Shown here: one piece after another, positions 1 through 64,000 of the stretch
How the letters are laid out: each line of letters opens with the position of its first letter
Numbering within the stretch: the first letter of the stretch is position 1
NCBI GenBank assembly: GCA_009392915.1
Contig: CP045477.1
Location: 256,001-320,000, forward strand
DNA: 64,000 bases
Reading direction: 5' to 3'
From: Candidatus Forterrea multitransposorum CG_2015-17_Forterrea_25_41
GTDB taxonomy: Archaea > Iainarchaeota > Iainarchaeia > Iainarchaeales > CSSED10-239
Program-made: the position numbers and the translations under genes
The notes under the pieces: generated by a model
Database searches by the model: none
Seen by the model: only the letters and a program-made list of their open reading frames with translations
What the model was told of the DNA's origin: nothing

Positions 1-2832
1 TCATTTGTAAGCATACCTGTTTCAGCTGAGTTAGGTGATGAAGCAAAAAGCCAAGTAGGAAATGTTTTAATTGAACAAGTATTTTTAGGTGGTGGAAAAC
101 TTCTAAATAAAGTCTTTGGACTAAACCCAATAGTTCACGGTGTCTTAGCAGGTGGTTTTTCTGCAATAAATACTTTTTCTCAACTTTCAAAAGTAGAAAT
201 TGATTTTTCCTTAGATAGAGATCAAGTAAACCTTTCTGAAGATAAAGAAGATTATTTTGAACCATATGATAATTACCTTTTAGATAATAAAATAGAACAA
301 GATGTAACTTTAAAAGACAACATGCTTTTAACTGATAAAAATATCTTAGATGCACAATTTATTGAAACAAAAAATTTATCTGAAATTGATAATGGAAGTA
401 ATTCTCCAAATTTTAGACTTGCAGATAAAACAAAACTTGTAAAAGTTTTAGATTCAAATAATCAAGCAGTATCTTTACAAAAAAGAGAAATATTATTTGA
501 AGATACAAATAAAACAATTGAAAACGAATATGAATATAGAACCTTTGTAGTTAAATATCCTAAATCAACATATACAGGAAAAGTAGATTATGATCTTGGT
601 TTTTCTGATCTTTTAGGATCATGGGCAAATCTTTTAGTTCCATTCTATAATGGTGCAAGTAATATTAAAATAAGTAAATTTTTAGATGGTTCTAATACAA
701 AACTTATAGAAAAAATAAATGAAGAAAAAAAAGAAGAAATACTTTTAGAACCTTTCAAATTAATATTTAATTCTTATGTTAGAGATTCACTTGAAAATGT
801 TGAAACAGACCAAGTTAACTGTGTTACTGAAGGTGGATTACTTTTAGGTCAAACAGGAACAGAAGCTCTTCCAAATATAGCTTTAGATTGGACTTATAAT
901 TCTTCAAATGCACAAACAATTTCAGGTATGAATGTTTCAAGACTTGATTGGTGTGATGCTGATTTAACTGGTGAAGAAAACAAAAACTCAATCTTTTGTG
1001 ATTCAACACAATTCTCAATTGAACTTTTAAATAAACTTGAAAAAATTCAAAACTTTGTAAAAGATAATAAAGCTTCATTTACATGTCCAACACCAGGTGT
1101 TACTCAAAGCTTAATTTCAGAAAATAACAATATAGGAATAACACAATTAAATTCAAGTTATGATTCTTCAATAATTTCTGTTGAATATCTACTTGAAGGA
1201 ACAATGAATTTAGATGATTTTAATATTGTTCCAGAAACATTAGGAAGTTTAGCTCTTACTCTTCTTAAAGACGGAGTAGAGGAAGATAGTAAAATAATAG
1301 AGTTTACTTTAGAAGACTTTATTGAAAATAAATTCTCAGGAACAGAAGAATTTGATGTTGGTTTTATTTTTGATGATGAAACTAATTTTAAAATAACTGC
1401 AATTTTAACTTTATCAGATCCATATAGTTCAGTTGATTCAAAATTAGATAATCTTTTAGAAAATGAATTTACTCCAAATTCAGAAACTTGTGATTTAGAA
1501 AAAACATCTCAAAATATAAATCTTTTCTCTAAGAATAAGAAAATAGATACTTCATTAGTAGAGTTTAGATCTTATTTAATGAAAGATGGATATTCTAATG
1601 ACTTTAAATCAGACTTTGATAGATATTATAGACATACAATAACAGCAGCTCCAGATATCTATAAAGATTATTATTATAAATATTTTACAACAGATAATTT
1701 TACTTTCCAATCATCCTTTGATTCAGAACCTGGAAGATTAATGCTTCAAGGTCCTGGAAGATACAATGTTTTATTAAAAGTAACATTTGATGATGAATGG
1801 AATTTATTTGATAAAACAACAGATGAAGTTACAGGAAAAGTTGAAGTTATTTTAACAAGAGAAATTGCACCTGAAAGAGATTCTCCTCTTTACTATATGC
1901 CATTTAATGGTCTTGTTGGAATTGATTCTGAAAATGCAAGACAAGGTTATGGTGTTGACTTTACAGGAGATGTTGTAACAGTTTCAAAACTTCAAACTAA
2001 TGAATATTTAAGAACAGAGCCTTTTACACAATCTAATACAGTTAACACAGTTTCTGTAAAAGAGTATGGTAAAAATCCAACTGACTTTTCTTTCTTAAAT
2101 AATGGACAAACAAGAGGAATGCTTCTTAATATTAATTTATCAAGTACAAAAACAAATCCAGAGCTTGTCTTTGTTCCATCAAGAGCAACTCCTGTTGCTT
2201 TAAAAGTTTCAAATCAAAATAATGATGCTTATGCTTTCTATAAGCTTGATATAGGAGCTCCTCAAGCTCAAGGTGGAGAACCTGCATTAACTCCTGGTAG
2301 TTTAGTTCCATGGACAGGTGTTGGAAATTGTCTTGACTTTACAGGAATTTCAATTTTAGAAACTTATAAAGGTAGACCAGACATACATGCAATTTCTTCA
2401 AAACTTGCACCTTCAACAACAAGTGACACTGTTTCATATGGTGTTGAATGGGAAGGAAGAAATATTACTAGAAGAGGAGATGTATTCTTAAGAACAGTCT
2501 TTTACACACCAAGTAATTTTAAAACAGGTGATGGTTTAAGTGTACTTACTTTAGATTCATATGATGATGCAGCAGCTTTCTATACATTAGGTCAAGAGAA
2601 TGCAAGTTCTGTTGAGCTTAGAAATGTTTTAGGAAACAATGCAGATATTAAATATATTAGTGAAATCTTTTCACTTGTAAACGAAAAGAAAGCATGTATT
2701 GATTATACAGCTAATAATTTAAAAATTTCATATAATCCAATAGCCGTATCAGAACCATTATTTGGTGGAGATTTATCTTCAGATTCTCAAAATGCTTGGG
2801 TTGAAAGTAAAGGCGGATGTATAATAAATTAA
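1..2832 (+). CDS. Giant surface protein paralog, 5'-truncated. Frame 1 is open from base 1, so the gene begins upstream of the window. It carries the shared C-terminal module (CxTxxG...AxPxIxLxW, YxMPFNG...QGYG, WTGVGxCxDFxG, LRTVFY, KxCI C-terminal tail).
   Basis: No stop codon in frame 1 between base 1 and the annotated Met at 322. Conserved motifs match ORF 2848..10248 and ORF 13134..19577 in the same order. Asn/Ser/Thr-rich extracellular-like composition. Confidence 0.8.
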   Translation, partial: SFVSIPVSAELGDEAKSQVGNVLIEQVFLGGGKLLNKVFGLNPIVHGVLAGGFSAINTFSQLSKVEIDFSLDRDQVNLSEDKEDYFEPYDNYLLDNKIEQDVTLKDNMLLTDKNILDAQFIETKNLSEIDNGSNSPNFRLADKTKLVKVLDSNNQAVSLQKREILFEDTNKTIENEYEYRTFVVKYPKSTYTGKVDYDLGFSDLLGSWANLLVPFYNGASNIKISKFLDGSNTKLIEKINEEKKEEILLEPFKLIFNSYVRDSLENVETDQVNCVTEGGLLLGQTGTEALPNIALDWTYNSSNAQTISGMNVSRLDWCDADLTGEENKNSIFCDSTQFSIELLNKLEKIQNFVKDNKASFTCPTPGVTQSLISENNNIGITQLNSSYDSSIISVEYLLEGTMNLDDFNIVPETLGSLALTLLKDGVEEDSKIIEFTLEDFIENKFSGTEEFDVGFIFDDETNFKITAILTLSDPYSSVDSKLDNLLENEFTPNSETCDLEKTSQNINLFSKNKKIDTSLVEFRSYLMKDGYSNDFKSDFDRYYRHTITAAPDIYKDYYYKYFTTDNFTFQSSFDSEPGRLMLQGPGRYNVLLKVTFDDEWNLFDKTTDEVTGKVEVILTREIAPERDSPLYYMPFNGLVGIDSENARQGYGVDFTGDVVTVSKLQTNEYLRTEPFTQSNTVNTVSVKEYGKNPTDFSFLNNGQTRGMLLNINLSSTKTNPELVFVPSRATPVALKVSNQNNDAYAFYKLDIGAPQAQGGEPALTPGSLVPWTGVGNCLDFTGISILETYKGRPDIHAISSKLAPSTTSDTVSYGVEWEGRNITRRGDVFLRTVFYTPSNFKTGDGLSVLTLDSYDDAAAFYTLGQENASSVELRNVLGNNADIKYISEIFSLVNEKKACIDYTANNLKISYNPIAVSEPLFGGDLSSDSQNAWVESKGGCIIN

Positions 2833-2847
2833 AAGAGGGATTAATTA

Positions 2848-5800
2848 ATGTCATTTAAAGATGCTTGGCAAAATTTTCTAACAAAGATAGACAACAGAAT
2901 ACCAATTAAAAAGATAACAGGCCCACTTGATAAAAAAAATCCCTTAACTTCTTTTTTTATTTTTCTTTTAATAATTTTAGTTGTTTTATACTTAATCTTT
3001 GGATCAAGTATAACACTAAATAATCAAAAACTAACTGAAGTTACAATAAGACTTGCAGATTCAGATAATAATATTTTAGATAATTTTGATTTTAAGATTA
3101 GAAATATATCTGATGGAATAACAAATAGTTATGTTACAAACTCATCAGGTTCTTTAACTTTAGAACTAGATTTAAATAAAAAATATTTATTAATTATTGA
3201 TTCTCCTAATTATGAACTTTTAGAAGAAGAAATTAATTTATCTTTAGATTCTTTAAATTTTATAGTTACTGTTTTAGATACTCCAATTAATTATTTAAAA
3301 ACAGTTTACTTTGAAGATGCATTAACTAATAGCTTAATTGAAGATTCTTTAAATGTTACAATTAGATGTGATAATGGAGAAATAATTACTCCAAATACTA
3401 TTGATACTCAATCTGGAAGTGTAGAAATTAATGTTCCTTTAGAATGTGAAAATATTTATGCATCTGTAAGAGGAGATAGGTATATTGAAGAAAATCTAGA
3501 GATGCCTATTACAGAAAGTACTTTCAAGCTTGAATCTATAACTGAAATATTAGAGAGTGGAAGAGTTTCTATTTCAGTATTTTCTGGAGAAGATATTATT
3601 CAAGATTCAATAACTATTAAAATATTTTCAGTTGATGATTCAATAACTCCAATTAATACTACACAAACAACAAATGGAATTGGTTTTTTTAATTCAATAC
3701 CAGTTGGTGAATATATTGTTAAAGCAAGTGATGTTTCAAATAGATATCTTCAAAAACAAGAACAAGTTACAATAATTAAAAACTCACTTTCTGAAATTAC
3801 ATTTGATTTAATAGATACAGATACAGACTCTCCTATAATAATTGATCCTGATACAAATCAAGAAATTGTTATAAGAGAAGTTACTGTTTTTGTAAAAGAT
3901 AAGGATTCAGGAGAAATTATAGATTCTTCTTTTGATCCTAGTGTTACTTTACTTTTAGATGGTAATGAAAATATTGAACAAAGAAACCTTAATGAAGGTT
4001 TTATTTTTAATATTTCAGAGGATAAATCATATTCTCTTAAAGCAACAGCAGAAGGTTATATTCCTGGAGAAATTATTCCAATAATTTCTGGTAAAAATAC
4101 ATATATTTTTAATTTAGAAAAAATAACAATAAGTAATGTTTCAAACCTTAATATTACTGTTCAAGATGAAGACTTAAAACCAATTGTTGGTTTAAAATCT
4201 TGGATATATGATAAAGATGGACAATATATAGATCCTAGATTTGATTTTTCAACATCTGATGAAAATGGAAATATTGTTTTTGAAAATATTCCTGATCTTA
4301 ATTTTACAATAAAAGTTAAAAATAGTTTTATTGAAGAGACTTCTTCAATGTATCATAATTCTCCACCAGAAGATACTAACATAACATTACCTGTAGAGAT
4401 TGGTACTGGTACAGTTAATTTAACTGTTAAAAATAAATTAAATGATATTGTTTCAAATGCACAAGTTACTTTTTATTCTGAAAGTTTAGAAGTTTTAGGT
4501 AGTTCTTTTGCATCTTCAAATGGAACTTTAGAAAATGATCTTAAAGCTGATAAAAGAATTTTTATAAAAATAGAAGCTGATGGTTATCTTCCTTACTTTA
4601 CAGAGCTTTTTAGAATTTATAAAAATAAAACAGTTACAAAAGAAATTATTCTTGAAAGAGAAAATTTATCAGATGATGTTTCTGTTGAGTTTTTAGGACT
4701 TTATAATTCTTTAGATACTGAAGTTGAATCTTTAAAAAACAATGAAGTATTTTATTTTAAGTTTAAAGCAATCATGCCTGTTTCAAGTCAACATTTTAAT
4801 TTTGTATTTAGAGCAGGTTCTTTTACTTCAGTAACAGAAGATATTGTTTTTATAATGCCACAAAATACTTCTTTAGGTATTCCTGTTTATTATGAAAATG
4901 AGCCATTTAATGAATCAGGGAATTATTTAGAATCTAAGTTAGTTGATATTGAATTCTTAGGATATCCTGCTTCAGTTCATGAAATTACAATTCCTATAAG
5001 AATTAAAAATGCAGCTATTAATGAAAGAGTTTCTTTCTTTTATGATTCTTCAATAAATAATATTGACTTTATGTCAAATAATTTTAATCAATTACAATAT
5101 TTTATAGAAGCTACAAGTCTTTGTGGAGAAGATTTTTGTTTTTCAGGACAATATGTTGATGTTTCTCAAGACTTAAGATATGATATTTCTTCAAATAATT
5201 TAATTTCAACAAATATTCATTCAGATTATATTTTAGAATATCAAATTACAAATTCTTCTTCAAATAGTTTTGAAGATGTAAGACTTTCTACAAGAAATTT
5301 AAATAATGATGATAATCCAGTAGCTATGATTAACATTAATAGTTATTCAATTTCTGGAGAAGCAACTTCTGTTGGTCAAACAATTGAAGGAGAAAATAAT
5401 TTTAATATTCCTTTTACTGGTGATGAAATTAATTTAGAAAAAATTAATCCTTTTTCAAGTATTAATTATACTTTAAATGTAACTCCTTTAAATCTTGGAC
5501 AATCTAAACTTACAAATAGAATTATTTCTCTTCAAGAAGAAATCTATTCTCTTCCTATAAACTTTTCAGTTTCAGAACTTGAAACTATGGAAATTGATTA
5601 TGAACCTAAAAATATTGTTCCTGGACTTCCTTTTGATTTATTAGTAACTGTAAAAGATACTCAAGGAGAATATTTAGAAGGAGTAAATATTAATATTTTA
5701 CAAAAAGTTAGAAATGAGTATATTACTGTTTCAACAGGAAAAACAACTGATCCTCAAGGAAATGTAATAATAACTTTACCATCTTTAAGACCAGGAGAGA

Positions 5801-8800
5801 CTTTTGAAATACAAGCTATAAAGTCAAAATATTTTTCTCAGAATGTTTCTTTTACAATCGGAACTGATATTTTAGATGTTTATTCTCAAGAGCAAATATT
5901 ATCTTCTGAAAGTCCACTTGAAGTATTTATTCATAAAACAAATATTAATGGTGAAACTTATTCTTTAACTTTAAAAAACAAAACAAACTATGCTTTAAAA
6001 ATTAATCAATTTAATACTGAAGATTTTTCTTTTAATAAATCTTATTTACTTAATTTAGAGCAAACTGTTAATTATCTTAATAATCAAATAACTTCTCAAG
6101 CAGAAGGTTTTGTAATTCCTGCAAATGAATCTAAAGAAATTGTAATTAAGTTTGCCCCTTCAGATTCTGCAAGAACTCATCCTGTTTCAGAAGATATTTT
6201 AGGTGCAATTACAGGAAATTATTCTTTAAATAATTATGATTATCGTTTTACAATTCCTGTTAAAGCAAAATTTTCTGTTGGAAGTGGTGTTTTATTTGAT
6301 GATTGTTTAGTTGTAACTCAAAGTCCAGGAGAATGGAATACTGTTGTTTCTACAAGTACTCAAACAACTTCTTTTACAATAAAGAATACTTGTCTTTCAA
6401 AAGAAGGAGAAGTCCCAATACCTATTAAAAATGTACAAGCAAAGATATCTTCTCAAGCAGATAGATATGGTGTTTATTTCTTAAACCTTATAGGCCCATC
6501 TTCTTCAAATCAAATACAGTTGTCTGAAAATTACTATAGAGTTGTAATTGATCAAATGGCTCCTGAAGAAGAATATAGAGTTGATTTAACATTTAATACT
6601 AATGGTACAAGATTTGCAGATGTTAAAACAAATATACATCTTAATGCTCAAGTAGAAACTGAAGATGGTTTATCTTTTGTAAATAAAGAACCTAAAGATA
6701 TTTTCTTAAAAACAAATATTTCAATAATGAATCTTAATGATTGTTTTTCATATATTGATCAAAATGGAAAAGTAATTAATTCAGGTGGTCTTTATACTTT
6801 AGAAGGTATTGAAGAAAATGAATTAACTATTAGAAACAATTGTCAAGGAAAAGCTACTTTTAAAATGAATCTTTGTGATGCTTATGATTTAGGTTGTAAT
6901 GATTTAATTATTACAAATACAGATGAAGAAAATAATATTTTAAGATTTTCACTTAACGATTCTGAAAAAACAGTATATATTAAAAAAGATTCAACAAAAG
7001 CACCTGGTGCTTATATTCTTAATAACAGAGTCTCTGTTATAAATAATTTTGAAAGAGAACTTGCATCTTCTTTTGCTCTTTTAAAAATAAATGCAAAAGA
7101 TCCTAATGGTTTATGGATGGAAGATCCTTTTATAGAGATTAATGAAGATAAAGTTTCTGAGATTAAAAGATTATATAATAATAATTTAGAAAAGACTCCT
7201 TGGGATTATGCAAGTTATTATCAAGGAGAAGAAGGTTTTGGAAAATTTATAACAAATATTTATTATACAGGAAATACTTGGAAAAAATCTTTTAATCAAC
7301 ATTGGAGTAGATGTATAGCTGGAGATGATACTTGTTTATTTAACGGGGATAATTCTTTACTTTCAATGAGATTTTTACCAGAAAATCAATTAAGTAATGT
7401 TGGTGCAGAAGGATTAAGTGCAGGTGGTGCAATTGGGATAGGAATTGGTACTGCTGCAATTGTTTCATTAGTTTTAATTATGGCAAAAGTTGCTGTATTA
7501 GGAAGTCTTTTAGGACCTGTCGGTTGGATAGTTGCTGGACTTTCAATTGTTGTTGCATCAATAGCACCATCTTTCTTTTCAGATTATGATGTAGATGTGC
7601 AACCAAGGTTTTTGGATGTTTCTGAAAATAATACTATTGATAATTTAGTTGCTTTAAAAGAAATATCTGTAGATGATTTAAGTGATCAAAAAGAATTAAT
7701 TAATGTATTTGATATTACTGGTGCAAGATATTTTAAATATTTTAATAATGTTATTTTTGCACATGGAAAACTTGCTTCTAAAAAAGAAATTAAAAGTGTA
7801 CTTCCAAAATGTAATGGTATAAATAATTTAGTGCCTGTTGATCAATTTTTAAAAGTATATAATAAACCTCCATTTTGTGATGAAATAACTATAGAAGAAA
7901 CTGAAGATTCTTATATTTATAAAACAAGTTGTAATGGACAAAAATTAAATAGACTTGAATTAAATTTATTCTATAGTGCTTATTCAATATGTAAAAGTGA
8001 TGAAACATATTGGCCAGAACAAGCAGGTATAAAACCTTTACAGTTTAATTTAACTGATGAAATATATAATTTATTAGATAATGATTCTAAAAAATATTAT
8101 TTTAAAAAATATGAATTTAATCCAACTTTAGATGATTCAAATAGCACACAAGATTTAGCTTTTGTAGATTCAGATAGTGTAGGAAATTATAGATTTGGTT
8201 TCTTTTTAACAAAACCTGAAGAAACACCAAATTATGATCTTTCATTACAAGAATGTGTAACTGATACTGGAAGAACTGGAAAAACAGGAGAAGGTGCAGT
8301 TCCAAATATTTCTCTAAATTGGAATTGGGCTGAAACTGATTGTGCACAAACATATTGTGATGCAACTCAATTAACTCAAGATGTTTTAGATAGAATTAAT
8401 GATGCTGAAAAATTAATTTCATCAAATGTTGTTCAATGTCCTATAAGTAATCAAGAACTTTATGACCAAGCATTAAATGGTTCTTATAAAGTAACTGCAG
8501 AACCATCTGATGTTATTAATGAAATACCTGTTGGAAAAGTAGGTATTAATTCTGTAAAATTAGATTCTCAAAATAATAAATTAGCAATAAAAGTAGTTTT
8601 AGAAAACAGATCTGATACACCATCTTCAGGAACTATTGTTATTAGTCTTGATGATAAACAATTAGAATCTATAAAATACAGAGATGTAGCTTCAGGAGAA
8701 TATATTGAAGAAAATATAGATTATCCTGGATCTTATTCAAAAAGTATAACTGTTCCTTCTGGTATTGATAATACTAATGAAATAATTTTTGTTTATAAAG

Positions 8801-10248
8801 AAGGAATTTATGGTGAAGACTTACCTTTAACTATTGATTATTTAGCAACAAATTCACATAGTAATATGTTTGCTTCAAGTGTTGATTTATCAAGTTATCA
8901 AGCAGAAGAAATCAATGAGTGTCAAGTTCCAGCAACAACTGCAAGATTTGATGGAACAAGTTATTTAGATATGTGGCTTAATAAAGAAATGTATCCTGAT
9001 AATGTTGTAGGTTCTGGTTGGTCTCAAACTGATATTACAAAACTTAAAGAACTTTTAGAGTTTGATGCATACTTAATAACAGATAATTATAATAGTAATT
9101 TTAAAAATGACTTTGATATGGCCTTCGGTGGTCTTGCTTCAAAAGAAGATGGAGCTGGAGCTGGAAATTATGCTATAATGTCTTCTCCAACTGTGTTTTC
9201 AAATGGTTATCTTTCTAAATTATTTAAAAACAATTTAATATTTACAAAAGAATATTCAAGTGAAGAAAATGTAAATATTAATGTTCCAGGAAAATATAAA
9301 ATTAAAATTGATTTATTATTTGAAAATGGTTCTTGGAATTTTTATGAAGGTGATGATCTAGATGTAAATGCATTTGTAACTTTTAGATTTATTTCTTCTC
9401 CAGAAACAGATAGTGTTTTCTATAGAATGCCATTTAATGGATTTGTTGGAAAAACAACTTCTGGATATGATAGACAAGGTTATGGTGTTTCTTACTTAGG
9501 AGATTCTATAAGAGTTGATAATGAAAATGTAATTACAGAAGAAGATTATGGTTCAAATTCATTAAGAACAATAACTGTTACAAAATCAAATGATCTTTCA
9601 AGAATTAATTCAAATATTGAAACAAGAGGTAATCTATTAAGTATTAAATATAATCAAACAGACAATGTAGATTTAATATTTACTCCAAGCACACCAATTC
9701 CTTTACTTATGAGTATTGATAAGAGTAATAATAGCCCTCTTAATGTGATTTATAGACTTAAAGATAAGAGTGGTAATGCTATTAGTTCAACTTCTTTATT
9801 AAGATGGACAGGTGTTGGTTCTGGTTGTGACTTTTCTGGTAATTCTATATATAATATGACTTATTATGATAGATATGCTGGAGATGAAGGTGCAGTTTCT
9901 GCATATGTAGTTGATTGGCCACAAGTCTTAAGAACAGGAAAAATATATTTAAGAACTGTTTTCTATAGTCCTGAAAGAGAGTCTTATTCTTTAGAGAATA
10001 GATCTGATCAAGGTGTTATGGTTAAGTTTTCAAAGAATGGAACTAATTATTCTTCTTCAGTTTCTTTAGGTGAAGATGATTTAACAGGCATTAAATCTAT
10101 TTCAGATGTATTTAATTTAATTAAAGATAATAAAGTATGTGTTGTAAATTCATATGATGGAAAAACTTCTGATTTCTTTTATAATCCTTCAGAAATTTTT
10201 ACAGAGAAGTTTACAAAACAACCTTCTGATTCTTTAGAATGTAGTTAA
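2848..10248 (+). CDS. Giant (2466 aa) membrane-anchored surface protein. It has an N-terminal signal-anchor TM, multiple carboxypeptidase-regulatory-like or transthyretin-like beta-sandwich repeats, an internal two-helix TM hairpin (aa ~1520-1575), and the conserved Cys-containing C-terminal module.
   Basis: Long uninterrupted ORF 15 nt after the previous gene, with an AGAGGG RBS-like motif. Hydrophobic segment LTSFFIFLLIILVVLYLIFG. Repeated ...GYxPxxxEL/... beta-sandwich-like units. Gly/Ala-rich hydrophobic hairpin AGGAIGIGIGTAAIVSLVLIMAKVAVLGSLLGPVGWIVAGLSIVVASIAPSFF. C-terminal motifs ECVTDTGRTGKTGEGAVPNISLNW, FYRMPFNGFVGK...RQGYGV, LLRWTGVGSGCDFSG, IYLRTVFYSP, NKVCVVNSYDG. Confidence 0.85.
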   Translation: MSFKDAWQNFLTKIDNRIPIKKITGPLDKKNPLTSFFIFLLIILVVLYLIFGSSITLNNQKLTEVTIRLADSDNNILDNFDFKIRNISDGITNSYVTNSSGSLTLELDLNKKYLLIIDSPNYELLEEEINLSLDSLNFIVTVLDTPINYLKTVYFEDALTNSLIEDSLNVTIRCDNGEIITPNTIDTQSGSVEINVPLECENIYASVRGDRYIEENLEMPITESTFKLESITEILESGRVSISVFSGEDIIQDSITIKIFSVDDSITPINTTQTTNGIGFFNSIPVGEYIVKASDVSNRYLQKQEQVTIIKNSLSEITFDLIDTDTDSPIIIDPDTNQEIVIREVTVFVKDKDSGEIIDSSFDPSVTLLLDGNENIEQRNLNEGFIFNISEDKSYSLKATAEGYIPGEIIPIISGKNTYIFNLEKITISNVSNLNITVQDEDLKPIVGLKSWIYDKDGQYIDPRFDFSTSDENGNIVFENIPDLNFTIKVKNSFIEETSSMYHNSPPEDTNITLPVEIGTGTVNLTVKNKLNDIVSNAQVTFYSESLEVLGSSFASSNGTLENDLKADKRIFIKIEADGYLPYFTELFRIYKNKTVTKEIILERENLSDDVSVEFLGLYNSLDTEVESLKNNEVFYFKFKAIMPVSSQHFNFVFRAGSFTSVTEDIVFIMPQNTSLGIPVYYENEPFNESGNYLESKLVDIEFLGYPASVHEITIPIRIKNAAINERVSFFYDSSINNIDFMSNNFNQLQYFIEATSLCGEDFCFSGQYVDVSQDLRYDISSNNLISTNIHSDYILEYQITNSSSNSFEDVRLSTRNLNNDDNPVAMININSYSISGEATSVGQTIEGENNFNIPFTGDEINLEKINPFSSINYTLNVTPLNLGQSKLTNRIISLQEEIYSLPINFSVSELETMEIDYEPKNIVPGLPFDLLVTVKDTQGEYLEGVNINILQKVRNEYITVSTGKTTDPQGNVIITLPSLRPGETFEIQAIKSKYFSQNVSFTIGTDILDVYSQEQILSSESPLEVFIHKTNINGETYSLTLKNKTNYALKINQFNTEDFSFNKSYLLNLEQTVNYLNNQITSQAEGFVIPANESKEIVIKFAPSDSARTHPVSEDILGAITGNYSLNNYDYRFTIPVKAKFSVGSGVLFDDCLVVTQSPGEWNTVVSTSTQTTSFTIKNTCLSKEGEVPIPIKNVQAKISSQADRYGVYFLNLIGPSSSNQIQLSENYYRVVIDQMAPEEEYRVDLTFNTNGTRFADVKTNIHLNAQVETEDGLSFVNKEPKDIFLKTNISIMNLNDCFSYIDQNGKVINSGGLYTLEGIEENELTIRNNCQGKATFKMNLCDAYDLGCNDLIITNTDEENNILRFSLNDSEKTVYIKKDSTKAPGAYILNNRVSVINNFERELASSFALLKINAKDPNGLWMEDPFIEINEDKVSEIKRLYNNNLEKTPWDYASYYQGEEGFGKFITNIYYTGNTWKKSFNQHWSRCIAGDDTCLFNGDNSLLSMRFLPENQLSNVGAEGLSAGGAIGIGIGTAAIVSLVLIMAKVAVLGSLLGPVGWIVAGLSIVVASIAPSFFSDYDVDVQPRFLDVSENNTIDNLVALKEISVDDLSDQKELINVFDITGARYFKYFNNVIFAHGKLASKKEIKSVLPKCNGINNLVPVDQFLKVYNKPPFCDEITIEETEDSYIYKTSCNGQKLNRLELNLFYSAYSICKSDETYWPEQAGIKPLQFNLTDEIYNLLDNDSKKYYFKKYEFNPTLDDSNSTQDLAFVDSDSVGNYRFGFFLTKPEETPNYDLSLQECVTDTGRTGKTGEGAVPNISLNWNWAETDCAQTYCDATQLTQDVLDRINDAEKLISSNVVQCPISNQELYDQALNGSYKVTAEPSDVINEIPVGKVGINSVKLDSQNNKLAIKVVLENRSDTPSSGTIVISLDDKQLESIKYRDVASGEYIEENIDYPGSYSKSITVPSGIDNTNEIIFVYKEGIYGEDLPLTIDYLATNSHSNMFASSVDLSSYQAEEINECQVPATTARFDGTSYLDMWLNKEMYPDNVVGSGWSQTDITKLKELLEFDAYLITDNYNSNFKNDFDMAFGGLASKEDGAGAGNYAIMSSPTVFSNGYLSKLFKNNLIFTKEYSSEENVNINVPGKYKIKIDLLFENGSWNFYEGDDLDVNAFVTFRFISSPETDSVFYRMPFNGFVGKTTSGYDRQGYGVSYLGDSIRVDNENVITEEDYGSNSLRTITVTKSNDLSRINSNIETRGNLLSIKYNQTDNVDLIFTPSTPIPLLMSIDKSNNSPLNVIYRLKDKSGNAISSTSLLRWTGVGSGCDFSGNSIYNMTYYDRYAGDEGAVSAYVVDWPQVLRTGKIYLRTVFYSPERESYSLENRSDQGVMVKFSKNGTNYSSSVSLGEDDLTGIKSISDVFNLIKDNKVCVVNSYDGKTSDFFYNPSEIFTEKFTKQPSDSLECS

Positions 10249-10321
10249 AAGTAATATATATAAATATATTGCTTAACTATATTTTATAGGTTTAATATAT
10301 ATATATTAGGTTAGTATAATT

Positions 10322-10684
10322 ATGAGAAGATACATTTATTTATTTTTAATCGTTTTCTTAGTTTTTCCATTTATTTCTGCACTTAGTTATGATAATGAAA
10401 TCTATGTAAACCCTTTTGTTTTTGGTGTAATTAGAGGGGATGATGGGGAAGTTATTTCAAATATTTCTGATGATGAAATAATAGATCCTGAAATGCAAGT
10501 TTCAAGTGCAAATGGGTTTACTAAAAAATCAGATCTTGATTTAACCATAAGAGAGAATCTTTTGATTTTTAAACTTCCTTCTTATCAAAAAACAAATAAT
10601 AATTCTTTAAATAAATATACTTTTATTTATAATACCTTTGATTATCCTTCAAAGAATGTAAATATTTTATTTAAATTAAATTGA
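10322..10684 (+). CDS. Small secreted protein (120 aa) with an N-terminal signal peptide. Function unknown.
   Basis: N-terminal segment MRRYIYLFLIVFLVFPFISALS followed by a hydrophilic mature part. Stop overlaps the start of the next ORF (ATGA-type coupling). Confidence 0.55.
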   Translation: MRRYIYLFLIVFLVFPFISALSYDNEIYVNPFVFGVIRGDDGEVISNISDDEIIDPEMQVSSANGFTKKSDLDLTIRENLLIFKLPSYQKTNNNSLNKYTFIYNTFDYPSKNVNILFKLN

Positions 10685-13110
10685 GAAAATATATGAGATA
10701 TTTAAAAAAAATTATTTTAACAGTAATATTAATTACTTTTATTTTACTAGTTCAATCATATGTGTTTTCAGCAAGTTGTAATTTAACTCCAAATCAAACT
10801 TCTCTTAGAACTCTTTCTTTAGGTTGTAGTGGTGATGCTTGTGATTTTGTTTTAATTAAAAGTGAAGATGTATCTTCTCAATATAATTCTTGTATTGATT
10901 CTTGTGATCCTGATAATTATCCTGAAAATTACAAAACTTGTATGACTGATTGTTATGATTCTTCAATTAATTCTACAACTGATATTTCATTAAACAGTTC
11001 TTTAAGTTTTTCAAAATCTTCTGAATGCTCTGATAAAGAAATAAATGTTTCTTTAGCAGCAGATATTAATTTTGAAATGTTAAATGAAACAACTTCTCTT
11101 TCAATTTCAGGTATTGATTCTTTAAATACTAATGGAAAAGATATTATAATTTTTGTAAACAATAATGATAAACTTGGAGATGCAACTTTTAGGTTTGATT
11201 TTAGTGATTTAATAATTTCTGATACTTCTAAAATAATTATGACAACAAAAGAAAGAACTTCAATTACAGATTCTATTAATGGTGGGTGGGATGATTGGAA
11301 AAGAGATGGTATTAAACTTTATTTTAATAATTTAGAAATATTAGAAAATGCATCACTTGATTTAAATATGTATATTCCTAAAAATATTTTTAATGTAATT
11401 GATGAAATAGATATGCCTAGAACTTCACTTGCAGGTGGTGAATTAACTTTTGATGGAAACTTAATAGTTAATAATGGTAATTTAAATATTTATCTAAAAG
11501 CACAAGATAGTCAAGATGGTAGAAATTATATAGATTCTGGAAATTGTTTTGATGATCCAGCTTCACAAGGTGGAACTGTTAAAGAGGCAGGGCACATATT
11601 TTTTAACTTAAATTATTTAGAGAATAATGGTTTACTTTTTTCTAAAATGTTATCTGGAAATGGTGGTATTGGAGGTAATGGATCAAAAGCTCAGGATGGA
11701 TGTCGTGGAGATCCTCCAGGTCATGGTGGTAGAGGGGGAAATGCAGGAGATATTTTTTTATATATTAATAATATAGATAATACTAGTAATATTGATTTTA
11801 ATTTAATTGCAGGAAATGCTGGTCCTGGTGGAGATACAGGTTTTGATGGTGGAAATTCTCGTGAAAATTTTGCTATTGGAGGTTCTGGTGGTAATGGAGG
11901 AAATATTTATTTTTGTAAACCAATTTGGAATTCTGGCTTTAGTTGTTTGATAAATAATTATAATTCATTAATAAATAAAGGTAATTTTAATTTAGTTGCA
12001 AATACTGGTTTTGGAAATAATGGTGGAAATAAGAATAATCATCCTGATGAAGGTAGAGCAGGAGATGGAGGAGATGGTGGTTCTTATTTATCAAGTTTAA
12101 CGTTTGATTTTATAAGAAACTCTGGAAATTTAAATATTGCTCTTGAAACAGGTTATGGTGGTTTTAAAGGAACTACTGATGGTGGTGAAGATGGTGTTGG
12201 TGGAAGAACTCCTAATTTTTTTATTAATTTCTTAGAAAATTCTTCTGAAAATTTAAATATATTTTTAAACAGTAAACATGAAATTGGTAATCTTGAATCA
12301 GATGTTATTATTGATAAATTACAAAATGGTAGTTATCTACCAAGTATGATATATACTGTTTTTACTGATTGGACTTTTACACCTAGTGAAGAGTGTGCAA
12401 TTAGTTGTCAATCTAAATTTGATTCTTGTTATCATTTGCCTTCAGCTTGTAATAGATTTTTAGATATGTGTTTATATACTTGTGATAAAACTACAGAAGA
12501 TCTTGAAACTGTTACACAAAATAGAAAAATAAAAATTAATGATGCATGTTATGTTAAACAACCATCAAGTGCTTTAGATTATATGACTGGATTTATATAT
12601 GTTAATTCTGCAAATAAAGATGTTTTTGAAAATCTTCTTCCAGAAAATGTTTCTTCTAATCTTACTAATAACTCAGAATGTGTAATCTGTGATTATTATG
12701 ATTTTGAAAATTTAAATGAAATATTTCCAACAGGTTCTGGAAATAAATTCTTTAAAAACTATACTTTATATTCTACAGTTCAAGGAAAAATTAATGCAGG
12801 AGATTTAGAAATACATTATGCTAAAAATGATCTATCTTTTACAAAAATAAATAAGCTTTATAATCCTTTTACAAAAGAAAATAATCTCCCACTTTATTCT
12901 AATAAACAAGATATAACAAGTAGTCAAGAACCTAATTCTCTAGGTTTGTATGAATATAATATAGATGCAAGTAATCTTGAATGGTATTATGATAAAGAAA
13001 TGGACTTATCAGAAAAAGATTTATATTGTTATAATCAAAATTATAGAATTGAAGGAAAAATAGGAACTAAGATTTTTAACTTCCCATTTACTCCATTATT
13101 TAAAAATTAA
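10681..13110 (+). CDS. Secreted Cys-rich, Gly-rich repeat protein (809 aa). It carries about 6 copies of an xNLNIxLxxG beta-strand-like motif, each followed by a GGxGG-type glycine stretch. The N- and C-terminal regions are Cys-rich.
   Basis: Signal-peptide-like N-terminus (ILTVILITFILLVQSYVFSASC). Internal repeats NGNLNIYLKAQD, NTSNIDFNLIAGNAGPGG, NKGNFNLVANTGFGNNGG, NSGNLNIALETGYGG, SSENLNIFLNS, separated by GGIGGNGS / GHGGRGGNAGD / GGSGGNGGN / GDGGDGG / GGEDGVGG stretches. Many Cys before aa 100 and after aa 550. Confidence 0.7.
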   Translation: MRKYMRYLKKIILTVILITFILLVQSYVFSASCNLTPNQTSLRTLSLGCSGDACDFVLIKSEDVSSQYNSCIDSCDPDNYPENYKTCMTDCYDSSINSTTDISLNSSLSFSKSSECSDKEINVSLAADINFEMLNETTSLSISGIDSLNTNGKDIIIFVNNNDKLGDATFRFDFSDLIISDTSKIIMTTKERTSITDSINGGWDDWKRDGIKLYFNNLEILENASLDLNMYIPKNIFNVIDEIDMPRTSLAGGELTFDGNLIVNNGNLNIYLKAQDSQDGRNYIDSGNCFDDPASQGGTVKEAGHIFFNLNYLENNGLLFSKMLSGNGGIGGNGSKAQDGCRGDPPGHGGRGGNAGDIFLYINNIDNTSNIDFNLIAGNAGPGGDTGFDGGNSRENFAIGGSGGNGGNIYFCKPIWNSGFSCLINNYNSLINKGNFNLVANTGFGNNGGNKNNHPDEGRAGDGGDGGSYLSSLTFDFIRNSGNLNIALETGYGGFKGTTDGGEDGVGGRTPNFFINFLENSSENLNIFLNSKHEIGNLESDVIIDKLQNGSYLPSMIYTVFTDWTFTPSEECAISCQSKFDSCYHLPSACNRFLDMCLYTCDKTTEDLETVTQNRKIKINDACYVKQPSSALDYMTGFIYVNSANKDVFENLLPENVSSNLTNNSECVICDYYDFENLNEIFPTGSGNKFFKNYTLYSTVQGKINAGDLEIHYAKNDLSFTKINKLYNPFTKENNLPLYSNKQDITSSQEPNSLGLYEYNIDASNLEWYYDKEMDLSEKDLYCYNQNYRIEGKIGTKIFNFPFTPLFKN

Positions 13111-13133
13111 TTTAAAAAAAGAGAAGAAAGAAT

Positions 13134-16100
13134 ATGTCAATATTTAAAAAATCAAGAGACAAAATAGAAGCAGAAAAGCTATATGCTCTTTTATCAGACA
13201 AAACTACAAACTATACTCTAGAGGATATTAAAGAGACTATTAAAAAACAAGGTTATTCTGATAAAGTTTCTTCAATTGTTGTAAAGATGATTACAGATAA
13301 TAAACTTCCTTTAAAAGATTCAGTTAATAAAACAAAAACAAAAGAAGAAGTCTTAAAAGAATTATCAGCTTCTGTTGATAAAAACTTCTCTAAACAAAAT
13401 CCAAAAGATTCTTCAAAAGATTCAAAAAAAGAAGATAAAAATAATCAAAAAGAAAATACAAAAAAACAAGAAGATATTAAAAAAGAAGATTCTAAAAAAC
13501 AAAAAGAAGATCTTAAAAAAACAAAAGAAACAAATTTAAAAAATATTAATAAAGTTCCTTTCTTTACAAAAGTAAAAACTTTCTTTAAAAGAATATATTT
13601 CTTTTTTGAAGATAATTACTATAAGATGGTTGATGGTGTAAGTAAAGTTATACCTCTAAACAAATTAACAGACAAAATAGATAAAGTTTTCCCAAGTTTC
13701 ATATTATTCTTATTAATCTTAGCTTTATTGATATATTTAATACTTTCAGGAAGTTTATCTTTCTCTAAAACTTGGACAGTTGCTGTAGAGGTTTATGACC
13801 CATCTTCTGTACCCTTAAAAGATGTTTCTGTAACTTTAATGCTTAAAGATGAAAATTTTTCAACTTTAAAAACAGATATTTTTGGTGAAGTTATTTTTAG
13901 TGATTTTAAATCTAGAAAACAAAATATTAATTTAATAGCTTCTAAAGATAATTATGATACAGTTGAACATTCCTTTAAATTAAGTAAAAGTAATTTAAGA
14001 CAAAAGTTATATCTTCCAACAGATGTAAATTCTAAGATTGATCCTTCAGAAGAAGAAGTAAGAGAAATTTCTTTTGTTGAAAATAATACTGTTTTAATAA
14101 CAGATTCTGTATTAACTACAAATTTTTCTTGTACTAATGCAGATGTAGAACCTAATCCTACAAGAAAAGTTATTTCTTCAGGAAAGGTAACAGTTACAAC
14201 TTATTCTGGTTGTGGTGCTTTAAGAGTTTCTGTAACTTCAGATGATTTTTCTTCAATTACAAATCAAGTTATAAATTCTTCAAATAAAGTAAATCTTACA
14301 AGAATTAATCTTGATAGAGGTAATTTAGGTTTCTCTGTTAAAAACATATCTGGAAGTTCAATTCCTGGAACAGAAGTTAAAGTTTATAGTTCTTCAAACA
14401 CTACTTTTCCTCATGATACAACCACAACTGATCTTTATGGTTTAGGTGAGTTTAGTTTAGAACCTAAAAGTTATTTTTTAACTTTCTCAAAAGAAGGTTA
14501 TCTAACAAATCCTTTAAAAGGTCCTTTAACTGTTATTAAAAATGATTCTGTAAACACAGATGTAGTTTTATTTACTTTAGATGATCTTTTAGAATTTGAT
14601 TGTTCTGATGATAAATATTCACAATTTTGTATTGCTGATGAAATTGATTGTTTTAATCCAAACTTAAAACCATTTTTAATAAATAATGCTGATGGTTCTT
14701 GTACAATTGGAAGACCAGGTTATATTTCTGTAACTTTAAAAGATGTTAATTCTGGAGAACCTGTATATGCAGATATAACTTTAGATTCAAAATTAAAAGA
14801 ATCTGATCAAAACTTTTCTCTTGGTGAACATATTGCAAGGGATACTAATTTCTATACTTTTAATGTTATTGATTTCTATAATTATAGAGTAAGAGTTTTA
14901 AATACAGAAGAGAGTGGTTATCTTCAACCAGATCCAGTCACTGTAAACGGTATTGATCAAAATATAACAGTTAATTTAGAATATTCTTCTTCCCTTAACT
15001 CAGGAGATATTTCAGTAAATGTTAAGAGTGCAGATATGCCTATCTCAAATGCAAGAGTTTATTTATATAAAGAGTTTGAAGATGATTTTGTTTTAGTAAA
15101 TTCTGATCCATTATTTACAAATCAAAATGGAGATGTTAATTTTTATTCTCAAAGAGCAAATAGAGATTATTATGCTTATGCTTTACATAATGTTTTAGAT
15201 AAACAAGGAACTTCACAAACAGATGATTTAGATGTTAACTCAATACTTGATTTATCAATAGATCTTGAAGATATTCCAAAGATATTAAATCTAAAGGTAA
15301 GTCCAAGTATTTCTTATGATATTAATTTTTATAATTCTTCAGATAATCTTGTAACTGAATATGTAAGAACAGATCTTGAAGATGGAAATTCTCTTTATTA
15401 TTTTACAGGTTCTATAAATAAAGTTTATGCAGTTGTTTCTTCTTCAGGTTATACTACCTATCAAACAGATTATATTACTTTAATACCTGATCAAGAAGTT
15501 TATAAAACAGTTAATCTTTCTACACTTTCTTCTTGTGAAGACTCTAAGTTAGAAATTTTAGGTCTTTATGATGGTTCTGGAGTTTTAGAAATTGATAATA
15601 TTGATTTTGTTGAAAATGATTTAGATAAAGAATACAGATTAAAGTTTAAATATATTTCATGTACAGAAGATGAAGAATACAATCAAGCTACTTTAAGACT
15701 TGGAAGACAAGGTTTAATAGATGATGAATATTTATTCTTTGTTTCAGATCAATTTACTTCTCAAGATATAGATGTTACAAGAGGTTATAAATTTTCACAA
15801 GAACATATACCTGACTTTAATTTTGATCTTTTCAATCTTAATTATTCTCAAGATAGATCTTATGATTATTCTGGTGAAGGTTATAAATGGATTGAAATTG
15901 ATTTTGAAAAATTAAATTCTGATATCTTAGAGTTTTCAACTAACTTTAAGTTCAGAGAAGATTCAATTGTTCCTTTTGAAAACTATGTTTTAAATTATAA
16001 ATCATTTGCAAGTATTTATGATGAACTTTATTCTTTTGATCCTGTTTTAAATGAATCTTGGACAGAGATACCAATCTATCCTAATGGTTATTTTTATGCA

Positions 16101-19100
16101 GAAACAAACAAATATTTAATACCTTTTGAAAATACAGATTATATTTATTCTGTAAAATTAAAAGACTGGAATCAAAATCTTTTAGAAGAATATGCTGGTG
16201 GTTATCCTGTATCTATTAATAATTTTTATAAATATGATCTAAGTTATTTATATTTAAATCAAACAGAAAGAAACGGTAGTGTTTTACAATCTTCTCAATA
16301 TACAAATAATAATTTAGATTATTTAAGTTATGGTTATACTTCATCTTTAGGTAACTCAAGTTCAGGAGATACTCAAAATGCTACAAATAACATGACTTCA
16401 TTTTTAATACTTCCAGATTATAATACTCTTCCAGGTTCAACAGATACTACTATAAATCAAGAAATCTATTATCATATTAATGTTGATGATTATAATTATT
16501 CTTTAGATGATATTAATGCAGAGATTGGTTATTATTTAAATACTTATACTCTTTTAGAGCCAAAAGGTTTTTTTGAAAATACTAATTTTTCAGATTCAAG
16601 TATTATTTCTGATGTTTTAGATGAGTACCCTTTAGTTAATACAAGTATTTATTCTTATTTATCTGATGAAAATTTTATATTTAATATTTCAACTAACTTT
16701 TCAGGAAACAGAATAATTATTGGTGAAAATAATTTAGGTTTTAAAGTTTTAGATAATTATGGTTCTCCAGTTTCAAATGTTTTAATAAAGTATAAAGTTG
16801 ATGGTGATGAGCTTATAACTTTAGGGTCTACAAATGAACAAGGTATGCTTAGTGATCAAAATATTTTTATAAATCTTTCAGATATTGGAAAAAATATTAA
16901 TTTTGTATTTTTGTTTTCTCCAGAGTTTGGTTTCCTTGCAAACACAGTTGTAAGAAACAAAGAAATCTATTCTGGATTTTCAATAGTTCCAGAAGATATT
17001 AATTTATCTGCAAGTTATTATATTTTAAATGATCAAGTTATAATTGATCAAGTTTCTACAAATAATTATAATCTTTTAAAAGAAACAAATTATTCAAGCA
17101 CTTTAGAAGAAATTGATTTTGTTGGAGAATCAAGTTTGTTTAATCTTGATTCTATTAAAAATAAAATGATTGAAGATAATAATCTTGTAAAAGATTTATT
17201 AGAAGGAGAAAATGAAATTATTACAAGTCTTTTCTTAAACAATAATATTTCTCAATCAACAAATCTTTTAGGTTATTATAGAAATGAAATTGATATTAAT
17301 AATTCTTTAACACAATTATTAGATATTAATTCAAATGTTGAAATTATTAATCTAGGTTCAATTAACTATGATTTTAATCTTGAAAAACATTTTATGAAAG
17401 GACTATTAATTGAAAACAATAATGTTTCTCTTGAGCTTATAAAAGAAATAAACGAATTAATTACTTTAGATTTAAATCTTTTATCAGATAACTCTCAAGC
17501 AACATTTGATAGTATTTCTGTAGAGCTTCCTGAATTTTTAGATCTTGAAGAATTTAATGAAGGTTATTCTTCTTTAGTTGGAGAGTCTTTAACTTCTGAT
17601 GGTTTAATAATTCCTCTTAACTTTAAGATTAATAACTCCTATTCAGGTTCTCTTCCAACTCCAAAGGAAGATATTAATTTAACTTTTAATGTTTATCTTG
17701 ATGATAAATTAGTTTCTTTTAATAAAATAATTTCAATAAAAGTATATTCTAAAGATGACATCTTTTTAATAGAGTCTGAAGGAGACTTACAGATCTATTG
17801 TACTGTTGAAAATTGTTCTCAAAAAAAATCTTTTACTTTTAAAAAATTAGTTAATAATTATATATTAAATCTAAATAAAGAAATTGAAATCAATGAGATG
17901 GATTTAATTGAAGTTTCAAATCTTTTAAGTAATATTAATTTTATTGACCTTTCTGAAAAGAACAGAGCTTTATCTTTTAGTGCCCTATATAATTCTGTTA
18001 ACGAAGAAAATAAACAAGGTAATTTTGATTTAATTTTTAATATTAATATTTTAAATGATTCTTTTAATATAGAAATACCTATTGATTATTTAATTATAAA
18101 ATATTTAGAAGAAGAAACCATAAGTGAAATTACTTTTAATTCCTGTATTGGTGTTGGTGGTCAAGAAAGCAGTAGTGATTTATTTATTTTAGGTTATTGT
18201 CAAGATACCCAAGATACTTGTAAAACAGGAGAATCTGCTGTTCCAAAAGTATTTTTTAATTGGGCAGAATCTGACCTTTCAACAGATTATGACGGAAAAA
18301 CCTGGAATAATGTCTGTATTGGTAATAGCCAAGATACAATGTCAAGTAAATATGCTTGTGATTCCTTACAAATGTTAATTTCAATTTTTAATAAAATTGA
18401 TAATGGTGTAGAAGAATCATTCTATATTAAACTTTTAAATGATGGAATTTCTGATGCTCTTTTAAAAGATTTTATAAATTATAATACACTTTACTTAGGT
18501 TATGATAAACCTAGTGAAGAGATCTTTTCAGAAGATGCAGTTGATGATGGTTTATTTAAAATAACAATTAATAATTCTCCAGAAATTAAAATTTTCCAAC
18601 CTGGTATCTATAAAGTTTTAGTATATGGTGATGATTCAGGAAATGCATATATGGGAAGAGAAGAAGATCAAATGATAGATATACGTCTAGAAAAGGTAAG
18701 TGATCTTCCTGCATCAGAGATAAGTGTATTCCACTATATGCCATTTAATGGTAATTTAGGTTTAGATGGTACAAGAGAGGGTTACGGTATTAAAAATCAA
18801 GATAGTGATGTTGCTCAATTAACTCAAGATGTTGATATTAATTATATTGATGTTATAGATGAAATAATTCAACTATCTTTAACTAATAATAATCTAGAAA
18901 CTTCTCACTTAACACAAACATTAAAGTCTGAAGGAAAAATACTTGAATTAAATAAATATGATAGTGTTGTTGAAATGATTTATTCTCCTTCATATCCAGT
19001 ACCAATATATTCTCATGTAGCATGTATTGATAAAGATGATTTTAGTTATAATCTTTATGAAAATAATAATGCTTTAGATAATATTATAGGTGGATCATTT

Positions 19101-19577
19101 ATTGATTGGAATTTTAATAATACCATAAGATCAGATGTTAAAACAACAGTAACAGGAGATGTTACTAGATACGTATTTAACAATAATAATTTAGAAGGTT
19201 CTTTAAACCTTAATTCAATGTTATATCTTCCTGTAAAATTAAATATTGATTCTTTAAAACTTAAAACCACAGAGTTTGCAAATAATAAAAATACAACTTT
19301 ATTTACAAAGAATAATTTTACAGGTGTAAATCAAGCAGATTTAGTTTTCTCTGAAGATGATTATGTTCTTGGAAATGATTTAATAAACCTTAATACTATT
19401 AAAGGTTTATTTAATTTTATAAGTCAAGAAAAAGCATGTATTGAAAAATCTATTGATAACACAACTATTAAATGGATTGATGAAAAAGTTAATTTTACAG
19501 AACAAGAATTACTTGATATAAATAGTAATATTCCTTCTGATTATTCTTGTCTTGAAGGAGAGGTAATCATAGATTAA
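13134..19577 (+). CDS. Giant (2147 aa) membrane-anchored surface protein. A ~185-aa Lys/Glu-rich N-terminal region precedes a single TM; beta-sandwich repeats and the shared C-terminal module follow.
   Basis: ORF begins 23 nt after the previous gene. KE-rich low-complexity N-terminus. TM segment FPSFILFLLILALLIYLILSG. Repeats of the ...KEGYLTNP / ...DxxGxVxF type. C-terminal motifs GYCQDTQDTCKTGESAVPKVFFNW, FHYMPFNGNLGLDGTREGYGI, EKACIEKSIDN. The true start could instead be the internal Met just before the TM (MVDGVSKV...). Confidence 0.8.
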   Translation: MSIFKKSRDKIEAEKLYALLSDKTTNYTLEDIKETIKKQGYSDKVSSIVVKMITDNKLPLKDSVNKTKTKEEVLKELSASVDKNFSKQNPKDSSKDSKKEDKNNQKENTKKQEDIKKEDSKKQKEDLKKTKETNLKNINKVPFFTKVKTFFKRIYFFFEDNYYKMVDGVSKVIPLNKLTDKIDKVFPSFILFLLILALLIYLILSGSLSFSKTWTVAVEVYDPSSVPLKDVSVTLMLKDENFSTLKTDIFGEVIFSDFKSRKQNINLIASKDNYDTVEHSFKLSKSNLRQKLYLPTDVNSKIDPSEEEVREISFVENNTVLITDSVLTTNFSCTNADVEPNPTRKVISSGKVTVTTYSGCGALRVSVTSDDFSSITNQVINSSNKVNLTRINLDRGNLGFSVKNISGSSIPGTEVKVYSSSNTTFPHDTTTTDLYGLGEFSLEPKSYFLTFSKEGYLTNPLKGPLTVIKNDSVNTDVVLFTLDDLLEFDCSDDKYSQFCIADEIDCFNPNLKPFLINNADGSCTIGRPGYISVTLKDVNSGEPVYADITLDSKLKESDQNFSLGEHIARDTNFYTFNVIDFYNYRVRVLNTEESGYLQPDPVTVNGIDQNITVNLEYSSSLNSGDISVNVKSADMPISNARVYLYKEFEDDFVLVNSDPLFTNQNGDVNFYSQRANRDYYAYALHNVLDKQGTSQTDDLDVNSILDLSIDLEDIPKILNLKVSPSISYDINFYNSSDNLVTEYVRTDLEDGNSLYYFTGSINKVYAVVSSSGYTTYQTDYITLIPDQEVYKTVNLSTLSSCEDSKLEILGLYDGSGVLEIDNIDFVENDLDKEYRLKFKYISCTEDEEYNQATLRLGRQGLIDDEYLFFVSDQFTSQDIDVTRGYKFSQEHIPDFNFDLFNLNYSQDRSYDYSGEGYKWIEIDFEKLNSDILEFSTNFKFREDSIVPFENYVLNYKSFASIYDELYSFDPVLNESWTEIPIYPNGYFYAETNKYLIPFENTDYIYSVKLKDWNQNLLEEYAGGYPVSINNFYKYDLSYLYLNQTERNGSVLQSSQYTNNNLDYLSYGYTSSLGNSSSGDTQNATNNMTSFLILPDYNTLPGSTDTTINQEIYYHINVDDYNYSLDDINAEIGYYLNTYTLLEPKGFFENTNFSDSSIISDVLDEYPLVNTSIYSYLSDENFIFNISTNFSGNRIIIGENNLGFKVLDNYGSPVSNVLIKYKVDGDELITLGSTNEQGMLSDQNIFINLSDIGKNINFVFLFSPEFGFLANTVVRNKEIYSGFSIVPEDINLSASYYILNDQVIIDQVSTNNYNLLKETNYSSTLEEIDFVGESSLFNLDSIKNKMIEDNNLVKDLLEGENEIITSLFLNNNISQSTNLLGYYRNEIDINNSLTQLLDINSNVEIINLGSINYDFNLEKHFMKGLLIENNNVSLELIKEINELITLDLNLLSDNSQATFDSISVELPEFLDLEEFNEGYSSLVGESLTSDGLIIPLNFKINNSYSGSLPTPKEDINLTFNVYLDDKLVSFNKIISIKVYSKDDIFLIESEGDLQIYCTVENCSQKKSFTFKKLVNNYILNLNKEIEINEMDLIEVSNLLSNINFIDLSEKNRALSFSALYNSVNEENKQGNFDLIFNINILNDSFNIEIPIDYLIIKYLEEETISEITFNSCIGVGGQESSSDLFILGYCQDTQDTCKTGESAVPKVFFNWAESDLSTDYDGKTWNNVCIGNSQDTMSSKYACDSLQMLISIFNKIDNGVEESFYIKLLNDGISDALLKDFINYNTLYLGYDKPSEEIFSEDAVDDGLFKITINNSPEIKIFQPGIYKVLVYGDDSGNAYMGREEDQMIDIRLEKVSDLPASEISVFHYMPFNGNLGLDGTREGYGIKNQDSDVAQLTQDVDINYIDVIDEIIQLSLTNNNLETSHLTQTLKSEGKILELNKYDSVVEMIYSPSYPVPIYSHVACIDKDDFSYNLYENNNALDNIIGGSFIDWNFNNTIRSDVKTTVTGDVTRYVFNNNNLEGSLNLNSMLYLPVKLNIDSLKLKTTEFANNKNTTLFTKNNFTGVNQADLVFSEDDYVLGNDLINLNTIKGLFNFISQEKACIEKSIDNTTIKWIDEKVNFTEQELLDINSNIPSDYSCLEGEVIID

Positions 19578-19579
19578 AT

Positions 19580-19951
19580 ATGAGTAATATTTTTTTAAAT
19601 TTTTTAAATGATTTTGATTTAATCTTACAGTTATTTTTAATTCTTACAATCATTGCATTTATCAGAAGAAGAGTAACTCACAATACATTAGCTCTTTTTT
19701 TAATAAGTGTAACAGTTATTGCTATGATCTTTTTATTCTGGCCTGTCTTTAAAATTGGATATATTTTCTATATTCTTTTGTCAGTTGGAGTTGCAGGAAT
19801 ATTTGTTGATTTCTTCTTTATTAGTGCTGGTGGTTCTGCAGAAGAGATGATGGGTAAAAAAATGGAGACTCATGGAACTCCTGGAGCAACTGAACATGCT
19901 GCAAGAAATCAATTAGTTAAAAAAATGGGTGGAAGACCTCCTGGAAGATGA
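19580..19951 (+). CDS. Small polytopic membrane protein (123 aa, about 3 TM) with a basic soluble C-terminus.
   Basis: Starts 3 nt after the giant ORF stop. Hydrophobic helices LILQLFLILTIIAFI, LALFLISVTVIAMIFLFWPVF, IGYIFYILLSVGVAGIFVDFFFI. Confidence 0.5.
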   Translation: MSNIFLNFLNDFDLILQLFLILTIIAFIRRRVTHNTLALFLISVTVIAMIFLFWPVFKIGYIFYILLSVGVAGIFVDFFFISAGGSAEEMMGKKMETHGTPGATEHAARNQLVKKMGGRPPGR

Positions 19952-20306
19952 ATTAAAAATGAATAGTAATAAAGGTTTTTTTGGTGGTATTCCTTTAATT
20001 GCAAAGATATTAGTAGTGTCTGTTATTGCAATTTTGATTGTTCCTGGGGCAATGGCAATTTTTCCTTGGGTTAAGTATGTTATAATGGGTTTAATTGTTT
20101 TTTTTATTTATGAAAACGCAGCACAGGCTTTTGGTGAAAAAAATATTCTTACCTTTATTGTGACTGGTATTTTAGCTTATTTTTTAGTTTATAAATATTT
20201 ATTTCTTACAAGTGCTATAATGATGGCATATTTATTTTTAGGCTTTGGTTTAGTTTCTGTTTTCTTTTGGGGAACTTCTACTCTTTCCAGAAAAGGCAAA
20301 AAATAA
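19929..20306 (+). CDS. Small polytopic membrane protein (125 aa, about 3-4 TM).
   Basis: Overlaps the previous ORF by 23 nt in another frame. Hydrophobic helices IAKILVVSVIAILIVPGAMAIFPW, VIMGLIVFFIY, ILTFIVTGILAYFLVY, MMAYLFLGFGLVSVFFWG. Lys-rich C-terminus. Confidence 0.5.
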   Translation: MEDLLEDELKMNSNKGFFGGIPLIAKILVVSVIAILIVPGAMAIFPWVKYVIMGLIVFFIYENAAQAFGEKNILTFIVTGILAYFLVYKYLFLTSAIMMAYLFLGFGLVSVFFWGTSTLSRKGKK

Positions 20307-20314
20307 TTTTAATA

Positions 20315-20388
20315 GGATCTATGGTGTAGCCTGGATAGCACGTAGGCTTGCGGAGCCTAAAACTTGGGTTCAAATCCCAATAGATCCG
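20315..20388 (+). tRNA. tRNA-Arg (anticodon GCG), 74 nt, no encoded CCA.
   Basis: Hand-folded cloverleaf. Acceptor GGATCTA/TAGATCC with discriminator G. D-stem GTGT/GCAC. Anticodon stem TAGGC/GCCTA with loop TTGCGGA. T-arm TTGGG-TTCAAAT-CCCAA. Confidence 0.7.
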
Positions 20389-20507
20389 TCTTTATTCTTC
20401 TCTAAATGCCCATAAAATAAGGTTTTTAACACATCTATTTAAAAAGCTTTGGTATTATTAATTAATTAAAACATATAACTTTTATTACATAAAAGGGGGA
20501 ATTAAAA

Positions 20508-20777
20508 ATGAATAAAAGTACTTTAATAGAAGCTGTTGTTAAGAAAACAGATTTATCAAAAGCAAAAGCTGAAGAGTTTATTAATACAACTTTAGAAGCT
20601 ATGAAAGTAATTGTAAAAAAAGAAGGTAAATTACAATTAGTTGGTTTTGGTACATTCAAAGTTAAAAAAAGAGCTGCTAGAATGGGTAGAAATCCACAAA
20701 CAGGAAAATCTATGAAAATAGCTGCTAGTAAAACAGTTTCATTCAAAGTTGGTAAAGAATTTAAAGAGAGATTATAA
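20508..20777 (+). CDS. Bacterial-type DNA-binding protein HU (DNABII family), 89 aa.
   Basis: Protein MNKSTLIEAVVKKTDLSKAKAEEFINTTLEAMKVIVKKEGKLQLVGFGTFKVKKRAARMGRNPQTGKSMKIAASKTVSFKVGKEFKERL shows the HU signature (GFGTF, RxxRxGRNPxTG, beta-arm). Strong SD-like AAGGGGG sits 7 nt upstream of the ATG. Confidence 0.85.
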   Translation: MNKSTLIEAVVKKTDLSKAKAEEFINTTLEAMKVIVKKEGKLQLVGFGTFKVKKRAARMGRNPQTGKSMKIAASKTVSFKVGKEFKERL

Positions 20778-20815
20778 ATCTCTTTTTTTTTCTTTTTCTT
20801 TTTTTTATAATTTTT
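20765..20815 (+). terminator. Hairpin plus oligo-T terminator immediately after the HU gene.
   Basis: AGAGAGAT-TATAA-ATCTCT stem-loop overlaps the stop codon, followed by TTTTTTTTTCTTTTTCTTTTTTTT. Confidence 0.55.
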
Positions 20816-20912
20816 TAAAAAATCTATTTTTTAATAATCCCACTACTTCTTTTAAAACCTTTGTATCATAATTATGTTATACAATTAATATAAAAAAGGA
20901 GCAAAGATATAT

Positions 20913-21189
20913 ATGTTATCAAAAATAGATGATAGACAAAGATTTACAATTTCAAAAAATCTTTTAAAAGAAAATAAATATTTCTTAGATTTCAATTTAG
21001 AAAACTCAACTGTACTTTTAAGTCCATTCTCTACTGCTCCCCATCATCACTAATTCTAAAATAATTGTTTCTTCTGACAAGAAAAACAGATTTCTAATAC
21101 CTACAAGTATAAGAAAGTCTTTTGGCGTCTATAGTTTTGTAGAGGTCACTTTAAAGGAAGATTCTAAACTTTTATTGAAGTTTATTTAA
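20913..21189 (+). pseudogene. Tandem AbrB/MazE/SpoVT-like (swapped-hairpin) domain gene, interrupted. Frame 0 (20913..21053) encodes MLSKIDDRQRFTISKNLLKENKYFLDFNLENSTVLLSP... and stops. Frame +1 (open 21022..21189) encodes ...NRFLIPTSIRKSFGVYSFVEVTLKEDSKLLLKFI with no start codon.
   Basis: AAGGAG RBS 11 nt before the ATG at 20913. Two consecutive segments each resemble the RxxIPxxxR / ...VEVxLxxD...L AbrB-type hairpin and lie in different frames, with an in-frame stop between them. Confidence 0.4.
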
Positions 21190-21198
21190 ACTTATAAT

Positions 21199-21271
21199 GG
21201 TCATAATAGTGTAGTGGTTAGCATAGGAGTCTGTGGAGCTTCTGGCCCGGGTTCAAATCCCGGTTATGACC
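21199..21271 (+). tRNA. tRNA-His (anticodon GTG) with a genome-encoded G-1 pairing to discriminator C73. No encoded CCA.
   Basis: G(-1)+GTCATAA acceptor pairs with TTATGAC+C. D-stem GTGT/GCAT. Anticodon loop CTGTGGA. T-arm CCGGG-TTCAAAT-CCCGG. Confidence 0.75.
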
Positions 21272-21453
21272 CTTTTTAACCTTCCTTTTAAGAAAAGAAA
21301 CGTTAACGAAAGAAAAGTAAACTTTCTTTTAGGTAAAGAAACGGTATAACAAAAGAAAAGTAAAAAGAGATGTTAAAATGAAAAAAAAAATAAAAACATT
21401 TACTTTTTATATGTTTTTGTAATTAAAATATAATATAGAAAAAAAGATTAAAT

Positions 21454-22770
21454 ATGAATGATAAAATAATACTTGAAACCGCAAAAGGTTTTAGAGACTT
21501 TTCTCCTGAAGAAAAGATATTAAGAGATAAAGTTATTTTTAAAATAAAAAACATTTTTGAAAATTATGGTTTTTCTCCTCTAGAGACCCCAACTGTTGAA
21601 AAATTAGAAATTTTAGAAGCAAAGTTTGGAGCTGGAGAAGCTTCAGATGCAGTTTCTGAAATCTATAGGTTTAAAGATCAAGGTGATAGAGACTTAGGTC
21701 TAAGATATGAGTTTACTTTTGCCTTAGCAAGATACATTGGAATGAATCCTCAAACAAGACTTCCTTTTAAAAGATACCAAATAGGTCCAGTTTTTAGAGA
21801 TGGTCCTATTAAAGCAGGAAGATATAGAGAGTTTTATCAATGTGATGTTGATATTATAGGTGTTAATTCTCAAGAAGCTGATGCTGAAATAATTTCTTTA
21901 CTTGATTATGTTTTTAAAGAACTTAATCTAGAGGTTAACATAGAAATTAACGATAGACGTCTTTTAGAAGAAATCTTAGATTTTCTAAAAGTTACAAAAG
22001 AAAAACAAACTTCAGTAATTATAACTATTGATAAGCTTAAGAAAACAGGTAAGGAAGGGGTTAAAAATGAGCTTTTATCTAAAGGTTTAGATGAAAATAC
22101 CTGTGATTCACTGTTAAATATACTTCTTATCTCTAAAACAAACCAAGAAGCTTTAGAAGACCTATCTAAAACAATAGGAGAAACAGAAGGTATTGTTTCT
22201 TTAAGAAATTTATTTAGTTTTTTAGAGTATTATAATGTTAATTATATTTTCCTACCTTCTCTTGCAAGAGGGCTTGGTTACTATACAGGTCCAATCTTTG
22301 AAGTTTTTTTAAAAGATGAAACTATAATGTCTTCTTCAATTGCTGGTGGAGGAAGATGGGATAAAATGATAGGAAAATACTTGCAAGATGAAAATAGAAA
22401 TTATCCTGCTGTGGGTGTTGCTTTTGGTCTTGAACCAATCATGGAAATTATAAAAAAAAGAGATGGTATGGATAAAAAAACAACTGCTGATCTTTTTATA
22501 ATACCAATTGGTGATAAAAATATAAAAAAAGCTATTAGAATAACTCAAGAGATTAGAAAACAAAAAGTTAATACTTCAATTGATCTTTTAAAAAGAAATA
22601 TTGGAAAAAATATAGATTATGCAGATAAACTTGGTATAACATATGTTGGTTTTTTAGGAGAAAATGAAATTTTAGAAAATAAAATAAAAATTAAAAATAT
22701 AAAAACTGGAGAAGAATCTTTAATTGATGTTAAAGATGTTAAAAAACATTTAGTTGTAGAAGGTAATTAG
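21454..22770 (+). CDS. hisS: Histidyl-tRNA synthetase (class II).
   Basis: Class II motifs GFRDFSPEE, LRYEFTFALARY, FKRYQIGPVFRDGP, YREFYQCDVDIIG. GLGYYTGPIFE motif 3 region. C-terminal anticodon-binding domain. Confidence 0.9.
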   Translation: MNDKIILETAKGFRDFSPEEKILRDKVIFKIKNIFENYGFSPLETPTVEKLEILEAKFGAGEASDAVSEIYRFKDQGDRDLGLRYEFTFALARYIGMNPQTRLPFKRYQIGPVFRDGPIKAGRYREFYQCDVDIIGVNSQEADAEIISLLDYVFKELNLEVNIEINDRRLLEEILDFLKVTKEKQTSVIITIDKLKKTGKEGVKNELLSKGLDENTCDSLLNILLISKTNQEALEDLSKTIGETEGIVSLRNLFSFLEYYNVNYIFLPSLARGLGYYTGPIFEVFLKDETIMSSSIAGGGRWDKMIGKYLQDENRNYPAVGVAFGLEPIMEIIKKRDGMDKKTTADLFIIPIGDKNIKKAIRITQEIRKQKVNTSIDLLKRNIGKNIDYADKLGITYVGFLGENEILENKIKIKNIKTGEESLIDVKDVKKHLVVEGN

Positions 22771-22772
22771 AT

Positions 22773-23399
22773 ATGGTTAAAGGCGCTATAAAACCAATTA
22801 AATTAGAAAATATAACTTACTCTACAGGCAAGGGTTTAAAAAAATATGTTCCTAAAAATATTAGAAGTACTTTAAAGATAGAATACTTAGAAAAAAATAC
22901 AACTATTAGTAGAGCTTTTAAAAATAAATTAGAAAAAAATGTATCTGAATTCTATACTAAAAAAGCAACTACTAAAGAAGAATATTTTTCAAAAAAACAT
23001 TCTCAAATCTTAAAAGAATTTAATAGTCTTAGTTTGAAAACTGACCTTCTATCTTTAAATGAAAAACTAAAAGATATTAATGTTTCTTTTAATTATTTAA
23101 TTTCAAGATTACAACAATCAAAATCAAAAGAAACTACTTATCAAAGAAGGGTTTTTACTGCCTTTTTTAAAAAAGAAAAAGAAACAGTAAAAAGTCTTGT
23201 AGATAATTTAAATCAAATAAATAAAATTGATCTTAAAATATTTAAGCTTAGCTCTGATCCTGCTTTTAAAGAAAATATATCTTCTTTAGGACATGAAAGA
23301 ACATTGTTAACTGAAAAAACATTAGAAAAGTATACTGAACTAAAAATGAATTTAGATCTTTTTACTTCAAGTAATATGCTTGAAGCATTTAGTCTTTAA
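22773..23399 (+). CDS. Hypothetical Lys-rich, coiled-coil-like protein (208 aa), apparently co-transcribed with hisS.
   Basis: Begins 3 nt after the hisS stop. Low-complexity K/E/N-rich sequence with no recognisable motif. Confidence 0.4.
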   Translation: MVKGAIKPIKLENITYSTGKGLKKYVPKNIRSTLKIEYLEKNTTISRAFKNKLEKNVSEFYTKKATTKEEYFSKKHSQILKEFNSLSLKTDLLSLNEKLKDINVSFNYLISRLQQSKSKETTYQRRVFTAFFKKEKETVKSLVDNLNQINKIDLKIFKLSSDPAFKENISSLGHERTLLTEKTLEKYTELKMNLDLFTSSNMLEAFSL

Positions 23400-23436
23400 A
23401 ATAATTTAACAAAAGCAATACAAATAATGATCAAAA

Positions 23437-24375
23437 ATGGCAATAAACAATTTAATATTTAATGAAATTATAAAAAGAGGATATTCCCTTGAAGGAAACA
23501 CAAGAGTATGGGATTTATCAGATTCTAAACTTTGGTATATTACTCCTAAACAGTCTCAAGGTTTTTTAAATGTTGAAGAAGATGCAGAATATAAAAAATC
23601 TTTAACTGAAGTTGAAATTAGTTTAATTAAAAATAATCTTAACTTTATTCTCTCACAATTAAAAGCAAAATCATATAATATAGTTGATATTGGTTGTGGA
23701 AATGGTAAAAAAGCTTCTTTATTTATTGGACAACTTTCAAAACATCTCTCTATTAGATATTGCCCAATTGATATTAGTTCTTACATGGTAAATACAGCTT
23801 CTGAAACTATTAGAAGATTAAACATAGGTGATGTTTTAGAGTTTAGTTGGAATATTTCTGATTTTGAAAATCTAGATAATGTTACAGCTCTTTTTAGAAA
23901 TCAAAGTTATAAACATCATTTTATGTTATTTCTAGGAAACACTATGGGTAATTTTAGCCAAAATAACATCTTAGCAACTATTAAGAAAAGTATGAAGAAA
24001 GGAGATTATCTTTTAATTGGAAATGGTATTATTGATAAAGTTACTCCTGAACTTATTAAAAGTTATTATAATAAAGCAATGATTGATTTTTTAGTTCAAC
24101 CATTAAAGCTTATAGGCTTTAAAAAAAATGAACTAAATTATAGTTCTAGGTTTGTAAATTCAAGAATGGAAATGTATTTTACTGTTTTAAAAGATAAAAC
24201 AATTAAAAGTATGGATAAAGTTATTAATTTCAAGAAAGGAGATCAGATAACAGTTGGTATATCTTATAAATATAAAAAGACAGATTTTAAAAAGATTTTA
24301 GGTAAATTTTTTAGAAAAGTTAAAATTATAACAAATAAAGAAGAAACTTATGCTCTTGCTTTTTGTAATGTTTAG
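23437..24375 (+). CDS. SAM-dependent methyltransferase, EgtD-like (Methyltransf_33) pattern.
   Basis: Motif I IVDIGCGNGKK. The downstream pattern YCPIDIS...FLGNTMGNFSQ...GDYLLIGNGI resembles the histidine N-alpha-methyltransferase family. Family assignment is from memory. Confidence 0.5.
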   Translation: MAINNLIFNEIIKRGYSLEGNTRVWDLSDSKLWYITPKQSQGFLNVEEDAEYKKSLTEVEISLIKNNLNFILSQLKAKSYNIVDIGCGNGKKASLFIGQLSKHLSIRYCPIDISSYMVNTASETIRRLNIGDVLEFSWNISDFENLDNVTALFRNQSYKHHFMLFLGNTMGNFSQNNILATIKKSMKKGDYLLIGNGIIDKVTPELIKSYYNKAMIDFLVQPLKLIGFKKNELNYSSRFVNSRMEMYFTVLKDKTIKSMDKVINFKKGDQITVGISYKYKKTDFKKILGKFFRKVKIITNKEETYALAFCNV

Positions 24376-24497
24376 TTTTTTAATTAATTAAAAGAATTAT
24401 TCTGAAATAAACTAGTTTTAAAATAAAAAATAACTTTTAAAAACAATGCATACAATAATATATAAGTTATTTATAGATATATTTATGTGATTTTTGT

Positions 24498-27167
24498 ATG
24501 GCTGAAACAGAACTTAAAAAACAAGTAAGACCAATGTTTGAAAAAAACTGGAAAGAACATTATCAAGTAGATGCTCTTGAAAAACTTGGTTATGAAAGAA
24601 AAGTTTGCAGGAAATGTAATAAACCTTTCTGGACAAACACAAACAGAGATACTTGTGCTGAATCTACTTGTGAAGAAAGAAGTTTTATTGGAAAAAAAAC
24701 AAAAGAATTTTCATATACACAGACCTGGAAAGAAATTGAAAAATTCTTTGAAAGTAAAGGACATACTTCAATACCAAGATACCCTGTTATACCAAGATGG
24801 AGAAATGATCTTTATTTTACAAATGCATCAATCATTGATTTTCAACCATATGTTGTTAATGGAGAAGTTAAACCTCCAGCAGACCCTTTAATAGTTCCAC
24901 AAACTTCAATAAGGTTTGGAGATATTACAAATGTTGGTGTTACTGGAACACATTATACAACTTTTGTAATGTTTGGTCAACATGCTTTTAATACAGATCC
25001 TAAAAAACCATACTGGAAAAACGAAGCTTTATCTCTAGATTTTGAATATTTAACAAAAGTTATTGGTGTTAAAGAAAAAGATTTAGTCTTCTTTGAAGAT
25101 GTTTGGGAAGGTGGAGGTTATTTTGGACCTTCAATGGAATATTATGCACATGGTGTTGAACTTGGTAATTGTGTTTTTATGCAATTTCAAGATCTTGGAA
25201 ATAAACAATATGATCAATTAAAAAGACCAATTATAGATATGGGTGCTGGTTTTGAAAGACTTGCATGGTATACAAATGGTACACCTACAAGTTATGATGT
25301 AACTTTTAAAGATTTATTAGATTATTTAAAAAAATATACAAAAGTTAAATTTGACGGAAAACTTTTAGAAAGATTTTATAAACTTTCAGGAGAATTAAAT
25401 ATTGATGAAATTTCAGATGTTGATAAAAAATATAATGAGATTTCAGAAAAACTAGGTTTTGATAAAAAAGAACTTCTAGAAAAACTTTCTCCTGTTCATG
25501 CTCTTTATGCTATATGTGATCATACTAAAACATTACTTTATACTTCAACTGATGGTTTATTACCTTCAAATTCAGGAGGAGGATATAATTTAAGGATATT
25601 AGCAAGAAGAGTTTTAGATTTAAATAAAGAATTTAATTTTAATTTAGATTTTGAAAAAATATTTGAAATACATGTAACTTCTTTAAAAGATTTTGATCCA
25701 ACTTTAAGAAATGGTTTAAAGACTGTTATTGATGTTTTTAGAGAAGAAGAAAAAAAATATATTGCAAGTAAAGAAAAAGCTGTTCAAAAAATAAATGCTT
25801 TTTCATCTTCTAAAAAACAATTAACAACAGAAGATCTTGTAACTTTATATAAAAGTGATGGAATTACAGCTGAACAAATAAAAGAAGTTTACAAAGATAT
25901 TGAAATTCCAACAGATTATTTTACAAAAATAACTTTAGATAATGCTCAAGAAAAAGCAAAACAAGAAAACTTCTTAGATAAGCTTTTAGAAAATGAAAAT
26001 AAAGAAATTATTAAAGCTTTAAAAAATACAGAAAAATTATACTATCAAGGAATTACAGAAGTTACTGCAAAAGTAATTTTTTCTTCTAAAAAATTTGTTA
26101 TTCTTGACAAAAGTGTTTTCTATCCTCAAGGTGGAGGACAAAACTATGATCATGGAACCATAAATGGTCTTTATGATGTTTCTGAAGTTTATAATTATGA
26201 AGGAAAAATATTAGTTGTTTTAGATAATTCTCAAAAAGAGTTAAATATTGGACAAAATGTAATCTGTTTAGTTGACAGAGAAAGACAAATACAACTTAGA
26301 TCTCAACATTCTTCAACACATCTTCTAAATGCTGCTGCAAGAAAAGTTTTAGGGAATCATATCTGGCAAGCAGGTGCTTTTAAAGACGTTTCTCAAGCTC
26401 ATTTAGATGTAACTCATTATAGAGCAATTACTGATGAAGAGATAAATGAAATTGAAAATCAAGTTAATGAATGGATTCTTGAAGGAATACCAATAAATAA
26501 TTATGAACTTTCAAAAGATGAAGCTGAGAAAAAATATGGCTTTAGACTTTACCAAGGTGGTGCAATTCCTGGGAATGTTTTAAGAATATTAGAGATTCAA
26601 GGAATAGATGTACAAGCATGTGCAGGTCTTCATTTAACAAACACATCTCAAGCTGGTATCTTTAAGATTATTAAAAGAACTTCTGTTCAAGATGGTGTTG
26701 AGAGAATAATTTTTACAACTTATAAATCTGCTTTAAAATATATTAAAGAAAATGAAAATATTTTAAATAACTCTTCTCAAGTTCTTTCAGTTTCAAGAGT
26801 TGAACTTGAAAAAACCATTAAAAATTTCTTTAAGGAATGGAAAGAACAAAGAAAAGAAATTGATTCTTTAAGAGAAAGAATTGCTGAATATGAAACCAAT
26901 AATGTTATTGAAACTTCTGAAAAGAAAGTAATTGCAAAGTTTAATTTAGATTCTATTGAAATTTTAAAAATCTTTAAAAAAGTTGGAAATGTTGAAAAAG
27001 CAAAAGATAAAACAATTGCTATATATAATAATAATGGTAATGTTTTTATCTATAAAGGACCAGATTCAAAAATTTCAATTGAAGAAGTAAAAACTGAACT
27101 TGAAGAAAAAATGAAAAGAAAAATAAAAGGAGGAGGAAATATCCTCTTCCAAGGTAAATTTATATAA
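24498..27167 (+). CDS. alaS: Alanyl-tRNA synthetase, archaeal type.
   Basis: N-terminal archaeal AlaRS Cys-containing region (CRKCNKPFW...CAESTCEE). Catalytic-core motifs (RWRNDLYFTNASI). Editing-domain HxxxH (HSSTHLLNAAARK...H). Length 889 aa. Confidence 0.9.
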   Translation: MAETELKKQVRPMFEKNWKEHYQVDALEKLGYERKVCRKCNKPFWTNTNRDTCAESTCEERSFIGKKTKEFSYTQTWKEIEKFFESKGHTSIPRYPVIPRWRNDLYFTNASIIDFQPYVVNGEVKPPADPLIVPQTSIRFGDITNVGVTGTHYTTFVMFGQHAFNTDPKKPYWKNEALSLDFEYLTKVIGVKEKDLVFFEDVWEGGGYFGPSMEYYAHGVELGNCVFMQFQDLGNKQYDQLKRPIIDMGAGFERLAWYTNGTPTSYDVTFKDLLDYLKKYTKVKFDGKLLERFYKLSGELNIDEISDVDKKYNEISEKLGFDKKELLEKLSPVHALYAICDHTKTLLYTSTDGLLPSNSGGGYNLRILARRVLDLNKEFNFNLDFEKIFEIHVTSLKDFDPTLRNGLKTVIDVFREEEKKYIASKEKAVQKINAFSSSKKQLTTEDLVTLYKSDGITAEQIKEVYKDIEIPTDYFTKITLDNAQEKAKQENFLDKLLENENKEIIKALKNTEKLYYQGITEVTAKVIFSSKKFVILDKSVFYPQGGGQNYDHGTINGLYDVSEVYNYEGKILVVLDNSQKELNIGQNVICLVDRERQIQLRSQHSSTHLLNAAARKVLGNHIWQAGAFKDVSQAHLDVTHYRAITDEEINEIENQVNEWILEGIPINNYELSKDEAEKKYGFRLYQGGAIPGNVLRILEIQGIDVQACAGLHLTNTSQAGIFKIIKRTSVQDGVERIIFTTYKSALKYIKENENILNNSSQVLSVSRVELEKTIKNFFKEWKEQRKEIDSLRERIAEYETNNVIETSEKKVIAKFNLDSIEILKIFKKVGNVEKAKDKTIAIYNNNGNVFIYKGPDSKISIEEVKTELEEKMKRKIKGGGNILFQGKFI

Positions 27168-27179
27168 AGTGAATAAAAA

Positions 27180-28307
27180 ATGAATTTTTTAAAAATAATC
27201 TCTTTTGTCTTAATTGGTTTAGTTGTTTTTTTAGTGGCATCTTCATATCTTGCAAATGATTCTTTTCAAGATGTAAAATCAGATACTTCTGATAAAATAG
27301 ATTCAACTATTGAAGATGTTAAAGATAATAATCTTTTTTCAAAACCAAAAGATGCATATGATTCTATAAAAAATAAAATTACCTTTGGTTCTTTTGATAG
27401 AAATATTTCAACTGAAGTATTTTTTTGTCCTGAAGAAGATTGTTTAACAGAACTTTTAGAGTTGATTTCTTCTTCTAAAAAAACAATTGATTGTGCGGTA
27501 TATGATGTTTCTCTTGAAACTGTAACTGATGCTTTAATTGAAAAATCAAATCAAGGTCTAGAAATAAGGTTTATTTCAGATTATGGAACTTCTCAAAATA
27601 AATCTTCAAATTTAGGATTATTAAAAGATTCAAATGTTACAGTTCTTACAAACTCTTCAGAATCTTCTTACATGCATAATAAATTTTGTGTTTTTGATGA
27701 AAAAATTGTTTTTGTAGGTTCAATGAATTTTACATTAAATGGAAATTATAAAAATAATAATAATGTTTTAATAATTGAAGATAAAGAAATTGCAAAAGAA
27801 TATACTAACAAAATAGATTCTTTTTTTAAAGGAGAATTTTCTCCAAAACCTAAAGAAGTTTATAATGTTAATAATTATGGTAATCTAGAAAATTATTTTT
27901 GTCCTGAAGATGATTGTTTATATCATCTTTTAAGATTTGCAAATGATGCTAATTATTCTATTGAATGTATGCTTTTTAGTTATACTTTAGATGATTTCTT
28001 TCAAGAAGTTGTTGATAAAAATATAGATCAGAGATATATTTTAGAGTCAAGAGGAATTAGTCAATATTCTAAATATAATGATCTTAAGAATAATTCCATT
28101 CCTGTTATTTTAGATCAAAACCCAAATAGTATGCATAATAAATTTTGTATTATTGATGATTATATTGTTTTAACTGGTTCTATGAACTATTCAAATAATG
28201 GTACTAAAAATAATGATGAAAGTTTTTTAGTAATACATGATTTTGAGATTGCTCAAGAATATAAAGATTATTTTAATGACTATTGGACATCTTGGAGTAA
28301 TAATTAA
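27180..28307 (+). CDS. Phospholipase D-superfamily protein with two HKD motifs and an N-terminal signal/TM anchor. Secreted or membrane-bound PLD-like nuclease or phospholipase.
   Basis: N-terminal IISFVLIGLVVFLVASSYLA. Two HxKxxxxD(x6)GSxN motifs: HNKFCVFDEKIVFVGSMNFT and HNKFCIIDDYIVLTGSMNYS. Confidence 0.8.
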   Translation: MNFLKIISFVLIGLVVFLVASSYLANDSFQDVKSDTSDKIDSTIEDVKDNNLFSKPKDAYDSIKNKITFGSFDRNISTEVFFCPEEDCLTELLELISSSKKTIDCAVYDVSLETVTDALIEKSNQGLEIRFISDYGTSQNKSSNLGLLKDSNVTVLTNSSESSYMHNKFCVFDEKIVFVGSMNFTLNGNYKNNNNVLIIEDKEIAKEYTNKIDSFFKGEFSPKPKEVYNVNNYGNLENYFCPEDDCLYHLLRFANDANYSIECMLFSYTLDDFFQEVVDKNIDQRYILESRGISQYSKYNDLKNNSIPVILDQNPNSMHNKFCIIDDYIVLTGSMNYSNNGTKNNDESFLVIHDFEIAQEYKDYFNDYWTSWSNN

Positions 28308-28379
28308 AAATTTCTTTAAATTAATAATAAAAGAAATTTGTTTATAAACTTATTGCTTCTATATATATATTGTAGTAAA

Positions 28380-28453
28380 GGGGCTGTGGTGTAGCCTGGT
28401 TAGCATTTAAGCTTTGGGAGCTTACGACCCCCGTTCAAATCGGGGCAGTCCCA
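28380..28453 (+). tRNA. tRNA-Pro (anticodon TGG), 74 nt, no encoded CCA.
   Basis: Acceptor GGGGCTG/CAGTCCC (one G-U pair) with discriminator A. Anticodon stem TAAGC/GCTTA with loop TTTGGGA (G37). T-arm CCCCG-TTCAAAT-CGGGG. Confidence 0.7.
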
Positions 28454-28484
28454 CTCTTTTACTAAACTTCTTTAATAGATTATT

Positions 28485-29447
28485 ATGGCTAAATCAAATT
28501 CTTTATCTAAAAATTTTTTAGTTGAAAATTTTAATCCAAGGTATAAAGAAAAGAAACCTACTTTTTCTTCAAGAACAATAAGCATATTATCTGAAGTTAA
28601 ATCTGAACAATTATTTTTAAGAAACTTTAAGCAAGCTAAAGAAGAATATTCAAAAATTAAAAAAGAATTAAATCCTGTTTTTGAAAAAAGAAAAAAAGAA
28701 AATCTTGCAAAATTTAATGATTATTTATCTCTTGAAAGAACTTCTGTAAAAAATCTTTTAGATTTTTTAAGTAATAATGATCAAAAGATTAGAAGAATAA
28801 AAAATATGATTGAAAGTAGAACTAAATATTCTTCTGATATTAAATTAAATAAAGCTCAACAATTTTATTTAAAATATTTAAATCTAATGTTAAGAAAAAG
28901 CGATCAATTACTTTATTATTTAAAAGAAATGAAAGCAATTCACAATCTTCCAAAAAGTAAAGAACTTCCTAAAAGATATTCTGATAAAATAGATGAACTT
29001 AAACTAAGATTAAAAAAAATGTCTCATAGAAAAAGATATTTATTAGAAGAAAAAGATTATTCTTTAAATTTTTTAAGTAATAATTTACCAAATCTTAAAT
29101 CTGATTATAAACTTAAAGCAGCTGGTGAAGGGAAAGAAATTATTAATGCTGAAAATCATCATGAATCACAAATTAAAAATATTGATTCACAATTAAGTGA
29201 TATTGAAACTAATACTTTAAGACTAAAAAAAAGAATTGAAGAATTAACAAAGCAAGGCCATGAAGAAAATCTTAGATCTTTTATTTCTCAAGAAAAAAAG
29301 AAGATTCCAGTTCTTAAAAAAAAATTTAAAGAAAAATTTCCTGATTTTATAACTCTTTATCAAATTTTCATGGAAGAAAGAAATAGTATTGAAGAAAAAT
29401 TTTATATTGACCTTTATCTTAATGGTAAGTTAAGTAATATTAAATAA
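28485..29447 (+). CDS. Hypothetical Lys-rich coiled-coil protein (320 aa).
   Basis: Long K/E/L-rich heptad-like sequence with no catalytic motif recognised. Confidence 0.4.
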   Translation: MAKSNSLSKNFLVENFNPRYKEKKPTFSSRTISILSEVKSEQLFLRNFKQAKEEYSKIKKELNPVFEKRKKENLAKFNDYLSLERTSVKNLLDFLSNNDQKIRRIKNMIESRTKYSSDIKLNKAQQFYLKYLNLMLRKSDQLLYYLKEMKAIHNLPKSKELPKRYSDKIDELKLRLKKMSHRKRYLLEEKDYSLNFLSNNLPNLKSDYKLKAAGEGKEIINAENHHESQIKNIDSQLSDIETNTLRLKKRIEELTKQGHEENLRSFISQEKKKIPVLKKKFKEKFPDFITLYQIFMEERNSIEEKFYIDLYLNGKLSNIK

Positions 29448-29526
29448 ATTTTAATTTTATATTATATAGTTTCTTTTTTAAATATATTGCCTTATATAAT
29501 ATATTACTTAAAATATGTGATTATAT

Positions 29527-30990
29527 ATGCCTTCAGATGAAAAATATAAAATAAAAGATTTAAACGAATGGTTTAATGATATTATCTTTAAAGCAGAACT
29601 TATTGATGTAAGATATAACTTAAAAGGTTTTACTGTATTTAGACCAAGATCTGTTTTTTCAATAAGTAAAATGTTTAGAATATATGAAGATAAGTTTAAT
29701 GAAACTGGTCATCAACAAGTAATGATGCCTGCATTAATACCTGAAGAAAATTTTTTAAAAGAATCAGATCATATTGAAGGCTTTACTCCTGAAGTTTTCT
29801 GGGTAACTAAACATGGAGATGAAGATTTTGAACAAAAGTATGCATTAAGACCAACTTCTGAAACTGCATTTTATTATATGTTTAAATATTGGGTACAAAG
29901 TTATAGAGACTTACCTTTAAAAACATATCAAAGAGCAAATGTTTTTAGATTTGATTCAAAAGCTACAAAACCATTTATTAGAGGTAGAGAATTTTACTGG
30001 TATGAATCTCATAATATTTTTGAAACTTTACAAGAAGCAGTAAATCAAGTTTATGAAGATATGCAAATAACAGAAGATATGCTTCATGAAGAATTTGGTA
30101 TACCATTTATTTTCTTTAAAAGACCACAATGGGATAAATTTCCAGGAGCTGTAGATACTTTTGCAGCAGATACTATTTTAGATAATGGAAGAATATTACA
30201 ACTTCCTTCAACACATCTTTTAGGAACTAAGTTTACTGAAACTTTTGATGTTAAGTTTAAAGATAAAGATGATGAAATGAAATATCCTTTTGGTACTTGT
30301 TATGGTCCTGCAATTTCAAGAATATATGGTGGAATGATTTGTGTTCATGGAGATTCTCTTGGTTTAAGAATACCTTTTGATTTAGCTCCTGTTCAAATAA
30401 TTTTAGTTCCTTTATATTTTAGTGATTTTGATAATACTAAATTAGAAGCATTTTGTTTAGATATAGCACAAGATTTAGATAAACTTGGATATAGAGTAAA
30501 AATAGATGATCAGACTTCAAAAACTCCAAAAGAAAGATTTTCAGAATATGAAATGAAAGGAATCCCTATAAGAATAGAAATTGGTCCAAAAGATATTTTT
30601 TCAGGAACAGTTGTAATCTTTAGAAGAGATTTAAATGAAAAGAAAAAAGTTGATGTTGCAGATATTTTTGATGAAATAAAACTTATTGAATCTGAGTTTA
30701 TAAATAATTTAAGATCTCAAGCAGATGAAGTTTTTGAAGAAAAAATTATAACTGTTAACAACATGGATGATTTAAAAGAAGTTATAGATGATAACCTTGT
30801 TGCAAGAGTACCATTTTGTTCAATAGATATGGATGGTAAAAATTGTTTTGAAGAACTTAAAGCAGAAACAAAAGGTGGAGACATTAGAGGAGTAAGGATG
30901 GATGTTAAAGAAGTTCCTGAAGAAAATGATGTTTGTGTTGTTTGTAAAAAGAAAGCTCAATCTATTGTGTATGTAGGTAAAAGTTATTAA
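29527..30990 (+). CDS. proS: Prolyl-tRNA synthetase, archaeal/eukaryotic type, with a C-terminal zinc-binding domain.
   Basis: Class II motifs (FRPRSVF, RPTSETAFYYMF...YRDLPLKTYQRANVFRFD). Anticodon-binding domain. C-terminal CVVCKK...YVGKSY. Confidence 0.9.
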   Translation: MPSDEKYKIKDLNEWFNDIIFKAELIDVRYNLKGFTVFRPRSVFSISKMFRIYEDKFNETGHQQVMMPALIPEENFLKESDHIEGFTPEVFWVTKHGDEDFEQKYALRPTSETAFYYMFKYWVQSYRDLPLKTYQRANVFRFDSKATKPFIRGREFYWYESHNIFETLQEAVNQVYEDMQITEDMLHEEFGIPFIFFKRPQWDKFPGAVDTFAADTILDNGRILQLPSTHLLGTKFTETFDVKFKDKDDEMKYPFGTCYGPAISRIYGGMICVHGDSLGLRIPFDLAPVQIILVPLYFSDFDNTKLEAFCLDIAQDLDKLGYRVKIDDQTSKTPKERFSEYEMKGIPIRIEIGPKDIFSGTVVIFRRDLNEKKKVDVADIFDEIKLIESEFINNLRSQADEVFEEKIITVNNMDDLKEVIDDNLVARVPFCSIDMDGKNCFEELKAETKGGDIRGVRMDVKEVPEENDVCVVCKKKAQSIVYVGKSY

Positions 30991-31031
30991 TTTCTTTTAA
31001 AAAAGCTTTAATAATTAAAAGGTAAAATAAA

Positions 31032-32783
31032 ATGGAATTTAGTTTAGTATCTAAATATTTTCAAAGACTTGAAAAAACTTCAAGTCGTCTTGAAATGAGA
31101 AATATATTGTCAGAATTATTTTCTATTTGTTCTCTTGATCAAATATCTAAACTAATTTATTTTTGTCAAGGAAAGATTGGTCCAAAATATAAAGGTAAAG
31201 AAATAAATATTGGACAATCTACACTTATTGTAATTTTATCAAGATATCTTGGACATACTGTAAGCACAATTTCAGATAAATTTAAAGAACTTGGAGATTT
31301 AGGTTTAGTTGTTGAGAGCTTATCTTCAGGAAAAAAACAAGAAACTCTTTTTTTAAAAAAACAATCTTTTCTGCAAGTTTACTCTTCTTTTGAAAAAATG
31401 ACAGAGATTGATGGAAAGGGTGCAATTGATACAAAAATAAAAATATTTGAATCTATTCTTTATAATGCAGATAATCTTTCTGCTAAATATATAATAAGGT
31501 TTCCAATTTCCTTAAGATTAGGTTTTTCAGACTCAACAATTATTGATGCTTTATCCTTATTGGAAGAAGATGAAGAAAAACAAAAAGAAGCAAGAGATTT
31601 AATTTTAGAAAAATACAATTTAGTTTCTGATCTAGGACTTATTGCAAAACAATTTAAAGAAAATAAAACTCAAGGTATTAAAGAATTATCTGTTCAACCA
31701 TTAATTCCTTTAAAACCAGCTCTTTGTGAAAGATCAAAAGACTTAAATGAAATTTTTGAAAGACTTGGTAAAGATGGAGATTTTTTAATTGATTCAAAGA
31801 TTGATGGTTTTAGAATGCAAGTACATAAGCTTAATGATACAATTAAAATATATTCTAGAAATGAAGAAGATATAACTTCTATGTTTCCAGATATAACTTC
31901 TAATATTTTAAAAATCAAACATAATTTTATAATTGATTGTGAAGCAATAGGTTATGATCCTATTAATAAAAAATATCATGATTTTCAAGTAACAATGCAA
32001 AGAAAAAGAAAATATGATATTTCAGAAAAATCAAAAGAACTTCCTTTACATTTAAAAGTTTTTGATATTATTTATTTTGATGAAAAAAAGATTTATCTTT
32101 TACCTTTTAAAGAAAGAAGAGAGCTTTTAGAGAAATATTTTAATATTCCTCCAGTAATCTCTCCAACAAAAATATTAATTACAAACAATCTCTTAAATTT
32201 AGAAGATTTCTTTCTTGAAATGAAAGATTCAGGTTTTGAAGGTTTAATTGCAAAAGACCTTAATTCTCCTTATAGTGCAGGATCAAGAGGCTTTAATTGG
32301 ATTAAATACAAAAAATCTTATGATAAAGAAAATTTAGATACAATTGATGCTGTTATTATTGGTGGTTTTTTTGGACAAGGTAAAAGAACAGTTACTGGTC
32401 TAGGTGCAATTTTAGTTGCTTTATATGATGAAACAAAAGATTGTTATTTTTCTCTTGCAAAAGTTGGAAGTGGACTTAAGGATGAAATTTTAGTTGAGCT
32501 TTCTGAAAAGTTAAAAAAAATAACAATTCCAAAAAAACAAGATAATATAGTTTCAAACATTGAGCCTGATTTTTATGTTCTTCCAAAAATAGTTGTTGAA
32601 GTTAATTATGATGATATTACAGTTAGTTCTGTTCATACAGTTCCATTACTTAACAGAAATGAAACTCTAGCACTTAGATTTCCAAGATTTATAAAATACA
32701 GAACAGATAGAACAGAAAAAGATACAACCTCTCTTAAAGAGATTGCAAGACTTTTTTCTCTTCAAGAAAAATCATTTTCTTAA
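31032..32783 (+). CDS. lig: ATP-dependent DNA ligase.
   Basis: Adenylation motif I with catalytic Lys (FLIDSKIDGFRMQVH). OB-fold region. Motif VI-like C-terminus. Length 583 aa. Confidence 0.85.
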   Translation: MEFSLVSKYFQRLEKTSSRLEMRNILSELFSICSLDQISKLIYFCQGKIGPKYKGKEINIGQSTLIVILSRYLGHTVSTISDKFKELGDLGLVVESLSSGKKQETLFLKKQSFLQVYSSFEKMTEIDGKGAIDTKIKIFESILYNADNLSAKYIIRFPISLRLGFSDSTIIDALSLLEEDEEKQKEARDLILEKYNLVSDLGLIAKQFKENKTQGIKELSVQPLIPLKPALCERSKDLNEIFERLGKDGDFLIDSKIDGFRMQVHKLNDTIKIYSRNEEDITSMFPDITSNILKIKHNFIIDCEAIGYDPINKKYHDFQVTMQRKRKYDISEKSKELPLHLKVFDIIYFDEKKIYLLPFKERRELLEKYFNIPPVISPTKILITNNLLNLEDFFLEMKDSGFEGLIAKDLNSPYSAGSRGFNWIKYKKSYDKENLDTIDAVIIGGFFGQGKRTVTGLGAILVALYDETKDCYFSLAKVGSGLKDEILVELSEKLKKITIPKKQDNIVSNIEPDFYVLPKIVVEVNYDDITVSSVHTVPLLNRNETLALRFPRFIKYRTDRTEKDTTSLKEIARLFSLQEKSFS

Positions 32784-33341
32784 AAATTTATTTACTTTCT
32801 TTTCAGTAAATTTTTGTATATTTAGTTTATCTTTTTCTATGTTTAAAGCACTACCAAATATATAAGAACTTGAGGCAATACCACAAAAACTTAAGATGTT
32901 TTTTGTAAGACCTTTTGTAAATTTATTACAAGTAAATAAATTATATATTTTTGGAGCTCCTGAAGTTGTTAAAACTAGTGCTTTTTTATTTTTTAAAAGT
33001 CCTCTTGGAATAGAATTTACATATTTATAAGCAAAACCAGGAGTAAATACTCTATCACAAAATCCTTTTAAAATTGCAGGCATTGTTCCCCACCAAATAG
33101 GGTAGATAAATATTAGTTTATTGCTTTCTTTTATTTTTTCTTGAATTTTTTTAATTTCATTTGAAGTTTCTCTATTAAGTTCTTCTTTTCCTAAAATAGG
33201 ATTAAATTTCATTTTATAAAGATCTAATACTTGATAGTCTATTTTTTGTTTTTTTAAAATTTCTGTTGTTTTTGTAAGTATCTCTTTATTATAGCTTTCT
33301 TTATCTGGATGTGAATACACTATTAATATTTTTGATTTCAT
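32772..33341 (-). CDS. Flavodoxin-like fold NAD(P)H:quinone oxidoreductase family protein (Flavodoxin_2/MdaB-like).
   Basis: N-terminus KILIVYSHPDKESYNKEIL...IDYQVLDLYKMKFNP is typical of the FMN-dependent NAD(P)H dehydrogenase (quinone) family. Convergent with lig, overlapping it by 12 nt. Confidence 0.6.
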   Translation of the reverse strand: MKSKILIVYSHPDKESYNKEILTKTTEILKKQKIDYQVLDLYKMKFNPILGKEELNRETSNEIKKIQEKIKESNKLIFIYPIWWGTMPAILKGFCDRVFTPGFAYKYVNSIPRGLLKNKKALVLTTSGAPKIYNLFTCNKFTKGLTKNILSFCGIASSSYIFGSALNIEKDKLNIQKFTEKKVNKFLRK

Positions 33342-33421
33342 TTTTTAAAACCTCTTTTTTTCTTCTAAAAATAAAAATAGAAAAGAAGACTTTATTTTAA
33401 AAATCTTCTTTTATTAACGAT

Positions 33422-34132
33422 TTAATATTGTTTAATTGATGACCACATAATTTCATCATGTGGATTAATTTCAATTCCTTTTGGTGTTATAAACAAAGGA
33501 TGTACTTTTTGATCATGTTTAGTTCCTCTTAGTTTTCTAATGAAAATTGATCTGTGAGGTGGTATAAAGTAAAGCATAAAAATTCCATCTACAACAAATT
33601 CTTCAACACCAAATGCAGAAAAGTCATGTGGTCCTCCAGAAGTTTCAGCTGTTAGCATAGTTGTACAATCTAAATCTTTTAAATAATCTGAAAATCTAAA
33701 AAGAAGATTTCTTAATTTTCCAGGATCAGTTATCCATGCAGAAAAAGCTGTTGTTGAGTCAATTGTAAGTCTTTTTGCACCAATATCTTTAACCATAGAT
33801 GTTATAATATCAAGTTCTTTATCTATTTGTGGTTCTATTGGTTTTCTTGGGTCAATATGCATTCTGTATATTTTCATTAAATCTCTTTGTTCAAGTGATT
33901 TAATATCCCATCCAAAGTTTTCCATGTTCCAGACAATATTTTTAAGATTGTCTTCAACAGTTACAAAAAGACCTGGTTCTCCGTATTTTTTAGCCCCTTC
34001 ATAAATAAAAGTGGTTGCAAAAATAGTTTTTGCAGAACCTGCACCTCCTGATACTAAGACAGACGCTCCTCTAGGGATTCCTCCATCTATAAGTTCATCA
34101 AAGCCAATAACACCAGTTGGTACTCTATCCAT
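33422..34132 (-). CDS. KaiC/RadB-like RecA-superfamily ATPase (236 aa).
   Basis: MDRVPTGVIGFDELIDGGIPRGASVLVSGGAGSAKT... matches KaiC-domain/COG0467 architecture. The P-loop reads GGAGSAKT (Ala in place of the usual Gly before Lys). Confidence 0.7.
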   Translation of the reverse strand: MDRVPTGVIGFDELIDGGIPRGASVLVSGGAGSAKTIFATTFIYEGAKKYGEPGLFVTVEDNLKNIVWNMENFGWDIKSLEQRDLMKIYRMHIDPRKPIEPQIDKELDIITSMVKDIGAKRLTIDSTTAFSAWITDPGKLRNLLFRFSDYLKDLDCTTMLTAETSGGPHDFSAFGVEEFVVDGIFMLYFIPPHRSIFIRKLRGTKHDQKVHPLFITPKGIEINPHDEIMWSSIKQY

Positions 34133-34463
34133 TTTTAATACACCTTTTTTTAAATATTTGCTTATATATATTAAATATAAACATATAATATAATGTAAGG
34201 TAAGTTATTTAAAAGTTTACTTTATTTTAAACTAATTTTAATAATATTTATAATACATAAAAAACTCTTAAAAAGCTGTTTTTTGAAGTAAAAAACACAT
34301 CTATTTAAAAAGTTTTTGTATGTAAATTACTTTATGCTCTTATTATCATCTCTCTATTTATCTATACCGACGAATTTTACAAAATATATATATTTATCAC
34401 TATTTAAATTTAGAGCAAAAGAGTTTATGAGATTATATTTATAAGTATAGCTTTTTTAAGAAG

Positions 34464-34823
34464 GTGTTTATTTTGGATCAAGAAGATTTTATAATGGAAG
34501 AAGAAAATTTAGAAGAAAAAGATTCTTCAGAAGATGAAGAAAAAGTTTCAAAAGTTAGAAAATTAAGTAAGAACAGAAGACAAAGAAGACTTAAGGATGA
34601 AATTGTACATAATTTTATACCTCTTCACACTATTGCTGATGAAAAAGATTTAGCAGAGCTTTCTTTAAAGAATATATTTGTTGAAAAACTTCCTTTAATT
34701 TTAATTACTGATTCTGCTTTAAGACATTTAGAAGTTAAAGTAGGCGATGTCATTAAAATAAAAAGAAAAAATGAAATCATTGGGGATGTTTATTATTATA
34801 GAAGGGTTGTAGCTGATGAATAA
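34464..34823 (+). CDS. rpoH: DNA-directed RNA polymerase subunit H (Rpb5 homolog) with a ~45-aa charged N-terminal extension. The start may be the GTG at 34464 or the ATG at 34494.
   Basis: C-terminal 75 aa (HNFIPLHTIADEKDLAELSLKNIFVEKLPLILITDSALRHLEVKVGDVIKIKRKNEIIGDVYYYRRVV) match the RpoH fold signature. Sits immediately upstream of rpoB2, as in archaeal RNAP operons. Confidence 0.8.
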   Translation: MFILDQEDFIMEEENLEEKDSSEDEEKVSKVRKLSKNRRQRRLKDEIVHNFIPLHTIADEKDLAELSLKNIFVEKLPLILITDSALRHLEVKVGDVIKIKRKNEIIGDVYYYRRVVADE

Positions 34824-34885
34824 ATCATTCTTTTTAAGCAACCTTTTTTTTAAATTTTTTAAAAAAAATATAAATGTGATTGTAA

Positions 34886-36340
34886 ATGGATAATTGGCCA
34901 TTAATTGAATCTTATTATAAAACTGCAGGACCTATAGATCAAATTTTAAAATCTTTTGATCAATTTATTGAGGAGAAAATTCCTGAAATTGTTGAAGAAT
35001 ATTCAGATGTTGAATGTAATAACAATGTTAGAATTAAACTTGAAAATGTAGAAATTTTTAAACCTGAAATTGTTGAAGCAGACAGAAGTGCAAGATTAAG
35101 ACTTACACCAATGGAAGCAAGACAAAGAAATATTAATTATGCAGGTGCTATTTATTTAGATATTAAACTTTACAGAAAAGATGTTTTAATTGATGAAAAA
35201 AGAACATATGTTGGTGAAGTTCCTATTTTAGTAAAATCAAAATACTGTAACCTTAATGGTCTTTCAGAAGAAGATTTAATTGAGCAAGGAGAAGATCCTT
35301 TAGATTTTGGTGGTTATTTTATAATTAATGGTTCTGAGAAAGCTTTAATTACTCAAGAAGTTTTAGCACTTGATAGAATTTTAATTAGTGAAACTTCAGG
35401 TGTTGTTAAAGCACAAGTAATCTCTGTTAAAGGAGCTTTTAAAGGTAAAGTTAAAGTTGAAAGAAATTTAGAAGGATTAATGTATATTTCTTTTCCATCT
35501 TCTCCAAGAAAATTAGCTCTTGTTGAACTTTTAAATGCCTTAGGTATTATAAAAGAAAAAGATATTGTTGATCTTTTCTCTGATGAAAAAGTTATAAATA
35601 ATGAAATATTATTAAATATTGATAAAATTGGATGTACAACAGAGCAAGAAGCTTTAGATAAAATTGGAAAAGCAGTTGCTCCTTCTCAAACACAATCCTA
35701 TAGATTAAGAAGAGCACAAGAAGTTATTGATTCTTTCCTTTTACCACACATTGGTCAAGATAAAAAAGATAGAGCTGCAAAGGCTTTCTATTTAGTAACA
35801 ATGACAACAAAAATCATTGAAAAAGTCTATAAGTTAAGAGAAGACGAAGATAAAGATCACTACTCAAACAAAAGACTTGAACTTTCTGGAAAATTAATGG
35901 AAAATTTATTTAGATATTCTTTTAAACATTTTGTAAATGATTTAAAATTCCAGATTGATAGAACAATTTCAAGACATAGAAAATTAAATATTACAACAGT
36001 AATTAGACCAGATGCAATTTCTGATAGAATCAGATTTGCTGTAAGTACAGGAACTTGGGTTGCAAATGTTACTGGTGTTTGTACTTTCATGGATAGAATG
36101 AATTTTATAGCTCCATTAACTAACCTTAGAAAAGTTAAATCAACTCTTGATTCTCAAAGAGAGCTTTATGAAGCAAGAGATGTACATGGAACTCACTGGG
36201 GAAGATTATGTCCAGTTGAAACTCCTGATGGTCCTAATTGTGGTTTATCTAAAAACCTTTCTATTCTTTCAAGAATTACAACTGATGTAAGAAGTGAAAG
36301 TATATTAAAAACAATAGATATTGAAGAAATTAAATTGTGA
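34886..36340 (+). CDS. rpoB2: DNA-directed RNA polymerase subunit B'' (N-terminal half of the split B subunit).
   Basis: Rpb2 N-terminal homology (protrusion and lobe region). Followed 6 nt later by the B' half. Confidence 0.9.
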   Translation: MDNWPLIESYYKTAGPIDQILKSFDQFIEEKIPEIVEEYSDVECNNNVRIKLENVEIFKPEIVEADRSARLRLTPMEARQRNINYAGAIYLDIKLYRKDVLIDEKRTYVGEVPILVKSKYCNLNGLSEEDLIEQGEDPLDFGGYFIINGSEKALITQEVLALDRILISETSGVVKAQVISVKGAFKGKVKVERNLEGLMYISFPSSPRKLALVELLNALGIIKEKDIVDLFSDEKVINNEILLNIDKIGCTTEQEALDKIGKAVAPSQTQSYRLRRAQEVIDSFLLPHIGQDKKDRAAKAFYLVTMTTKIIEKVYKLREDEDKDHYSNKRLELSGKLMENLFRYSFKHFVNDLKFQIDRTISRHRKLNITTVIRPDAISDRIRFAVSTGTWVANVTGVCTFMDRMNFIAPLTNLRKVKSTLDSQRELYEARDVHGTHWGRLCPVETPDGPNCGLSKNLSILSRITTDVRSESILKTIDIEEIKL

Positions 36341-36346
36341 AGACTT

Positions 36347-38164
36347 ATGCCTATTAATAAAAGTAAAATATATATAAATGGAAGTTTAGTTGGATTTCAT
36401 AACAATCCACTAAAATTAAAGCAAGAGCTTTTAAAAAAGAGAAGAAAAGGAGAAGTTGATGACCAAGTAAACATTGCTTTTAATCAAGAGACAAATGAAA
36501 TCTACATCAGTACTGATAGTGGAAGAGTTCAAAGGCCTTTGATTATTGTTGAAAATGGAAAATCAAAATTATCTGCTGATCTTGTAAAAGATATAAAAGA
36601 CCAAAAAATAGTTTGGGATGATCTTGTAAAAGATGGTGTTTTAGAGTATTTAGATGCTGAAGAAGAAGAAAATGCATTAGTTGCTTTAGATGAAAAAGAA
36701 TTAACTCCAGATCATACTCACTTAGAGATTTCTGGAACTGCTATTTTTAGTGTTATTTCATCAATGATTCCATTTATAAATCACAACATGGCTGGTAAAG
36801 CTATTCACGGTGCTAAAGTTTTCAAACAAGGTGTTGGTATTCCTTCTGCAAATTACAGAAATAGATTTGATACTGAAATGCATGTTCTTTATTATCCTCA
36901 AAGAACATTAGTAACTACAAGAACAGAAGAAATGATTCAATCTTATAGAAGACCAATGTCTCAAAATGCAGTTGTTGCTATTATGCCTTTTAAAGGATAT
37001 AATATGACTGATGCTTTAATAATTAATAAAGGTGCAATTGAAAGAGGAGTTGGAAGATCTTCATACTATAGAACTTATTCTGCTCAAGAAAACAGATATC
37101 CTTCAGGACAAGCAGATGAATTTATTGTCCCTGATGAAACAATTGTTGGATATAGAGGAGATGAAGTTTATAAAAATTTAGGTGCAGATGGAATTGCAAA
37201 TGTTGAATCTTATGTTGAAGAAGGTGGAGTTGTTATTGGTATGTCTTCCCCTCCAAGATTTGTTGAAGAAATCTCTGAGTATGGTGTTGTTTCTGAAGAA
37301 AGAAGAGAATCTTCTGTAACTTCTAGAAGACACTTAAAAGGTTATATTGACAAAGTTATGTTAACTCAAACTGTTGGTGGTGTTAAAATTTGTAAAATTA
37401 AAGTTAGATCAGACTTTATCCCACAGACAGGAGATAAATTTTGTTCAAATCACGGACAAAAAGGTGTTATTGGTGCTGTTATAAACGAAGAAGATATGCC
37501 TTTTACATCAAATGGTATGAAACCTGATTTTTTATTAAACCCTCACTCAATTCCTTCAAGAATGACTATTGGTCACTTACTTGAAACTATTGGTGGAAAA
37601 GTTGCTTCTTTAAAAGGAGAAATTATAGATGGTACTCCTTTCTATATTGATAAAGATAATCTTTTAGAAACTTTAAAAGCATATGGTTTTAGAGAAGATG
37701 GTAAAGAAACATTTTATGATGGAACTACTGGAGAAAAAATGGAAATGCCAATTTTTGTAGGTCCAGTTTCATTTAAAAGATTATATCACGTTGTTACAAA
37801 TAAAATACAATCAAGAGATACAGGTTCTATACAATTATTAACCAGACAACCAACCGAAGGTAAAGAAAAAGGTGGTGGACTAAGATTTGGTGAAATGGAA
37901 GGAGATGCTTTAATTGGTCATGGATCAGCTATGCTTTTACATGAAAAATTAATTGATTCTGCTGATGAACTTGAAGTCCATGTATGTTCTGATTGTGGAA
38001 TGATTGCAATTGATGATAAAATTAGAAATAGAAAATATTGTCCTATTTGTACAAATGGTACAATTGAAAAAATAAAAATTAGTTATGGTTTTAAGCTTCT
38101 TTTAGATGAACTTAAAGCTTTAGGTGTGTATCCAAAACTTGAAATTGGAGACAAAATAAATTAA
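36347..38164 (+). CDS. rpoB1: DNA-directed RNA polymerase subunit B' (C-terminal half of the split B subunit).
   Basis: Rpb2 C-terminal motifs (GEMEGDALIGHGSAMLL). C-terminal Zn ribbon CSDCGM...CPICTN. Confidence 0.9.
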   Translation: MPINKSKIYINGSLVGFHNNPLKLKQELLKKRRKGEVDDQVNIAFNQETNEIYISTDSGRVQRPLIIVENGKSKLSADLVKDIKDQKIVWDDLVKDGVLEYLDAEEEENALVALDEKELTPDHTHLEISGTAIFSVISSMIPFINHNMAGKAIHGAKVFKQGVGIPSANYRNRFDTEMHVLYYPQRTLVTTRTEEMIQSYRRPMSQNAVVAIMPFKGYNMTDALIINKGAIERGVGRSSYYRTYSAQENRYPSGQADEFIVPDETIVGYRGDEVYKNLGADGIANVESYVEEGGVVIGMSSPPRFVEEISEYGVVSEERRESSVTSRRHLKGYIDKVMLTQTVGGVKICKIKVRSDFIPQTGDKFCSNHGQKGVIGAVINEEDMPFTSNGMKPDFLLNPHSIPSRMTIGHLLETIGGKVASLKGEIIDGTPFYIDKDNLLETLKAYGFREDGKETFYDGTTGEKMEMPIFVGPVSFKRLYHVVTNKIQSRDTGSIQLLTRQPTEGKEKGGGLRFGEMEGDALIGHGSAMLLHEKLIDSADELEVHVCSDCGMIAIDDKIRNRKYCPICTNGTIEKIKISYGFKLLLDELKALGVYPKLEIGDKIN

Positions 38165-38187
38165 AAACTTTATAAAAAGGATTAATT

Positions 38188-40776
38188 ATGAGTGGTGTTA
38201 AAAAAATAAAATCAATTGAGTTTAATATATTAAGCCCAGAAGTTATTAGAAAGATGTCTGGTGTAGAAATTTCTAGATCAGATACTTATGATAAAGATGG
38301 ATATCCAATAGAAAGAGGGGTAATGGATCTTCACTTAGGAGTAATTTCTCCAGGTTTAAGATGTAAGACTTGTGGTCATGGTATGAAAGATTGTCCTGGT
38401 CACTTTGGACATATTGAACTTACAAGACCTGTAATGCATCCTAAGTTTACTGAAAAAATATATCCTATACTTCAATCTAGTTGTAAAGAATGTGGTAAAC
38501 TTTTAATTGAAGATGAAAATAGAACTGAGCTTATGAGATATGCTCAAGATCCTGACAAACTTGCAAAATTCATAATTGATACTTCAAAAACTTTAAAAAA
38601 ATGTCCTCATTGTCAAGCAGAAATTTCAAAAGTTTCTTTAGATAAACCAACTAATTTCTTTGTAGATGGTGAAAGATTATATCCTTCTGATATTTTAGAT
38701 TGGATTTTAAAAATAGAAGATAAAGATTTATTTTTATTTGGATATTCTGAAAAATTAAAACCACAATGGTTTATTTTAAATGTTCTTCCAGTTCCTCCAG
38801 TTTCAATGAGACCTTCTCTTTCTCTTGAAAATGTTGTTACTGCTGAAAATGATTTAACTCACATGCTTTTAAACATTGTAAGAATTAATTCAAGACTTCA
38901 TGAAAACATGAATGCTGGTGCTCCACAAATAATTATTGAAGACTTGTGGGATCTTTTACAATACAATGTTACAACTTATTTTGATAATAATACAGCAGGT
39001 GTACCTCCTGCAAAACACAGATCTGGAAGAGCATTAAATACTTTAGCTCAAAGATTAAAAGGTAAAAAAGGAAGATTTAGATATAACTTAATTGGAAAAA
39101 GAGTTAATTCTGCATCAAGATCTACAATATCACCTTCTACAGAAGTTGCAATTGATGAACTTGGAATTCCTCAAGAAGTTGCAGATACTTTAACAGTTTC
39201 TGAAAGAGTAACTTCTTGGAATATTTCAAAGATTAAAGATTTTATTATGCAAGATAAAGTAAAATATTTAATATCTAAGAATAATAGAAAAAGAATGATT
39301 ACAGAATCAAACAGACAAGAAATAATAGATGCTTTAGAAGAAGGAACTATTGCTAAAAGAAAAATGGTTGATGGAGATTTAGTAATTTTTAACAGACAAC
39401 CAACACTTCATAGATCTTCAATTATGGGACACAAAGTAAAAGTTTTACCTGGTAAAACCTTTAGACTAAATCCAATTTCATGTGCTCCTTACAATGCGGA
39501 CTTTGATGGTGATGAAATGCAAATTCACGCTCCACAAAGTGAATCTTCTATTGCTGAGATTAAAAATCTTTTAATGGTTAATAATCATGTTTTAAGTATT
39601 AGACATGGTAAACCAATTATTACACCTACAGAAGACTTAATTTCTGGTGGATTTTTACTTACAAAACAAGATACTGAATTTACTAAAAAAGAAGCCATGG
39701 AAATGCTTTATTCAATAGGTGTTACAGAACTTCCTGCAGCTGATAGAGGAAGAGGACTTTATTCTGGTAAGTTAATTTTTAGTCAAATCTTACCAAATGA
39801 TCTTAATTTAGAATATGAAAATAAAATGTATACTATTATTAAGAAAATAAAAGGAAAAGTTACTAAAAAAGATATTGAAAAATACGATTGTTACTTTAAA
39901 ATTGAAAAAGGAAAATTAGTTTCTGGAGTCTTTGATGAAAGAGCAACTTCTCCTAAAAACTTAATTGATGTTATTGTAAGACATTATCCTACAGATTTTA
40001 TTTCTGAGTTTTATTATAAATTATCTAAATTAGTTTTTTATGCTTTATCAAAGAAAGGTTTAACTATTGCTTTAGATGAATATAAAACAACTAAAGAATT
40101 ACAAGTTGAAATTGATCAAAAAATAAAAGAATTAATTGTAAGTACAAATGCAATTGTTAAAAAATATGAAAATAAAACATTACCTTTAGTATCTGGTAAA
40201 AATCTAGATGAAACTTTTGAAATTGAAATGATGACAGCAGCATCTAATGTTAAGGATTATATTTCTGACAAAATACTTCTTGAAAAATTCAACGATATGT
40301 ATGATGATAGAAAAGTTTCAAACAATAACACAACTATGCTTTCAAGTGTAGGTGGGTCTAGAGGAAAAGTTTTAAATGTTGTAAACATTATTGGTCTTTG
40401 GGGACAAGTAACTGTTAGAACAGGAAGAGCTAAAAATGGTTTTAAAAATAGACTTTTAAGTTCTAATGTTTTAGGTTCAAATGCATTAATGGATTATGGT
40501 TTTGTTAAAAATAATTTCTATAATGGTATGACCCCTAAAGAATATTTCATCCACTCAATTGGTGGAAGACAAGGTGAAATTGACACTGGTGTTTCTACAA
40601 AAGTATCTGGATATCTTTATAGAAGACTTTCAAATGCTTTAAAAGATCTTGTTGTACAAGATGATTTATCTGTAAAGACAGCAGATGGACAAGTAATACA
40701 ATTTACTTATGGTGATGATGGTCTTTCCCCTGATAAAGCTTATCTTGGAAAGAATATTAATTTCTTCCACGAGTAG
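38188..40776 (+). CDS. rpoA1: DNA-directed RNA polymerase subunit A'.
   Basis: N-terminal Zn-binding site CKTCGHGMKDCPGHFGHIEL. Catalytic NADFDGDEMQIH motif. Confidence 0.95.
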   Translation: MSGVKKIKSIEFNILSPEVIRKMSGVEISRSDTYDKDGYPIERGVMDLHLGVISPGLRCKTCGHGMKDCPGHFGHIELTRPVMHPKFTEKIYPILQSSCKECGKLLIEDENRTELMRYAQDPDKLAKFIIDTSKTLKKCPHCQAEISKVSLDKPTNFFVDGERLYPSDILDWILKIEDKDLFLFGYSEKLKPQWFILNVLPVPPVSMRPSLSLENVVTAENDLTHMLLNIVRINSRLHENMNAGAPQIIIEDLWDLLQYNVTTYFDNNTAGVPPAKHRSGRALNTLAQRLKGKKGRFRYNLIGKRVNSASRSTISPSTEVAIDELGIPQEVADTLTVSERVTSWNISKIKDFIMQDKVKYLISKNNRKRMITESNRQEIIDALEEGTIAKRKMVDGDLVIFNRQPTLHRSSIMGHKVKVLPGKTFRLNPISCAPYNADFDGDEMQIHAPQSESSIAEIKNLLMVNNHVLSIRHGKPIITPTEDLISGGFLLTKQDTEFTKKEAMEMLYSIGVTELPAADRGRGLYSGKLIFSQILPNDLNLEYENKMYTIIKKIKGKVTKKDIEKYDCYFKIEKGKLVSGVFDERATSPKNLIDVIVRHYPTDFISEFYYKLSKLVFYALSKKGLTIALDEYKTTKELQVEIDQKIKELIVSTNAIVKKYENKTLPLVSGKNLDETFEIEMMTAASNVKDYISDKILLEKFNDMYDDRKVSNNNTTMLSSVGGSRGKVLNVVNIIGLWGQVTVRTGRAKNGFKNRLLSSNVLGSNALMDYGFVKNNFYNGMTPKEYFIHSIGGRQGEIDTGVSTKVSGYLYRRLSNALKDLVVQDDLSVKTADGQVIQFTYGDDGLSPDKAYLGKNINFFHE

Positions 40777-40823
40777 AAATGTTATGTTTGTTGGACAATT
40801 TAAAATATTAAATGTGAAATATT

Positions 40824-41990
40824 ATGAGAGAACTTCCAAAATTAGTTTTAGAGAGAATTGAAAATTATTCTAAAAAGAAAAGTTTTAGTGATGCAAAACA
40901 AAAAAAATTAGTTGAAATTGTAACTAGAAAATACAATGATTCTTTAGTAACTCCTGGAGATGCTATGGGTCTTATTGCTGCTCAATCAATAGGTGAACCT
41001 GGAACACAGTTAACTTTAAGAACAAAGCACTATGCTGGATCTTTAGAAGTATCTGTTGGTCAAGGAATTCAAAGAGTAATTGAAATTGTTGATGGAAGAT
41101 TATCTTCAAAGTTTCCTTCTATGAAGCTTTATTTAAAGAAAGATGTTTTTAATACTGATAAAAAAATAAATAAATTTGCAAAAAGTTTAATAGATATTAA
41201 AGTTGGAGCAATTGGAGAATTCCAAGAAGATTTTTTAAACAGAACTGTTTCTTTTGTCCTAGATCATGAAAAAATTAATGAACTTGATATTGATAAAGAA
41301 GAAGTTATGACACTTATCTATGATAAGATAATTGATGTTTATGTTTCAAAAAGATTTACTCCAAATAAAAATGGTATAAATTTTACTTTTGATAAAGATA
41401 CACCTCTCTTCAATATTAGAAAAGCTATTATTAAATGGAATAAAATACCTTTATTTGGTATAAAAAATATAGAATTAACTGTTGTTTCAGAAGAGAATGG
41501 AGAAAAAGTAATTATTACTAAAGGTTCTAATCTTTCTGAAATTTTAAAAGTTGAAGAACTTGATACTCAAAGAAGTTACACAAATGATATTTTAGAAGTA
41601 AATAAAGTTTTTGGTATTGAAGCTGCAAGAGAATCAATAATAAGAGAACTTTATAATACTTTTGATAGTAATGGAATTGATATTAACAAAAGACATATTG
41701 CAATTTTAGCAGATCTTATGTGCTTTAATGGAAAAGTTAAAGGAATTGTAAGAACTGGAATTACAGGAGAAAAATCAAGTCCATTTGCAAGAGCTTCTTT
41801 TGAAGAAACTGTTAAACATATTCTTTCAGCTGCATTTGATGGTGAGAGAGAAAACTTCAAAGGAATTATTGAAAACCTTATTGTAGGACAACCAATACTT
41901 GCAGGAACTGGTAGAGTAAAACTTACTCTTGATCCTAAAAATCTTAAAAAAATGATAAAAAAACAAGAGAGTTTAATTGAAGATAAATAA
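40824..41990 (+). CDS. rpoA2: DNA-directed RNA polymerase subunit A''.
   Basis: Homology to the C-terminal third of the Rpb1 trigger-loop region (GDAMGLIAAQSIGEPGTQLTLRTKH). Follows rpoA1. Confidence 0.9.
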   Translation: MRELPKLVLERIENYSKKKSFSDAKQKKLVEIVTRKYNDSLVTPGDAMGLIAAQSIGEPGTQLTLRTKHYAGSLEVSVGQGIQRVIEIVDGRLSSKFPSMKLYLKKDVFNTDKKINKFAKSLIDIKVGAIGEFQEDFLNRTVSFVLDHEKINELDIDKEEVMTLIYDKIIDVYVSKRFTPNKNGINFTFDKDTPLFNIRKAIIKWNKIPLFGIKNIELTVVSEENGEKVIITKGSNLSEILKVEELDTQRSYTNDILEVNKVFGIEAARESIIRELYNTFDSNGIDINKRHIAILADLMCFNGKVKGIVRTGITGEKSSPFARASFEETVKHILSAAFDGERENFKGIIENLIVGQPILAGTGRVKLTLDPKNLKKMIKKQESLIEDK

Positions 41991-42072
41991 ATAAAAAAAG
42001 AGATTCCTTTTTTAAATGTTGTGAAGCATAATTATATATTATATTAAAGGATTTTTTTTAAAAAAAATATAA

Positions 42073-42576
42073 GTGATTAATATGGATTGGAATAGATTTA
42101 ATACACAATTAAGAAGTGCAGTTGATACAGGAAAAGTAATTTATGGAACTAAAGAGACTTTAAGAGAATGTCTTGTTGGTGAACCTAAATTAGTTGTTGT
42201 TTCAAAGAATATAAAAAACATTACAAAAAAAGAAATTGAACATTTCTCAAACAAACTTAAGATTCATTTTATTGAATATCCAGAAAATGGTTTTGAATTA
42301 GGTTCTGTTTGTGGAAAACCTTTTAATATTTCTTCACTTGTAATTAAAGATTTAGGTCAATCATCAATTGTTGATGTTATTAACTTAAAAGAAGTTGTTG
42401 AAGAAAAAATGACTAAGTCTAAAATTAAAGCTGAAAAAAGACAAGTTAAAGAAGAAAAGAAAGCTGAAAAATCTAAAGCAAAGAAATTAAAAGAAATACA
42501 AAAAGAAGAAGATGATGAAAAGTCTATTAAAGAAGACGCAGCTTTAAAAGGAATTTTAAAAATTAAAAAGAAATAA
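42073..42576 (+). CDS. rpl30e: Ribosomal protein L30e with a ~60-aa Lys/Glu-rich C-terminal extension.
   Basis: L30e core sequence KVIYGTKETLRECLVGEPKLVVVSKNIKNITKKEIEHFSNKLKIHFIEYPENGFELGSVCGKPFNISSLVIKDLG. Sits at its canonical position after rpoA2. Confidence 0.85.
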   Translation: MINMDWNRFNTQLRSAVDTGKVIYGTKETLRECLVGEPKLVVVSKNIKNITKKEIEHFSNKLKIHFIEYPENGFELGSVCGKPFNISSLVIKDLGQSSIVDVINLKEVVEEKMTKSKIKAEKRQVKEEKKAEKSKAKKLKEIQKEEDDEKSIKEDAALKGILKIKKK

Positions 42577-42580
42577 TTAA

Positions 42581-42841
42581 ATGGCTAGAAAAAATATAAA
42601 TAATTTTAACAGGAAAAAAAAAGTTGTAAAAGAAGCTATACCAGTTTCTGAGCAAAAAGTTAAAAAAATAAAACCTGGTAAAATTACTGCTGAAATTTCT
42701 ACTTTAATGAGTTTTGGTATTTATGTTAATAATCCAAAGAAAGCAGAAATGCTTTTAGCGGAAATATTTAAGGAAGCAAAAATAAGCGGCGAATCTATAT
42801 CTCTTGTTGCTAAGAGATTTAGAAATAAATTAAAAAAATAA
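42581..42841 (+). CDS. Hypothetical 86-aa basic protein occupying the position where nusA normally sits in archaeal rpo operons. No KH-domain GxxG motif was recognised.
   Basis: ORF sits between rpl30e and rps12. Sequence MARKNINNFNRKKKVVKEAIPVSEQKVKKIKPGKITAEISTLMSFGIYVNNPKKAEMLLAEIFKEAKISGESISLVAKRFRNKLKK. Confidence 0.4.
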   Translation: MARKNINNFNRKKKVVKEAIPVSEQKVKKIKPGKITAEISTLMSFGIYVNNPKKAEMLLAEIFKEAKISGESISLVAKRFRNKLKK

Positions 42842-42868
42842 AAACTTAAAAAATAAAGGTGAATTTAT

Positions 42869-43294
42869 ATGGCAAACGGAGAATTTGCAGCAAAAAAGAA
42901 TATCAAAGATAGAAAAAAATGGAATAAAAAAGATCCTAGAGAAAAAAGAAGCATTAAAGTTAAAGCTAAGAAAGGACTTTTAAGAGGTGCTCCTCAAGCA
43001 AAAGGTATAGTTCTTGAGAAAAAAGGAATTACTGCAAGACAGCCAAACTCTGGTATTAGAAAATGTGTTAGAGTTAAGCTTATTAAAAATGGTAAGGAAT
43101 TAACTGCTCTTGCACCTAAAGATAAAGCTATTAAATTTATTGAGATACACGACCAAGTAACTGTTGAAGGTATTGGTGGACGTAAAGGAGGTCCAGTTGG
43201 TGATCTTTGGGGTGTAAAATACAAAGTTATCAAAGTTAATGGACAATCTCTTGAAATGCTTAGAACAGGTAAAAAAGAGAAATCTAAAAAATAG
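42869..43294 (+). CDS. rps12: Ribosomal protein S12 (uS12).
   Basis: Core sequence [46 protein letters not shown]...[22 protein letters not shown]. Confidence 0.9.
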
Positions 43295-43308
43295 GTAAAA
43301 TTTAAAAA

Positions 43309-43920
43309 TTGGTGTTAAATATGATGATTTTAGGTAAATGGGCAACAAATGATGTTGTTTGTAAAGATTTAGGTATTGCAAGATATGTAAGTTTTAAAGA
43401 AAAAGAAATTCCTCATACTTTTGGAGTTGCTAAAAGTACTCCTACAGATAAAGCAAAAGTTAATGTTGTTGAAAGACTTATCAATAAAATGATGAGATCT
43501 GGTCAAGGTAAAAAGAAATTATCTGGAAAGTTTATTAGAGGAAAAAATGCTTGTGGTAAAAAAGATCAAATGATAAGAGTTGTTGATGAAGCTTTTGATC
43601 AAGTAAATAAAATTACAAAGCAAAACCCAATACAAGTTTTAGTTGAAGCTATTGAAAATTCTGCTCCTAGAGAAGATATTATCAAACTTCAAAGAGGAGG
43701 AATTAATTATAATCAAGCAGTTGATATTGCTCCTATACAAAGACTTGATGAAGCTTTAAAGAATTTAGCTCTTGCACCTTTCAAGGCAACTTTTAAAACT
43801 AAAAAAGACATGGCTTCAGCTCTTGCAGAAGAACTTATGGCAGCAGCTAAGAATGATCAAAAGAGTTATGGTGTAAAAAGAAAAGATGAAATTGAAAGAA
43901 TTGCACAAGGTTCTAGATAG
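43309..43920 (+). CDS. rps7: Ribosomal protein S7 (uS7).
   Basis: uS7 family pattern (LINKMMRSGQGKKK..., ILVEAIENSAPREDI, NYNQAVDIAP). Follows rps12. Confidence 0.85.
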   Translation: MVLNMMILGKWATNDVVCKDLGIARYVSFKEKEIPHTFGVAKSTPTDKAKVNVVERLINKMMRSGQGKKKLSGKFIRGKNACGKKDQMIRVVDEAFDQVNKITKQNPIQVLVEAIENSAPREDIIKLQRGGINYNQAVDIAPIQRLDEALKNLALAPFKATFKTKKDMASALAEELMAAAKNDQKSYGVKRKDEIERIAQGSR

Positions 43921-43938
43921 TTTTATTATTTTTGTTTT

Positions 43939-43976
43939 CTCTCTTTTTTTAAAAAAAGAGAGGAATTTCTATTTTT
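43939..43976 (+). terminator. Perfect 24-bp palindrome (CTCTCTTTTTTT|AAAAAAAGAGAG) followed by a T-rich tract after rps7. Candidate end of the rpo/r-protein operon.
   Basis: Read directly in the sequence. Followed by AATTTCTATTTTTT. Confidence 0.5.
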
Positions 43977-44031
43977 TAAAAAAAAAATTCTTTTTTAAAC
44001 TTATTGATTTATTTATATTATTGTATCATTT

Positions 44032-44787
44032 ATGACTAGATTTAAAAATACTTTAAAAAAGTTATTACCAGATAGACTTAGATATGGAAAAGGCTATGTT
44101 CTTGAAAATAAAATGTCTAAAGTTTCAACTTCTTATAATATTAAAGAATATAATATAAATTATTTAAAAGAAGTTAATAATTTTTATAAAACATTTAGAC
44201 TAGATTCTAAAAAATATTCTCTTTCTAAAACTAATTTTAAAGCTTTAAGAAATAAAGACTCAAGAGAGCTTGTTGTTAGAGGAGTTTATTCTCTTTTTAA
44301 ATCTTTTAATGTTTCTGATGAATTAATTTTAAAAAGATTTCCAAATAAAACAAAAAAAGAAAGAGAGCTTATTAAAAATAAGTTATATAATCAGAAATAT
44401 CCTAAACTTGCAAGTGAAGTTATTGAAAGTATTAATTTATTTTTAAAAACTAGAAAACAAGAAATGCAACCAAGATACTTAGAAAAATTTGCAGAAATTT
44501 TTTATGAACTTAATCTTTTAAAAGAAAAAGAAAATTTAAGAATTGAAGGAAATAAATTTTTTTTAGAAGTTTTTAATAAACTTAATGAAATCACAAAACA
44601 AGAAAATAATTCTCAAAAAATAAACAATTCAACTCCTGCTTATGATTATTTATCTTCAATTTCTGGAGATTTTATTGAATTTGTAATTAGAAGTAGAAGT
44701 AATAATAAAAATAAATATGTAACTGTTAAAGAATTTAAAAAAGAACAATTTTCTTTAGATAGAATTAAAAAATATAGTGTTAGGTAA
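44032..44787 (+). CDS. Hypothetical protein (251 aa) inserted between rps7 and fusA.
   Basis: ORF with K/N-rich composition and no recognised motif. Confidence 0.4.
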   Translation: MTRFKNTLKKLLPDRLRYGKGYVLENKMSKVSTSYNIKEYNINYLKEVNNFYKTFRLDSKKYSLSKTNFKALRNKDSRELVVRGVYSLFKSFNVSDELILKRFPNKTKKERELIKNKLYNQKYPKLASEVIESINLFLKTRKQEMQPRYLEKFAEIFYELNLLKEKENLRIEGNKFFLEVFNKLNEITKQENNSQKINNSTPAYDYLSSISGDFIEFVIRSRSNNKNKYVTVKEFKKEQFSLDRIKKYSVR

Positions 44788-44821
44788 ATTTTATAATAAT
44801 TTTTAAAAGAAAAGAAAAATC

Positions 44822-45451
44822 ATGCAAAAAGATAATAACTGGGATAATATTTATTCTTCTGTAAAGAATCTTAAAAAACTTCCTTGGGTAAGAACCACAA
44901 TACCAGAGTGGTTTAAACTAATAATTAATTCTAAATGGATAGCCCCTTGTAAAACATTAGATGTTGGGTGTGGAAATGGTTATTTTTCATATTATCTTTC
45001 AAAAAAAGGCTTTAAAGTTACAGGTATTGATGTTTCAAAAGAAATTATTATTTATGCAAAAAAATCTTATCCTCAAAGTAATAATCTAAAATTTATTGTG
45101 TCTAATTTTTTTAATAAAGAAACTCTTTCTGAAAAATATAATTTTATTTTAGATATTGGACTTTTCCATAATATCTTACCAGAGAAAAGAAAAGAATTTT
45201 CAAAAAGACTTTCAGAGCTTCTTTTTGATAAAGGTAAGGTTTTAATCTTTTGTTTTGATAAAAGAGAAGGTACTTTTGAGAATAAAGAAATATACTTTAA
45301 TTCATTAATTAACATGTATTCATATCCTCTTTCAAAAGAAGAAATAATTAAAACTTTTAGTAAAGATTTTATTATTGAAAAAATAGAAGAAATAAGACAT
45401 GGTACAAATAATTATAAAAGACGTTATCTTTGTTTTTTAATTAAAAAATAA
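44822..45451 (+). CDS. Class I SAM-dependent methyltransferase (TPMT/TehB-like, small).
   Basis: Motif I LDVGCGNGYFSYYLSKKGFKVTGIDVS. Motif II/post-I region FILDIGLFHNI. N-terminal Trp-containing segment typical of TPMT-like enzymes. Confidence 0.65.
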   Translation: MQKDNNWDNIYSSVKNLKKLPWVRTTIPEWFKLIINSKWIAPCKTLDVGCGNGYFSYYLSKKGFKVTGIDVSKEIIIYAKKSYPQSNNLKFIVSNFFNKETLSEKYNFILDIGLFHNILPEKRKEFSKRLSELLFDKGKVLIFCFDKREGTFENKEIYFNSLINMYSYPLSKEEIIKTFSKDFIIEKIEEIRHGTNNYKRRYLCFLIKK

Positions 45452-45644
45452 GTGATTTTAAGTAAAATATATGATTTTTTTAAAATAAGAAAAGGTATTT
45501 AAATAAATCTCTACCTATATTATATATAGTATACTATTTTTAGTATTATCCTAAAGAAAAGGTAGTATAGCAAATATTAATATTTTTTTAAAATCATATT
45601 ATAAAAAAATACATTCTAAAAATAACTATAAAGGTGAAAGTAAA

Positions 45645-47843
45645 ATGGGAAGAAAAGAACAAGTTGCTGAGCTTGCAGAAAAGCTTATGGCAAATACAAA
45701 AAATATTAGAAATATTGCAATTATTGCACACATTGATCATGGAAAATCTACTTTAACAGACAATTTAGTTGCAACTGCTGGTTTAATTTCAAAAGATTTA
45801 GCAGGAGAACAAAGATTCATGGATTCATATGTTTTAGAACAAGAAAGAGGAATTACAATTAATTCTGCAAACGTTTCTGTTCCATGTGATATTGATGGTG
45901 AAAAATTTTTAATAAATATTATTGATACACCAGGTCACGTTGATTTCACTGGTGATGTTATAAGAGCGATGAGAGCTGTTGATGGTGCTGTTTTAGTTGT
46001 TGATGCTGTTGAAGGTGTTATGCCACAAACAGAAACTGTATTAAGACAAGCTTTAAGAGAAAAAGTAAAACCTGTACTTTTTATTAATAAAGTTGATAGA
46101 TTAATTACAGAAATGCATGTAACTCCAGAAGATATGCAAAAGAAATTTGTTAAAGTTGTAATGGATATTAATAATTTAATTGCAAAAAATGCTCCTGAAG
46201 AATTCAGAAAAGATTGGTTAGTAAATATTGCAGATGGTTCTGTATGTTTTGGTTCTGGTTTCCATAATTGGTCTCTTTCAGTTCCTGCTATGAAAAAATA
46301 TAATGTAACTTTTAAAGATGTTATTGAGTATGCAGAAAATGAAAAACAAAAAGAACTTGCAGATAAAATTCCAATTTCAGAAGTTTTCTTAGGAATGGTT
46401 GCAAAACATCTTCCTGATCCAAAGACTTCTCAAAAATATAGAATCCCAACTATTTGGAAAGGAGATCCTGAATCCCCAGAAGGAAAAGCAATGTCTGAAT
46501 GTAATACTACATCAGAAGAAGTTTCAATGATGGTAACTGATATTGTTTTAGATAAACATGCAGGAGATATTGCTTCTGGAAGAATTTATTCTGGATCAAT
46601 TAAAAAAGGAATGGATTTAAAAGTTTTAGGAACAGATAGAACAACTAAAGTTCAATATGTTGGTATTTATTTAGGTCCTGAAAGAGTTATTTTAGATGAA
46701 GTAAAATCTGGAAATATTGCTGCAATTATTGGACTTAAAGAAGTTTATGCTGGTCAAACAATTGCAAGTCACGATATTGTTCCATTTGAAGATTTCATGT
46801 CAGATGTTGAACCAGTAATGACTGTTTCTGTTGAAGCTAAAAATTCAAAAGATCTTCCAAGATTAATTCAAGTTATTCATAATATAACTAAAGAAGATCC
46901 AAACATAAAAGCTGAATTAAATCAAGATACAGGAGAACATCTTTTATCAGGTATGGGTGAACTTCACTTAGAAATTACACAATACAAGATTGAAAAAGAT
47001 AATAATATTCCAATAACTGTTTCACCACCAATTGTTGTTTACTATGAAACAACAACACAAGAATCTCCAGTTGTTGAAGGAAAGACTCCAAACAAACACA
47101 ATAAATTTAAAGTTAGAGTTGAACCAATCTCTTCAGAAATGCTTGAAAAAATTAGAAAAATTAAGTTTACTGGAAAGATAAGACCTAACAAAGATTTAGA
47201 TATTATTAAAAAATTACAAGAAGCAGGATTTGATGTTGACGAATCAAAGAATGTTTGGGCAATCAATAATCATTCAATTTTAATTAATAGAACAAAAGGA
47301 ATACAAAACTTAAATGAAGTTAGAGAACTTATAATTGAAGGATTTACAGATGCTACAAATGAAGGTCCTGTTGCTAAAGAAAAAGTATCTGGAATTATTG
47401 TTTCTCTTGAAGATGCAACATTACACGAAGATGCAATCCACAGAGGTCCTGCACAAGTTCTTCCTGCAATAACAAGAGCAATATATGCTGGTGTACTTGC
47501 TGGTAACTATGTTCTTTTAGAACCAAAACAAAGTTTAACTGTTTCAGTTCCTCAAGATTTTATGGGTTCTGTTTCTAAAGTTTTATCTTCAAGAAGAGCA
47601 CAAATTGAAGATATTAAAACAGAAGGAGATTCTTCAATTTTTATTAGTAAGATTCCTGTAAAATCAATGATTGGTTTCTCACAAGAGATGAGAGGAGAAA
47701 CACAAGGTAGAGCTGTTTGGACTGCTGAATATTTTGGTTATGAACAACTTCCAAAAAGTATGCTTAAAGACACAATCATAGATATTAGAAAAAGAAAAGG
47801 TATGGATCCTGAACCAAAACCTGCTGAGTTTTTCATGGATTAA
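45645..47843 (+). CDS. fusA: Translation elongation factor 2 (aEF-2).
   Basis: G-domain motifs AHIDHGKST, DTPGHVDF, NKVDR. Domain IV diphthamide-site His in AIHRGPAQ. SD-like AAAGGTGAAAG upstream. Confidence 0.95.
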   Translation: MGRKEQVAELAEKLMANTKNIRNIAIIAHIDHGKSTLTDNLVATAGLISKDLAGEQRFMDSYVLEQERGITINSANVSVPCDIDGEKFLINIIDTPGHVDFTGDVIRAMRAVDGAVLVVDAVEGVMPQTETVLRQALREKVKPVLFINKVDRLITEMHVTPEDMQKKFVKVVMDINNLIAKNAPEEFRKDWLVNIADGSVCFGSGFHNWSLSVPAMKKYNVTFKDVIEYAENEKQKELADKIPISEVFLGMVAKHLPDPKTSQKYRIPTIWKGDPESPEGKAMSECNTTSEEVSMMVTDIVLDKHAGDIASGRIYSGSIKKGMDLKVLGTDRTTKVQYVGIYLGPERVILDEVKSGNIAAIIGLKEVYAGQTIASHDIVPFEDFMSDVEPVMTVSVEAKNSKDLPRLIQVIHNITKEDPNIKAELNQDTGEHLLSGMGELHLEITQYKIEKDNNIPITVSPPIVVYYETTTQESPVVEGKTPNKHNKFKVRVEPISSEMLEKIRKIKFTGKIRPNKDLDIIKKLQEAGFDVDESKNVWAINNHSILINRTKGIQNLNEVRELIIEGFTDATNEGPVAKEKVSGIIVSLEDATLHEDAIHRGPAQVLPAITRAIYAGVLAGNYVLLEPKQSLTVSVPQDFMGSVSKVLSSRRAQIEDIKTEGDSSIFISKIPVKSMIGFSQEMRGETQGRAVWTAEYFGYEQLPKSMLKDTIIDIRKRKGMDPEPKPAEFFMD

Positions 47844-47872
47844 TTTTTCTTTTTCTTTTTTCTTTTATTTTT

Positions 47873-47925
47873 TTGTCCTTCTTTATATCTAGGACAAAGC
47901 TTCTTTTTTTCTTTTCTTTTTCTTT
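47873..47925 (+). terminator. Hairpin TTGTCCT-N11-AGGACAA followed by a T-rich run after fusA.
   Basis: Read directly. AGCTTCTTTTTTTCTTTTCTTTTTC follows the stem. Confidence 0.5.
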
Positions 47926-48106
47926 AAAACTATTTGTTTTATAATATTCTTCAAACTTTTTCTTGTTTTATTATTTGGACAGTTTATTTTTTTTATTAAA
48001 AATAATTATTTTTAAAAAATATATAACATTTATAAATGTTTACATCTACAGTATATAATATATTTTATTATTCTGCTTTTGCAGAAAAATTGGAGGGAGA
48101 AAAAAA

Positions 48107-48346
48107 ATGGCTGTAAAAAAGAAAGTAGTTGCAAAAAAAGCACCTGCTAAAAAAGCTGTTGTTAAGAAAAAAGCACCTGTTAAAAAAGTAGTTGCTAAAA
48201 AAGCACCAGCTAAAAAAGTAGTTGCAAAAAAAGCACCTGCTAAAAAAGCTGTTGTTAAAAAAGCACCTGCTAAAAAAGTAGTTGCTAAAAAAGCACCAGC
48301 TAAAAAAGTAGTTAAAAAGAAAGCACCTGCTAAAAAGAAAAAATAG
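48107..48346 (+). CDS. Lys/Ala-rich tandem-repeat basic protein (79 aa), with about 6 copies of the KKAPAKKVVA repeat. Histone-H1-tail-like or Hc1-like candidate nucleoid protein.
   Basis: Strong SD GGAGGGAG 8 nt upstream. Protein consists almost entirely of AKKAPAKK(A/V)VV units. 30-nt periodicity at the DNA level. Confidence 0.7.
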   Translation: MAVKKKVVAKKAPAKKAVVKKKAPVKKVVAKKAPAKKVVAKKAPAKKAVVKKAPAKKVVAKKAPAKKVVKKKAPAKKKK

Positions 48347-48476
48347 GTGTCATCTTTATTTAATAACTATTTTATTTTAATAAGTCTTTTTTTATAAAAG
48401 GCTTATTTTTTCTATTTTTTTAATATTTTCTTTTAAAAAATATATTTAAATACCTTAATATCTATCTATATATATC

Positions 48477-49604
48477 ATGATTAAAAATATAACTTTATTA
48501 GGTTCAAATAATGATATTGGTATTAAGACAATTGAGTTTTTAAAAAACAATACTAATAAGTTTAAAATCTATTCTCTTTCTTATGACTCTAAGGTAGATA
48601 ATCTTGATTTTTTTATATCTCAAATAAAAGATGTTTCTCCAAAGAAAGTTTTTATACCTTTAGAAAAAGATGCTGAATATATAGAATCTAAAACTAAGGT
48701 TGAGATAATTACAGGTACTGAAAATTTTCCTGAGTTTATAAAATCAAATGAAATTGATCAAGTAATTTCTTCTTTATCAGGACTTTCAAGTGTTAAAAAA
48801 ATATTATCAACTATTTATGAGTTTAAAGATATTACTTTACTTAATACATCTCCTTTTCTATATTGTGGAAGAATAATTACAAATGAAGTTAAATCAAAAG
48901 GAGTAAATTTTAATATTTTTTCATATCCAGTTTATTCTTTAGATTTTATTTTAAAATCTTCAAATATTAATTTTATTAAAAATATTAATTTATTTACAAA
49001 ACAAAAAAACAAAAAAGAAAAAATAACTATTAATGATTATAAAGATTTTGGAAGTTATCTTAAAGCATATTATTCTGAAAATAATATAAGACTTGTAAAT
49101 GATATGTTTATTATTTATTATTTATATAATATTCCAATAGATAATTTTAATTTTTATGAACAATCAGAAAGAATAATAAATATTGAAATAAAATTTTTAA
49201 ATGGTACAAGTGTTTTCTTTAAAGCAAATCTAGATATAGATAGTATTTTTAATTATTATTTTTTAGATAATGAAAAAATAGTTGAAAATAAAGAAAAAGA
49301 TCTTGATAAAATATCTTTTTCATATAAAAAAATAGATCCAACTAAAGAAAAGTTTTTAAGTTTAGGTATAGAAACTTTAAAAAAAGGTGGTTCTTTTCCA
49401 ATAATCTATTATATAACAATTGAAACATTACTTTATTATATTTATAAAAGAAAAATTAAAGAAAACATAGATATTTATAAAATTGTTAAAGAATTTTTAG
49501 AAGACAAAACACTTTATGATAAATTCCCTGATTTAAGTTCTGTTTATGCTATTGATAATAAGATAAATGAAAAAATCAAAAATAAATTTAATATTAAAAA
49601 CTAA
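48477..49604 (+). CDS. Dxr (1-deoxy-D-xylulose-5-phosphate reductoisomerase)-fold homolog with degenerate NADPH-binding and catalytic residues. Probable non-catalytic or repurposed Dxr-like protein.
   Basis: N-terminal 160 aa are colinear with bacterial Dxr. ITLLGSNNDIG matches ILGSTGSIG. DQVISSLSGLSSVKKILSTI matches DxVxAIVGAAGLxPTLAAI. KDITLLNTSPFLYCGRII matches KTILLANKESLVTCGRLF. IFSYPVYSLDFIL matches LLPVDSEHNAIFQSL. Spacing is conserved (LLNTSP at aa 121-126). The comparison is from memory of E. coli Dxr, not a database search. Confidence 0.5.
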   Translation: MIKNITLLGSNNDIGIKTIEFLKNNTNKFKIYSLSYDSKVDNLDFFISQIKDVSPKKVFIPLEKDAEYIESKTKVEIITGTENFPEFIKSNEIDQVISSLSGLSSVKKILSTIYEFKDITLLNTSPFLYCGRIITNEVKSKGVNFNIFSYPVYSLDFILKSSNINFIKNINLFTKQKNKKEKITINDYKDFGSYLKAYYSENNIRLVNDMFIIYYLYNIPIDNFNFYEQSERIINIEIKFLNGTSVFFKANLDIDSIFNYYFLDNEKIVENKEKDLDKISFSYKKIDPTKEKFLSLGIETLKKGGSFPIIYYITIETLLYYIYKRKIKENIDIYKIVKEFLEDKTLYDKFPDLSSVYAIDNKINEKIKNKFNIKN

Positions 49605-50380
49605 ATTGATTCTTCATAAATTATAATTCCAGCATTACTTTTTTCTTTAGCTTCTTTTAAAAGATTTTTATTTTCTTCAATATATTTAACACCATAGTTT
49701 GCAACTACATGCCCAAAACAGTATTTATTATTTATATTAAAGGTAAGTCTATTAAATCTTGTACAATAATGACTTCCTCCAACACCAACAGCTTCAATCC
49801 ATTGATTTTTATTTTTAATTTCTTCTTTGTTATAATCTTTAATATTTTCTATTAAGATTTTAATCATATATTTTGAAACTAATTTATTTGTCCAATCATT
49901 TTCACAAGATCCTATTTCATAAAATAAAGTTGGTTCTTCAAGATATGGTCCATGATGCGTTGCTTCTTGTTTAATTTCATATTCTTTTATTTCTTTAGGT
50001 TTATTTTTTTTTAATTCTATTAAAAGTAATCTCATTAATATTGGGTCAGCTTTTACAACTGCATGATCTTTTCCACCTAATTCTGCAATTCCCCAATTAC
50101 CGATTGCATGTACTGTCATACATTTAGGTTTATTTTCAGAAAGAGTAGAATGTCTTGACAAAAAGATAATTTGATCATATTTTTTTTCTCCAACAATATT
50201 TTTTTCTGAAGAATAAATATGTGTTTCTGATATTTCTTTGAAGAATATTTCGTTTTTACTTTCAATATTTATTTTATAGATTTTATCATCTATTTTTTCT
50301 AAAGAATAATAATTAAACAATTCTTCCTTAAGATTAATTGAAGCTAAATCTTCTTTTGAAGTAATTATTAAAATTTTCAT
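49601..50380 (-). CDS. dtdA: D-aminoacyl-tRNA deacylase, archaeal DTD2/DtdA-type.
   Basis: N-terminus MKILIITSKEDLASINLKEEL plus internal SRHS, TVHAIGNW...GG, ATHHGP and GVGGSHY motifs match the tRNA_deacylase (PF04414) pattern as recalled. Convergent with the upstream gene, overlapping by 4 nt. Confidence 0.55.
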   Translation of the reverse strand: MKILIITSKEDLASINLKEELFNYYSLEKIDDKIYKINIESKNEIFFKEISETHIYSSEKNIVGEKKYDQIIFLSRHSTLSENKPKCMTVHAIGNWGIAELGGKDHAVVKADPILMRLLLIELKKNKPKEIKEYEIKQEATHHGPYLEEPTLFYEIGSCENDWTNKLVSKYMIKILIENIKDYNKEEIKNKNQWIEAVGVGGSHYCTRFNRLTFNINNKYCFGHVVANYGVKYIEENKNLLKEAKEKSNAGIIIYEESI

Positions 50381-50491
50381 AAAATTTACACCTTTTTTTC
50401 CAAAAGTTATTTAAATATATTTAAGTATATATATATAATAGACATAAATAATTATAAATTGTTTAGTATATTTAAAAGAAGGTGAATTTAA

Positions 50492-50845
50492 ATGATAAAT
50501 ATTACAAACTCTCTATTTCCGTTTAGATTAAACATTAATGAAAAAAACCCAATAGAATTAACTTTAAAAATAAAAAATATGGGTGTTGAAGATAAATTTA
50601 TAAGTTATGATGTAATTTTAGAAAGAACTCTTTCTTTTGATAAAAGTGGTCTTAAAAAATCAGTTTCAATAAGACACGGAACTTTAAAACCAGATGAAAC
50701 TATATCTGAAAAATTAGACATTTTTCCTTTCCAAGGTATTAAAGCAGGAGACCATAGAGTTTTAGTTATTGTTAACGAACATTATTTAGATTATACTTCT
50801 TTAAAACAAAAAACAGAGAAAGTAATTATCATTAGATCCTTCTAA
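50492..50845 (+). CDS. Hypothetical protein (117 aa).
   Basis: ORF with an upstream AAGGTGAA RBS-like motif. No motif recognised. Confidence 0.4.
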   Translation: MINITNSLFPFRLNINEKNPIELTLKIKNMGVEDKFISYDVILERTLSFDKSGLKKSVSIRHGTLKPDETISEKLDIFPFQGIKAGDHRVLVIVNEHYLDYTSLKQKTEKVIIIRSF

Positions 50846-50899
50846 TTTTTTTATTATTTTTTATTTTAAATAAAATCAATATAAAAAACTGAATAAAAT

Positions 50900-52078
50900 A
50901 TGTCCTTTATATATACTTGTCTTGAAAAATTATCTATTTTTCAAAAAAAATATAAATATTTAATTTTATTAATAACTATACTTATAACTATTTTCTTTAT
51001 ATTAGGTGTTCCAAAAATACAAATGGAAACTGATTTTTCAAAAATGTCTCCTTCAGAACTTGATATCTTTAAATTAAATGAAAAAATAACAGATAAGTTT
51101 GGAGGTTCTGATGTTGTTGTAATTATTTTAAAATATAATGATTCTTTTAATTCAAGTTTTAAAGAATATGATATCAGAAATATTGATGTTATAAATTATT
51201 TAGAAGAACTAGAAACTGAATTTAGAAAAGAAAGTCAAGTTAACACAGTAATTTCTGCATCAACTTATCTTTCTATGTTTTCTTTAAACTCAAATGAAGA
51301 TGTAATTAATTCTATTGATTTACTGCCAGGAATATCAGATTTTTTTAGTAAAGATTATAAAACAACAATTTTGTATTTAACTTCTGATTTATCTGGAAGT
51401 CAAGATAAAACAATTGCTTTTACTGAAATGATTAATGAAAAAATAAATCTTGTAAACAAACCAACTGGTATTGATGTTATGGTTACAGGAACAGCTCCTG
51501 TAGGTGTTACAGTTTTAGATATTTTAGGTAAAGATGCTGTTAAAACATTAATTTATGCGATTATTATTATATTATTTTTATTATTTATTACAGAAGCTTC
51601 TTTTTCAAGAGGTTTTTTAGTATTTTCTCCAATATTTTTAGGTGTTATTTGGACTATTGGAACAATGGGTTGGCTTTCAATTAAACTTTCAGTTGCAACT
51701 GTTGGAATTGGTGCAATGATTTTAGGTTTAGGTGTAGAGTATGGAGTTTTTATGACTTCAAGATACAGAGAAGAAAGAAATAAAGGAAAAACACAAGAAG
51801 AATCCTTAAAAGTTACTGTTCCTTCAATAGGTTCTTCAATTTTAGGTTCTGGCCTTACAACTATTGTTGGTTTCTTAGCATTAACTTTTTCAATTATGCC
51901 AGTTTTAAAAGATCTTGGTAATTCTCTTGCAATTGGAATTGGTTTTAGTTTATTTATTGCAATTTTTATTTCTCCAAGTCTTATAATTCTCTTTGAAGAC
52001 TTTACTTTTTGGTTCTCTAAAAAGATGCATGATACTTATAAAAATATCACTGATAAACAAGGAAGGTTGATAAAATGA
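50900..52078 (+). CDS. RND-superfamily (MMPL/SecDF-like) half-size membrane protein: 1 TM, a large extracytoplasmic loop, then 5 TM.
   Basis: N-terminal TM LILLITILITIFFILG. C-terminal TM bundle GLGVEYGVFMTSRYREE...LTTIVGFLALTFS is typical of the RND/MMPL/SecDF transmembrane domain. Confidence 0.65.
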   Translation: MSFIYTCLEKLSIFQKKYKYLILLITILITIFFILGVPKIQMETDFSKMSPSELDIFKLNEKITDKFGGSDVVVIILKYNDSFNSSFKEYDIRNIDVINYLEELETEFRKESQVNTVISASTYLSMFSLNSNEDVINSIDLLPGISDFFSKDYKTTILYLTSDLSGSQDKTIAFTEMINEKINLVNKPTGIDVMVTGTAPVGVTVLDILGKDAVKTLIYAIIIILFLLFITEASFSRGFLVFSPIFLGVIWTIGTMGWLSIKLSVATVGIGAMILGLGVEYGVFMTSRYREERNKGKTQEESLKVTVPSIGSSILGSGLTTIVGFLALTFSIMPVLKDLGNSLAIGIGFSLFIAIFISPSLIILFEDFTFWFSKKMHDTYKNITDKQGRLIK

Positions 52079-53301
52079 GTTGGTATGATAAACCTTTGAG
52101 CAGGTATTCTTATTTTGTATCTCATAGACCTTATCTTGTAATACTAATTGTTATTATACTTATTATTTTTGCAATGTATTTTTCATCAAAAGTAGAATAT
52201 GTTAATTTTAGTAATTCTGATATGGTTCCTGATAATTATGAAGTTGTAAAAGCATTTAATCTTTTAGAAGATACTTTTGGAAATCCATCAAGTATTTTAA
52301 TTGCAATTGAACTTGATGATTCTTTTCAAGGTTATAATAAAGTAAATGATCTTAGAGATTATAAAGTTATTGAATATATTGATGTAATTTCTCAATATAT
52401 TGAAAACACAGATTATATTTTGGAAGTTTCAAGTATTTCAACAGCTGTAAAAGAAGTTAATAATGGAATAATTCCTAAATCTAATCTAGAAATTAATAAA
52501 CTTATTAGTAATAATTTTATTTTTGAAAATATAATTAGTAAAGATTATTCAATGACATTAATTAGAATTTCTTTAACTGATGATTTCAGTGAAGAAGATA
52601 ATGCTGAAGAAGTTGTTTTTAATCTTGAAAAAATAATTTCATCAATAGATGACCCTAATATAGGTCTTAATGTTAATGTAGCAGGAGAAATTTCAGCAGG
52701 ACCAATTGTTGAAAGAGAAATTGGACCTGATATGCAAAAGACAAGTAGTTATTCTATATATGGAATAATTATTTTATTAATATTTATATTTGTAGTTGGA
52801 GAAGTAATTTCTTCATTTAATAAAAAACAATCAAAAAAAATAAAAATTTTAACAGTTCTTGGTTCAATAAGGTTTGGACTTATTCCTCTTTCAACAATAT
52901 TAATTGGAGTAATTTGGACTTTTGGATATCTTGGACTTGTTAAAATGGGTCTTTCTTCAATTACTTCAGGAGTAATTTCAATGATTATGGGTATTGGAAT
53001 TGATTTTGGTATCCAGACAGTTATGAGATTTAAACAAGAAATAAAAGATAAAACTCCTGAAAAAGCAATGGAAGAAACCATGAAAAATGTTTTTATTCCA
53101 ATGGCAACAACAACTATTGCTGCATTAATTGGTTTTAAAGCAATGTCAATGGGAGAATTAACTTTACTTCAAGATTTAGGGAAAATGATGAGTTATGGAG
53201 TTACTGCTTGTTTTTTTGCAGCAATAACATTTGTTCCAGCAATTTTAGTTGTTTTGGAAAAATGGATTTTATCTTTAAAAGTAAAATTTAAAAAGAAATG
53301 A
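52075..53301 (+). CDS. RND-superfamily (MMPL/SecDF-like) half-size membrane protein, second of an adjacent pair (ATGA overlap).
   Basis: N-terminal TM LVILIVIILIIFAMYF. C-terminal 5-TM region with GIGIDFGIQTVMRFKQE...ATTTIAALIGF. Confidence 0.65.
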   Translation: MSWYDKPLSRYSYFVSHRPYLVILIVIILIIFAMYFSSKVEYVNFSNSDMVPDNYEVVKAFNLLEDTFGNPSSILIAIELDDSFQGYNKVNDLRDYKVIEYIDVISQYIENTDYILEVSSISTAVKEVNNGIIPKSNLEINKLISNNFIFENIISKDYSMTLIRISLTDDFSEEDNAEEVVFNLEKIISSIDDPNIGLNVNVAGEISAGPIVEREIGPDMQKTSSYSIYGIIILLIFIFVVGEVISSFNKKQSKKIKILTVLGSIRFGLIPLSTILIGVIWTFGYLGLVKMGLSSITSGVISMIMGIGIDFGIQTVMRFKQEIKDKTPEKAMEETMKNVFIPMATTTIAALIGFKAMSMGELTLLQDLGKMMSYGVTACFFAAITFVPAILVVLEKWILSLKVKFKKK

Positions 53302-53332
53302 AATATTTTTAAAAAAAAAGGTGTGATTAAAT

Positions 53333-54583
53333 ATGAATAAAAAATATATGCTTATAGTTTTGGTTTTATTAACAATGATTTTAATAAAGCCAATTTATGC
53401 AAATGATTTAGATGTAGTTAAATTATCTGCAAATTTGCAAAATCAAGATCCAGATCCTGCAGTTCCTGGAGAATACTTAGAACTAAGATTTAATGTTTAT
53501 AAAACAGGTAATAATTCTGCAGAAAATATTCAATTTTACTTAGATGTTGAACATCCTTTATCATTTGATTTATCAGATACTCCTGATAGAAATATTTCTT
53601 TATGGAAAGGTCAATCAGGAGATGATTGGTATTATACTCTTTACTATAAAGTTTTAGTTGATTCTTTAGCTTTAGAAGGAGATTATGAAATTTCATTAAG
53701 ATATAAATATAATGATATAGATGTATGGAATATTGAAAAATTTAATATTAGAGTTGATAATAAAGAAGTCCCTAATTTTGTTTTTGGAAATTTATTAACA
53801 ACTCCTAGAAAACTTTTAAGTGGTCAAGAAGAAGCAAAAATAGATATTGATTTATTAAATATTGGAAAAGGGGATGCAGAAAATGTAATTCTAGAAGTAA
53901 ATCTTCCAGAAGGGTTTAATCCTACATATGCATATTCAGATAGAATTAATTTAGGGAATATTGATGCTTCTCAAAATAAAACTGGATCAATATATCTTGA
54001 TATTGATGATGAAATCAAATCAGGAATATATCAAGCTAAAGTTAAGGTAAAATATATTGAAGAAAGCGATTCTAAAAAAGAATTAAAAGAAAAAGAAATG
54101 ATTTTAGAAATTCCTGTTAAAGCAAAACCATATCTTAAAGTTACAAGTCAAGAAGTTTTAAATGAAACAAAAACTATATTTCCTGGACAAACTATTGACA
54201 TTAAGATAAATGTTAAAAACTTTGGAGATAAAGATGCAGAATCAGTTTCTTTAAGAGTTTTAAAAGATTCTTCTCATCCTTTTGATTTAGTTGAAAAATC
54301 TGATTTTATAGGTAATTTAGAATCTTTGCAAGAAGGTGAGGCTGTAATATCTATAGAAGTTGATCCTAATGCAAATTTAAAAGAATATAAATTAAATGTA
54401 GAAATTAGATCTATATCTGAAAATACAGTATTTATTGATGATGATTCAATTATTTTAAAAGTTGTTTCTGAAGATAAAAATAAAAATAATTTATTGATTC
54501 CTATTTTAGTAGTCTTATTTTTATTAGCTGGTTTGATTTATTATATATCAATTAAGAAAAAAAATAAAAAAGGAAAAAAATAA
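53333..54583 (+). CDS. Secreted surface protein with 3-4 CARDB-like repeats and a C-terminal TM anchor plus Lys-rich tail.
   Basis: Signal-peptide-like MLIVLVLLTMILIKPIYA. Repeats NxGxxxAENVxLxVxLP (YKTGNNSAENIQFYLDV, NIGKGDAENVILEVNLPEGF, NFGDKDAESVSLRVL). C-terminal LLIPILVVLFLLAGLIYYISIKKKNKKGKK. Confidence 0.6.
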   Translation: MNKKYMLIVLVLLTMILIKPIYANDLDVVKLSANLQNQDPDPAVPGEYLELRFNVYKTGNNSAENIQFYLDVEHPLSFDLSDTPDRNISLWKGQSGDDWYYTLYYKVLVDSLALEGDYEISLRYKYNDIDVWNIEKFNIRVDNKEVPNFVFGNLLTTPRKLLSGQEEAKIDIDLLNIGKGDAENVILEVNLPEGFNPTYAYSDRINLGNIDASQNKTGSIYLDIDDEIKSGIYQAKVKVKYIEESDSKKELKEKEMILEIPVKAKPYLKVTSQEVLNETKTIFPGQTIDIKINVKNFGDKDAESVSLRVLKDSSHPFDLVEKSDFIGNLESLQEGEAVISIEVDPNANLKEYKLNVEIRSISENTVFIDDDSIILKVVSEDKNKNNLLIPILVVLFLLAGLIYYISIKKKNKKGKK

Positions 54584-54593
54584 GTGATATTAT

Positions 54594-54920
54594 ATGTTTT
54601 CACATCAATTAAAAATAACTAAGAGTAGATTATATTTTGCTCTTACTTTTATTTTTGTTCTTCTTTTAATTGGTACTTTATTATTTAGTAATATAGAAGA
54701 ATGGTCTTTTGTAGATTCTTTTTATTTCTCTACAGCAACTTTAACAACTGTTGGGTATGGAGATTTAGTTCCTACTCATAATTTAAGTAAGATATTAACT
54801 TCAATATATACTCTTTTAGGTGTAGGTACATTCTTGTATTCTATAGGTATAGTTGCAGAATTTTATTTCTATAAGAGATTTACAATACTAAATAAAAAAA
54901 TAGAAAAAAGAAAGAAGTAG
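54594..54920 (+). CDS. Minimal two-TM potassium channel (108 aa) with a TVGYGD selectivity filter.
   Basis: TM1 LYFALTFIFVLLLIGTLLF. Pore helix plus filter FYFSTATLTTVGYGDLVP. TM2 ILTSIYTLLGVGTFLYSIGIVAEFYF. Confidence 0.8.
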   Translation: MFSHQLKITKSRLYFALTFIFVLLLIGTLLFSNIEEWSFVDSFYFSTATLTTVGYGDLVPTHNLSKILTSIYTLLGVGTFLYSIGIVAEFYFYKRFTILNKKIEKRKK

Positions 54921-54923
54921 AAT

Positions 54924-55613
54924 TTACTTCTTTTTAACTTCTTTTCTTTTTGTAATATAGGTTTCCATAAGTTTACTTGAATAATTCTTTACAGATCCAC
55001 TTAAACCTATACCAATTGCAATTGCGAAAGCTAAAACTACTCCACCTAATATTATTAGAAGTATAGCTTCAATAAATTGTATTTGTACACCTATTTGTCT
55101 TAAAGCAATATTTAAAATTAATATTATGATGATTGCTTGAACAATTTCTGATATTATTTTTGAAAATTTGTGATCTTTTGAAACATGTATACTTCTTGCA
55201 ACAATTTCTGAAAGAACAAGTCCTACAATTGTTAATATTATTGCAAATATTAAATGTGGTATCCACATTGCAAATTTTGTTAATAAATCAGTTAAAACAT
55301 TTATTTTTATTAAACTTGCAGCTGGAGCTAAGAATACTATGAATATACCCCATAAAATTAATTGTTTAATAATTTTTGAAAGTTTAATATGTAATAATAC
55401 GTTTGAAAAATCATTTTTTTTTACCCAATTATCAATTTTCCATTTAGTGATAATTTTGTAAACTATGTGAGCAACTAAAAGACCTATTAGATAACCTATA
55501 ATTATTACAACCAATGCTCCAATAATTCCAGGAATATTTTGAACAATAGATTGCCAAATTGCTTCTAATGGGTTTAATGTAGCTTGCCCAACTTCAACTA
55601 GTGTGCTAACCAT
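54924..55613 (-). CDS. Polytopic membrane protein (229 aa), possibly related to the conserved TM-helix family linked to mechanosensitive channels.
   Basis: At least 5 hydrophobic helices. N-terminal pattern ...NIPGIIGALVVIIIGYLIGLLVAHIVYKII resembles the conserved TM_helix repeat of MscS-like proteins (weak match). Confidence 0.4.
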   Translation of the reverse strand: MVSTLVEVGQATLNPLEAIWQSIVQNIPGIIGALVVIIIGYLIGLLVAHIVYKIITKWKIDNWVKKNDFSNVLLHIKLSKIIKQLILWGIFIVFLAPAASLIKINVLTDLLTKFAMWIPHLIFAIILTIVGLVLSEIVARSIHVSKDHKFSKIISEIVQAIIIILILNIALRQIGVQIQFIEAILLIILGGVVLAFAIAIGIGLSGSVKNYSSKLMETYITKRKEVKKK

Positions 55614-55731
55614 TTTTTAAAACCTCCTTGTAAGTTTAAAAATAATACATATATATTTAAAGAATATGTTTAAAAATACATTTATTTACTATATTTTTTA
55701 AATATTAACATTATTTTTATTTTGATTAGCT

Positions 55732-56727
55732 ATGAAAAAAGAAAATAAAACAATTATTTCTATTAAAGGTTTAAAAAAAACATTTAAAACAAAAGTTACA
55801 AAACCTGGCATGAGTGGTATTTTTAGAAATATATTTTCTCCAGATTATAAATATATAAAAGCTGTTGATAATATTTCTTTAGATATTAAAAAAGGAGAGC
55901 TTGTTTCTTTTATTGGTCCAAATGGTGCTGGTAAATCAACTACTTTAAAGATGCTTTCAGGTATTCTTTTTCCTGATTCTGGAAAAATAAAGATTCTAGG
56001 TAAAGATCCTTCAAAAAAAAGAAAAGAACTTTCTTATGATATTGGAACTATTTTTGGACAGAAACCACAGTTATGGTTTCATCTTCCACCAATAGATAGT
56101 TTTAATTTATTTGCAAAAATTTACGATATTGATCAAACAATCTATAAAGAAAGACTTGATAATTTAATAAATCTTTTTGAAATATCTGATATTATTAATC
56201 AACCTGTAAGAAAATTATCTCTAGGTCAAAGAATGAGGTGTGAGTTTGTTTTAGCTTTACTTCATAATCCAAAAATATTATTTCTAGATGAACCAACTAT
56301 AGGTATGGATATTATTGTTAAAAAAACAATGAGAGAATTGATTAAAAAGATTAATGAAAAGGAAAAAACAACAATTATTTTAACAAGTCATGATATAGGA
56401 GATATTGAAAATATATCAACAAGGCTTGTTATCATTAATCATGGTGAGATTGTTTATGATGGGGATTTTAAAAATATTAAACAAAAATATCTTTCAAAAA
56501 AGTTATTAAAGATTACAACTGAAGATAAGATTGATGAAAAAGATTTTAAAGATTTAACTGTTATAAAAAAATCAAAGTACTATATTGAGTTTGAAATTGA
56601 AACACATAAATTTCCTTTAAAGAAAGTAATTGATTTTTTGTTTACTAAATATAAGATAACAGATATTGGCATAAATGAAATGCCTATTGAAGATGTTATT
56701 GAAGAGATTTATAGAGATCAAAGATGA
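55732..56727 (+). CDS. ABC transporter ATP-binding protein (ABC-2 type).
   Basis: Walker A GPNGAGKST. Signature LSLGQRMR. Walker B LFLDEPTIGMD. H-loop TSHD. Confidence 0.9.
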   Translation: MKKENKTIISIKGLKKTFKTKVTKPGMSGIFRNIFSPDYKYIKAVDNISLDIKKGELVSFIGPNGAGKSTTLKMLSGILFPDSGKIKILGKDPSKKRKELSYDIGTIFGQKPQLWFHLPPIDSFNLFAKIYDIDQTIYKERLDNLINLFEISDIINQPVRKLSLGQRMRCEFVLALLHNPKILFLDEPTIGMDIIVKKTMRELIKKINEKEKTTIILTSHDIGDIENISTRLVIINHGEIVYDGDFKNIKQKYLSKKLLKITTEDKIDEKDFKDLTVIKKSKYYIEFEIETHKFPLKKVIDFLFTKYKITDIGINEMPIEDVIEEIYRDQR

Positions 56728-57524
56728 GCTCACAGTTAAATAAATATTTGTCTATTTCTTTTATTAATATAAAAGAAAGTTTGACATATATCTGGGACAT
56801 AATATTTGGAAAAGTTATATTTATAGCTTTAATTATTTTTGTTTTTGCAAACCTTTGGACAGTTGTTTTTGCATCAAAAGGAGAAGTTATACCTGGTTTT
56901 ACTCTTGCAATGATGGTCTGGTATTTAGTTTTTGGTGAAGCCATAATTACTTCTATTGGAAGATTTGTAAAAGAGGTTGGAGATGATATTAAGAGCGGAG
57001 AGATTGCAAATTATTTAACAAAGCCATACAACTATATAGTTTACAAAATGTTTGTCTCTTTTGGAAAAGGTTTAATTAATTTTACTTTAATACTTATCTT
57101 TGGTGGACTTGTTGCTTATCTTATGGTTGGTGGTGTTGAAATATCTTTAATCTCAATACCTTTTCTATTAATTGTAGCTTTACTTGCAATGCTGCTTAAT
57201 TTAGTAATTGCATCTGTTATAAGTCTTTTTGCTTTCTGGATAGAGGATGCAAGTTCTCTAAATTATATTTATTCAAAGTTTACTTTTATTTTTGGTGGAA
57301 TGATTGTTCCTTTAGAGGTATATCCTCCTTTAGTTGAAAAAATAGCATCATTCTTACCTTTTAGTTATTCTGCATACCATCCTTCAAAATTAGCTTTAAT
57401 TTTTAGTTTTGAATCTTTTTTTAAAGTTTTTCTTGTTCAAATAGCATGGATAAGTTTTTTTATAATAATTTTAATTTTCTTTTATAAATATATAATTAAA
57501 AAAGTGAGTGTTAATGGCGGTTAG
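56724..57524 (+). CDS. ABC-2 family transporter permease.
   Basis: 6-TM hydrophobic protein translationally coupled (ATGA overlap) to the ABC ATPase. Confidence 0.7.
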   Translation: MSSQLNKYLSISFINIKESLTYIWDIIFGKVIFIALIIFVFANLWTVVFASKGEVIPGFTLAMMVWYLVFGEAIITSIGRFVKEVGDDIKSGEIANYLTKPYNYIVYKMFVSFGKGLINFTLILIFGGLVAYLMVGGVEISLISIPFLLIVALLAMLLNLVIASVISLFAFWIEDASSLNYIYSKFTFIFGGMIVPLEVYPPLVEKIASFLPFSYSAYHPSKLALIFSFESFFKVFLVQIAWISFFIIILIFFYKYIIKKVSVNGG

Positions 57525-58308
57525 AGAAATTATTTCAAATTTTAAATTATTTATAGAGTATCAAAAGATTTTCTTAAAGTCAGCCATAGAATACAGGGCT
57601 AATTTTTTACTGTCCACTTTTTTCATGTTTTTAAATGATGTTATTTGGTTATTTTTTTGGTATCTTTTATATTATAAATTAGGAGATATTAATGGATGGG
57701 TCTTTCAAGATTTAATATACATTTATGTTTTTGCAACAATTTCTTTTGGTATTGCAGGTTATTTCTTTGGAAATCATAAAGAAATTGCAGAGCTTGTTGT
57801 TAAAGGAAAATTAGATTTTTATTTAACACTTCCAAAGAAAGATTTAACACATATACTAATATCTAAGAATAGTTGGTTTGATTTAGGAGATCTTTTATTT
57901 GGAATTTTATTACTTATATTTATGGTTTCAGTTACAAAGGTTCCTTTAATATTATTAATGATAATTCCTGGTGTATTAATATTAATTGGTTTTGGTATAC
58001 TTGTAGGTAGTTTATCTTTTTATCTTCAGTCATCAGAGAGCTTTGGTTCAACTCTTTATGAATCACTTATATCTATATCTCTTTACCCTGGTTCAATCTT
58101 TACAGGAGCTACAAAGTTTATAACATTATTTATTCTTCCAGCAGGTTTTATAACAGCTGTTCCTGTTCAGTTACTACATTCTTTTGATTTAACTTGGTTT
58201 ATTTTACTTTTCTTATTCTCAATAGCTTTATTTTTACTTGCTATCTATGTTTTTTATAAGGGATTAAAGAGATATGAGAGTGGAAATCTTCTTTATGTAA
58301 GAATGTAA
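57508..58308 (+). CDS. ABC-2 family transporter permease (second subunit), with a GTG start.
   Basis: 6-TM hydrophobic protein overlapping the previous permease gene by 17 nt. Confidence 0.65.
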   Translation: MLMAVREIISNFKLFIEYQKIFLKSAIEYRANFLLSTFFMFLNDVIWLFFWYLLYYKLGDINGWVFQDLIYIYVFATISFGIAGYFFGNHKEIAELVVKGKLDFYLTLPKKDLTHILISKNSWFDLGDLLFGILLLIFMVSVTKVPLILLMIIPGVLILIGFGILVGSLSFYLQSSESFGSTLYESLISISLYPGSIFTGATKFITLFILPAGFITAVPVQLLHSFDLTWFILLFLFSIALFLLAIYVFYKGLKRYESGNLLYVRM

Positions 58309-58410
58309 TTTAACTTTTTTAATAATTTTTTAACCTGTGAGATATATCTAACATATTTAAAAACATTTTGGTGTTATATATATCTAACAAGTACAATTGG
58401 AGGAAAAATT

Positions 58411-58809
58411 ATGATAAATAAAAATTATTCAAAAAAATTTAAAATTTCTTTAATATTTGGTGTTATTATTTTATTATTAGGTATTCTTTTAACTGCTTTA
58501 AATGTATTAACTGAAAGTTTTTCAAGTGTTTTAATATCTGTAGGTTTAGTTTTAATAATAGTTAGTTATGTTAGAATGATTAAATATAAAGATGGTCCTG
58601 CAAAAGATGAACTTACAAGGAAAATTGCAGATAGGGCGGCAGCATATAGTTGGTTTTATACTTTAATTGTTCTTTTTATTATTTTTTGGATAGATTATTT
58701 TAAATTAATAGTTTTAACAGTAGAGGGTGTTATTAGTATATTATATATTGTAATGATCTTTACAATGATATTCTATCAACAATGGTTCTGGAAAAAAGGT
58801 GATGTATAG
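58411..58809 (+). CDS. Small membrane protein (132 aa, 3-4 TM).
   Basis: Hydrophobic helices IFGVIILLLGILLTALNVL, LISVGLVLIIVSYV, WFYTLIVLFIIFWIDYF, VISILYIVMIFTMIFY. Confidence 0.45.
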   Translation: MINKNYSKKFKISLIFGVIILLLGILLTALNVLTESFSSVLISVGLVLIIVSYVRMIKYKDGPAKDELTRKIADRAAAYSWFYTLIVLFIIFWIDYFKLIVLTVEGVISILYIVMIFTMIFYQQWFWKKGDV

Positions 58810-59019
58810 TTGAAAACAATAATTAAAGCACTAAGACAAAAATATAATTTAACACAAGAAGACCTTGCTTTAAAGGTAGGGGTTAGAAGAGAAACAATTG
58901 TCTTTATTGAGAAAGGATCTTACAATCCTTCTTTAAAACTTGCAAAAAAGATCTCCTTAGTTTTAAAAGAAAAAATAGATAATATCTTTATATTTAGTAA
59001 AGGAGATTTAGATTTTTAA
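58810..59019 (+). CDS. XRE-family (Cro/C1-type) helix-turn-helix transcriptional regulator, 69 aa, with a TTG start.
   Basis: [45 protein letters not shown] matches the HTH_3 signature. Starts immediately after the stop of the upstream membrane-protein gene. Confidence 0.75.
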
Positions 59020-60033
59020 TATCTTTCTAAAACTTTCTATTTTTTTATCAATATATCCTTTATCATAAAGATATTTATAATTTTTTAAAATATCTTTAAT
59101 TATTTTCTTTCTATCATATAAATTATATTTAGTTTCTTCAAAGATTAAATGTAAATAATATTCAGAACTTGTAACAAGCCAAAAATATACTTGTAAATCT
59201 TTAAAAAAGAAATATTTTTTAGAAACATTTTTTATTTTTTTAAAATTTTTTATATATTCTTTAAGAAATAATTTTTCAAATGTTTTAAATTTATTAGAGT
59301 GAGATAATTTTGCAATATCAAGTATAGGATTACCTACTTTCAAATATTCCCAATCAATAAAATTTATTTTTTTATTATTTTCAATAATATTTTTTGAATT
59401 TAAATCTCCATGTGTTAAATAATTATCTTTATTTATATCATTTGGTTTATTTACTTCAATATTTTTTCTTATTCTTTTATACATTTTTGAAACATCTAAA
59501 CATCTATGACTAATATACGTCTCTTTAATTTTAAATTCTGATATAAGTTTATTATAATTTTGTTTATCAATATTTATTTTTTCTAAAAATGATAATTTTG
59601 TATTATTTGATTTTGCTAATTTTTTAGCAATAATTGAAATATTTTTTTTATTTAAAACTATATTTTTTCCTTTAACGTATGTAATTATTATATATGAATA
59701 AGAACAAAATCTACCTTTTTTTGAAAAATAGATTTTTTTTGTATCTGATAAATTATATTTTTCAACAATTTTTAGTTTATTATACTCTTTTTTTGATTTT
59801 TTATAAGAATCATTATTTAATCCTTTGATATTTATTCTAAAAATATATTCTTTTTTATTTATTTTAAAATAAATGTTTATATTTTTTCTATTAATTTTAA
59901 GAAATTTAATATTTTTCACTTGTATTTTTTCATTAATACCAAATATATCTGAAGATAAATTTTCAATTTCTTTTTTAACATCGACAAGCTTTATTTCCAT
60001 AATTATTTTATAATTAATTAAGTTTTTAAACAT
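59008..60033 (-). CDS. Protein-kinase-like phosphotransferase (APH/choline-kinase/CotS family).
   Basis: Catalytic loop [10 protein letters not shown] and IDWEY...GNPILDIA motifs. Confidence 0.65.
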
Positions 60034-60123
60034 AATTATTTAATATTTATATTAAATAATTTATTTAAAATAAGAAAAGAGTTTATATAAGTATCTATCT
60101 TATATATTAATTATTAAAATACA

Positions 60124-61521
60124 ATGAAGGTCTTTTTAATGAATGAAATTGAATTTGATTATGAAAATAAAGAATTTAATGAAATAATTTATAAAATAAT
60201 GTTACATACTATAGAAATATCTGATTTTGATAATTATTTTACTAAAGGTCTTACAAATGAAGATAAAGAAAAAGTATTGACTGAAATAAAAAATTTAGAT
60301 TTTAGTATTATAGCAATTAATGAAGTTATTGTAGAAACTAAAAACTTTTTTAAAAAATATTTAGAATCAGATTTTACAGAATATTTAATTGATTATTTGA
60401 TAGGTTATAAAGAATTAGCACCGATCATGAAAAGTGATGATTATGAAGAAATAATGGTTAATGATTATAATAAAGTATTTGTAATTTCAAGAAAAAATAT
60501 ATATTATAAAACAAATATCGTTTTTGATAGAAGAAGTTTTAATGTTTTTTTAGAATATATTAAAAAAACAATTAATGGTGACTTTAATAAAAGAAAATTT
60601 ATTGATGGTGTACTACCTGATAACTCAAGAATAAATATTGTTTCTAAAGAGATTGCAAGATTTAATGTTATAACTATTAGAAAATTTTTAAGTAAACCAT
60701 TAACAATAGTTGATTTAATTAATAATAATACTTTTAATTATGAAGTTGCAGCTTATTTATGGACTGTAATTGAAGGATTTAATTTAAAACCAGCAAATCT
60801 TTTTATTTGTGGTGGAACAAGTACAGGTAAGACAACTCTTTTAAATATTTTACTTAACTTTGTACATCCAAAAGAAAGAGTTATTTGTGTTGAAGATACT
60901 AAAGAAATAAATACAACTATCTTTGATAATTCTGTAAGTCTTATTAGTGATATTTCTGATCCAGATAGTCTTTATAATATTACTTTAAACATATTAAGAA
61001 TGAGACCAGATAGAATAGTTATTGGTGAAACTAGAGGTAAAGAAGCTAAAGCTTTATTTATGGCAATGGATACAGGGCACCAAGGTTGTATATCTACAAT
61101 TCATGCAAATAATAGTGGAGATTTAATTAATAAATTATTATCTGAACCAATGAATATAGAAGAAAGTTACATTAAATTATTAGACATAATAATTACTTTT
61201 GATAAAAAATATATTGGTAATAAAATGTATAGATATGTTTCTCAAATTTCAGAAATTAGTAGACTTGGAAATATTACATTAAATCACATTTATTCCAATG
61301 ATAATATGGAATTTAGTTCTTCAGTTAATTTTATGAGTTCTCAATTTTTAGAAAAATTATGTAATTATATAAGTATTTCAAAAATAGAACTTCAAATTGT
61401 AATTGATAATAGAATTAAAATACTTAAAAGTATGGTTGATAGAAATATTAAAGATTCTGAAGAAATTAGAAATTTACTTATTGATCCAAGATTTGGTTAT
61501 AAAGAATTATTAAATAAATAA
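60124..61521 (+). CDS. Type II/IV secretion-system family ATPase (VirB11/FlaI/TadA-like).
   Basis: Walker A LFICGGTSTGKTTLLN. Asp box and Walker B region DRIVIGETRGKEA. His box GHQGCISTIHANN. Confidence 0.8.
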   Translation: MKVFLMNEIEFDYENKEFNEIIYKIMLHTIEISDFDNYFTKGLTNEDKEKVLTEIKNLDFSIIAINEVIVETKNFFKKYLESDFTEYLIDYLIGYKELAPIMKSDDYEEIMVNDYNKVFVISRKNIYYKTNIVFDRRSFNVFLEYIKKTINGDFNKRKFIDGVLPDNSRINIVSKEIARFNVITIRKFLSKPLTIVDLINNNTFNYEVAAYLWTVIEGFNLKPANLFICGGTSTGKTTLLNILLNFVHPKERVICVEDTKEINTTIFDNSVSLISDISDPDSLYNITLNILRMRPDRIVIGETRGKEAKALFMAMDTGHQGCISTIHANNSGDLINKLLSEPMNIEESYIKLLDIIITFDKKYIGNKMYRYVSQISEISRLGNITLNHIYSNDNMEFSSSVNFMSSQFLEKLCNYISISKIELQIVIDNRIKILKSMVDRNIKDSEEIRNLLIDPRFGYKELLNK

Positions 61522-61559
61522 AAAAGAAAGGTTTATAAATAAATTGAATAACAATATAA

Positions 61560-61850
61560 ATGATTATTATGGATATTACAATGATTTATGCTTTATTTAT
61601 AATAGCTTATGCAGTTTTAATATTTTTAGGTTCTACATATCTTGAAGAATCTAATTTATTAAGAAATAAAGGTAAAAGAAAGAAAGTTGATCAAGCAAAG
61701 AAATGGTTTAGTTTTTTTATATTTAGTTTCTTATATGCTGTATTAATATATGCAAGTTTTTATGTGCATTATTTAATAGTAATTTCTCTTCTTTTATATG
61801 CTACCTTATTATTTTTCATAGCGTATTCTATTAGAAGACACTTAAAATAA
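61560..61850 (+). CDS. Small membrane protein (96 aa, 3 TM) downstream of the secretion ATPase.
   Basis: Helices IYALFIIAYAVLIFLGSTYL, FSFFIFSFLYAVLIYASFYV, LIVISLLLYATLLFFIAYSI. Confidence 0.45.
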   Translation: MIIMDITMIYALFIIAYAVLIFLGSTYLEESNLLRNKGKRKKVDQAKKWFSFFIFSFLYAVLIYASFYVHYLIVISLLLYATLLFFIAYSIRRHLK

Positions 61851-61870
61851 ATGTTTTATTTTTAGGACAT

Positions 61871-62455
61871 TTATTTTATAATTTTTCTTTTTTTTGTATA
61901 ACTATATTTATTATTTTTTTTAATTATTTCAAATAAGTATATAAAATTATTATTAAAACTAGAAATATCTTTATTATATTCTTTATTAGTAATGTATGAT
62001 ATTATTGCTCTTCCTATACCATTGTGACAAGTAATTAATATTGTTTTTTCTTTATAATTTTTATATAAATAGTCTATAAAATTTTTAGCTCTTTTTAAAA
62101 ATTTTTTATTTTTTTCTCCTTCTTTATTTTCATATATAACAAAATAATAACTTTTTAGTGACCAATTAAATTCTTTTTTAGTTTTTCCTGTAAGTTCTCC
62201 TAAATCTTTTTCTCTTAATTTTTCTGTGTAAATTAAAGGTTTAGATTTATGATATTTGTATATTTCTTTAATAGTGTCTTTGGCTCTTTTAAGATCACTT
62301 GAAAAGAAAAAGTCTATTTTTTCATTTTTTAAAGTAATTGCTATTTTTTTTGCTTGTTCTATACCTTTTTTTGTAAGTTTACCTGGTAGATGTCCTTGCA
62401 TTATACCTTTTGTGTTTTCTATTGTTTCTCCATGTCTTGTTATTATTAGTTTCAT
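61871..62455 (-). CDS. Histidine phosphatase superfamily protein (phosphoglycerate-mutase-like branch).
   Basis: N-terminal catalytic motif LIITRHGETIEN. Downstream TCHNGIGRAII with the second catalytic His. Confidence 0.7.
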   Translation of the reverse strand: MKLIITRHGETIENTKGIMQGHLPGKLTKKGIEQAKKIAITLKNEKIDFFFSSDLKRAKDTIKEIYKYHKSKPLIYTEKLREKDLGELTGKTKKEFNWSLKSYYFVIYENKEGEKNKKFLKRAKNFIDYLYKNYKEKTILITCHNGIGRAIISYITNKEYNKDISSFNNNFIYLFEIIKKNNKYSYTKKRKIIK

Positions 62456-62564
62456 ATATTTTTCACATTTTTAAATATTTATAATGTAGACTATATTAAA
62501 AATAGTCTTTTTAATTAGTATAATTTTTTTGTAGTAATTTCTTTTTCTTAAGTATACTATAATT

Positions 62565-63479
62565 TTATTTTATATTTTTAAAATAGATATACTCATTTTC
62601 TATATTTAGATCAAATACTTTTATGAAAAAATTTTTTGCATTAAATTCATTTTTATCATCAAAATTATCTTTATTACCTATAGTATTAAACATTTTTTGA
62701 AAAGCTTCTTTATATGAAATATTTTCTTTTTCAGAAATTTTTTTTAATAAATAATCCATAAATTTACCTGCTGATTGATAATATCTATTTTTAGTTATAT
62801 TACGCTTGTCATAGTCAAAAACATTAATTCTTTCTAAAAATAATTCTTTTGCTGTAATTAATTCTTCATTGAAATCTTTTGAGATTTGATTTGCACATAT
62901 TACTGTTAATCCTTCATTAAATAATAATGGTAATGAATTTAATTTCCCATTTTTTTTTAAATTATATTTGTGAAAAAATATGTGTAACAATTCATGAGCA
63001 TCTCCTAGTATTGATTCTTTAGAATGTACATTTCTTTTTGCATTATCTAAAAGAAATGTTTGAAGATAAATTAAAGTTGTACTAGATACTCTTCCTTTTG
63101 CATTTGATGGTAAATTCATTTTTGTAGTGCGTCCAATTGAACAAAATTCATCAAAGTCTTTAGCCAAAAATATATTAATTGAATAGCATTCTGAATAGAA
63201 TATTTTTTCTGGAGAATAAAAAAATGAAATTAGATGGTCTTTTGCTTTTAAAAATCTTTCTTTAACATATATAAATACATTAGCCTTTTTATAAGTTCCT
63301 TTTAAAATCTCATCTAAATTTTTTTGGAATTCATTAATTAAAGAAGTATAATAAAAATTAAAAGGAATTTCTCCATCTATATTTACTTTGAAAATAGATT
63401 TTTCTTTTGAAATTACAAAATTTTTACATAAATTTTCTTTTTCTTTATCTTTAACTTCATAAAATTTTATTTTAAGCAT
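62565..63479 (-). CDS. Hypothetical protein with an HExxH motif (putative zinc metallopeptidase-like).
   Basis: ILGDAHELLHIFFHKY (HELLH) and a downstream NEG segment. No other family signature recognised. Confidence 0.35.
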   Translation of the reverse strand: MLKIKFYEVKDKEKENLCKNFVISKEKSIFKVNIDGEIPFNFYYTSLINEFQKNLDEILKGTYKKANVFIYVKERFLKAKDHLISFFYSPEKIFYSECYSINIFLAKDFDEFCSIGRTTKMNLPSNAKGRVSSTTLIYLQTFLLDNAKRNVHSKESILGDAHELLHIFFHKYNLKKNGKLNSLPLLFNEGLTVICANQISKDFNEELITAKELFLERINVFDYDKRNITKNRYYQSAGKFMDYLLKKISEKENISYKEAFQKMFNTIGNKDNFDDKNEFNAKNFFIKVFDLNIENEYIYFKNIK

Positions 63480-64000
63480 GGTATTCTATTTTAGTATTTT
63501 TTAATTATTTTTAATTATAAATATAATCACATATAATATATTTAAAGCTTTTGATTTAATTTTTATTGATATATTTTTCTCGGCCAGGTAGCCTCTCCTT
63601 GAAAACAGATATATTTTTGTCTTTACACTATATTATTATAATTTATAAAAGGAGGTAATAGATGGTTGTGATAAAATGAACTTTAAACTACATAATATTT
63701 TAGATTATTTGTTTCGGCAAATTTAATATAGATAAAAAGTAAGTAAGTTATGTATAGTTTATAAGATATTAAAAATTAAAAAATTGTTATGTCTTTGGGA
63801 AGTAAATTATTTTATAAAAAATTATTTTTGTGAGAGATGATGATAAGAAATACTTTTTTACAATTATTATTTTTTATAATCTAATTTACTATACATAACA
63901 ATATAATTTTAAAAAATATTTTTTTCTAGAAAGTGTCAAAAAATTAAATTTTCAGCTTCATTCTTCGGTCGGCATAATATCTCTTATGCCGAAAAATAGC

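What the first reader, a model, noticed from the sequence alone, without database searches (positions are those of the whole stretch)
20428..20446. Identical 19-nt promoter-like element (AACACATCTATTTAAAAAG) upstream of HU and again in the rpoH/KaiC-like intergenic region (34294..34312)
The same 19-mer occurs 62 nt upstream of the HU start and in the intergenic region between the divergent KaiC-like gene and rpoH (the head of the RNA polymerase operon). It contains a TATA-like TATTTAAAA core with a conserved upstream ACACATC, which fits an archaeal BRE+TATA arrangement. An exact 19-nt repeat is very unlikely by chance even in AT-rich DNA. This suggests a shared, probably strong or co-regulated promoter or regulator-binding site. 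The second copy lies about 150 nt from rpoH, and a TATA-like ATATTTATAA sits 25-30 nt before the rpoH GTG, so the 19-mer there may instead drive a short upstream transcript. A 36-aa ORF at 34334..34444 follows it.
Basis: seen in the sequence. Interest (0 to 1): 0.5.

Follow-up and report, generated by a model that had tools for sequence, protein, structure and literature searches.

The report
Shared promoter for HU and RNA-polymerase operon
The repeated 19-mer is the core (TATA box plus upstream flank) of two related promoters in a tiny DPANN archaeon: one drives the HU chromatin gene, and the other sits exactly 30 nt before a conserved, unannotated small ORF that heads the RNA-polymerase operon. 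This is an ordinary kind of element with a modestly new detail.

Summary
AACACATCTATTTAAAAAG occurs exactly twice, at 20428-20446 and 34294-34312, both on the + strand and both intergenic. There is no third copy even at 3 mismatches.

The claim that chance cannot explain it is overstated. Across the whole 25%-GC window, a repeat this informative arises in about a quarter of simulations. Within the 4.6 kb of intergenic DNA it arose in 0 of 300.

The stronger evidence is comparative. The organism is a Candidatus Iainarchaeum (DPANN).
- The HU-upstream block is kept at the orthologous position in 7 species, with the TATA box invariant and the 19-mer exact in 3.
- The rpoH-upstream block is kept in 10 species.
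- In all 10, its TATA box starts 30-31 nt before an ATG that opens a 34-55-codon ORF (MLLLSSLYLS...). This ORF lies just upstream of rpoH and stays with rpoH when the neighbouring genes change.
- A matrix built from 12 sites finds only these two sites in 74 kb of this genome, so it is neither a dispersed repeat nor the generic promoter.

Best reading: two promoters share one extended architecture. Copy 1 drives HU. Copy 2 drives a leaderless small ORF as the first cistron of the rpoH operon. A shared regulator is possible but not shown. No transcription start sites were mapped.

The parts
20428..20446 (+). 19-mer copy 1, the core of the HU promoter. It comprises the upstream flank AACACATCTA, the TATA box TTTAAAAA (20438-20445) and a G at 20446.
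   Evidence: Exact match. The 19-mer is exact in species L006 and L019 and in strains L001, L002 and L009. It has 2 mismatches in L005 and is degenerate in L022, L011 and L021. TTTAAAAA is invariant in all 7 species.
20418..20468 (+). Extended HU promoter region. It includes AAGG-N5-AAC upstream and GCTTTGGTAT downstream. The transcription start is predicted at about A20468, 30 nt after the first T of the TATA box.
   Evidence: Alignment A5 and the comparison anchored on the TATA box. The start position is inferred from geometry only.
20508..20777 (+). HU (bacterial-type DNA-binding protein) gene. It has a Shine-Dalgarno GGGGG at 20495-20499, and an oligo-T tract follows the stop codon.
   Evidence: Pfam PF00216, E 3.6e-30; sequence.
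20315..20388 (+). tRNA-Arg(GCG) upstream of copy 1. It is not tied to the motif.
   Evidence: ARAGORN and Rfam. In L011 and L021 the tRNA is absent upstream of HU but the promoter block remains.
34294..34312 (+). 19-mer copy 2, the core of the promoter for the small ORF and rpoH operon. The TATA box TTTAAAAA is at 34304-34311.
   Evidence: Exact match. The orthologous block is kept in 10 species, with the TATA box as TTTATAAA, TTTATATA or TTTTTAAA.
34279..34333 (+). Extended promoter of the small ORF: T-run, GAAG, A-run, AAC, then ACATCTA, the TATA box, GTTTTTG, and AATTACTTT just before the start.
   Evidence: Alignments. The strain L007 varies in the flanks but not in this block.
34334..34444 (+). 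Unannotated 36-codon small ORF (MLLLSSLYLSIPTNFTKYIYLSLFKFRAKEFMRLYL). No Shine-Dalgarno sequence precedes it, and its ATG sits at the predicted transcription start, so it is probably leaderless.
   Evidence: The frame is open for 34-55 codons in 10 of 10 species. The N-terminus is conserved. Indels between close relatives are multiples of 3. Per-species shuffle P values are 0.006-0.08. It was not called by the gene callers. It has no Pfam hit and no hit in the protein database.
34463..34823 (+). rpoH (Rpb5-like RNA polymerase subunit). The Shine-Dalgarno GGTG is at 34463-34466 and the TTG start at 34473. rpoB'', rpoB', rpoA' and rpoA'' follow.
   Evidence: Pfam. A gene call of 116 aa. GGTGTTTATTTTGG is conserved in most species.
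34193..34221 (-). A separate conserved promoter-like block for the divergent KaiC-like gene. On the minus strand it reads AAACTTTTAAATAACTTACCTTACAT.
   Evidence: Conserved in the window, L005, L019 and L006. It shows that copy 2 is not needed for the KaiC-like gene.

Best explanation
The two 19-mers are the cores of two genuine archaeal promoters that share one extended architecture in the genus Candidatus Iainarchaeum. That architecture is roughly RARG-N5-AAC-(A/C)N(A/T)TCTA-TTTAWAAA-G-NTTT. TBP would bind the TATA box TTTAAAAA. TFB would contact the flanks on both sides.

**Copy 1.** It would initiate at about 20468 and give a monocistronic HU mRNA with a leader of about 40 nt that carries a Shine-Dalgarno sequence.

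**Copy 2.** It would initiate at or next to the A of the ATG at 34334. The transcript would be a leaderless mRNA whose first cistron is a conserved 36-codon small ORF. It would continue into rpoH and the RNA polymerase genes. The small ORF stops 18 nt before the rpoH Shine-Dalgarno sequence.

**Why the 19 nt are exactly identical here.** In this one species the identity is the extreme of a genus-wide resemblance. It was reached by a few lineage-specific substitutions in copy 2: TTTATAAA became TTTAAAAA, and the two bases before it changed.

**What is shown.** The positions, the conservation, the spacing, the open frame and the restriction to two sites.

**What is inferred.** That these blocks are active promoters, the start sites, translation of the small ORF, and read-through into rpoH.
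For: 1. **Footprints.** In the HU upstream region only the TATA box, its upstream flank and the Shine-Dalgarno sequence are conserved across 7 species whose alanyl-tRNA synthetase (AlaRS) is 69-88% identical to the window's. TTTAAAAA is invariant.
2. **The motif follows HU, not the tRNA.** It remains upstream of HU where tRNA-Arg is absent, in L011 and L021.
3. **Fixed spacing.** Upstream of rpoH, the TATA box lies 30-31 nt from a conserved ATG in 10 of 10 species, down to 61% RpoB'' identity. This matches the usual archaeal TATA position of about 28 nt upstream of the start site (abstract of PMC8553660).
4. **The small ORF is real.** It is open for 34-55 codons in 10 of 10 species, while the other two frames close after 3-38 codons. 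Shuffle P values per species are 0.006-0.08 in lineages whose downstream sequence cannot be aligned. In the first 10 codons there are 4 synonymous changes and 1 conservative change.
5. **Linkage to rpoH.** The small ORF and its promoter stay with rpoH when the KaiC-like gene is separated by an inserted restriction-modification system (L144), and when the upstream gene is an MFS transporter (L145 and L146).
6. **rpoH needs an upstream start.** It has a conserved Shine-Dalgarno sequence (GGTG) and a TTG or ATG start.
7. **Not generic and not dispersed.** A 29-nt matrix scores the two sites at 37.0 and 28.6 bits, and the next best site at 14.4 bits. Nothing else appears in the window, in 10 kb beyond it, or in the syntenic 20-kb loci of relatives. 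The conserved tRNA-Pro and KaiC promoters have different flanks.
8. **Resemblance above background.** HU and small-ORF promoters share 30 of 44 nt in the window, and 24.1 of 44 on average when paired across species. Other TATA-anchored sequences score 18.7 +/- 2.7.
Against: - No transcription start, RNA or protein data exist. Everything rests on sequence.
- The flank directly upstream of the TATA box (CATCTA) is not the purine-rich BRE of model archaea.
- On the minus strand the same DNA reads AAAAAC/AAAGC followed by TTTTTAAATA, which also looks promoter-like. Orientation therefore rests on context alone.
- Most first genes in this genome carry a Shine-Dalgarno sequence, so a leaderless gene would be unusual here.
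- The first 36 nt of the small ORF are more conserved than coding alone predicts. Of 8 codons with an invariant amino acid, 6 are identical in all 7 species, against 22% in the KaiC-like gene. The ORF also uses CTC, which is 0.4% of Leu codons. Some nucleotide-level function is therefore unexplained.
- A T6 run (34453-34458) lies between the small ORF and rpoH and could terminate some transcripts.
- Only about 11% of the genome could be scanned.
Confidence: 0.72

Rival explanations
1. The shared part outside the TATA box (AAC-ACATCTA upstream, G-NTTT downstream, perhaps with AGG about 10 nt further up) is the binding site of a specific transcription factor. That factor would coordinate HU and RNA polymerase expression. 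This adds to the promoter reading rather than replacing it.
For: The motif is restricted to these two promoters among roughly 25 transcription units in the window. Other conserved promoters (tRNA-Pro and KaiC) lack it. The shared flanks persist across species. In the small-ORF promoters an inverted repeat AAAAC-N15-17-GTTTT brackets the TATA box.
Against: There is no clear dyad in the HU copy. The flank degenerates in L005, L011 and L021 while the TATA box and the spacing are kept. No regulon beyond two sites could be found, and no candidate factor was identified. Within-species similarity between the two promoters (26.2 of 44) is barely above the cross-species value (24.1 of 44), so there is no strong sign of co-evolution.
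Confidence: 0.25
2. The exact identity is coincidence. Two unrelated AT-rich promoters happen to share 19 nt, and there is no common architecture.
For: Across the whole window such a repeat is not rare. Other 19-20-mer repeats exist. In the closest sister species, L005, the two promoters share only 24 of 44 nt.
Against: Of 300 intergenic simulations, none reach it. The two promoters share 30 of 44 nt against a background of 18.7 +/- 2.7. Cross-species pairs reach 33 of 44. AACACATC occurs in both promoters of L006 as well.
Confidence: 0.1
3. Recent gene conversion or duplication copied the HU promoter core onto the rpoH-upstream promoter in this species.
For: All three differences between the window's copy 2 and the L006 orthologue move it towards the HU sequence. 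The ancestral TATA box of copy 2 is TTTATAAA in 8 of the other 9 species.
Against: The identity stops after 19 nt (26 of 28), with no long converted tract. Three point substitutions are enough to explain it. There is no general excess of within-species similarity.
Confidence: 0.1
4. Copy 2 drives a small non-coding RNA or a long regulatory 5' leader, not a translated small ORF. The conserved CU-rich 5' block would act as RNA or as a DNA operator.
For: Nucleotide conservation of +1 to +36 exceeds what coding predicts. It uses very rare codons (CTC 0.4%, TCG 0%). The region from -12 to -1 is conserved too. The part after residue 12 is poorly conserved and reads like translated AT-rich DNA.
Against: There is no Rfam match. 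Folding is no better than shuffled sequence, z = +1.3. RNAalifold finds no consensus pairs. The frame stays open in 10 of 10 species. In distant relatives the peptide pattern is kept (MLLL[SI]S.., MFLFFT..) while the nucleotides change.
Confidence: 0.15
5. The element works on the minus strand or in both directions. Read on the minus strand, AAAAAC/AAAGC followed by TTTTTAAATA resembles the KaiC-type AAAC-TTTTAAAT promoter.
For: The TATA box is nearly symmetric. The conserved G-NTTT downstream reads as AAAnC directly next to the TATA box on the minus strand.
Against: At copy 1 this would transcribe the antisense strand of tRNA-Arg. The KaiC-like gene has its own conserved promoter block closer to its start. 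The fixed 30-nt spacing to a conserved ATG exists only on the + strand. In L144-L146 no minus-strand gene lies upstream.
Confidence: 0.08

Closest known systems
Archaeal TBP/TFB-dependent core promoter (TATA box with flanking BRE, initiator)
   Same: It has an 8-bp AT-rich TATA box. It sits at -30 to -23 relative to a pyrimidine/purine step, TA, at the predicted start. It is conserved in position upstream of genes, and an AT-rich proximal region follows it.
   Different: The 6 nt directly upstream (CATCTA) are not the purine-rich BRE of Sulfolobus, Pyrococcus or the methanogens. The conserved flank reaches about -52, and a conserved G-NTTT follows the TATA box. The architecture is shared by only two promoters in the sequence examined.
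Leaderless archaeal mRNAs (transcription starts at or within a few nt of the start codon)
   Same: No Shine-Dalgarno sequence lies upstream of ATG 34334. The spacing from the TATA box to the ATG is the classical 30 nt in all 10 species.
   Different: The start site is not mapped. Most other genes in this genome, including first genes, have Shine-Dalgarno sequences. The cistron is only 34-55 codons long and is followed by a gene with its own Shine-Dalgarno sequence.
Bacterial leader peptides and upstream ORFs of biosynthetic or ribosomal operons (for example leuL-type attenuation)
   Same: It is a short ORF immediately upstream of an operon. It has a Leu/Ser-rich N-terminus with very rare codons and a stop codon close to the next gene's ribosome-binding site.
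   Different: There are no conserved alternative RNA hairpins. No such attenuation is known in archaea. In half of the species the peptide looks like a transmembrane helix.
The archaeal rpoH-rpoB-rpoA RNA polymerase gene cluster, followed by L30e/L7Ae, S12, S7 and EF-2
   Same: The gene order rpoH, rpoB'', rpoB', rpoA', rpoA'', L7Ae-family, S12, S7, EF-2 is present.
   Different: A conserved unannotated small ORF precedes rpoH in this clade. To my knowledge this has not been described, and a literature search found nothing on Iainarchaeum promoters.

Membership tests
Archaeal TATA/BRE core promoter | An AT-rich 8-bp TATA box about 26-28 nt upstream of the start site | tested here: met
   TTTAAAAA is at 34304-34311, 30 nt (first T) before ATG 34334. 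The same 30-31 nt spacing holds in 10 of 10 species. TTTAAAAA is invariant upstream of HU in 7 species. The start site itself is inferred.
Archaeal TATA/BRE core promoter | A purine-rich BRE directly upstream of the TATA box | tested here: not met
   The 6-7 nt upstream are (A)CATCTA, pyrimidine-rich and variable between species (TCCC, TCTC, ACAG, AAGG). An A-run followed by AAC lies further upstream, at about -47 to -38.
Archaeal TATA/BRE core promoter | Binding by TBP and TFB and initiation by RNA polymerase | not testable with these tools
   This needs in vitro transcription or footprinting, or start-site mapping.
Leaderless mRNA | No Shine-Dalgarno sequence upstream of the start codon | tested here: met
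   The sequence upstream of the ATG is GTAAATTACTTT, with no GGTG or GGAGG. rpoH, HU and the KaiC-like gene all have GGTG or GGGGG.
Leaderless mRNA | A 5' end within 0-5 nt of the start codon | not testable with these tools
   Only the promoter geometry supports it.
Translated small ORF (small protein gene) | The reading frame is kept open and the substitution pattern is biased towards synonymous or conservative changes across species | tested here: met
   Open for 34-55 codons in 10 of 10 species. Per-species P values are 0.006-0.08. There are 4 synonymous changes to 1 conservative change in codons 1-10. Indels between close relatives are multiples of 3.
Translated small ORF (small protein gene) | Normal codon usage for the genome | tested here: not met
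   Codons 2 and 7 are CTC, which is 0.4% of Leu codons. TCG, at 0% of Ser codons, appears in two species.
Leader-peptide attenuator | Conserved alternative RNA hairpins or a terminator between the leader ORF and the operon | tested here: not met
   RNAalifold finds 0 consensus pairs. The single-sequence fold has z = +1.3. No intrinsic-terminator-like site was found. Only a T6 run is present.
Structured non-coding RNA family | A match to a known covariance model, or a conserved structure | tested here: not met
   Rfam at gathering thresholds finds only 3 tRNAs in the window. A permissive local scan gives only hits at E above 5. There is no consensus structure.
Dispersed repeat, mobile-element end or att site | Many copies, or direct repeats flanking an integrated element with an integrase | tested here: not met
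   There are only 2 copies at up to 3 mismatches in 64 kb. No further copies appear in the loci. The 13.8 kb between the copies holds the tRNA synthetases for His, Ala and Pro, DNA ligase and tRNAs, in conserved synteny.
Palindromic transcription-factor operator | Dyad symmetry shared by all sites | tested here: inconclusive
   AAAAC-N15-17-GTTTT brackets the TATA box in the small-ORF promoters. The HU copy has only AAAGCTTT, or TTTTTAA paired with TTAAAAA. In DNA this AT-rich, such repeats are weak evidence.

The most novel reading that the evidence does not exclude
The conserved leaderless small ORF is a regulatory leader peptide. Its Leu/Ser-rich N-terminus, written in extremely rare codons (CTC, TCG), would let ribosome progress on the first cistron set how much rpoH and RNA polymerase is made. 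This could work through translational coupling or through termination at the T-run. The shared upstream element would be the site of one regulator that ties synthesis of the chromatin protein HU to synthesis of RNA polymerase in a genome of about 0.66 Mb. That would be an attenuation-like control of the transcription machinery, a type not described in archaea.
Probability: 0.08. Interest if true: 0.7.

Novelty: new member of a known kind. Interest (0 to 1): 0.33.

Why it matters
Promoters of DPANN archaea have essentially not been described, because these organisms are uncultured and no start-site maps exist for them. This pair gives a concrete, testable promoter architecture for Candidatus Iainarchaeum. 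It also marks the likely start of the RNA polymerase operon.

The work reveals a small ORF that gene callers miss and that is absent from a database of 5.8 billion proteins. The ORF is conserved immediately upstream of rpoH across a clade whose RpoB'' has diverged to 61% identity.

If the shared flanks are a regulator site, they would link chromatin protein and RNA polymerase expression in a minimal genome. If not, this is simply a correct promoter call plus one new small gene to annotate.

Tried and rejected
- **Integrated element bounded by direct repeats next to tRNA-Arg.** Rejected. The interval carries housekeeping tRNA synthetases in conserved synteny and no integrase.
- **Structured RNA downstream of copy 2.** Rfam at gathering and permissive thresholds, a single-sequence fold and RNAalifold were all negative.
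- **Sigma-70 promoter and terminator scan.** Not informative for an archaeon.
- **Generic promoter consensus.** The loose pattern AACA-N3-8-TTTAWAAA gave 12 hits, mostly in coding DNA. The position matrix found no third site. The tRNA and KaiC promoters have other flanks.
- **Genome-wide census.** Nearly all 120 loci were chance hits in unrelated contigs, and only L047 (HU) and L117 (small ORF) were Iainarchaeum. The census therefore failed.
- **Homologues of the small ORF.** The alignment query gave no hit at E up to 10, and Pfam gave nothing.
- **Look-ups that found nothing.** The 119-aa rpoH model starting at GTG and the first ORF of the window are not on record.
- **Concerted evolution of the two promoters.** Within-species similarity was hardly above cross-species similarity.
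- **Pairing of the CU-rich 5' block with the rpoH Shine-Dalgarno region.** Inspected by eye only. No convincing complementarity was seen, and it was not pursued.

Full report
**Observation.** The 19-mer AACACATCTATTTAAAAAG is present exactly at 20428-20446 and 34294-34312, both on the + strand. No further match exists on either strand, even with 3 mismatches (sequence).
- Copy 1 lies between tRNA-Arg (20315-20388) and a bacterial-type HU gene (20508-20777; PF00216, E 3.6e-30).
- Copy 2 lies in the 331-nt spacer between a KaiC-like ATPase gene on the minus strand (33422-34132) and rpoH, which heads rpoB'', rpoB' and rpoA'.
- Similarity runs past the 19-mer, at 26 of 28 nt.

**Is it more than chance?** The window is 25.1% GC.
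- Markov simulations of the whole window give about 1.2 exact 19-mer pairs, and 55% of simulations have at least one.
- About 10 of 40 simulations contain a repeat at least as informative as this one, 33.5 bits. Several other 19-20-mer repeats exist in the real sequence.
- Restricted to the 4.6 kb of intergenic DNA (18.5% GC), none of 300 simulations at orders 1-3 reach it.
- Anchored on the TATA box, the two sites share 30 of 44 nt. The 176 other TTTAWAAA boxes in the window score 18.7 +/- 2.7, with a maximum of 27.

**Source and relatives.** The HU protein maps to a 663,621-bp contig, JGI 3300007985 Ga0100381_1000002.
- A scan of species-representative genomes with the alanyl-tRNA synthetase (AlaRS) names the lineage Candidatus Iainarchaeum / Diapherotrites (DPANN). 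It returned syntenic loci with 88% (L005), 80% (L006) and 69% (L011) AlaRS identity, plus same-species contigs.
- More relatives came from AlaRS homologues: L019 at 82%, L020 at 70%, L021 at 69% and L022 at 71%.
- Still more distant ones came from RpoB'' homologues: L144 at 76%, L145 at 68% and L146 at 61% RpoB'' identity.

**Copy 1, the HU promoter.** In the alignment of HU upstream regions from 7 species, most of the spacer is not conserved. TTTAAAAA is invariant, and so is the Shine-Dalgarno sequence.
- The 19-mer is exact in L006 and L019.
- Variants are AACAGATCTATTTAAAAAT (L005), AACATATCTATTTAAAAAC (L022) and AACA--AAGGTTTAAAAAG (L011 and L021).
- In L011 and L021 there is no tRNA-Arg upstream of HU, so the block belongs to HU and not to the tRNA.
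- With the TATA box at 20438-20445, the expected start is near A20468. This gives a leader of about 40 nt that carries the GGGGG Shine-Dalgarno sequence. A long oligo-T tract follows the HU stop codon.

**Copy 2, the promoter of a small ORF and the rpoH operon.** Downstream of copy 2 lies the most conserved part of the spacer: AATTACTTT-ATGCTCTTATTATCATCTCTCTATTTATCT.
- The ATG at 34334 is exactly 30 nt from the first T of TTTAAAAA (34304). The same 30-31 nt spacing between a TATA box (TTTATAAA, TTTATATA or TTTTTAAA) and this ATG holds in all 10 species. This is the geometry of an archaeal leaderless gene, since the TATA box lies about 28 nt upstream of the start site (abstract of PMC8553660).
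- The ATG opens a frame of 36, 35, 34, 39, 46, 55, 54, 47, 44 and 47 codons in the ten species. The other two frames close after 3-38 codons. Shuffling the sequence beyond codon 12 gives P = 0.006-0.08 per species, in lineages whose downstream sequences cannot be aligned to one another.
- The N-terminus is MLLLSSLYLS within the genus. In the distant relatives it is MLLLISVYLY, MLLLISAHLW and MFLFFTLYSL.
- Within the genus, the changes in codons 1-10 are four synonymous and one Leu-to-Phe.
- Gene callers did not call this ORF in any locus. It has no Pfam match and no relative in the 5.8-billion-protein collection.
- The ORF and its promoter stay immediately upstream of rpoH when a restriction-modification system separates the KaiC-like gene from rpoH (L144), and when the upstream neighbour is an MFS transporter gene (L145 and L146).
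- rpoH itself starts at TTG 34473, which is ATG in L006. It is preceded by the conserved block GGTGTTTATTTTGG, so its mRNA must start upstream of 34463.
- The small ORF's stop codon (34442-34444) is 18 nt before that Shine-Dalgarno sequence. The spacing is about 8-20 nt in six of the ten species.
Initiation from it would fall downstream of the Shine-Dalgarno sequence.
- The KaiC-like gene has its own conserved promoter-like block at 34193-34221.

**Not generic and not a repeat.** A 29-nt position matrix built from 12 sites scores the two window sites at 37.0 and 28.6 bits, and the next best site at 14.4 bits.
- It finds only the orthologous sites in every Iainarchaeum locus.
- It finds nothing in 10 kb beyond the window end.
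- Conserved promoters of tRNA-Pro (TTTGTTTATAAACTTATTGCTTC) and the KaiC-like gene (TAAACTTTTAAATAAC) have different flanks.
- The 13.8 kb between the copies carries the histidyl-, alanyl- and prolyl-tRNA synthetases and DNA ligase in conserved order. It is therefore not an inserted element.

**Shared architecture.** Across species both promoters fit (A/G)A(G/A)G-N5-AAC-(A/C)N(A/T)TCTA-TTTAWAAA-G-NTTT.
- HU and small-ORF promoters from different species share 24.1 of 44 positions on average, and up to 33. This is above the background.
- Within-species pairs are barely more alike, at 26.2 of 44. Concerted evolution or gene conversion is therefore not needed.
- The exact identity in this species comes from a few substitutions in copy 2 that moved it towards the HU form. 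The TATA box of copy 2 is TTTATAAA in 8 of the other 9 species.
- The 6 nt before the TATA box are not a canonical purine-rich BRE. What reads the flanks, TFB or an additional factor, is unknown.

**Unexplained.** The first 36 nt of the small ORF, and the 12 nt before it, are conserved beyond what a peptide would require.
- Of 8 codons with an invariant amino acid, 6 are identical in all seven genus members, against 22% in the neighbouring KaiC-like gene.
- The block uses CTC twice, although CTC is 0.4% of Leu codons in this genome.
- No RNA structure explains this, and there is no Rfam hit.
- The peptide is transmembrane-like in five species (19-residue Kyte-Doolittle hydropathy 1.9-2.4). It is not in the window's subclade, where the value is 0.5-1.1.
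- A regulatory leader-peptide role is conceivable but unsupported.

**Limits.**
- No transcription start, RNA or protein data were available.
- The genome-wide census failed. Only about 74 kb of the roughly 660-kb genome, plus syntenic loci of relatives, were examined.
- Literature searches found nothing on Iainarchaeum promoters.

**Verdict.** It is a known kind of element, an archaeal TATA promoter, with an unusual extended flank shared by the HU and RNA polymerase-operon promoters. It also points to a conserved, unannotated, probably leaderless small ORF ahead of rpoH. The finding is useful for annotation and moderately interesting, but not categorically new.

Noticed in passing
window 48107-48346 (+); DNA repeats at 48122-48336: An unlisted 79-aa ORF encodes a highly basic protein built of Lys/Ala/Val/Pro repeats (MAVKKKVVAKKAPAKKAVVKK...). 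The gene consists of tandem DNA repeats, with exact repeats of 43-44 nt. It looks like a histone-H1-like or AKKA-repeat DNA-binding protein. Its upstream region holds a perfect palindrome around a TATA box, AACATTTATAAATGTT, at 48025-48040.
   Followed up: partly
window 34463-34475: rpoH most likely starts at TTG 34473 (116 aa), not GTG 34464. GGTG at 34463-34466 is the Shine-Dalgarno sequence. The block GGTGTTTATTTTGG is conserved across most species, and L006 has ATG at the same place.
   Followed up: yes
window 34193-34221 (minus strand): A conserved promoter-like block for the KaiC-like gene, AAACTTTTAAATAACTTACCTTACAT, is kept in four species.
   Followed up: partly
window about 28337-28365, upstream of tRNA-Pro (28380-28454): A strongly conserved tRNA-Pro promoter block, TTTGTTTATAAACTTATTGCTTCTATAT, is present in 8 species. 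Its distance from the tRNA varies from about 39 to 68 nt.
   Followed up: partly
window 2848-10248 and 13134-19577; also 322-2832: Giant ORFs of 2466 and 2147 aa, with faint Big_1 and CarboxypepD_reg hits, share exact 18-20-nt repeats with each other and with the 836-aa ORF (1892/18733, 8366/18814, 1939/9472). They are probably paralogous surface proteins.
   Followed up: no
L002 10424-11770; L019 4846-6168; L022 1898-3271; L144 7028-9303: There is a variable gene insertion next to the conserved promoters. A serpin gene lies downstream of HU in some strains and species but not in the window. A restriction-modification pair (N6_N4 methyltransferase plus CfrBI-like endonuclease) is inserted between the KaiC-like gene and the small ORF/rpoH in L144.
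   Followed up: no
window 20508-20777: A bacterial-type HU (PF00216) is the chromatin-protein candidate in this archaeon. It is 67-93% identical across the genus and is found in 158 blocks of the public collection, so the organism is widespread.
   Followed up: no
window 34334-34369: The small ORF uses CTC at codons 2 and 7. CTC is 0.4% of Leu codons in the large genes of this window. Relatives use TCG, which is 0% of Ser codons. The block has no G from +4 to +30.
   Followed up: partly

What the first reader, a model, noticed from the sequence alone, without database searches (positions are those of the whole stretch)
20508..20815. Bacterial-type HU (DNABII) gene with SD and a hairpin/oligo-T terminator in an archaeal genome
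The protein is an unmistakable HU (GFGTFKV…RxGRNPQTG beta-arm). HU is not part of the canonical archaeal chromatin set and occurs only in certain lineages, where it was presumably acquired from bacteria. The gene has a strong bacterial-style SD (AAGGGGG) and a stem-loop plus T-tract terminator overlapping its stop codon. No histone-fold or Alba gene is evident in this window. HU and the K/A repeat protein at 48107 may be the nucleoid proteins of this organism.
Basis: partly seen in the sequence, partly recalled or inferred. Interest (0 to 1): 0.5.

Follow-up and report, generated by a model that had tools for sequence, protein, structure and literature searches.

The report
Vertically inherited HU gene in DPANN archaea
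This is a genuine, intact bacterial-type HU DNA-packaging gene in a tiny DPANN archaeon (very probably Candidatus Forterrea); it was taken from bacteria long ago, is now fully domesticated and is inherited by a whole archaeal lineage, which makes it an already-annotated and only modestly surprising second case of HU persisting in archaea.

Summary
Window 20508-20777(+) encodes an 89-aa canonical HU: PF00216 at 104 bits over its full length, F47, F50, R55, R58, R61, P63 and K86 conserved, and an AF2 model with TM 0.86-0.88 to HU-DNA crystal structures. The contig is archaeal (split RpoB, RpoA'/A'', aEF-2, L30e) and has about 25% GC throughout. It is very probably Ca. Forterrea multitransposorum (Iainarchaeota/Diapherotrites).

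The gene is neither contamination nor a recent arrival. Its GC3 (10%) matches core genes, and dN/dS is 0.12-0.19 against the window's closest orthologues. It occupies the same slot, tRNA-Arg(GCG)-HU-tRNA-His(GTG)-HisRS, in about 20 low-GC archaeal loci. These form one clade (about 89-91% NJ bootstrap) nested among bacterial HUs and far from Thermoplasma HTa.

The expression signals are native, not "bacterial-style". A conserved TATA-like ATTTAAAAA lies about 70 nt upstream, the GGGGG SD is invariant in a genome that uses SDs widely, and the tail is a multi-run oligo-T terminator of the kind also seen after EF-2 and S7. The hairpin is weak and AU-rich.

No histone or Alba gene is in the window. 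A published table lists one histone, one Alba and this HU for Forterrea, so HU is probably not the only nucleoid protein. The gene is already annotated as HU in NCBI. What looks undescribed is its persistence across a clade.

The parts
20315..20388 (+). tRNA-Arg(GCG), the conserved upstream anchor of the HU slot
   Evidence: ARAGORN and Rfam. The same tRNA lies upstream of HU in L003-L008 and in most metagenome loci. Its GGGTTCAAATCCC T-arm is shared with L006, L007 and L008.
20430..20450 (+). Putative archaeal promoter: a TATA-like ATTTAAAAA (20437-20445) inside the conserved block CACATCTATTTAAAAAGCTTT. By inference the transcription start would be near 20465-20470, giving a 5' UTR of about 40 nt.
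   Evidence: ATTTAAAAA..TTT is invariant in the 6-locus alignment. ATTTAAAAA is present 62-78 nt upstream of the ATG in 16/18 orthologous loci. In L007 the tRNA is about 360 nt further upstream, so the element keeps its distance to HU and not to the tRNA. Promoter function itself is inferred.
20493..20499 (+). Shine-Dalgarno AAGGGGG, 8-nt spacer to the ATG
   Evidence: The sequence is. GGGG is invariant in all orthologous loci about 13 nt before the ATG. SD use is general in this window.
20508..20777 (+). HU (DNABII) coding sequence, 89 aa plus TAA stop, pI 10.4
20763..20787 (+). Weak AU-rich stem-loop of 11 pairs including G-U, with a loop next to and overlapping the stop codon
   Evidence: Fold of -12.6 kcal/mol, z=-2.1. 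Three of 11 pairs show two-sided changes across 6 loci, but the consensus energy is only -4.5 kcal/mol. It is not called by the bacterial terminator scan.
20783..20832 (+). Oligo-T terminator region: T9, T5, T8, T6 and T6 runs
   Evidence: One search shows the densest T-run cluster after any of the 46 genes, with EF-2, S7 and rpoH showing the same style. T-richness is conserved in all orthologues. Termination function is inferred from established knowledge of archaeal oligo-dT termination.
21200..21272 (+). tRNA-His(GTG), the conserved downstream anchor, followed by HisRS at 21454-22770

Best explanation
The gene encodes a functional HU-family (DNABII) nucleoid-associated protein of a DPANN archaeon, very probably Candidatus Forterrea multitransposorum or a strain of it (Iainarchaeota/Diapherotrites). 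Shown here: it is a canonical single-domain HU with every hallmark residue intact. It was acquired once from a bacterium by an ancestor of the Forterrea-like lineage and has since been inherited vertically in a fixed chromosomal slot between tRNA-Arg(GCG) and tRNA-His(GTG). It is under purifying selection and is compositionally indistinguishable from core genes. Inferred: it is transcribed as a monocistronic unit from its own archaeal BRE/TATA-type promoter about 70 nt upstream, translated through a strong conserved SD, and terminated at a dense oligo-T tract. The product forms a homodimer; only one paralogue is listed for the genome. The two beta-ribbon arms wrap the minor groove and insert Pro63 to kink and bend DNA without sequence specificity. 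The protein thereby serves as an abundant architectural chromatin protein alongside the genome's single histone and single Alba.
For: Identity: PF00216 at 104.5 bits over the full length; 49-55% identity to solved HUs; AF2 mean pLDDT 90 with HU topology; Foldseek TM 0.86-0.88 and rmsd 1.6-1.8 A to HU and HU-DNA structures. G46, G48, F50, R55, P63 and K75 are invariant, and F47, R58 and R61 nearly invariant, in the 36-sequence alignment.

Archaeal host: split RpoB, RpoA'/A'', RpoH, L30e, archaeal/eukaryotic-type S12 and S7, aEF-2, ATP-dependent ligase and archaeal AlaRS on the same contig.

Not contamination or a recent arrival: GC is uniform. HU GC3 is 0.10 against 0.08-0.14 for core genes, and dN/dS is 0.12-0.19 against the window's closest orthologues L004-L006.

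Vertical descent: the same gene order holds in L003-L008 and the same tRNA flanks in the metagenome loci. The four archaeal subgroups are monophyletic in 454/500 and 446/500 NJ bootstraps. The nearest outgroups lie in bacterial contexts with T2SS, MutSL, DnaX, YbaB and F-ATPase genes, or are named Verrucomicrobiales or Scalinduaceae.

Native expression signals.

Organism: the exact protein is on an 839,632-bp NCBI contig. The Forterrea genome is about 840 kb, because 42 kb is stated to be 5% of it (PMC5905446). The published Forterrea HU has pI 10.4032 against 10.40 computed here.
Against: There are no expression, abundance or biochemical data, so the role as an abundant global NAP, dimerisation and DNA bending all rest on homology. 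The phylogeny is neighbour-joining on about 90 columns, and only the closest 120 database hits were sampled. Identification of the window with CP045477 is circumstantial, because I could not fetch that record. Subgroups C and D replace the DNA-contacting R61 with V or I, so DNA-binding properties may differ within the clade. The promoter assignment is by position and conservation only; the 14-nt motif is not enriched window-wide (3 found against 2 expected).
Confidence: 0.82

Rival explanations
1. HU is the principal chromatin protein of this lineage, a second and independent 'histone analogue' like Thermoplasma HTa, with the histone-fold gene relegated to a minor or specialised role.
For: The protein is strongly basic (pI 10.4), whereas the Forterrea histone is listed with pI 6.57. 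The gene has the hallmarks of high expression: its own conserved promoter block, an invariant strong SD and the densest terminator in the window. HU is conserved better than neighbouring genes across the clade.
Against: The genome still lists both a histone and an Alba. The sequence is a canonical bacterial-type HU and is not HTa-like; its distance to HTa is 1.81 against 0.51 to bacterial HUs. Hocher 2019 found that canonical HUs do not give HTa-like MNase protection. No abundance data exist.
Confidence: 0.25
2. The protein is mainly a specialised accessory factor (IHF/HU-like host factor) for recombination, transposition or replication initiation, and not a global packaging protein. This would fit a genome reported to be shaped by many transposons and homologous recombination.
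For: HU and IHF serve as host factors in bacterial transposition, site-specific recombination and CRISPR integration; IHF complexes appear among the structural matches. The Forterrea genome is described as transposon-rich and recombinogenic.
Against: NCBIfam scores are higher for the HU models than for the IHF models, and all are below the equivalog cut-offs. Identity to IHF structures is only 30-32%, against 40-49% to HU structures. There is a single gene, so no alpha/beta heterodimer. No transposase or integrase is linked to the locus in any genome.
Confidence: 0.12
3. Bacterial contamination or mis-binning or mis-assembly: the HU segment does not belong to the archaeal chromosome.
For: Hocher 2019 warns that most isolated 'archaeal' HU hits are contaminants.
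Against: The gene is embedded between archaeal genes on contigs of 246-840 kb from independent samples and assemblers. Synteny is identical in at least 6 species-level genomes. GC and GC3 are identical to core genes. The promoter, SD and terminator are conserved.
Confidence: 0.01
4. Cargo of a virus or mobile element integrated at a tRNA gene.
For: The gene sits between two tRNA genes. The slot just downstream is variable, with serpin insertions in L002, L093 and L004. HU homologues occur in phages.
Against: No integrase, repeats or other mobile genes accompany the gene. It is present in every syntenic locus examined. The closest IMG/VR relative is only 45% identical. Composition is fully ameliorated.
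Confidence: 0.03

Closest known systems
Bacterial HU (DNABII family, Pfam PF00216), e.g. E. coli HupA/HupB, Bacillus HBsu, Anabaena HU
   Same: Length (89 aa), full-length profile match, 49-55% sequence identity, the same residue numbering for F47, F50, R55, R58, R61, P63 and K86, and the same fold (TM 0.86-0.88). It is a single-domain protein and presumably a homodimer.
   Different: The host is an archaeon. The gene is driven by an archaeal TATA-type promoter and an oligo-T terminator. It coexists (per the literature) with a histone and an Alba. Some clade members have V or I at position 61.
HTa of Thermoplasma acidophilum / Thermoplasmatales-DHVE2 (the archaeal HU-family 'histone analogue', Hocher et al. 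2019, PMC6877293)
   Same: An HU-family protein acquired from bacteria by an archaeal ancestor and then inherited vertically across a clade. It is basic, about 90 aa long and single-copy.
   Different: The host is a low-GC DPANN archaeon of about 0.84 Mb from subsurface or anoxic habitats, not a thermoacidophile. The host genome retains a histone-fold gene. No evidence exists for HTa-like oligomerisation or MNase protection.
IHF (integration host factor alpha/beta)
   Same: Same fold and family; the proline-tipped beta arms are conserved.
   Different: Identity is lower (30-32%), a single gene gives no heterodimer, and the NCBIfam IHF scores are lower than the HU scores, with all below the cut-offs.

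Membership tests
HU / DNABII (Pfam PF00216 Bac_DNA_binding) | Full-length match to the family profile above the curated threshold | tested here: met
   104.5 bits against a cut-off of 22.4, covering residues 1-89 and profile positions 1-89 of 90.
HU / DNABII (Pfam PF00216 Bac_DNA_binding) | Fold: N-terminal helix-turn-helix dimerisation body, three-stranded sheet with an extended beta-ribbon arm, and a short C-terminal helix | tested here: met
   AF2 mean pLDDT 90.2 with elements H3-13, H18-39, E41-44, E48-55, E58-61, E68-71, E74-81 and H83-88. Foldseek TM 0.86-0.88 to 3rhi and 1p51/1p71.
HU / DNABII (Pfam PF00216 Bac_DNA_binding) | Conserved DNA-contact residues: arm arginines R55, R58 and R61, the intercalating P63 in the RNPxTG motif, and the GFGxF core | tested here: met
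   All are present in the window protein. G46, G48, F50, R55, N62 and P63 are invariant, and F47, R58 and R61 are conserved in at least 90% of the 36 sequences.
HU / DNABII (Pfam PF00216 Bac_DNA_binding) | Dimerisation and non-specific DNA binding and bending | not testable with these tools
   Needs purified protein (EMSA, cyclisation, supercoil-constraint assays).
HU / DNABII (Pfam PF00216 Bac_DNA_binding) | High cellular abundance, as expected of a nucleoid-associated protein | not testable with these tools
   No transcriptome or proteome data are available here. The strong SD, promoter and terminator are only suggestive.
E. coli-type HU-alpha / HU-beta or IHF-alpha / IHF-beta equivalogs (NCBIfam) | Score above the equivalog cut-off | tested here: not met
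   HU-alpha 87.8 bits (cut-off 162), HU-beta 84.2 (157), IHF-alpha 75.4 (111), IHF-beta 72.2 (115). It is a generic HU and not an orthologue of these specific subfamilies.
HTa clade (Thermoplasmatales/DHVE2 archaeal HU, histone analogue) | Phylogenetic membership in the HTa clade | tested here: not met
   Kimura distance to HTa is 1.81, against 0.51 to the nearest bacterial HUs. The archaeal clade found here is nested among bacterial sequences.
HTa clade (Thermoplasmatales/DHVE2 archaeal HU, histone analogue) | Host genome lacks histones, so HU substitutes for them | tested here: inconclusive
   No histone gene is in the 64-kb window. The supplement of Hocher 2022 lists a 70-aa histone-fold protein for Forterrea CP045477. 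I could not fetch the genome to confirm this.
Bacterial intrinsic (Rho-independent) terminator | G+C-rich stem-loop immediately followed by a U-tract | tested here: not met
   The consensus scan finds none in 19900-21500. The stem has only 2 G-C pairs and z=-2.1.
Archaeal oligo-dT termination signal | Run(s) of at least 5 T directly downstream of the stop codon | tested here: met
   T9, T5, T8, T6 and T6 runs within 60 nt, conserved in the orthologues. Actual termination was not tested.

The most novel reading that the evidence does not exclude
The Forterrea-like Iainarchaeota are a second archaeal lineage, independent of Thermoplasmatales, in which a bacterial HU has been recruited as a major and perhaps the dominant chromatin protein. 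This recruitment would have happened in a mesophilic, 25%-GC, host-dependent DPANN archaeon with a near-neutral histone. It may form part of a 'bacterial-style' nucleoid together with the lysine/alanine-repeat H1/HC2-like protein at 48107-48346. That would make HU recruitment a recurrent route of archaeal chromatin evolution and would provide a natural HU-plus-histone coexistence system.
Probability: 0.25. Interest if true: 0.6.

Novelty: new member of a known kind. Interest (0 to 1): 0.35.

Why it matters
HU is the signature chromatin protein of bacteria. The literature I could search states that the only archaeal clade where it persists is Thermoplasmatales/DHVE2, and treats other archaeal hits as probable contaminants (PMC6877293). 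This analysis shows a second clade that is clearly not contamination. About 20 low-GC DPANN loci in four subgroups share one syntenic slot with conserved archaeal expression signals and purifying selection. That adds a data point on how readily nucleoid proteins cross domains. It also offers a natural case of HU coexisting with a histone and an Alba in a minimal genome. The individual gene itself is ordinary: it is already annotated as HU in NCBI and listed in a published supplementary table.

Tried and rejected
- Literature: I searched for HU in DPANN or Diapherotrites with the term sets 'DPANN'+'HTa'+'nucleoid-associated'+'histone', 'Diapherotrites'+'DNA-binding protein HU', 'DPANN'+'HU family' and 'DPANN'+'HU protein'. 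No paper discusses it. Two earlier searches failed because 'HU' is shorter than 3 characters.
- Bacterial-type terminator and sigma-70 promoter scan: no terminator was called, and promoter-like hits were at chance level (9 found against 8.6 expected), so a bacterial expression cassette is rejected.
- Viral origin: the IMG/VR scan gives a best hit of only 45% identity, so this is rejected.
Nothing was significant. The one E=0.005 Sso7d hit lies in the lysine-rich stretch around the EF-2 start and was dismissed.
- The first bootstrap script with Biopython timed out. I replaced it with a numpy NJ implementation.
- I could not retrieve the whole Forterrea genome or walk the 663-840 kb contigs, so the histone and Alba genes were not verified directly. 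I relied on the supplement of Hocher 2022.
- Using L007's low HisRS and AlaRS identity as a divergence clock was abandoned, because L007 carries a different (short, bacterial-type) AlaRS.
- The antisense ORF 20462..20746(-) of 94 aa is a mechanical ORF inside the HU gene with no support, and was ignored.

Full report
**1. The observation**

Window 20508-20777(+) is an ATG-initiated ORF of 89 codons. It matches Pfam PF00216 (Bac_DNA_binding) end to end at 104.5 bits, E=3.6e-30. It aligns without gaps to solved HU proteins at E about 1e-22. In the same numbering as E. coli HU it keeps F47, F50, R55, R58, R61, P63 (in the RNPQTG arm tip) and K86.

An AlphaFold2 model built on 36 homologues has mean pLDDT 90 and the HU topology. 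Foldseek superposes it on Bacillus, Lactococcus, E. coli and Anabaena HU, including HU-DNA co-crystals, at TM 0.86-0.88 and rmsd 1.6-1.8 A.

The AAGGGGG element (20493-20499, with an 8-nt spacer), the stem around the stop codon and the long T-rich tail are all present.

**2. The host is archaeal, and very probably Ca. Forterrea**

The same contig encodes RpoH, split RpoB''/B', RpoA' and RpoA'', L30e, archaeal/eukaryotic-type S12 and S7, aEF-2, an ATP-dependent DNA ligase and an archaeal-type AlaRS. GC is 20-31% in every 2-kb bin, with no step at the HU locus.

The identical protein is in NCBI as 'HU family DNA-binding protein [Candidatus ainarchaeum sp.]'. It occurs on 66 contigs, the longest 839,632 bp. 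Probst & Banfield 2018 describe the complete genome of Ca. Forterrea multitransposorum, a deep-branching Diapherotrite from Crystal Geyser. They report a 42-kbp region with five proteins of more than 1,800 aa that is '5% of the entire genome', which implies about 840 kb. The window carries 2,466-aa and 2,147-aa ORFs immediately upstream of HU.

The supplement of Hocher et al. 2022 lists one Bac_DNA_binding protein of pI 10.4032 for Forterrea CP045477. I compute pI 10.40 for the window protein. I infer that the window is this genome or a strain of it, but I could not fetch the record to prove it.

**3. Not contamination, not recent, not mobile**

The HU gene has GC 27% and GC3 10%. HisRS, AlaRS, RpoB', RpoA', EF-2, S12 and S7 have GC3 of 8-14%.

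In six species-level genomes from GTDB the order is the same: giant surface protein, two small membrane proteins, tRNA-Arg(GCG), HU, tRNA-His(GTG), HisRS. These genomes have HU identities of 100, 93, 91, 91, 69 and 67%. A metagenome scan added more loci, including a fourth subgroup at 70-73% identity. Almost all have 22-30% GC. All carry GGGG about 13 nt before the ATG, and all have the same tRNA flanks wherever the contig reaches them.

dN/dS between the window and its close orthologues (L004-L006) is 0.12-0.19. No integrase or repeats accompany the gene, and the closest IMG/VR relative is only 45% identical. The only variable element is the slot downstream of HU, where one or two serpin genes are inserted in some genomes.

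**4. Origin**

I built a neighbour-joining tree (Kimura distances, about 90 columns) of the 120 closest database proteins plus references. The archaeal subgroups form a single clade in 454/500 bootstraps (three subgroups) and 446/500 (four subgroups). The clade is nested among bacterial HUs.

The nearest outgroup proteins lie next to T2SS secretin, MutS/MutL, DnaX, YbaB or F-type ATPase genes. Others are named Verrucomicrobiales, Scalinduaceae or Lachnospiraceae.

The simplest reading is one bacterium-to-archaeon transfer into an ancestor of the Forterrea-like lineage, independent of the HTa acquisition. The donor phylum is not resolved by 89 residues.

The other Diapherotrites genomes in Hocher's table (four CG08/CG10/CG11 MAGs and Iainarchaeum andersonii) list Alba with or without a histone, but no HU. 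In that sample the gene is confined to the Forterrea branch.

**5. Expression signals are native**

Upstream, the block ATTTAAAAA..TTT (window 20437-20450) is invariant in the six-locus alignment. ATTTAAAAA lies 62-78 nt before the ATG in 16/18 loci. In L007 the tRNA is about 360 nt further away, so the element belongs to HU. By position and sequence it is best read as an archaeal TATA box. This is inference; it would place the transcription start about 40-45 nt before the ATG.

The SD is not a bacterial relic. In the window 13/46 genes have GGAG, GAGG, GGTG or GGGG at -20..-4, against 5.9% of random 17-mers, and most are GGTGA-type.

Downstream, HU has the densest cluster of T-runs of any gene in the window. 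EF-2, S7 and rpoH have tails of the same style, consistent with oligo-dT termination by archaeal RNA polymerase (established knowledge).

The stem-loop is AU-rich with 2 G-C pairs. Its energy is -12.6 kcal/mol, z=-2.1. It is missed by the bacterial terminator scan. It shows two-sided changes at 3 of 11 pairs across six loci, but the consensus energy is only -4.5 kcal/mol. A purine-rich Lys/Glu/Arg coding end followed by oligo-U will pair almost automatically, so I treat the hairpin as possible but unproven.

**6. Function**

Everything that defines an HU at sequence and fold level is met. Dimerisation, DNA bending and abundance cannot be tested here.

I commit to a general architectural NAP acting as a homodimer through Pro63-tipped arms. 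It would be expressed as a strong monocistronic unit and would work alongside the genome's histone (pI 6.6) and Alba (pI 9.0) listed by Hocher 2022.

Two alternatives remain open. One is that HU is the dominant chromatin protein, an HTa-like analogue (about 0.25). The other is that it is mainly a recombination or transposition accessory factor in this transposon-rich, recombinogenic genome (about 0.12).

**7. Comparison with what is known, and novelty**

The gene is a member of the HU/DNABII family. It is not a member of the HTa clade, nor of the E. coli HU or IHF equivalog families.

It is already annotated as HU in NCBI and appears in a published supplementary table. Archaeal acquisition of HU by horizontal transfer is a known phenomenon.

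What I did not find described is the persistence across a clade: conserved synteny, a conserved promoter and SD, and purifying selection in the Forterrea-like Iainarchaeota. Hocher 2019 named Thermoplasmatales/DHVE2 as the single archaeal clade with persistent HU. I therefore rate it a new member of a known kind, with modest interest.

Noticed in passing
window 48107-48346 (+): A 79-aa ORF made almost entirely of AKKAPAKKVV-type repeats. It has a strong SD (GGAGGG at 48092-48097) and is a called gene on the same 663-kb JGI contig, present in 58 blocks of the collection. It gives a weak, sub-threshold match to the chlamydial histone H1-like HC2 family (PF07382, 35.4 bits against a cut-off of 40). 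It may be a second basic nucleoid protein, but the similarity may be purely compositional.
   Followed up: partly
window 20913-21053 (+): A 46-aa ORF directly downstream of HU with its own SD (GGAG). It is conserved in L003 (100%), L006 (83%) and L004 (46%). Its N-terminus, KIDDRQRFTISKNLL, looks by eye like an AbrB/SpoVT swapped-hairpin DNA-binding motif, but it has no Pfam hit.
   Followed up: partly
L002 6424-7770; L004 8424-10991; compare window 20780-21200: The slot between HU and tRNA-His is variable. One serpin gene is inserted in some strains, and two tandem serpin genes (423 and 421 aa) in L004. The window has none.
   Followed up: partly
L007 7182-8960, against window 24498-27167: In the same syntenic position the window has an archaeal-type AlaRS (TIGR03683, 836 bits, 889 aa). 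L007 instead has a short 592-aa AlaRS that matches NF002436 (748 bits) and the bacterial alaS model better. This looks like xenologous replacement within the lineage.
   Followed up: partly
L007 5038-5307; L098; L100-L105; proteins P0015, P0017, P0024: Two archaeal HU subgroups replace the DNA-contacting Arg61 with Val or Ile (GVNPQTG, GINPQTG) while keeping Pro63. This may alter DNA binding.
   Followed up: no
L132 2836-3100: This group-B HU copy lacks about 9 residues at the arm tip (MGRNPQTGK is missing). It may be a pseudogene, a natural arm-less variant or an assembly error.
   Followed up: no
window 1-64000: GC skew is positive in nearly every 2-kb bin and rises monotonically in the cumulative plot, and 38 of the 46 ORFs of at least 100 aa are on the + strand. 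This fits the bacterial-like replication skew reported for the Forterrea genome (PMC5905446).
   Followed up: partly
window 2848-10248 and 13134-19577 (+): Giant ORFs of 2,466 and 2,147 aa lie just upstream of HU, with 836-aa and 809-aa neighbours. They probably belong to the 42-kbp cluster of huge membrane-anchored proteins described for Forterrea. The 2,147-aa protein is only 25-56% identical among relatives, whereas HU is 67-93% identical.
   Followed up: partly
window 34303-34316 and 58355-58368 (+): The same ATTTAAAAANNTTT motif found upstream of HU occurs twice more, both times in intergenic DNA upstream of + strand genes (the rpoH/RNA polymerase operon and ORF 58411). The count is not above chance (3 found against 2 expected), but the positions suggest a shared promoter type.
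   Followed up: partly
window 48477-49604 (+): A 375-aa protein matches only the N-terminal NADPH-binding part of DXP reductoisomerase (82.6 bits against a cut-off of 461, residues 1-143). This is odd in an organism reported to lack lipid and isoprenoid synthesis, and it may be a repurposed or degenerate Dxr-like protein.
   Followed up: no

What the first reader, a model, noticed from the sequence alone, without database searches (positions are those of the whole stretch)
42581..42841. nusA slot of the archaeal rpo operon occupied by an unrecognisable 86-aa basic protein
The gene order rpoH-rpoB2-rpoB1-rpoA1-rpoA2-rpl30e-X-rps12-rps7 matches the conserved archaeal cluster, in which X is NusA (about 140 aa, two KH domains). 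Here X is 86 aa with no GxxG KH signature. It is either an extremely reduced NusA, a replacement protein, or nusA has been lost or moved. The adjacent L30e carries an unusual ~60-aa K/E-rich tail (42073..42576). Together these point to lineage-specific remodelling of this otherwise ultra-conserved operon.
Basis: partly seen in the sequence, partly recalled or inferred. Interest (0 to 1): 0.5.

Follow-up and report, generated by a model that had tools for sequence, protein, structure and literature searches.

The report
Orphan basic protein replaces lost nusA
In one clade of tiny DPANN archaea (Iainarchaeota), the otherwise near-universal nusA gene is gone from its place in the RNA-polymerase/ribosomal-protein operon; ribosomal protein L30e grew a long charged helical tail at the same evolutionary step, and a later sub-branch carries a new, fast-evolving 86-residue basic protein in that place that is not a shrunken NusA.

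Summary
The window carries rpoH-rpoB''-rpoB'-rpoA'-rpoA''-L30e-X-S12-S7. X (42581-42841, 86 aa) has no GxxG motif and no Pfam, NCBIfam or PDB match.

X is a real gene but not NusA:
- Profile-profile comparison with archaeal NusA gives 0.15% probability.
- AlphaFold2 predicts a disordered Lys-rich arm (aa 1-35) and a three-helix bundle (aa 37-85). A KH domain is alpha/beta.
- Searches of 1.8 and 5.8 billion proteins found only 16 clusters (most 81-96 aa). Every context I examined is L30e-X-S12.
- dN/dS is 0.10-0.32 in close pairs.

Seventeen species-level relatives form one clade with no NusA in the slot and a 60-90 aa K/E-rich L30e tail ending in ..KIKKK. All sister Iainarchaeota keep short L30e plus NusA. 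Basal NusA-less lineages have an empty slot, so X arose after nusA left and did not displace it.

X is patchy and has frameshift alleles at its A9 tract. My best guess, by inference only, is a lineage-specific RNA-binding accessory protein translationally coupled to L30e.

Whether nusA sits elsewhere in these genomes could not be settled. Partial searches were negative.

The parts
34464..34823 (+). rpoH (RNAP subunit H/Rpb5), first gene of the cluster
   Evidence: PF01191 1.2e-13, NF007129 8.2e-15
34886..38164 (+). rpoB'' (34886-36340) and rpoB' (36347-38164), the split B subunit
   Evidence: ORFs of 484 and 605 aa. Same-length orthologues in L001/L003 carry RNA_pol_Rpb2_1-7.
38188..41990 (+). 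rpoA' (38188-40776) and rpoA'' (40824-41990)
   Evidence: RpoA'' is PF04998 1.7e-48. RpoA' orthologues carry Rpb1_1-5.
42082..42384 (+). Ribosomal protein L30e, globular domain (aa 1-101). The probable start is ATG 42082.
   Evidence: PF01248 7.4e-16, NF002172 7.8e-29. Orthologues start MDWNRF.
42385..42576 (+). Clade-specific C-terminal extension of L30e (about 63 aa). It is a K/E-rich predicted single long alpha-helix that ends in the conserved peptide ..(E/D)D..(F/L)K.I(I/L)KIKKK.
   Evidence: Present in all 16 aligned NusA-less loci, with an invariant K-I-K-K end. dN/dS 0.14-0.44, about as constrained as the L30e domain. Single-sequence AF2 gives a continuous helix 102-163, pLDDT 73-84.
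42581..42841 (+). Gene X: an 86-aa orphan basic protein (pI 10.4, 22 K+R against 7 D+E) in the position normally held by nusA
   Evidence: ORF. Sixteen homologue clusters only. All contexts examined are L30e-X-S12. dN/dS 0.10-0.32 in close pairs.
42581..42685 (+). X N-terminal arm (aa 1-35): Lys/Arg-rich, predicted disordered, fast-evolving
   Evidence: pLDDT 58-65 and no regular secondary structure. 12 K+R against 2 D+E. dN/dS 0.5-1.2 in distant pairs.
42614..42622 (+). A9 homopolymer inside X (codons K12-K14), an indel hotspot. It is A10 (frameshift) in the L003-L008 allele. The equivalent tract is one A short in L009 compared with intact L064.
   Evidence: It is one of only five runs of 9 or more identical bases that lie inside genes in the 64-kb window.
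42686..42838 (+). X C-terminal domain (aa 36-86): predicted three-helix bundle (H37-44, H52-69, H73-85), the conserved core of the family (..TPEISTL..FGI....A...L..I..EAK..G..IS.VAKR.R.K)
   Evidence: AF2 pLDDT 79-93 over the 10-residue blocks from residue 31 on. Conservation in A5. dN/dS 0.12-0.5.
42869..43294 (+). Ribosomal protein S12, preceded by GGTGA
   Evidence: PF00164 1e-36, TIGR00982 1.2e-48
43321..43920 (+). Ribosomal protein S7 (199 aa from ATG 43321; the mechanical ORF begins at TTG 43309)
   Evidence: PF00177 1.4e-34, NF003106 8.5e-69. Orthologue calls are 199 aa.

Best explanation
**Shown**
- X is a genuine, taxonomically restricted ('orphan') protein-coding gene. It is not a NusA derivative.
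- The common ancestor of one monophyletic Iainarchaeota (DPANN) clade lost nusA from the L30e-S12 interval.
- On the same branch, L30e acquired a 60-90-residue K/E-rich C-terminal extension with a conserved basic/hydrophobic end peptide, which is under purifying selection. A single-sequence model predicts the extension to be one long helix.
- Basal members of the clade have L30e directly followed by S12. X appears only in a sub-branch, so it arose after the loss (or has diverged beyond recognition).
- X evolves roughly 4 times faster than L30e and 14 times faster than S12 at non-synonymous sites. It has been lost or frameshifted repeatedly.

**Inferred**
- X is made from the L30e-S12-S7 transcript by translational coupling to L30e. 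Its start lies 4 nt after the L30e stop, and it lacks the GGTGA/GTGA motif that precedes most neighbouring genes.
- X has a disordered poly-lysine arm plus a small, very basic three-helix domain, which is the build of many small ribosomal and RNA-chaperone proteins. Together with its operon position, this suggests a dispensable, lineage-specific RNA-binding accessory protein of the ribosome or the nascent transcript.
For: **Not NusA**
- hhalign of X against NusA gives 0.15% probability.
- A NusA HMM against all six frames of the window finds nothing, while it scores 122-172 bits on every canonical locus.
- There is no GxxG motif (read from the sequence).
- AF2 predicts an all-alpha fold.

**A real gene**
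- Full-length homologues run down to 24% identity. There are 16 clusters in 5.8e9 proteins, and 4 real hits by exhaustive HMMER over 1.84e9 representatives.
- All contexts examined are L30e-X-S12.
- dN/dS is 0.10 (L014/L139) and 0.32 (L010/L138), and 0.12-0.5 for the helical domain.
- The exact 86-aa protein occurs in 91 index blocks, on contigs up to 687 kb.
- The chance of such an open frame is about 1e-4.

**Order of events**
- In the NJ tree of RpoA''+S12+S7, the NusA-less, tailed-L30e loci form one clade, sister to NusA-bearing Iainarchaeota.
- X is present in the window subclade and in L014.
- X is absent in L012, L013, L015-L021, L023 and L024.

**Tail under selection:** dN/dS 0.14-0.44, with an invariant C-terminal KIKK.

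**Coupling and lack of SD:**

**Basic character:** pI about 10.3, net charge about +15.
Against: - The function is inferred only from composition, predicted shape and gene position. No homologue has a known function and no expression data were available.
- X is dispensable in close relatives: L012 and L013 have none, and L022 has an unrelated ORF there.
- One widespread allele (L003-L008) is frameshifted at the A-tract, leaving only a 47-aa C-terminal ORF.
- The N-terminal arm shows dN/dS near 1 in distant comparisons.
- Gain after loss rests on a distance tree of three proteins and on parsimony. An older origin with more losses is not excluded.
Confidence: 0.6

Rival explanations
1. nusA has only moved. 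These genomes still encode a normal NusA at another locus, and the slot was refilled by an unrelated small gene.
For: [quoted passage not shown]
- In some Asgard genomes the cluster is dispersed (PMC10833476), and I saw Asgard-like nusA outside the operon (L092, L099, L104).
- The full genomes of the clade could not be scanned.
Against: - No NusA or KH hit in six frames of the 64-kb window, nor in the 6-10 kb flanks of 17 clade species.
- An Iainarchaeota NusA profile search of 5.8e9 proteins returned 71 clusters that reach as far as Asgard and Korarchaeota.
- All the Iainarchaeota-like hits I checked sit in the canonical slot.
- A metagenome scan gave 64 loci, none from the metagenomes that hold these organisms.
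- All of these searches have limited sensitivity, because they use word or pattern prefilters.
Confidence: 0.35
2. X, the L30e tail, or both are functional substitutes (analogues) for NusA. They would bind nascent RNA, RNAP or the ribosome in its place.
For: - Tail gain and nusA loss coincide exactly on one branch, and the tail is under purifying selection.
- X is very basic and sits in the same transcription unit.
Against: - X is absent from most NusA-less lineages and is frameshifted in others, so it cannot be the general substitute.
- No sequence relation links the tail to NusA: hhalign is below 1%, and there is only a 10-bit K-rich hmmsearch match.
- The function of archaeal NusA is itself unclear (PMC8116511).
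Confidence: 0.12
3. X is a proto-gene or a decaying ORF with no function, an accident of an A-rich intergenic spacer left by the nusA deletion.
For: - Frameshift alleles at the A-tract in two lineages.
- No SD-like motif.
- Patchy distribution, and an unrelated small ORF in the same place in L022.
- N-terminal dN/dS around 1.
Against: - dN/dS of 0.10-0.32 over the full length in close pairs, and 0.12-0.5 for the helical domain.
- Length and architecture are conserved at dS of 0.6-1.0.
- AF2 predicts a confident fold (pLDDT about 90) from only 16 sequences.
- The intact allele is identical in many assemblies.
Confidence: 0.1
4. X is an extremely reduced NusA with a single KH domain.
For: Position only: it lies exactly where nusA lies in the sister lineages.
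Against: - hhalign probability of 0.15%.
- The NusA HMM is negative in all frames.
- No GxxG motif.
- The predicted fold is three helices with no beta-strand.
- Basal clade members have an empty slot, so there is no continuity with nusA.
Confidence: 0.02

Closest known systems
Archaeal NusA (two-KH-domain 'NusA-like transcription termination signal-binding factor'; TIGR01952, PF26594/PF07650; e.g. Aeropyrum pernix NusA, PDB 2CXC)
   Same: [quoted passage not shown] It is also a small protein that plausibly binds nucleic acid.
   Different: There is no detectable sequence or profile similarity and no GxxG motif. The predicted fold is all-alpha, not alpha/beta KH. X is 86 aa against 132-146 aa. 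X is restricted to a few species, while NusA is near-universal.
Small basic ribosomal or RNA-chaperone proteins built from a globular core plus a disordered Lys/Arg-rich extension (own knowledge of r-protein architecture)
   Same: Size, pI of about 10, a disordered basic arm plus a compact domain, and a gene embedded among r-protein genes and apparently translationally coupled to one.
   Different: X matches no r-protein family in Pfam, NCBIfam or PDB. It is dispensable in close relatives and evolves far faster than true r-proteins (dN about 14 times that of S12).
ER/K-type single alpha-helix (SAH) spacers; for comparison, the flexible tail plus conserved end peptide of the archaeal stalk protein aP1 (own knowledge). 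This concerns the L30e tail.
   Same: A long run of alternating K/E residues predicted as one continuous helix, followed by a short, strongly conserved terminal peptide. This is the layout of a tether that presents a binding motif at a distance.
   Different: The tail is attached to L30e, which is not known to carry such an extension. The end motif (..FKxIIKIKKK) is basic and hydrophobic, unlike the aP1 end. The helix rests on a single-sequence AF2 model only.
Poly(A)-tract frameshifts rescued by transcriptional slippage in AT-rich reduced genomes (Buchnera/Blochmannia, Tamas et al. 2008; own knowledge)
   Same: The frameshift alleles of X lie exactly at an A9/A10 tract in a genome of 25% G+C.
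   Different: No RNA data are available. The two frameshifts need corrections in opposite directions, which also fits plain mutational decay or, for L009, assembly error.

Membership tests
Archaeal NusA (TIGR01952 / PF26594 + PF07650) | Significant match to NusA/KH profiles | tested here: not met
   Pfam and NCBIfam give nothing above noise for X or for 9 family members. hhalign of the X family against 21 archaeal NusA sequences gives 0.15% probability. A NusA HMM over six frames finds nothing.
Archaeal NusA (TIGR01952 / PF26594 + PF07650) | GxxG loop in at least one KH domain | tested here: not met
   G33, G46 and G70 are the only glycines and none has a G at +3 (sequence). The family alignment A5 shows no conserved GxxG.
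Archaeal NusA (TIGR01952 / PF26594 + PF07650) | Alpha/beta KH fold (three-stranded sheet packed on helices), two copies, about 130-145 aa | tested here: not met
Archaeal NusA (TIGR01952 / PF26594 + PF07650) | Position between rpl30e and rps12 | tested here: met
   Sister lineages have NusA exactly there.
Known ribosomal protein families | Match to an r-protein profile or a solved ribosome chain | tested here: not met
Helix-turn-helix / sigma-like three-helix DNA-binding domains | Significant structural match to an HTH domain | tested here: inconclusive
Ribosomal protein L30e (adjacent gene) | L7Ae/L30e fold profile match over the full domain | tested here: met
   PF01248 residues 9-100 (7.4e-16). 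NF002172 residues 9-104, 99.8 bits against a cut-off of 77. The residues beyond about 104 are an addition to the family.
ER/K single alpha-helix (L30e tail) | Long K/E/R-rich segment forming one isolated stable helix | tested here: inconclusive
   Single-sequence AF2 gives a continuous helix 102-163 with pLDDT 73-84, while the rest of that model is poor. There is no experimental test.

The most novel reading that the evidence does not exclude
A whole clade of Iainarchaeota (at least 17 species-level genomes) has dispensed with NusA altogether. That would contradict the view that every archaeon encodes it. The loss would be compensated by new parts bolted onto the translation apparatus: a long single-helix tether with a conserved end peptide on ribosomal protein L30e and, in one sub-branch, the new basic three-helix protein X. 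Together these would take over a link between nascent RNA, RNA polymerase and the ribosome.
Probability: 0.12. Interest if true: 0.75.

Novelty: new variant of a known kind. Interest (0 to 1): 0.42.

Why it matters
The rpoH...L30e-nusA-S12-S7 cluster is among the most conserved gene orders in Archaea, and reviews state that all archaea encode NusA, whose archaeal role is still unknown.

A clean natural case would give a comparative handle on what archaeal NusA is for, and on how minimal DPANN cells rewire the interface between transcription and translation. This clade offers one: nusA has left the operon (and perhaps the genome), an r-protein gained a selected extension on the same branch, and an orphan gene was born in the vacated spot.

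X itself is a compact example of a young, taxonomically restricted gene arising inside an ultra-conserved operon. Intact, frameshifted and lost states all occur among close relatives.

Tried and rejected
1. **X as a minimal NusA or KH protein.** Rejected by hhalign, HMM, motif and predicted fold.
2. **L30e tail as a relic of the NusA KH2 domain.** I considered this because hmmsearch aligned the tail of L013 to NusA positions 88-124 (10.4 bits) and both end in I-K-I-K-like strands. hhalign of the tail alignment against two NusA alignments gave below 1% and matched other regions, so the hit is K-rich composition.
3. **X DNA as nusA read in another frame.** The NusA HMM is negative in all six frames.
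4. **The L022 small ORFs as divergent X.** These are the 81-aa ORF in the slot and the 89-aa ORF between rpoA'' and L30e. The X HMM does not detect them.
5. **A contig carrying both X and NusA.** I suspected this because P0008 and P0034 both list a 7130-bp contig. They are different contigs from different samples.
6. **AT-rich, out-of-operon NusA loci from the metagenome scan as the clade's relocated nusA.** L092, L099, L102, L104 and L116 are 69% identical to a Promethearchaeati (Asgard) NusA and only 25% identical to Iainarchaeota NusA.
7. **Non-coding RNA in the interval.** No Rfam hit, and the folding z-score of -1.8 is not significant.
9. **Literature on NusA in Iainarchaeota.** None found.
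10. **AF2 with the locus-derived X sequences.** I used the 16 database members instead.
11. **Metagenome scan with the 10-sequence NusA alignment.** I re-ran it with 5 sequences.

Full report
**1. Observation**

The ORF listing and the raw sequence show an ATG-started 86-codon ORF at 42581-42841 on the + strand. It begins 4 nt after the stop of the upstream gene and ends 27 nt before the downstream gene.

Pfam and NCBIfam identify the neighbours:
- RpoH (34464-34823, PF01191).
- RpoA'' (40824-41990, PF04998).
- L30e (PF01248; NF002172 at 99.8 bits against a cut-off of 77).
- S12 (PF00164, TIGR00982).
- S7 (PF00177, NF003106).

The three large ORFs between rpoH and rpoA'' are rpoB'', rpoB' and rpoA'. 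This follows from the precomputed Pfam content of same-length orthologues in L001 and L003. [quoted passage not shown]

X has three glycines and none is in a GxxG arrangement. X gives no Pfam or NCBIfam hit better than E = 0.07. The L30e domain ends near residue 100 and is followed by 63 K/E-rich residues. The likely L30e start is ATG 42082, because all orthologues start MDWNRF. GTG 42073 lies inside a GTGA Shine-Dalgarno-like motif.

**2. Is X a gene?**

An 86-codon open frame at this composition (25% G+C, stop-codon probability about 0.10 per codon) has a chance probability of about 1e-4.

Homologue searches found very few relatives:
- The word-indexed search of 5.8 billion proteins found two clusters.
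- An exhaustive phmmer over 1.84 billion representatives found four real hits.
- A profile search found 16 clusters, most of them 81-96 aa and none with a Pfam domain. Three are shorter: the 47-aa frameshift allele and two C-terminally short members of 59 and 67 aa.

Identity runs down to 24% over the full length. The conserved core is ..K(E)TPEISTL..FGI....A...L..I..EAK..G..IS.VAKR.R.K.

Every genomic context I inspected is L30e(163-165 aa)-X-S12. The exact 86-aa sequence of the window occurs in 91 index blocks, on contigs up to 687,636 bp (GCA_009993905.1).

Nei-Gojobori dN/dS values:

| Comparison | dN/dS |
|---|---|
| X, close pair L014/L139 | 0.10 |
| X, close pair L010/L138 | 0.32 |
| X helical half, distant pairs within the main subfamily | 0.12-0.5 |
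| X N-terminal third, distant pairs | 0.5-1.2 |
| S12 | 0.04-0.15 |
| L30e domain | 0.23-0.5 |

No Rfam family matches the interval, and its RNA folding energy is unremarkable (z = -1.8). X is therefore a real protein-coding gene under purifying selection, but it evolves fast.

**3. Is X a NusA?**

No.
- Profile-profile comparison of the X family with 21 archaeal NusA sequences taken from the slot in related loci gives 0.15% probability.
- An HMM built from those NusAs scores 122-172 bits on every canonical locus. It finds nothing in any of the six frames of the 64-kb window or of the relatives' loci.
- AlphaFold2 with the 16-member alignment (mean pLDDT 78) predicts a disordered N-terminal 35 residues and three helices (37-44, 52-69, 73-85) with pLDDT about 90. 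There is no beta-strand, which a KH domain requires.
- A PDB sequence-profile search gives only noise.

X is strongly basic, with pI about 10.3 and about 22-27 K+R against 7-13 D+E in the full-length members.

**4. What happened to the slot?**

A scan of one genome per GTDB species with the window's S12 returned 49 archaeal loci. I read the interval upstream of S12 in each.

Loci whose S12 is at least 83% identical (L008-L024, 17 species-level genomes):
- They have no NusA.
- Their L30e is 160-194 aa, with a K/E-rich tail ending in the nearly invariant ..(E/D)D..(F/L)K.I(I/L)KIKKK.

All other Iainarchaeota (L025-L035, plus L065-L070) and the other DPANN and archaeal loci that keep the upstream cluster on the contig:
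- They have a short L30e (91-126 aa) followed by a 132-146-aa NusA.

A neighbour-joining tree of RpoA''+S12+S7 makes the NusA-less, tailed clade monophyletic and sister to NusA-bearing Iainarchaeota.

Within the clade, X is distributed as follows:
- It is present in the window's subclade (L001-L011, L064, L138) and in L014/L139.
- It is absent from L012, L013, L015-L021, L023 and L024, where L30e is followed by S12 after 20-125 nt.
- L022 has an unrelated 81-aa ORF in the slot, which the X HMM does not detect.

The most parsimonious order is:
1. nusA left the slot and the L30e tail arose on the stem of the clade.
2. X appeared later in a sub-branch.
3. X was then lost again in some lineages.

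So X did not displace nusA.

**5. The L30e tail**

Its dN/dS (0.14-0.44) is as low as that of the globular L30e domain, so it is functional. A single-sequence AF2 model predicts one continuous helix over residues 102-163 (pLDDT 73-84), although the rest of that model is poor. With its alternating K/E composition, this fits an ER/K-type single alpha-helix that presents a conserved terminal peptide. That assignment is an inference.

I tested whether the tail is a remnant of NusA, because hmmsearch aligned it weakly (10 bits) to the KH2 region. hhalign gives below 1% and aligns different regions, so the idea is not supported.

**6. Frameshift alleles**

In L003-L008 the A9 tract at window 42614-42622 is A10. 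These loci come from several assemblies made with different assemblers, possibly from the same site. The extra base puts the N-terminal 40 codons out of frame and leaves a 47-aa ORF from Met43.

In L009 the equivalent tract is one A shorter than in the intact close relative L064, and a second indel removes the stop codon.

Runs of 9 or more identical bases are rare inside genes in this window. Five lie in the 92% of the sequence that is coding and four in the 8% that is intergenic.

The two frameshifts need corrections in opposite directions. Possible explanations are mutational decay of a dispensable gene, rescue by transcriptional slippage (known from AT-rich endosymbionts; own knowledge), or, for L009, assembly error. 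I could not tell these apart.

**7. Has nusA moved elsewhere?**

The evidence so far is negative but incomplete.
- No NusA is present in the window or in the flanks of the 17 relatives. No KH domain appears in the ten unassigned 96-229-aa ORFs of the window.
- An Iainarchaeota NusA profile search of 5.8e9 proteins returned 71 clusters, reaching Asgard, Korarchaeota and Methanophagales. None has a longest-contig length equal to any contig known to carry the clade's operon, including those of 246, 268, 432, 664, 671 and 688 kb.
- The four Iainarchaeota-like hits I checked are all in the canonical slot.
- A metagenome scan gave 64 NusA loci, none from the metagenomes that hold these organisms.
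- Nearly all of those 64 loci are in a canonical context.
- The five AT-rich, out-of-context loci are Asgard-like: 69% identical to a Promethearchaeati NusA.

All these searches use word or pattern prefilters, so a divergent relocated nusA could be missed. A review states that all archaea encode at least one NusA homologue (PMC7289017). A true genome-wide loss would therefore be notable. I put it at roughly even odds.

**8. Mechanism**

What is shown: X is an orphan, basic protein with a disordered arm and a three-helix domain. It is encoded immediately after L30e without the GGTGA/GTGA motif that precedes L30e, S12, S7, rpoB'', rpoB', rpoA'' and EF-2.

What is inferred: X is translated by coupling to L30e and binds RNA as a lineage-specific, non-essential accessory of the ribosome or the nascent transcript. 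Nothing beyond composition, predicted shape and operon position supports this.

The main rivals are:
- The slot was simply refilled while nusA lives elsewhere. This is compatible with the rest of the account.
- X or the tail acts as a functional analogue of NusA.
- X is a functionless proto-gene.

**9. Verdict**

The 'reduced NusA' reading is wrong.

The picture that emerges has three parts: clade-wide departure of nusA from an ultra-conserved operon, a selected helical extension on L30e gained on the same branch, and later birth of an orphan gene in the gap. It is a new variant of a known operon, not a new kind of system. Interest is moderate. It would rise considerably if complete-genome searches show that NusA is absent altogether.

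Noticed in passing
window 44032-44787 (+): A 251-aa ORF with no Pfam or NCBIfam hit lies between S7 and the rest of the cluster, where EF-2 normally follows directly. Homologues occur only in the window's subclade (L001/L003 96-98%, L010 56%, L011 45%, L138 253 aa). It is a second lineage-specific insertion in the same operon.
   Followed up: partly
window 44787-44822; L001 12203-13153; L003 12077-13027: The close relatives L001, L003 and L004 carry a 316-aa PPDK_N-domain gene (PF01326) between the 251-aa ORF and the methyltransferase. The window has only a 34-nt gap there, so this is a recent indel between strains about 96% identical.
   Followed up: no
L137 502-909 (window equivalent about 42487-42489): One assembly (JGI 3300008003) has a TTA-to-TAA nonsense change in the L30e tail. 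It cuts L30e to 135 aa and removes the conserved KIKKK end. The surrounding sequence is otherwise identical.
   Followed up: partly
L022 4920-5189 and 5731-5976: L022, a NusA-less relative, has two other small basic ORFs: 89 aa between rpoA'' and L30e, and 81 aa in the nusA slot. The X HMM recognises neither. The spacers around L30e look like a hotspot for small lineage-specific ORFs.
   Followed up: partly
window 45645-49604: EF-2 (fusA) is followed by a DXP-reductoisomerase-like gene (PF02670 in the L001 orthologue), not by EF-1alpha and S10. The 3' part of the canonical cluster is therefore also rearranged.
   Followed up: no
L067 4509-6411; L070 4526-6414: In NusA-bearing sister Iainarchaeota, EF-2 is 916-1278 aa and carries intein domains (Intein_splicing, LAGLIDADG). 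The window's EF-2 is 732 aa and has no intein.
   Followed up: no
Alignment A6 (NusA of L025-L035): In Iainarchaeota NusA only the first KH domain keeps a GxxG loop (GKAIGKNG). The second KH has lost it, and Pfam hits to these proteins are weak or faint. NusA was thus already degenerating in the sister lineages.
   Followed up: no
L025-L035 rpoA'' (e.g. L033 3925-5214): RpoA'' of the NusA-bearing sister lineages carries a 15-40-residue Lys-rich N-terminal extension (400-429 aa, against 387-393 aa in most of the NusA-less clade).
   Followed up: no
L092, L099, L102, L104, L116: AT-rich (26-27% G+C) metagenome contigs carry a 158-160-aa NusA outside any rpo/r-protein context, next to a response-regulator receiver gene in L104. 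They are 69% identical to a Promethearchaeati (Asgard) NusA.
   Followed up: yes
window 2848-10248 and 13134-19577 (+): Two giant ORFs of 2466 and 2147 aa lie in the first third of the window. I did not analyse them.
   Followed up: no
L013 5870-5995: In L013 the 125-nt spacer between L30e and S12 is T-rich, with a direct repeat (TTTTTTCTAAAG twice) and a TATA-like TTTATAATATA. This suggests a terminator and a separate promoter for S12 in that lineage.
   Followed up: no
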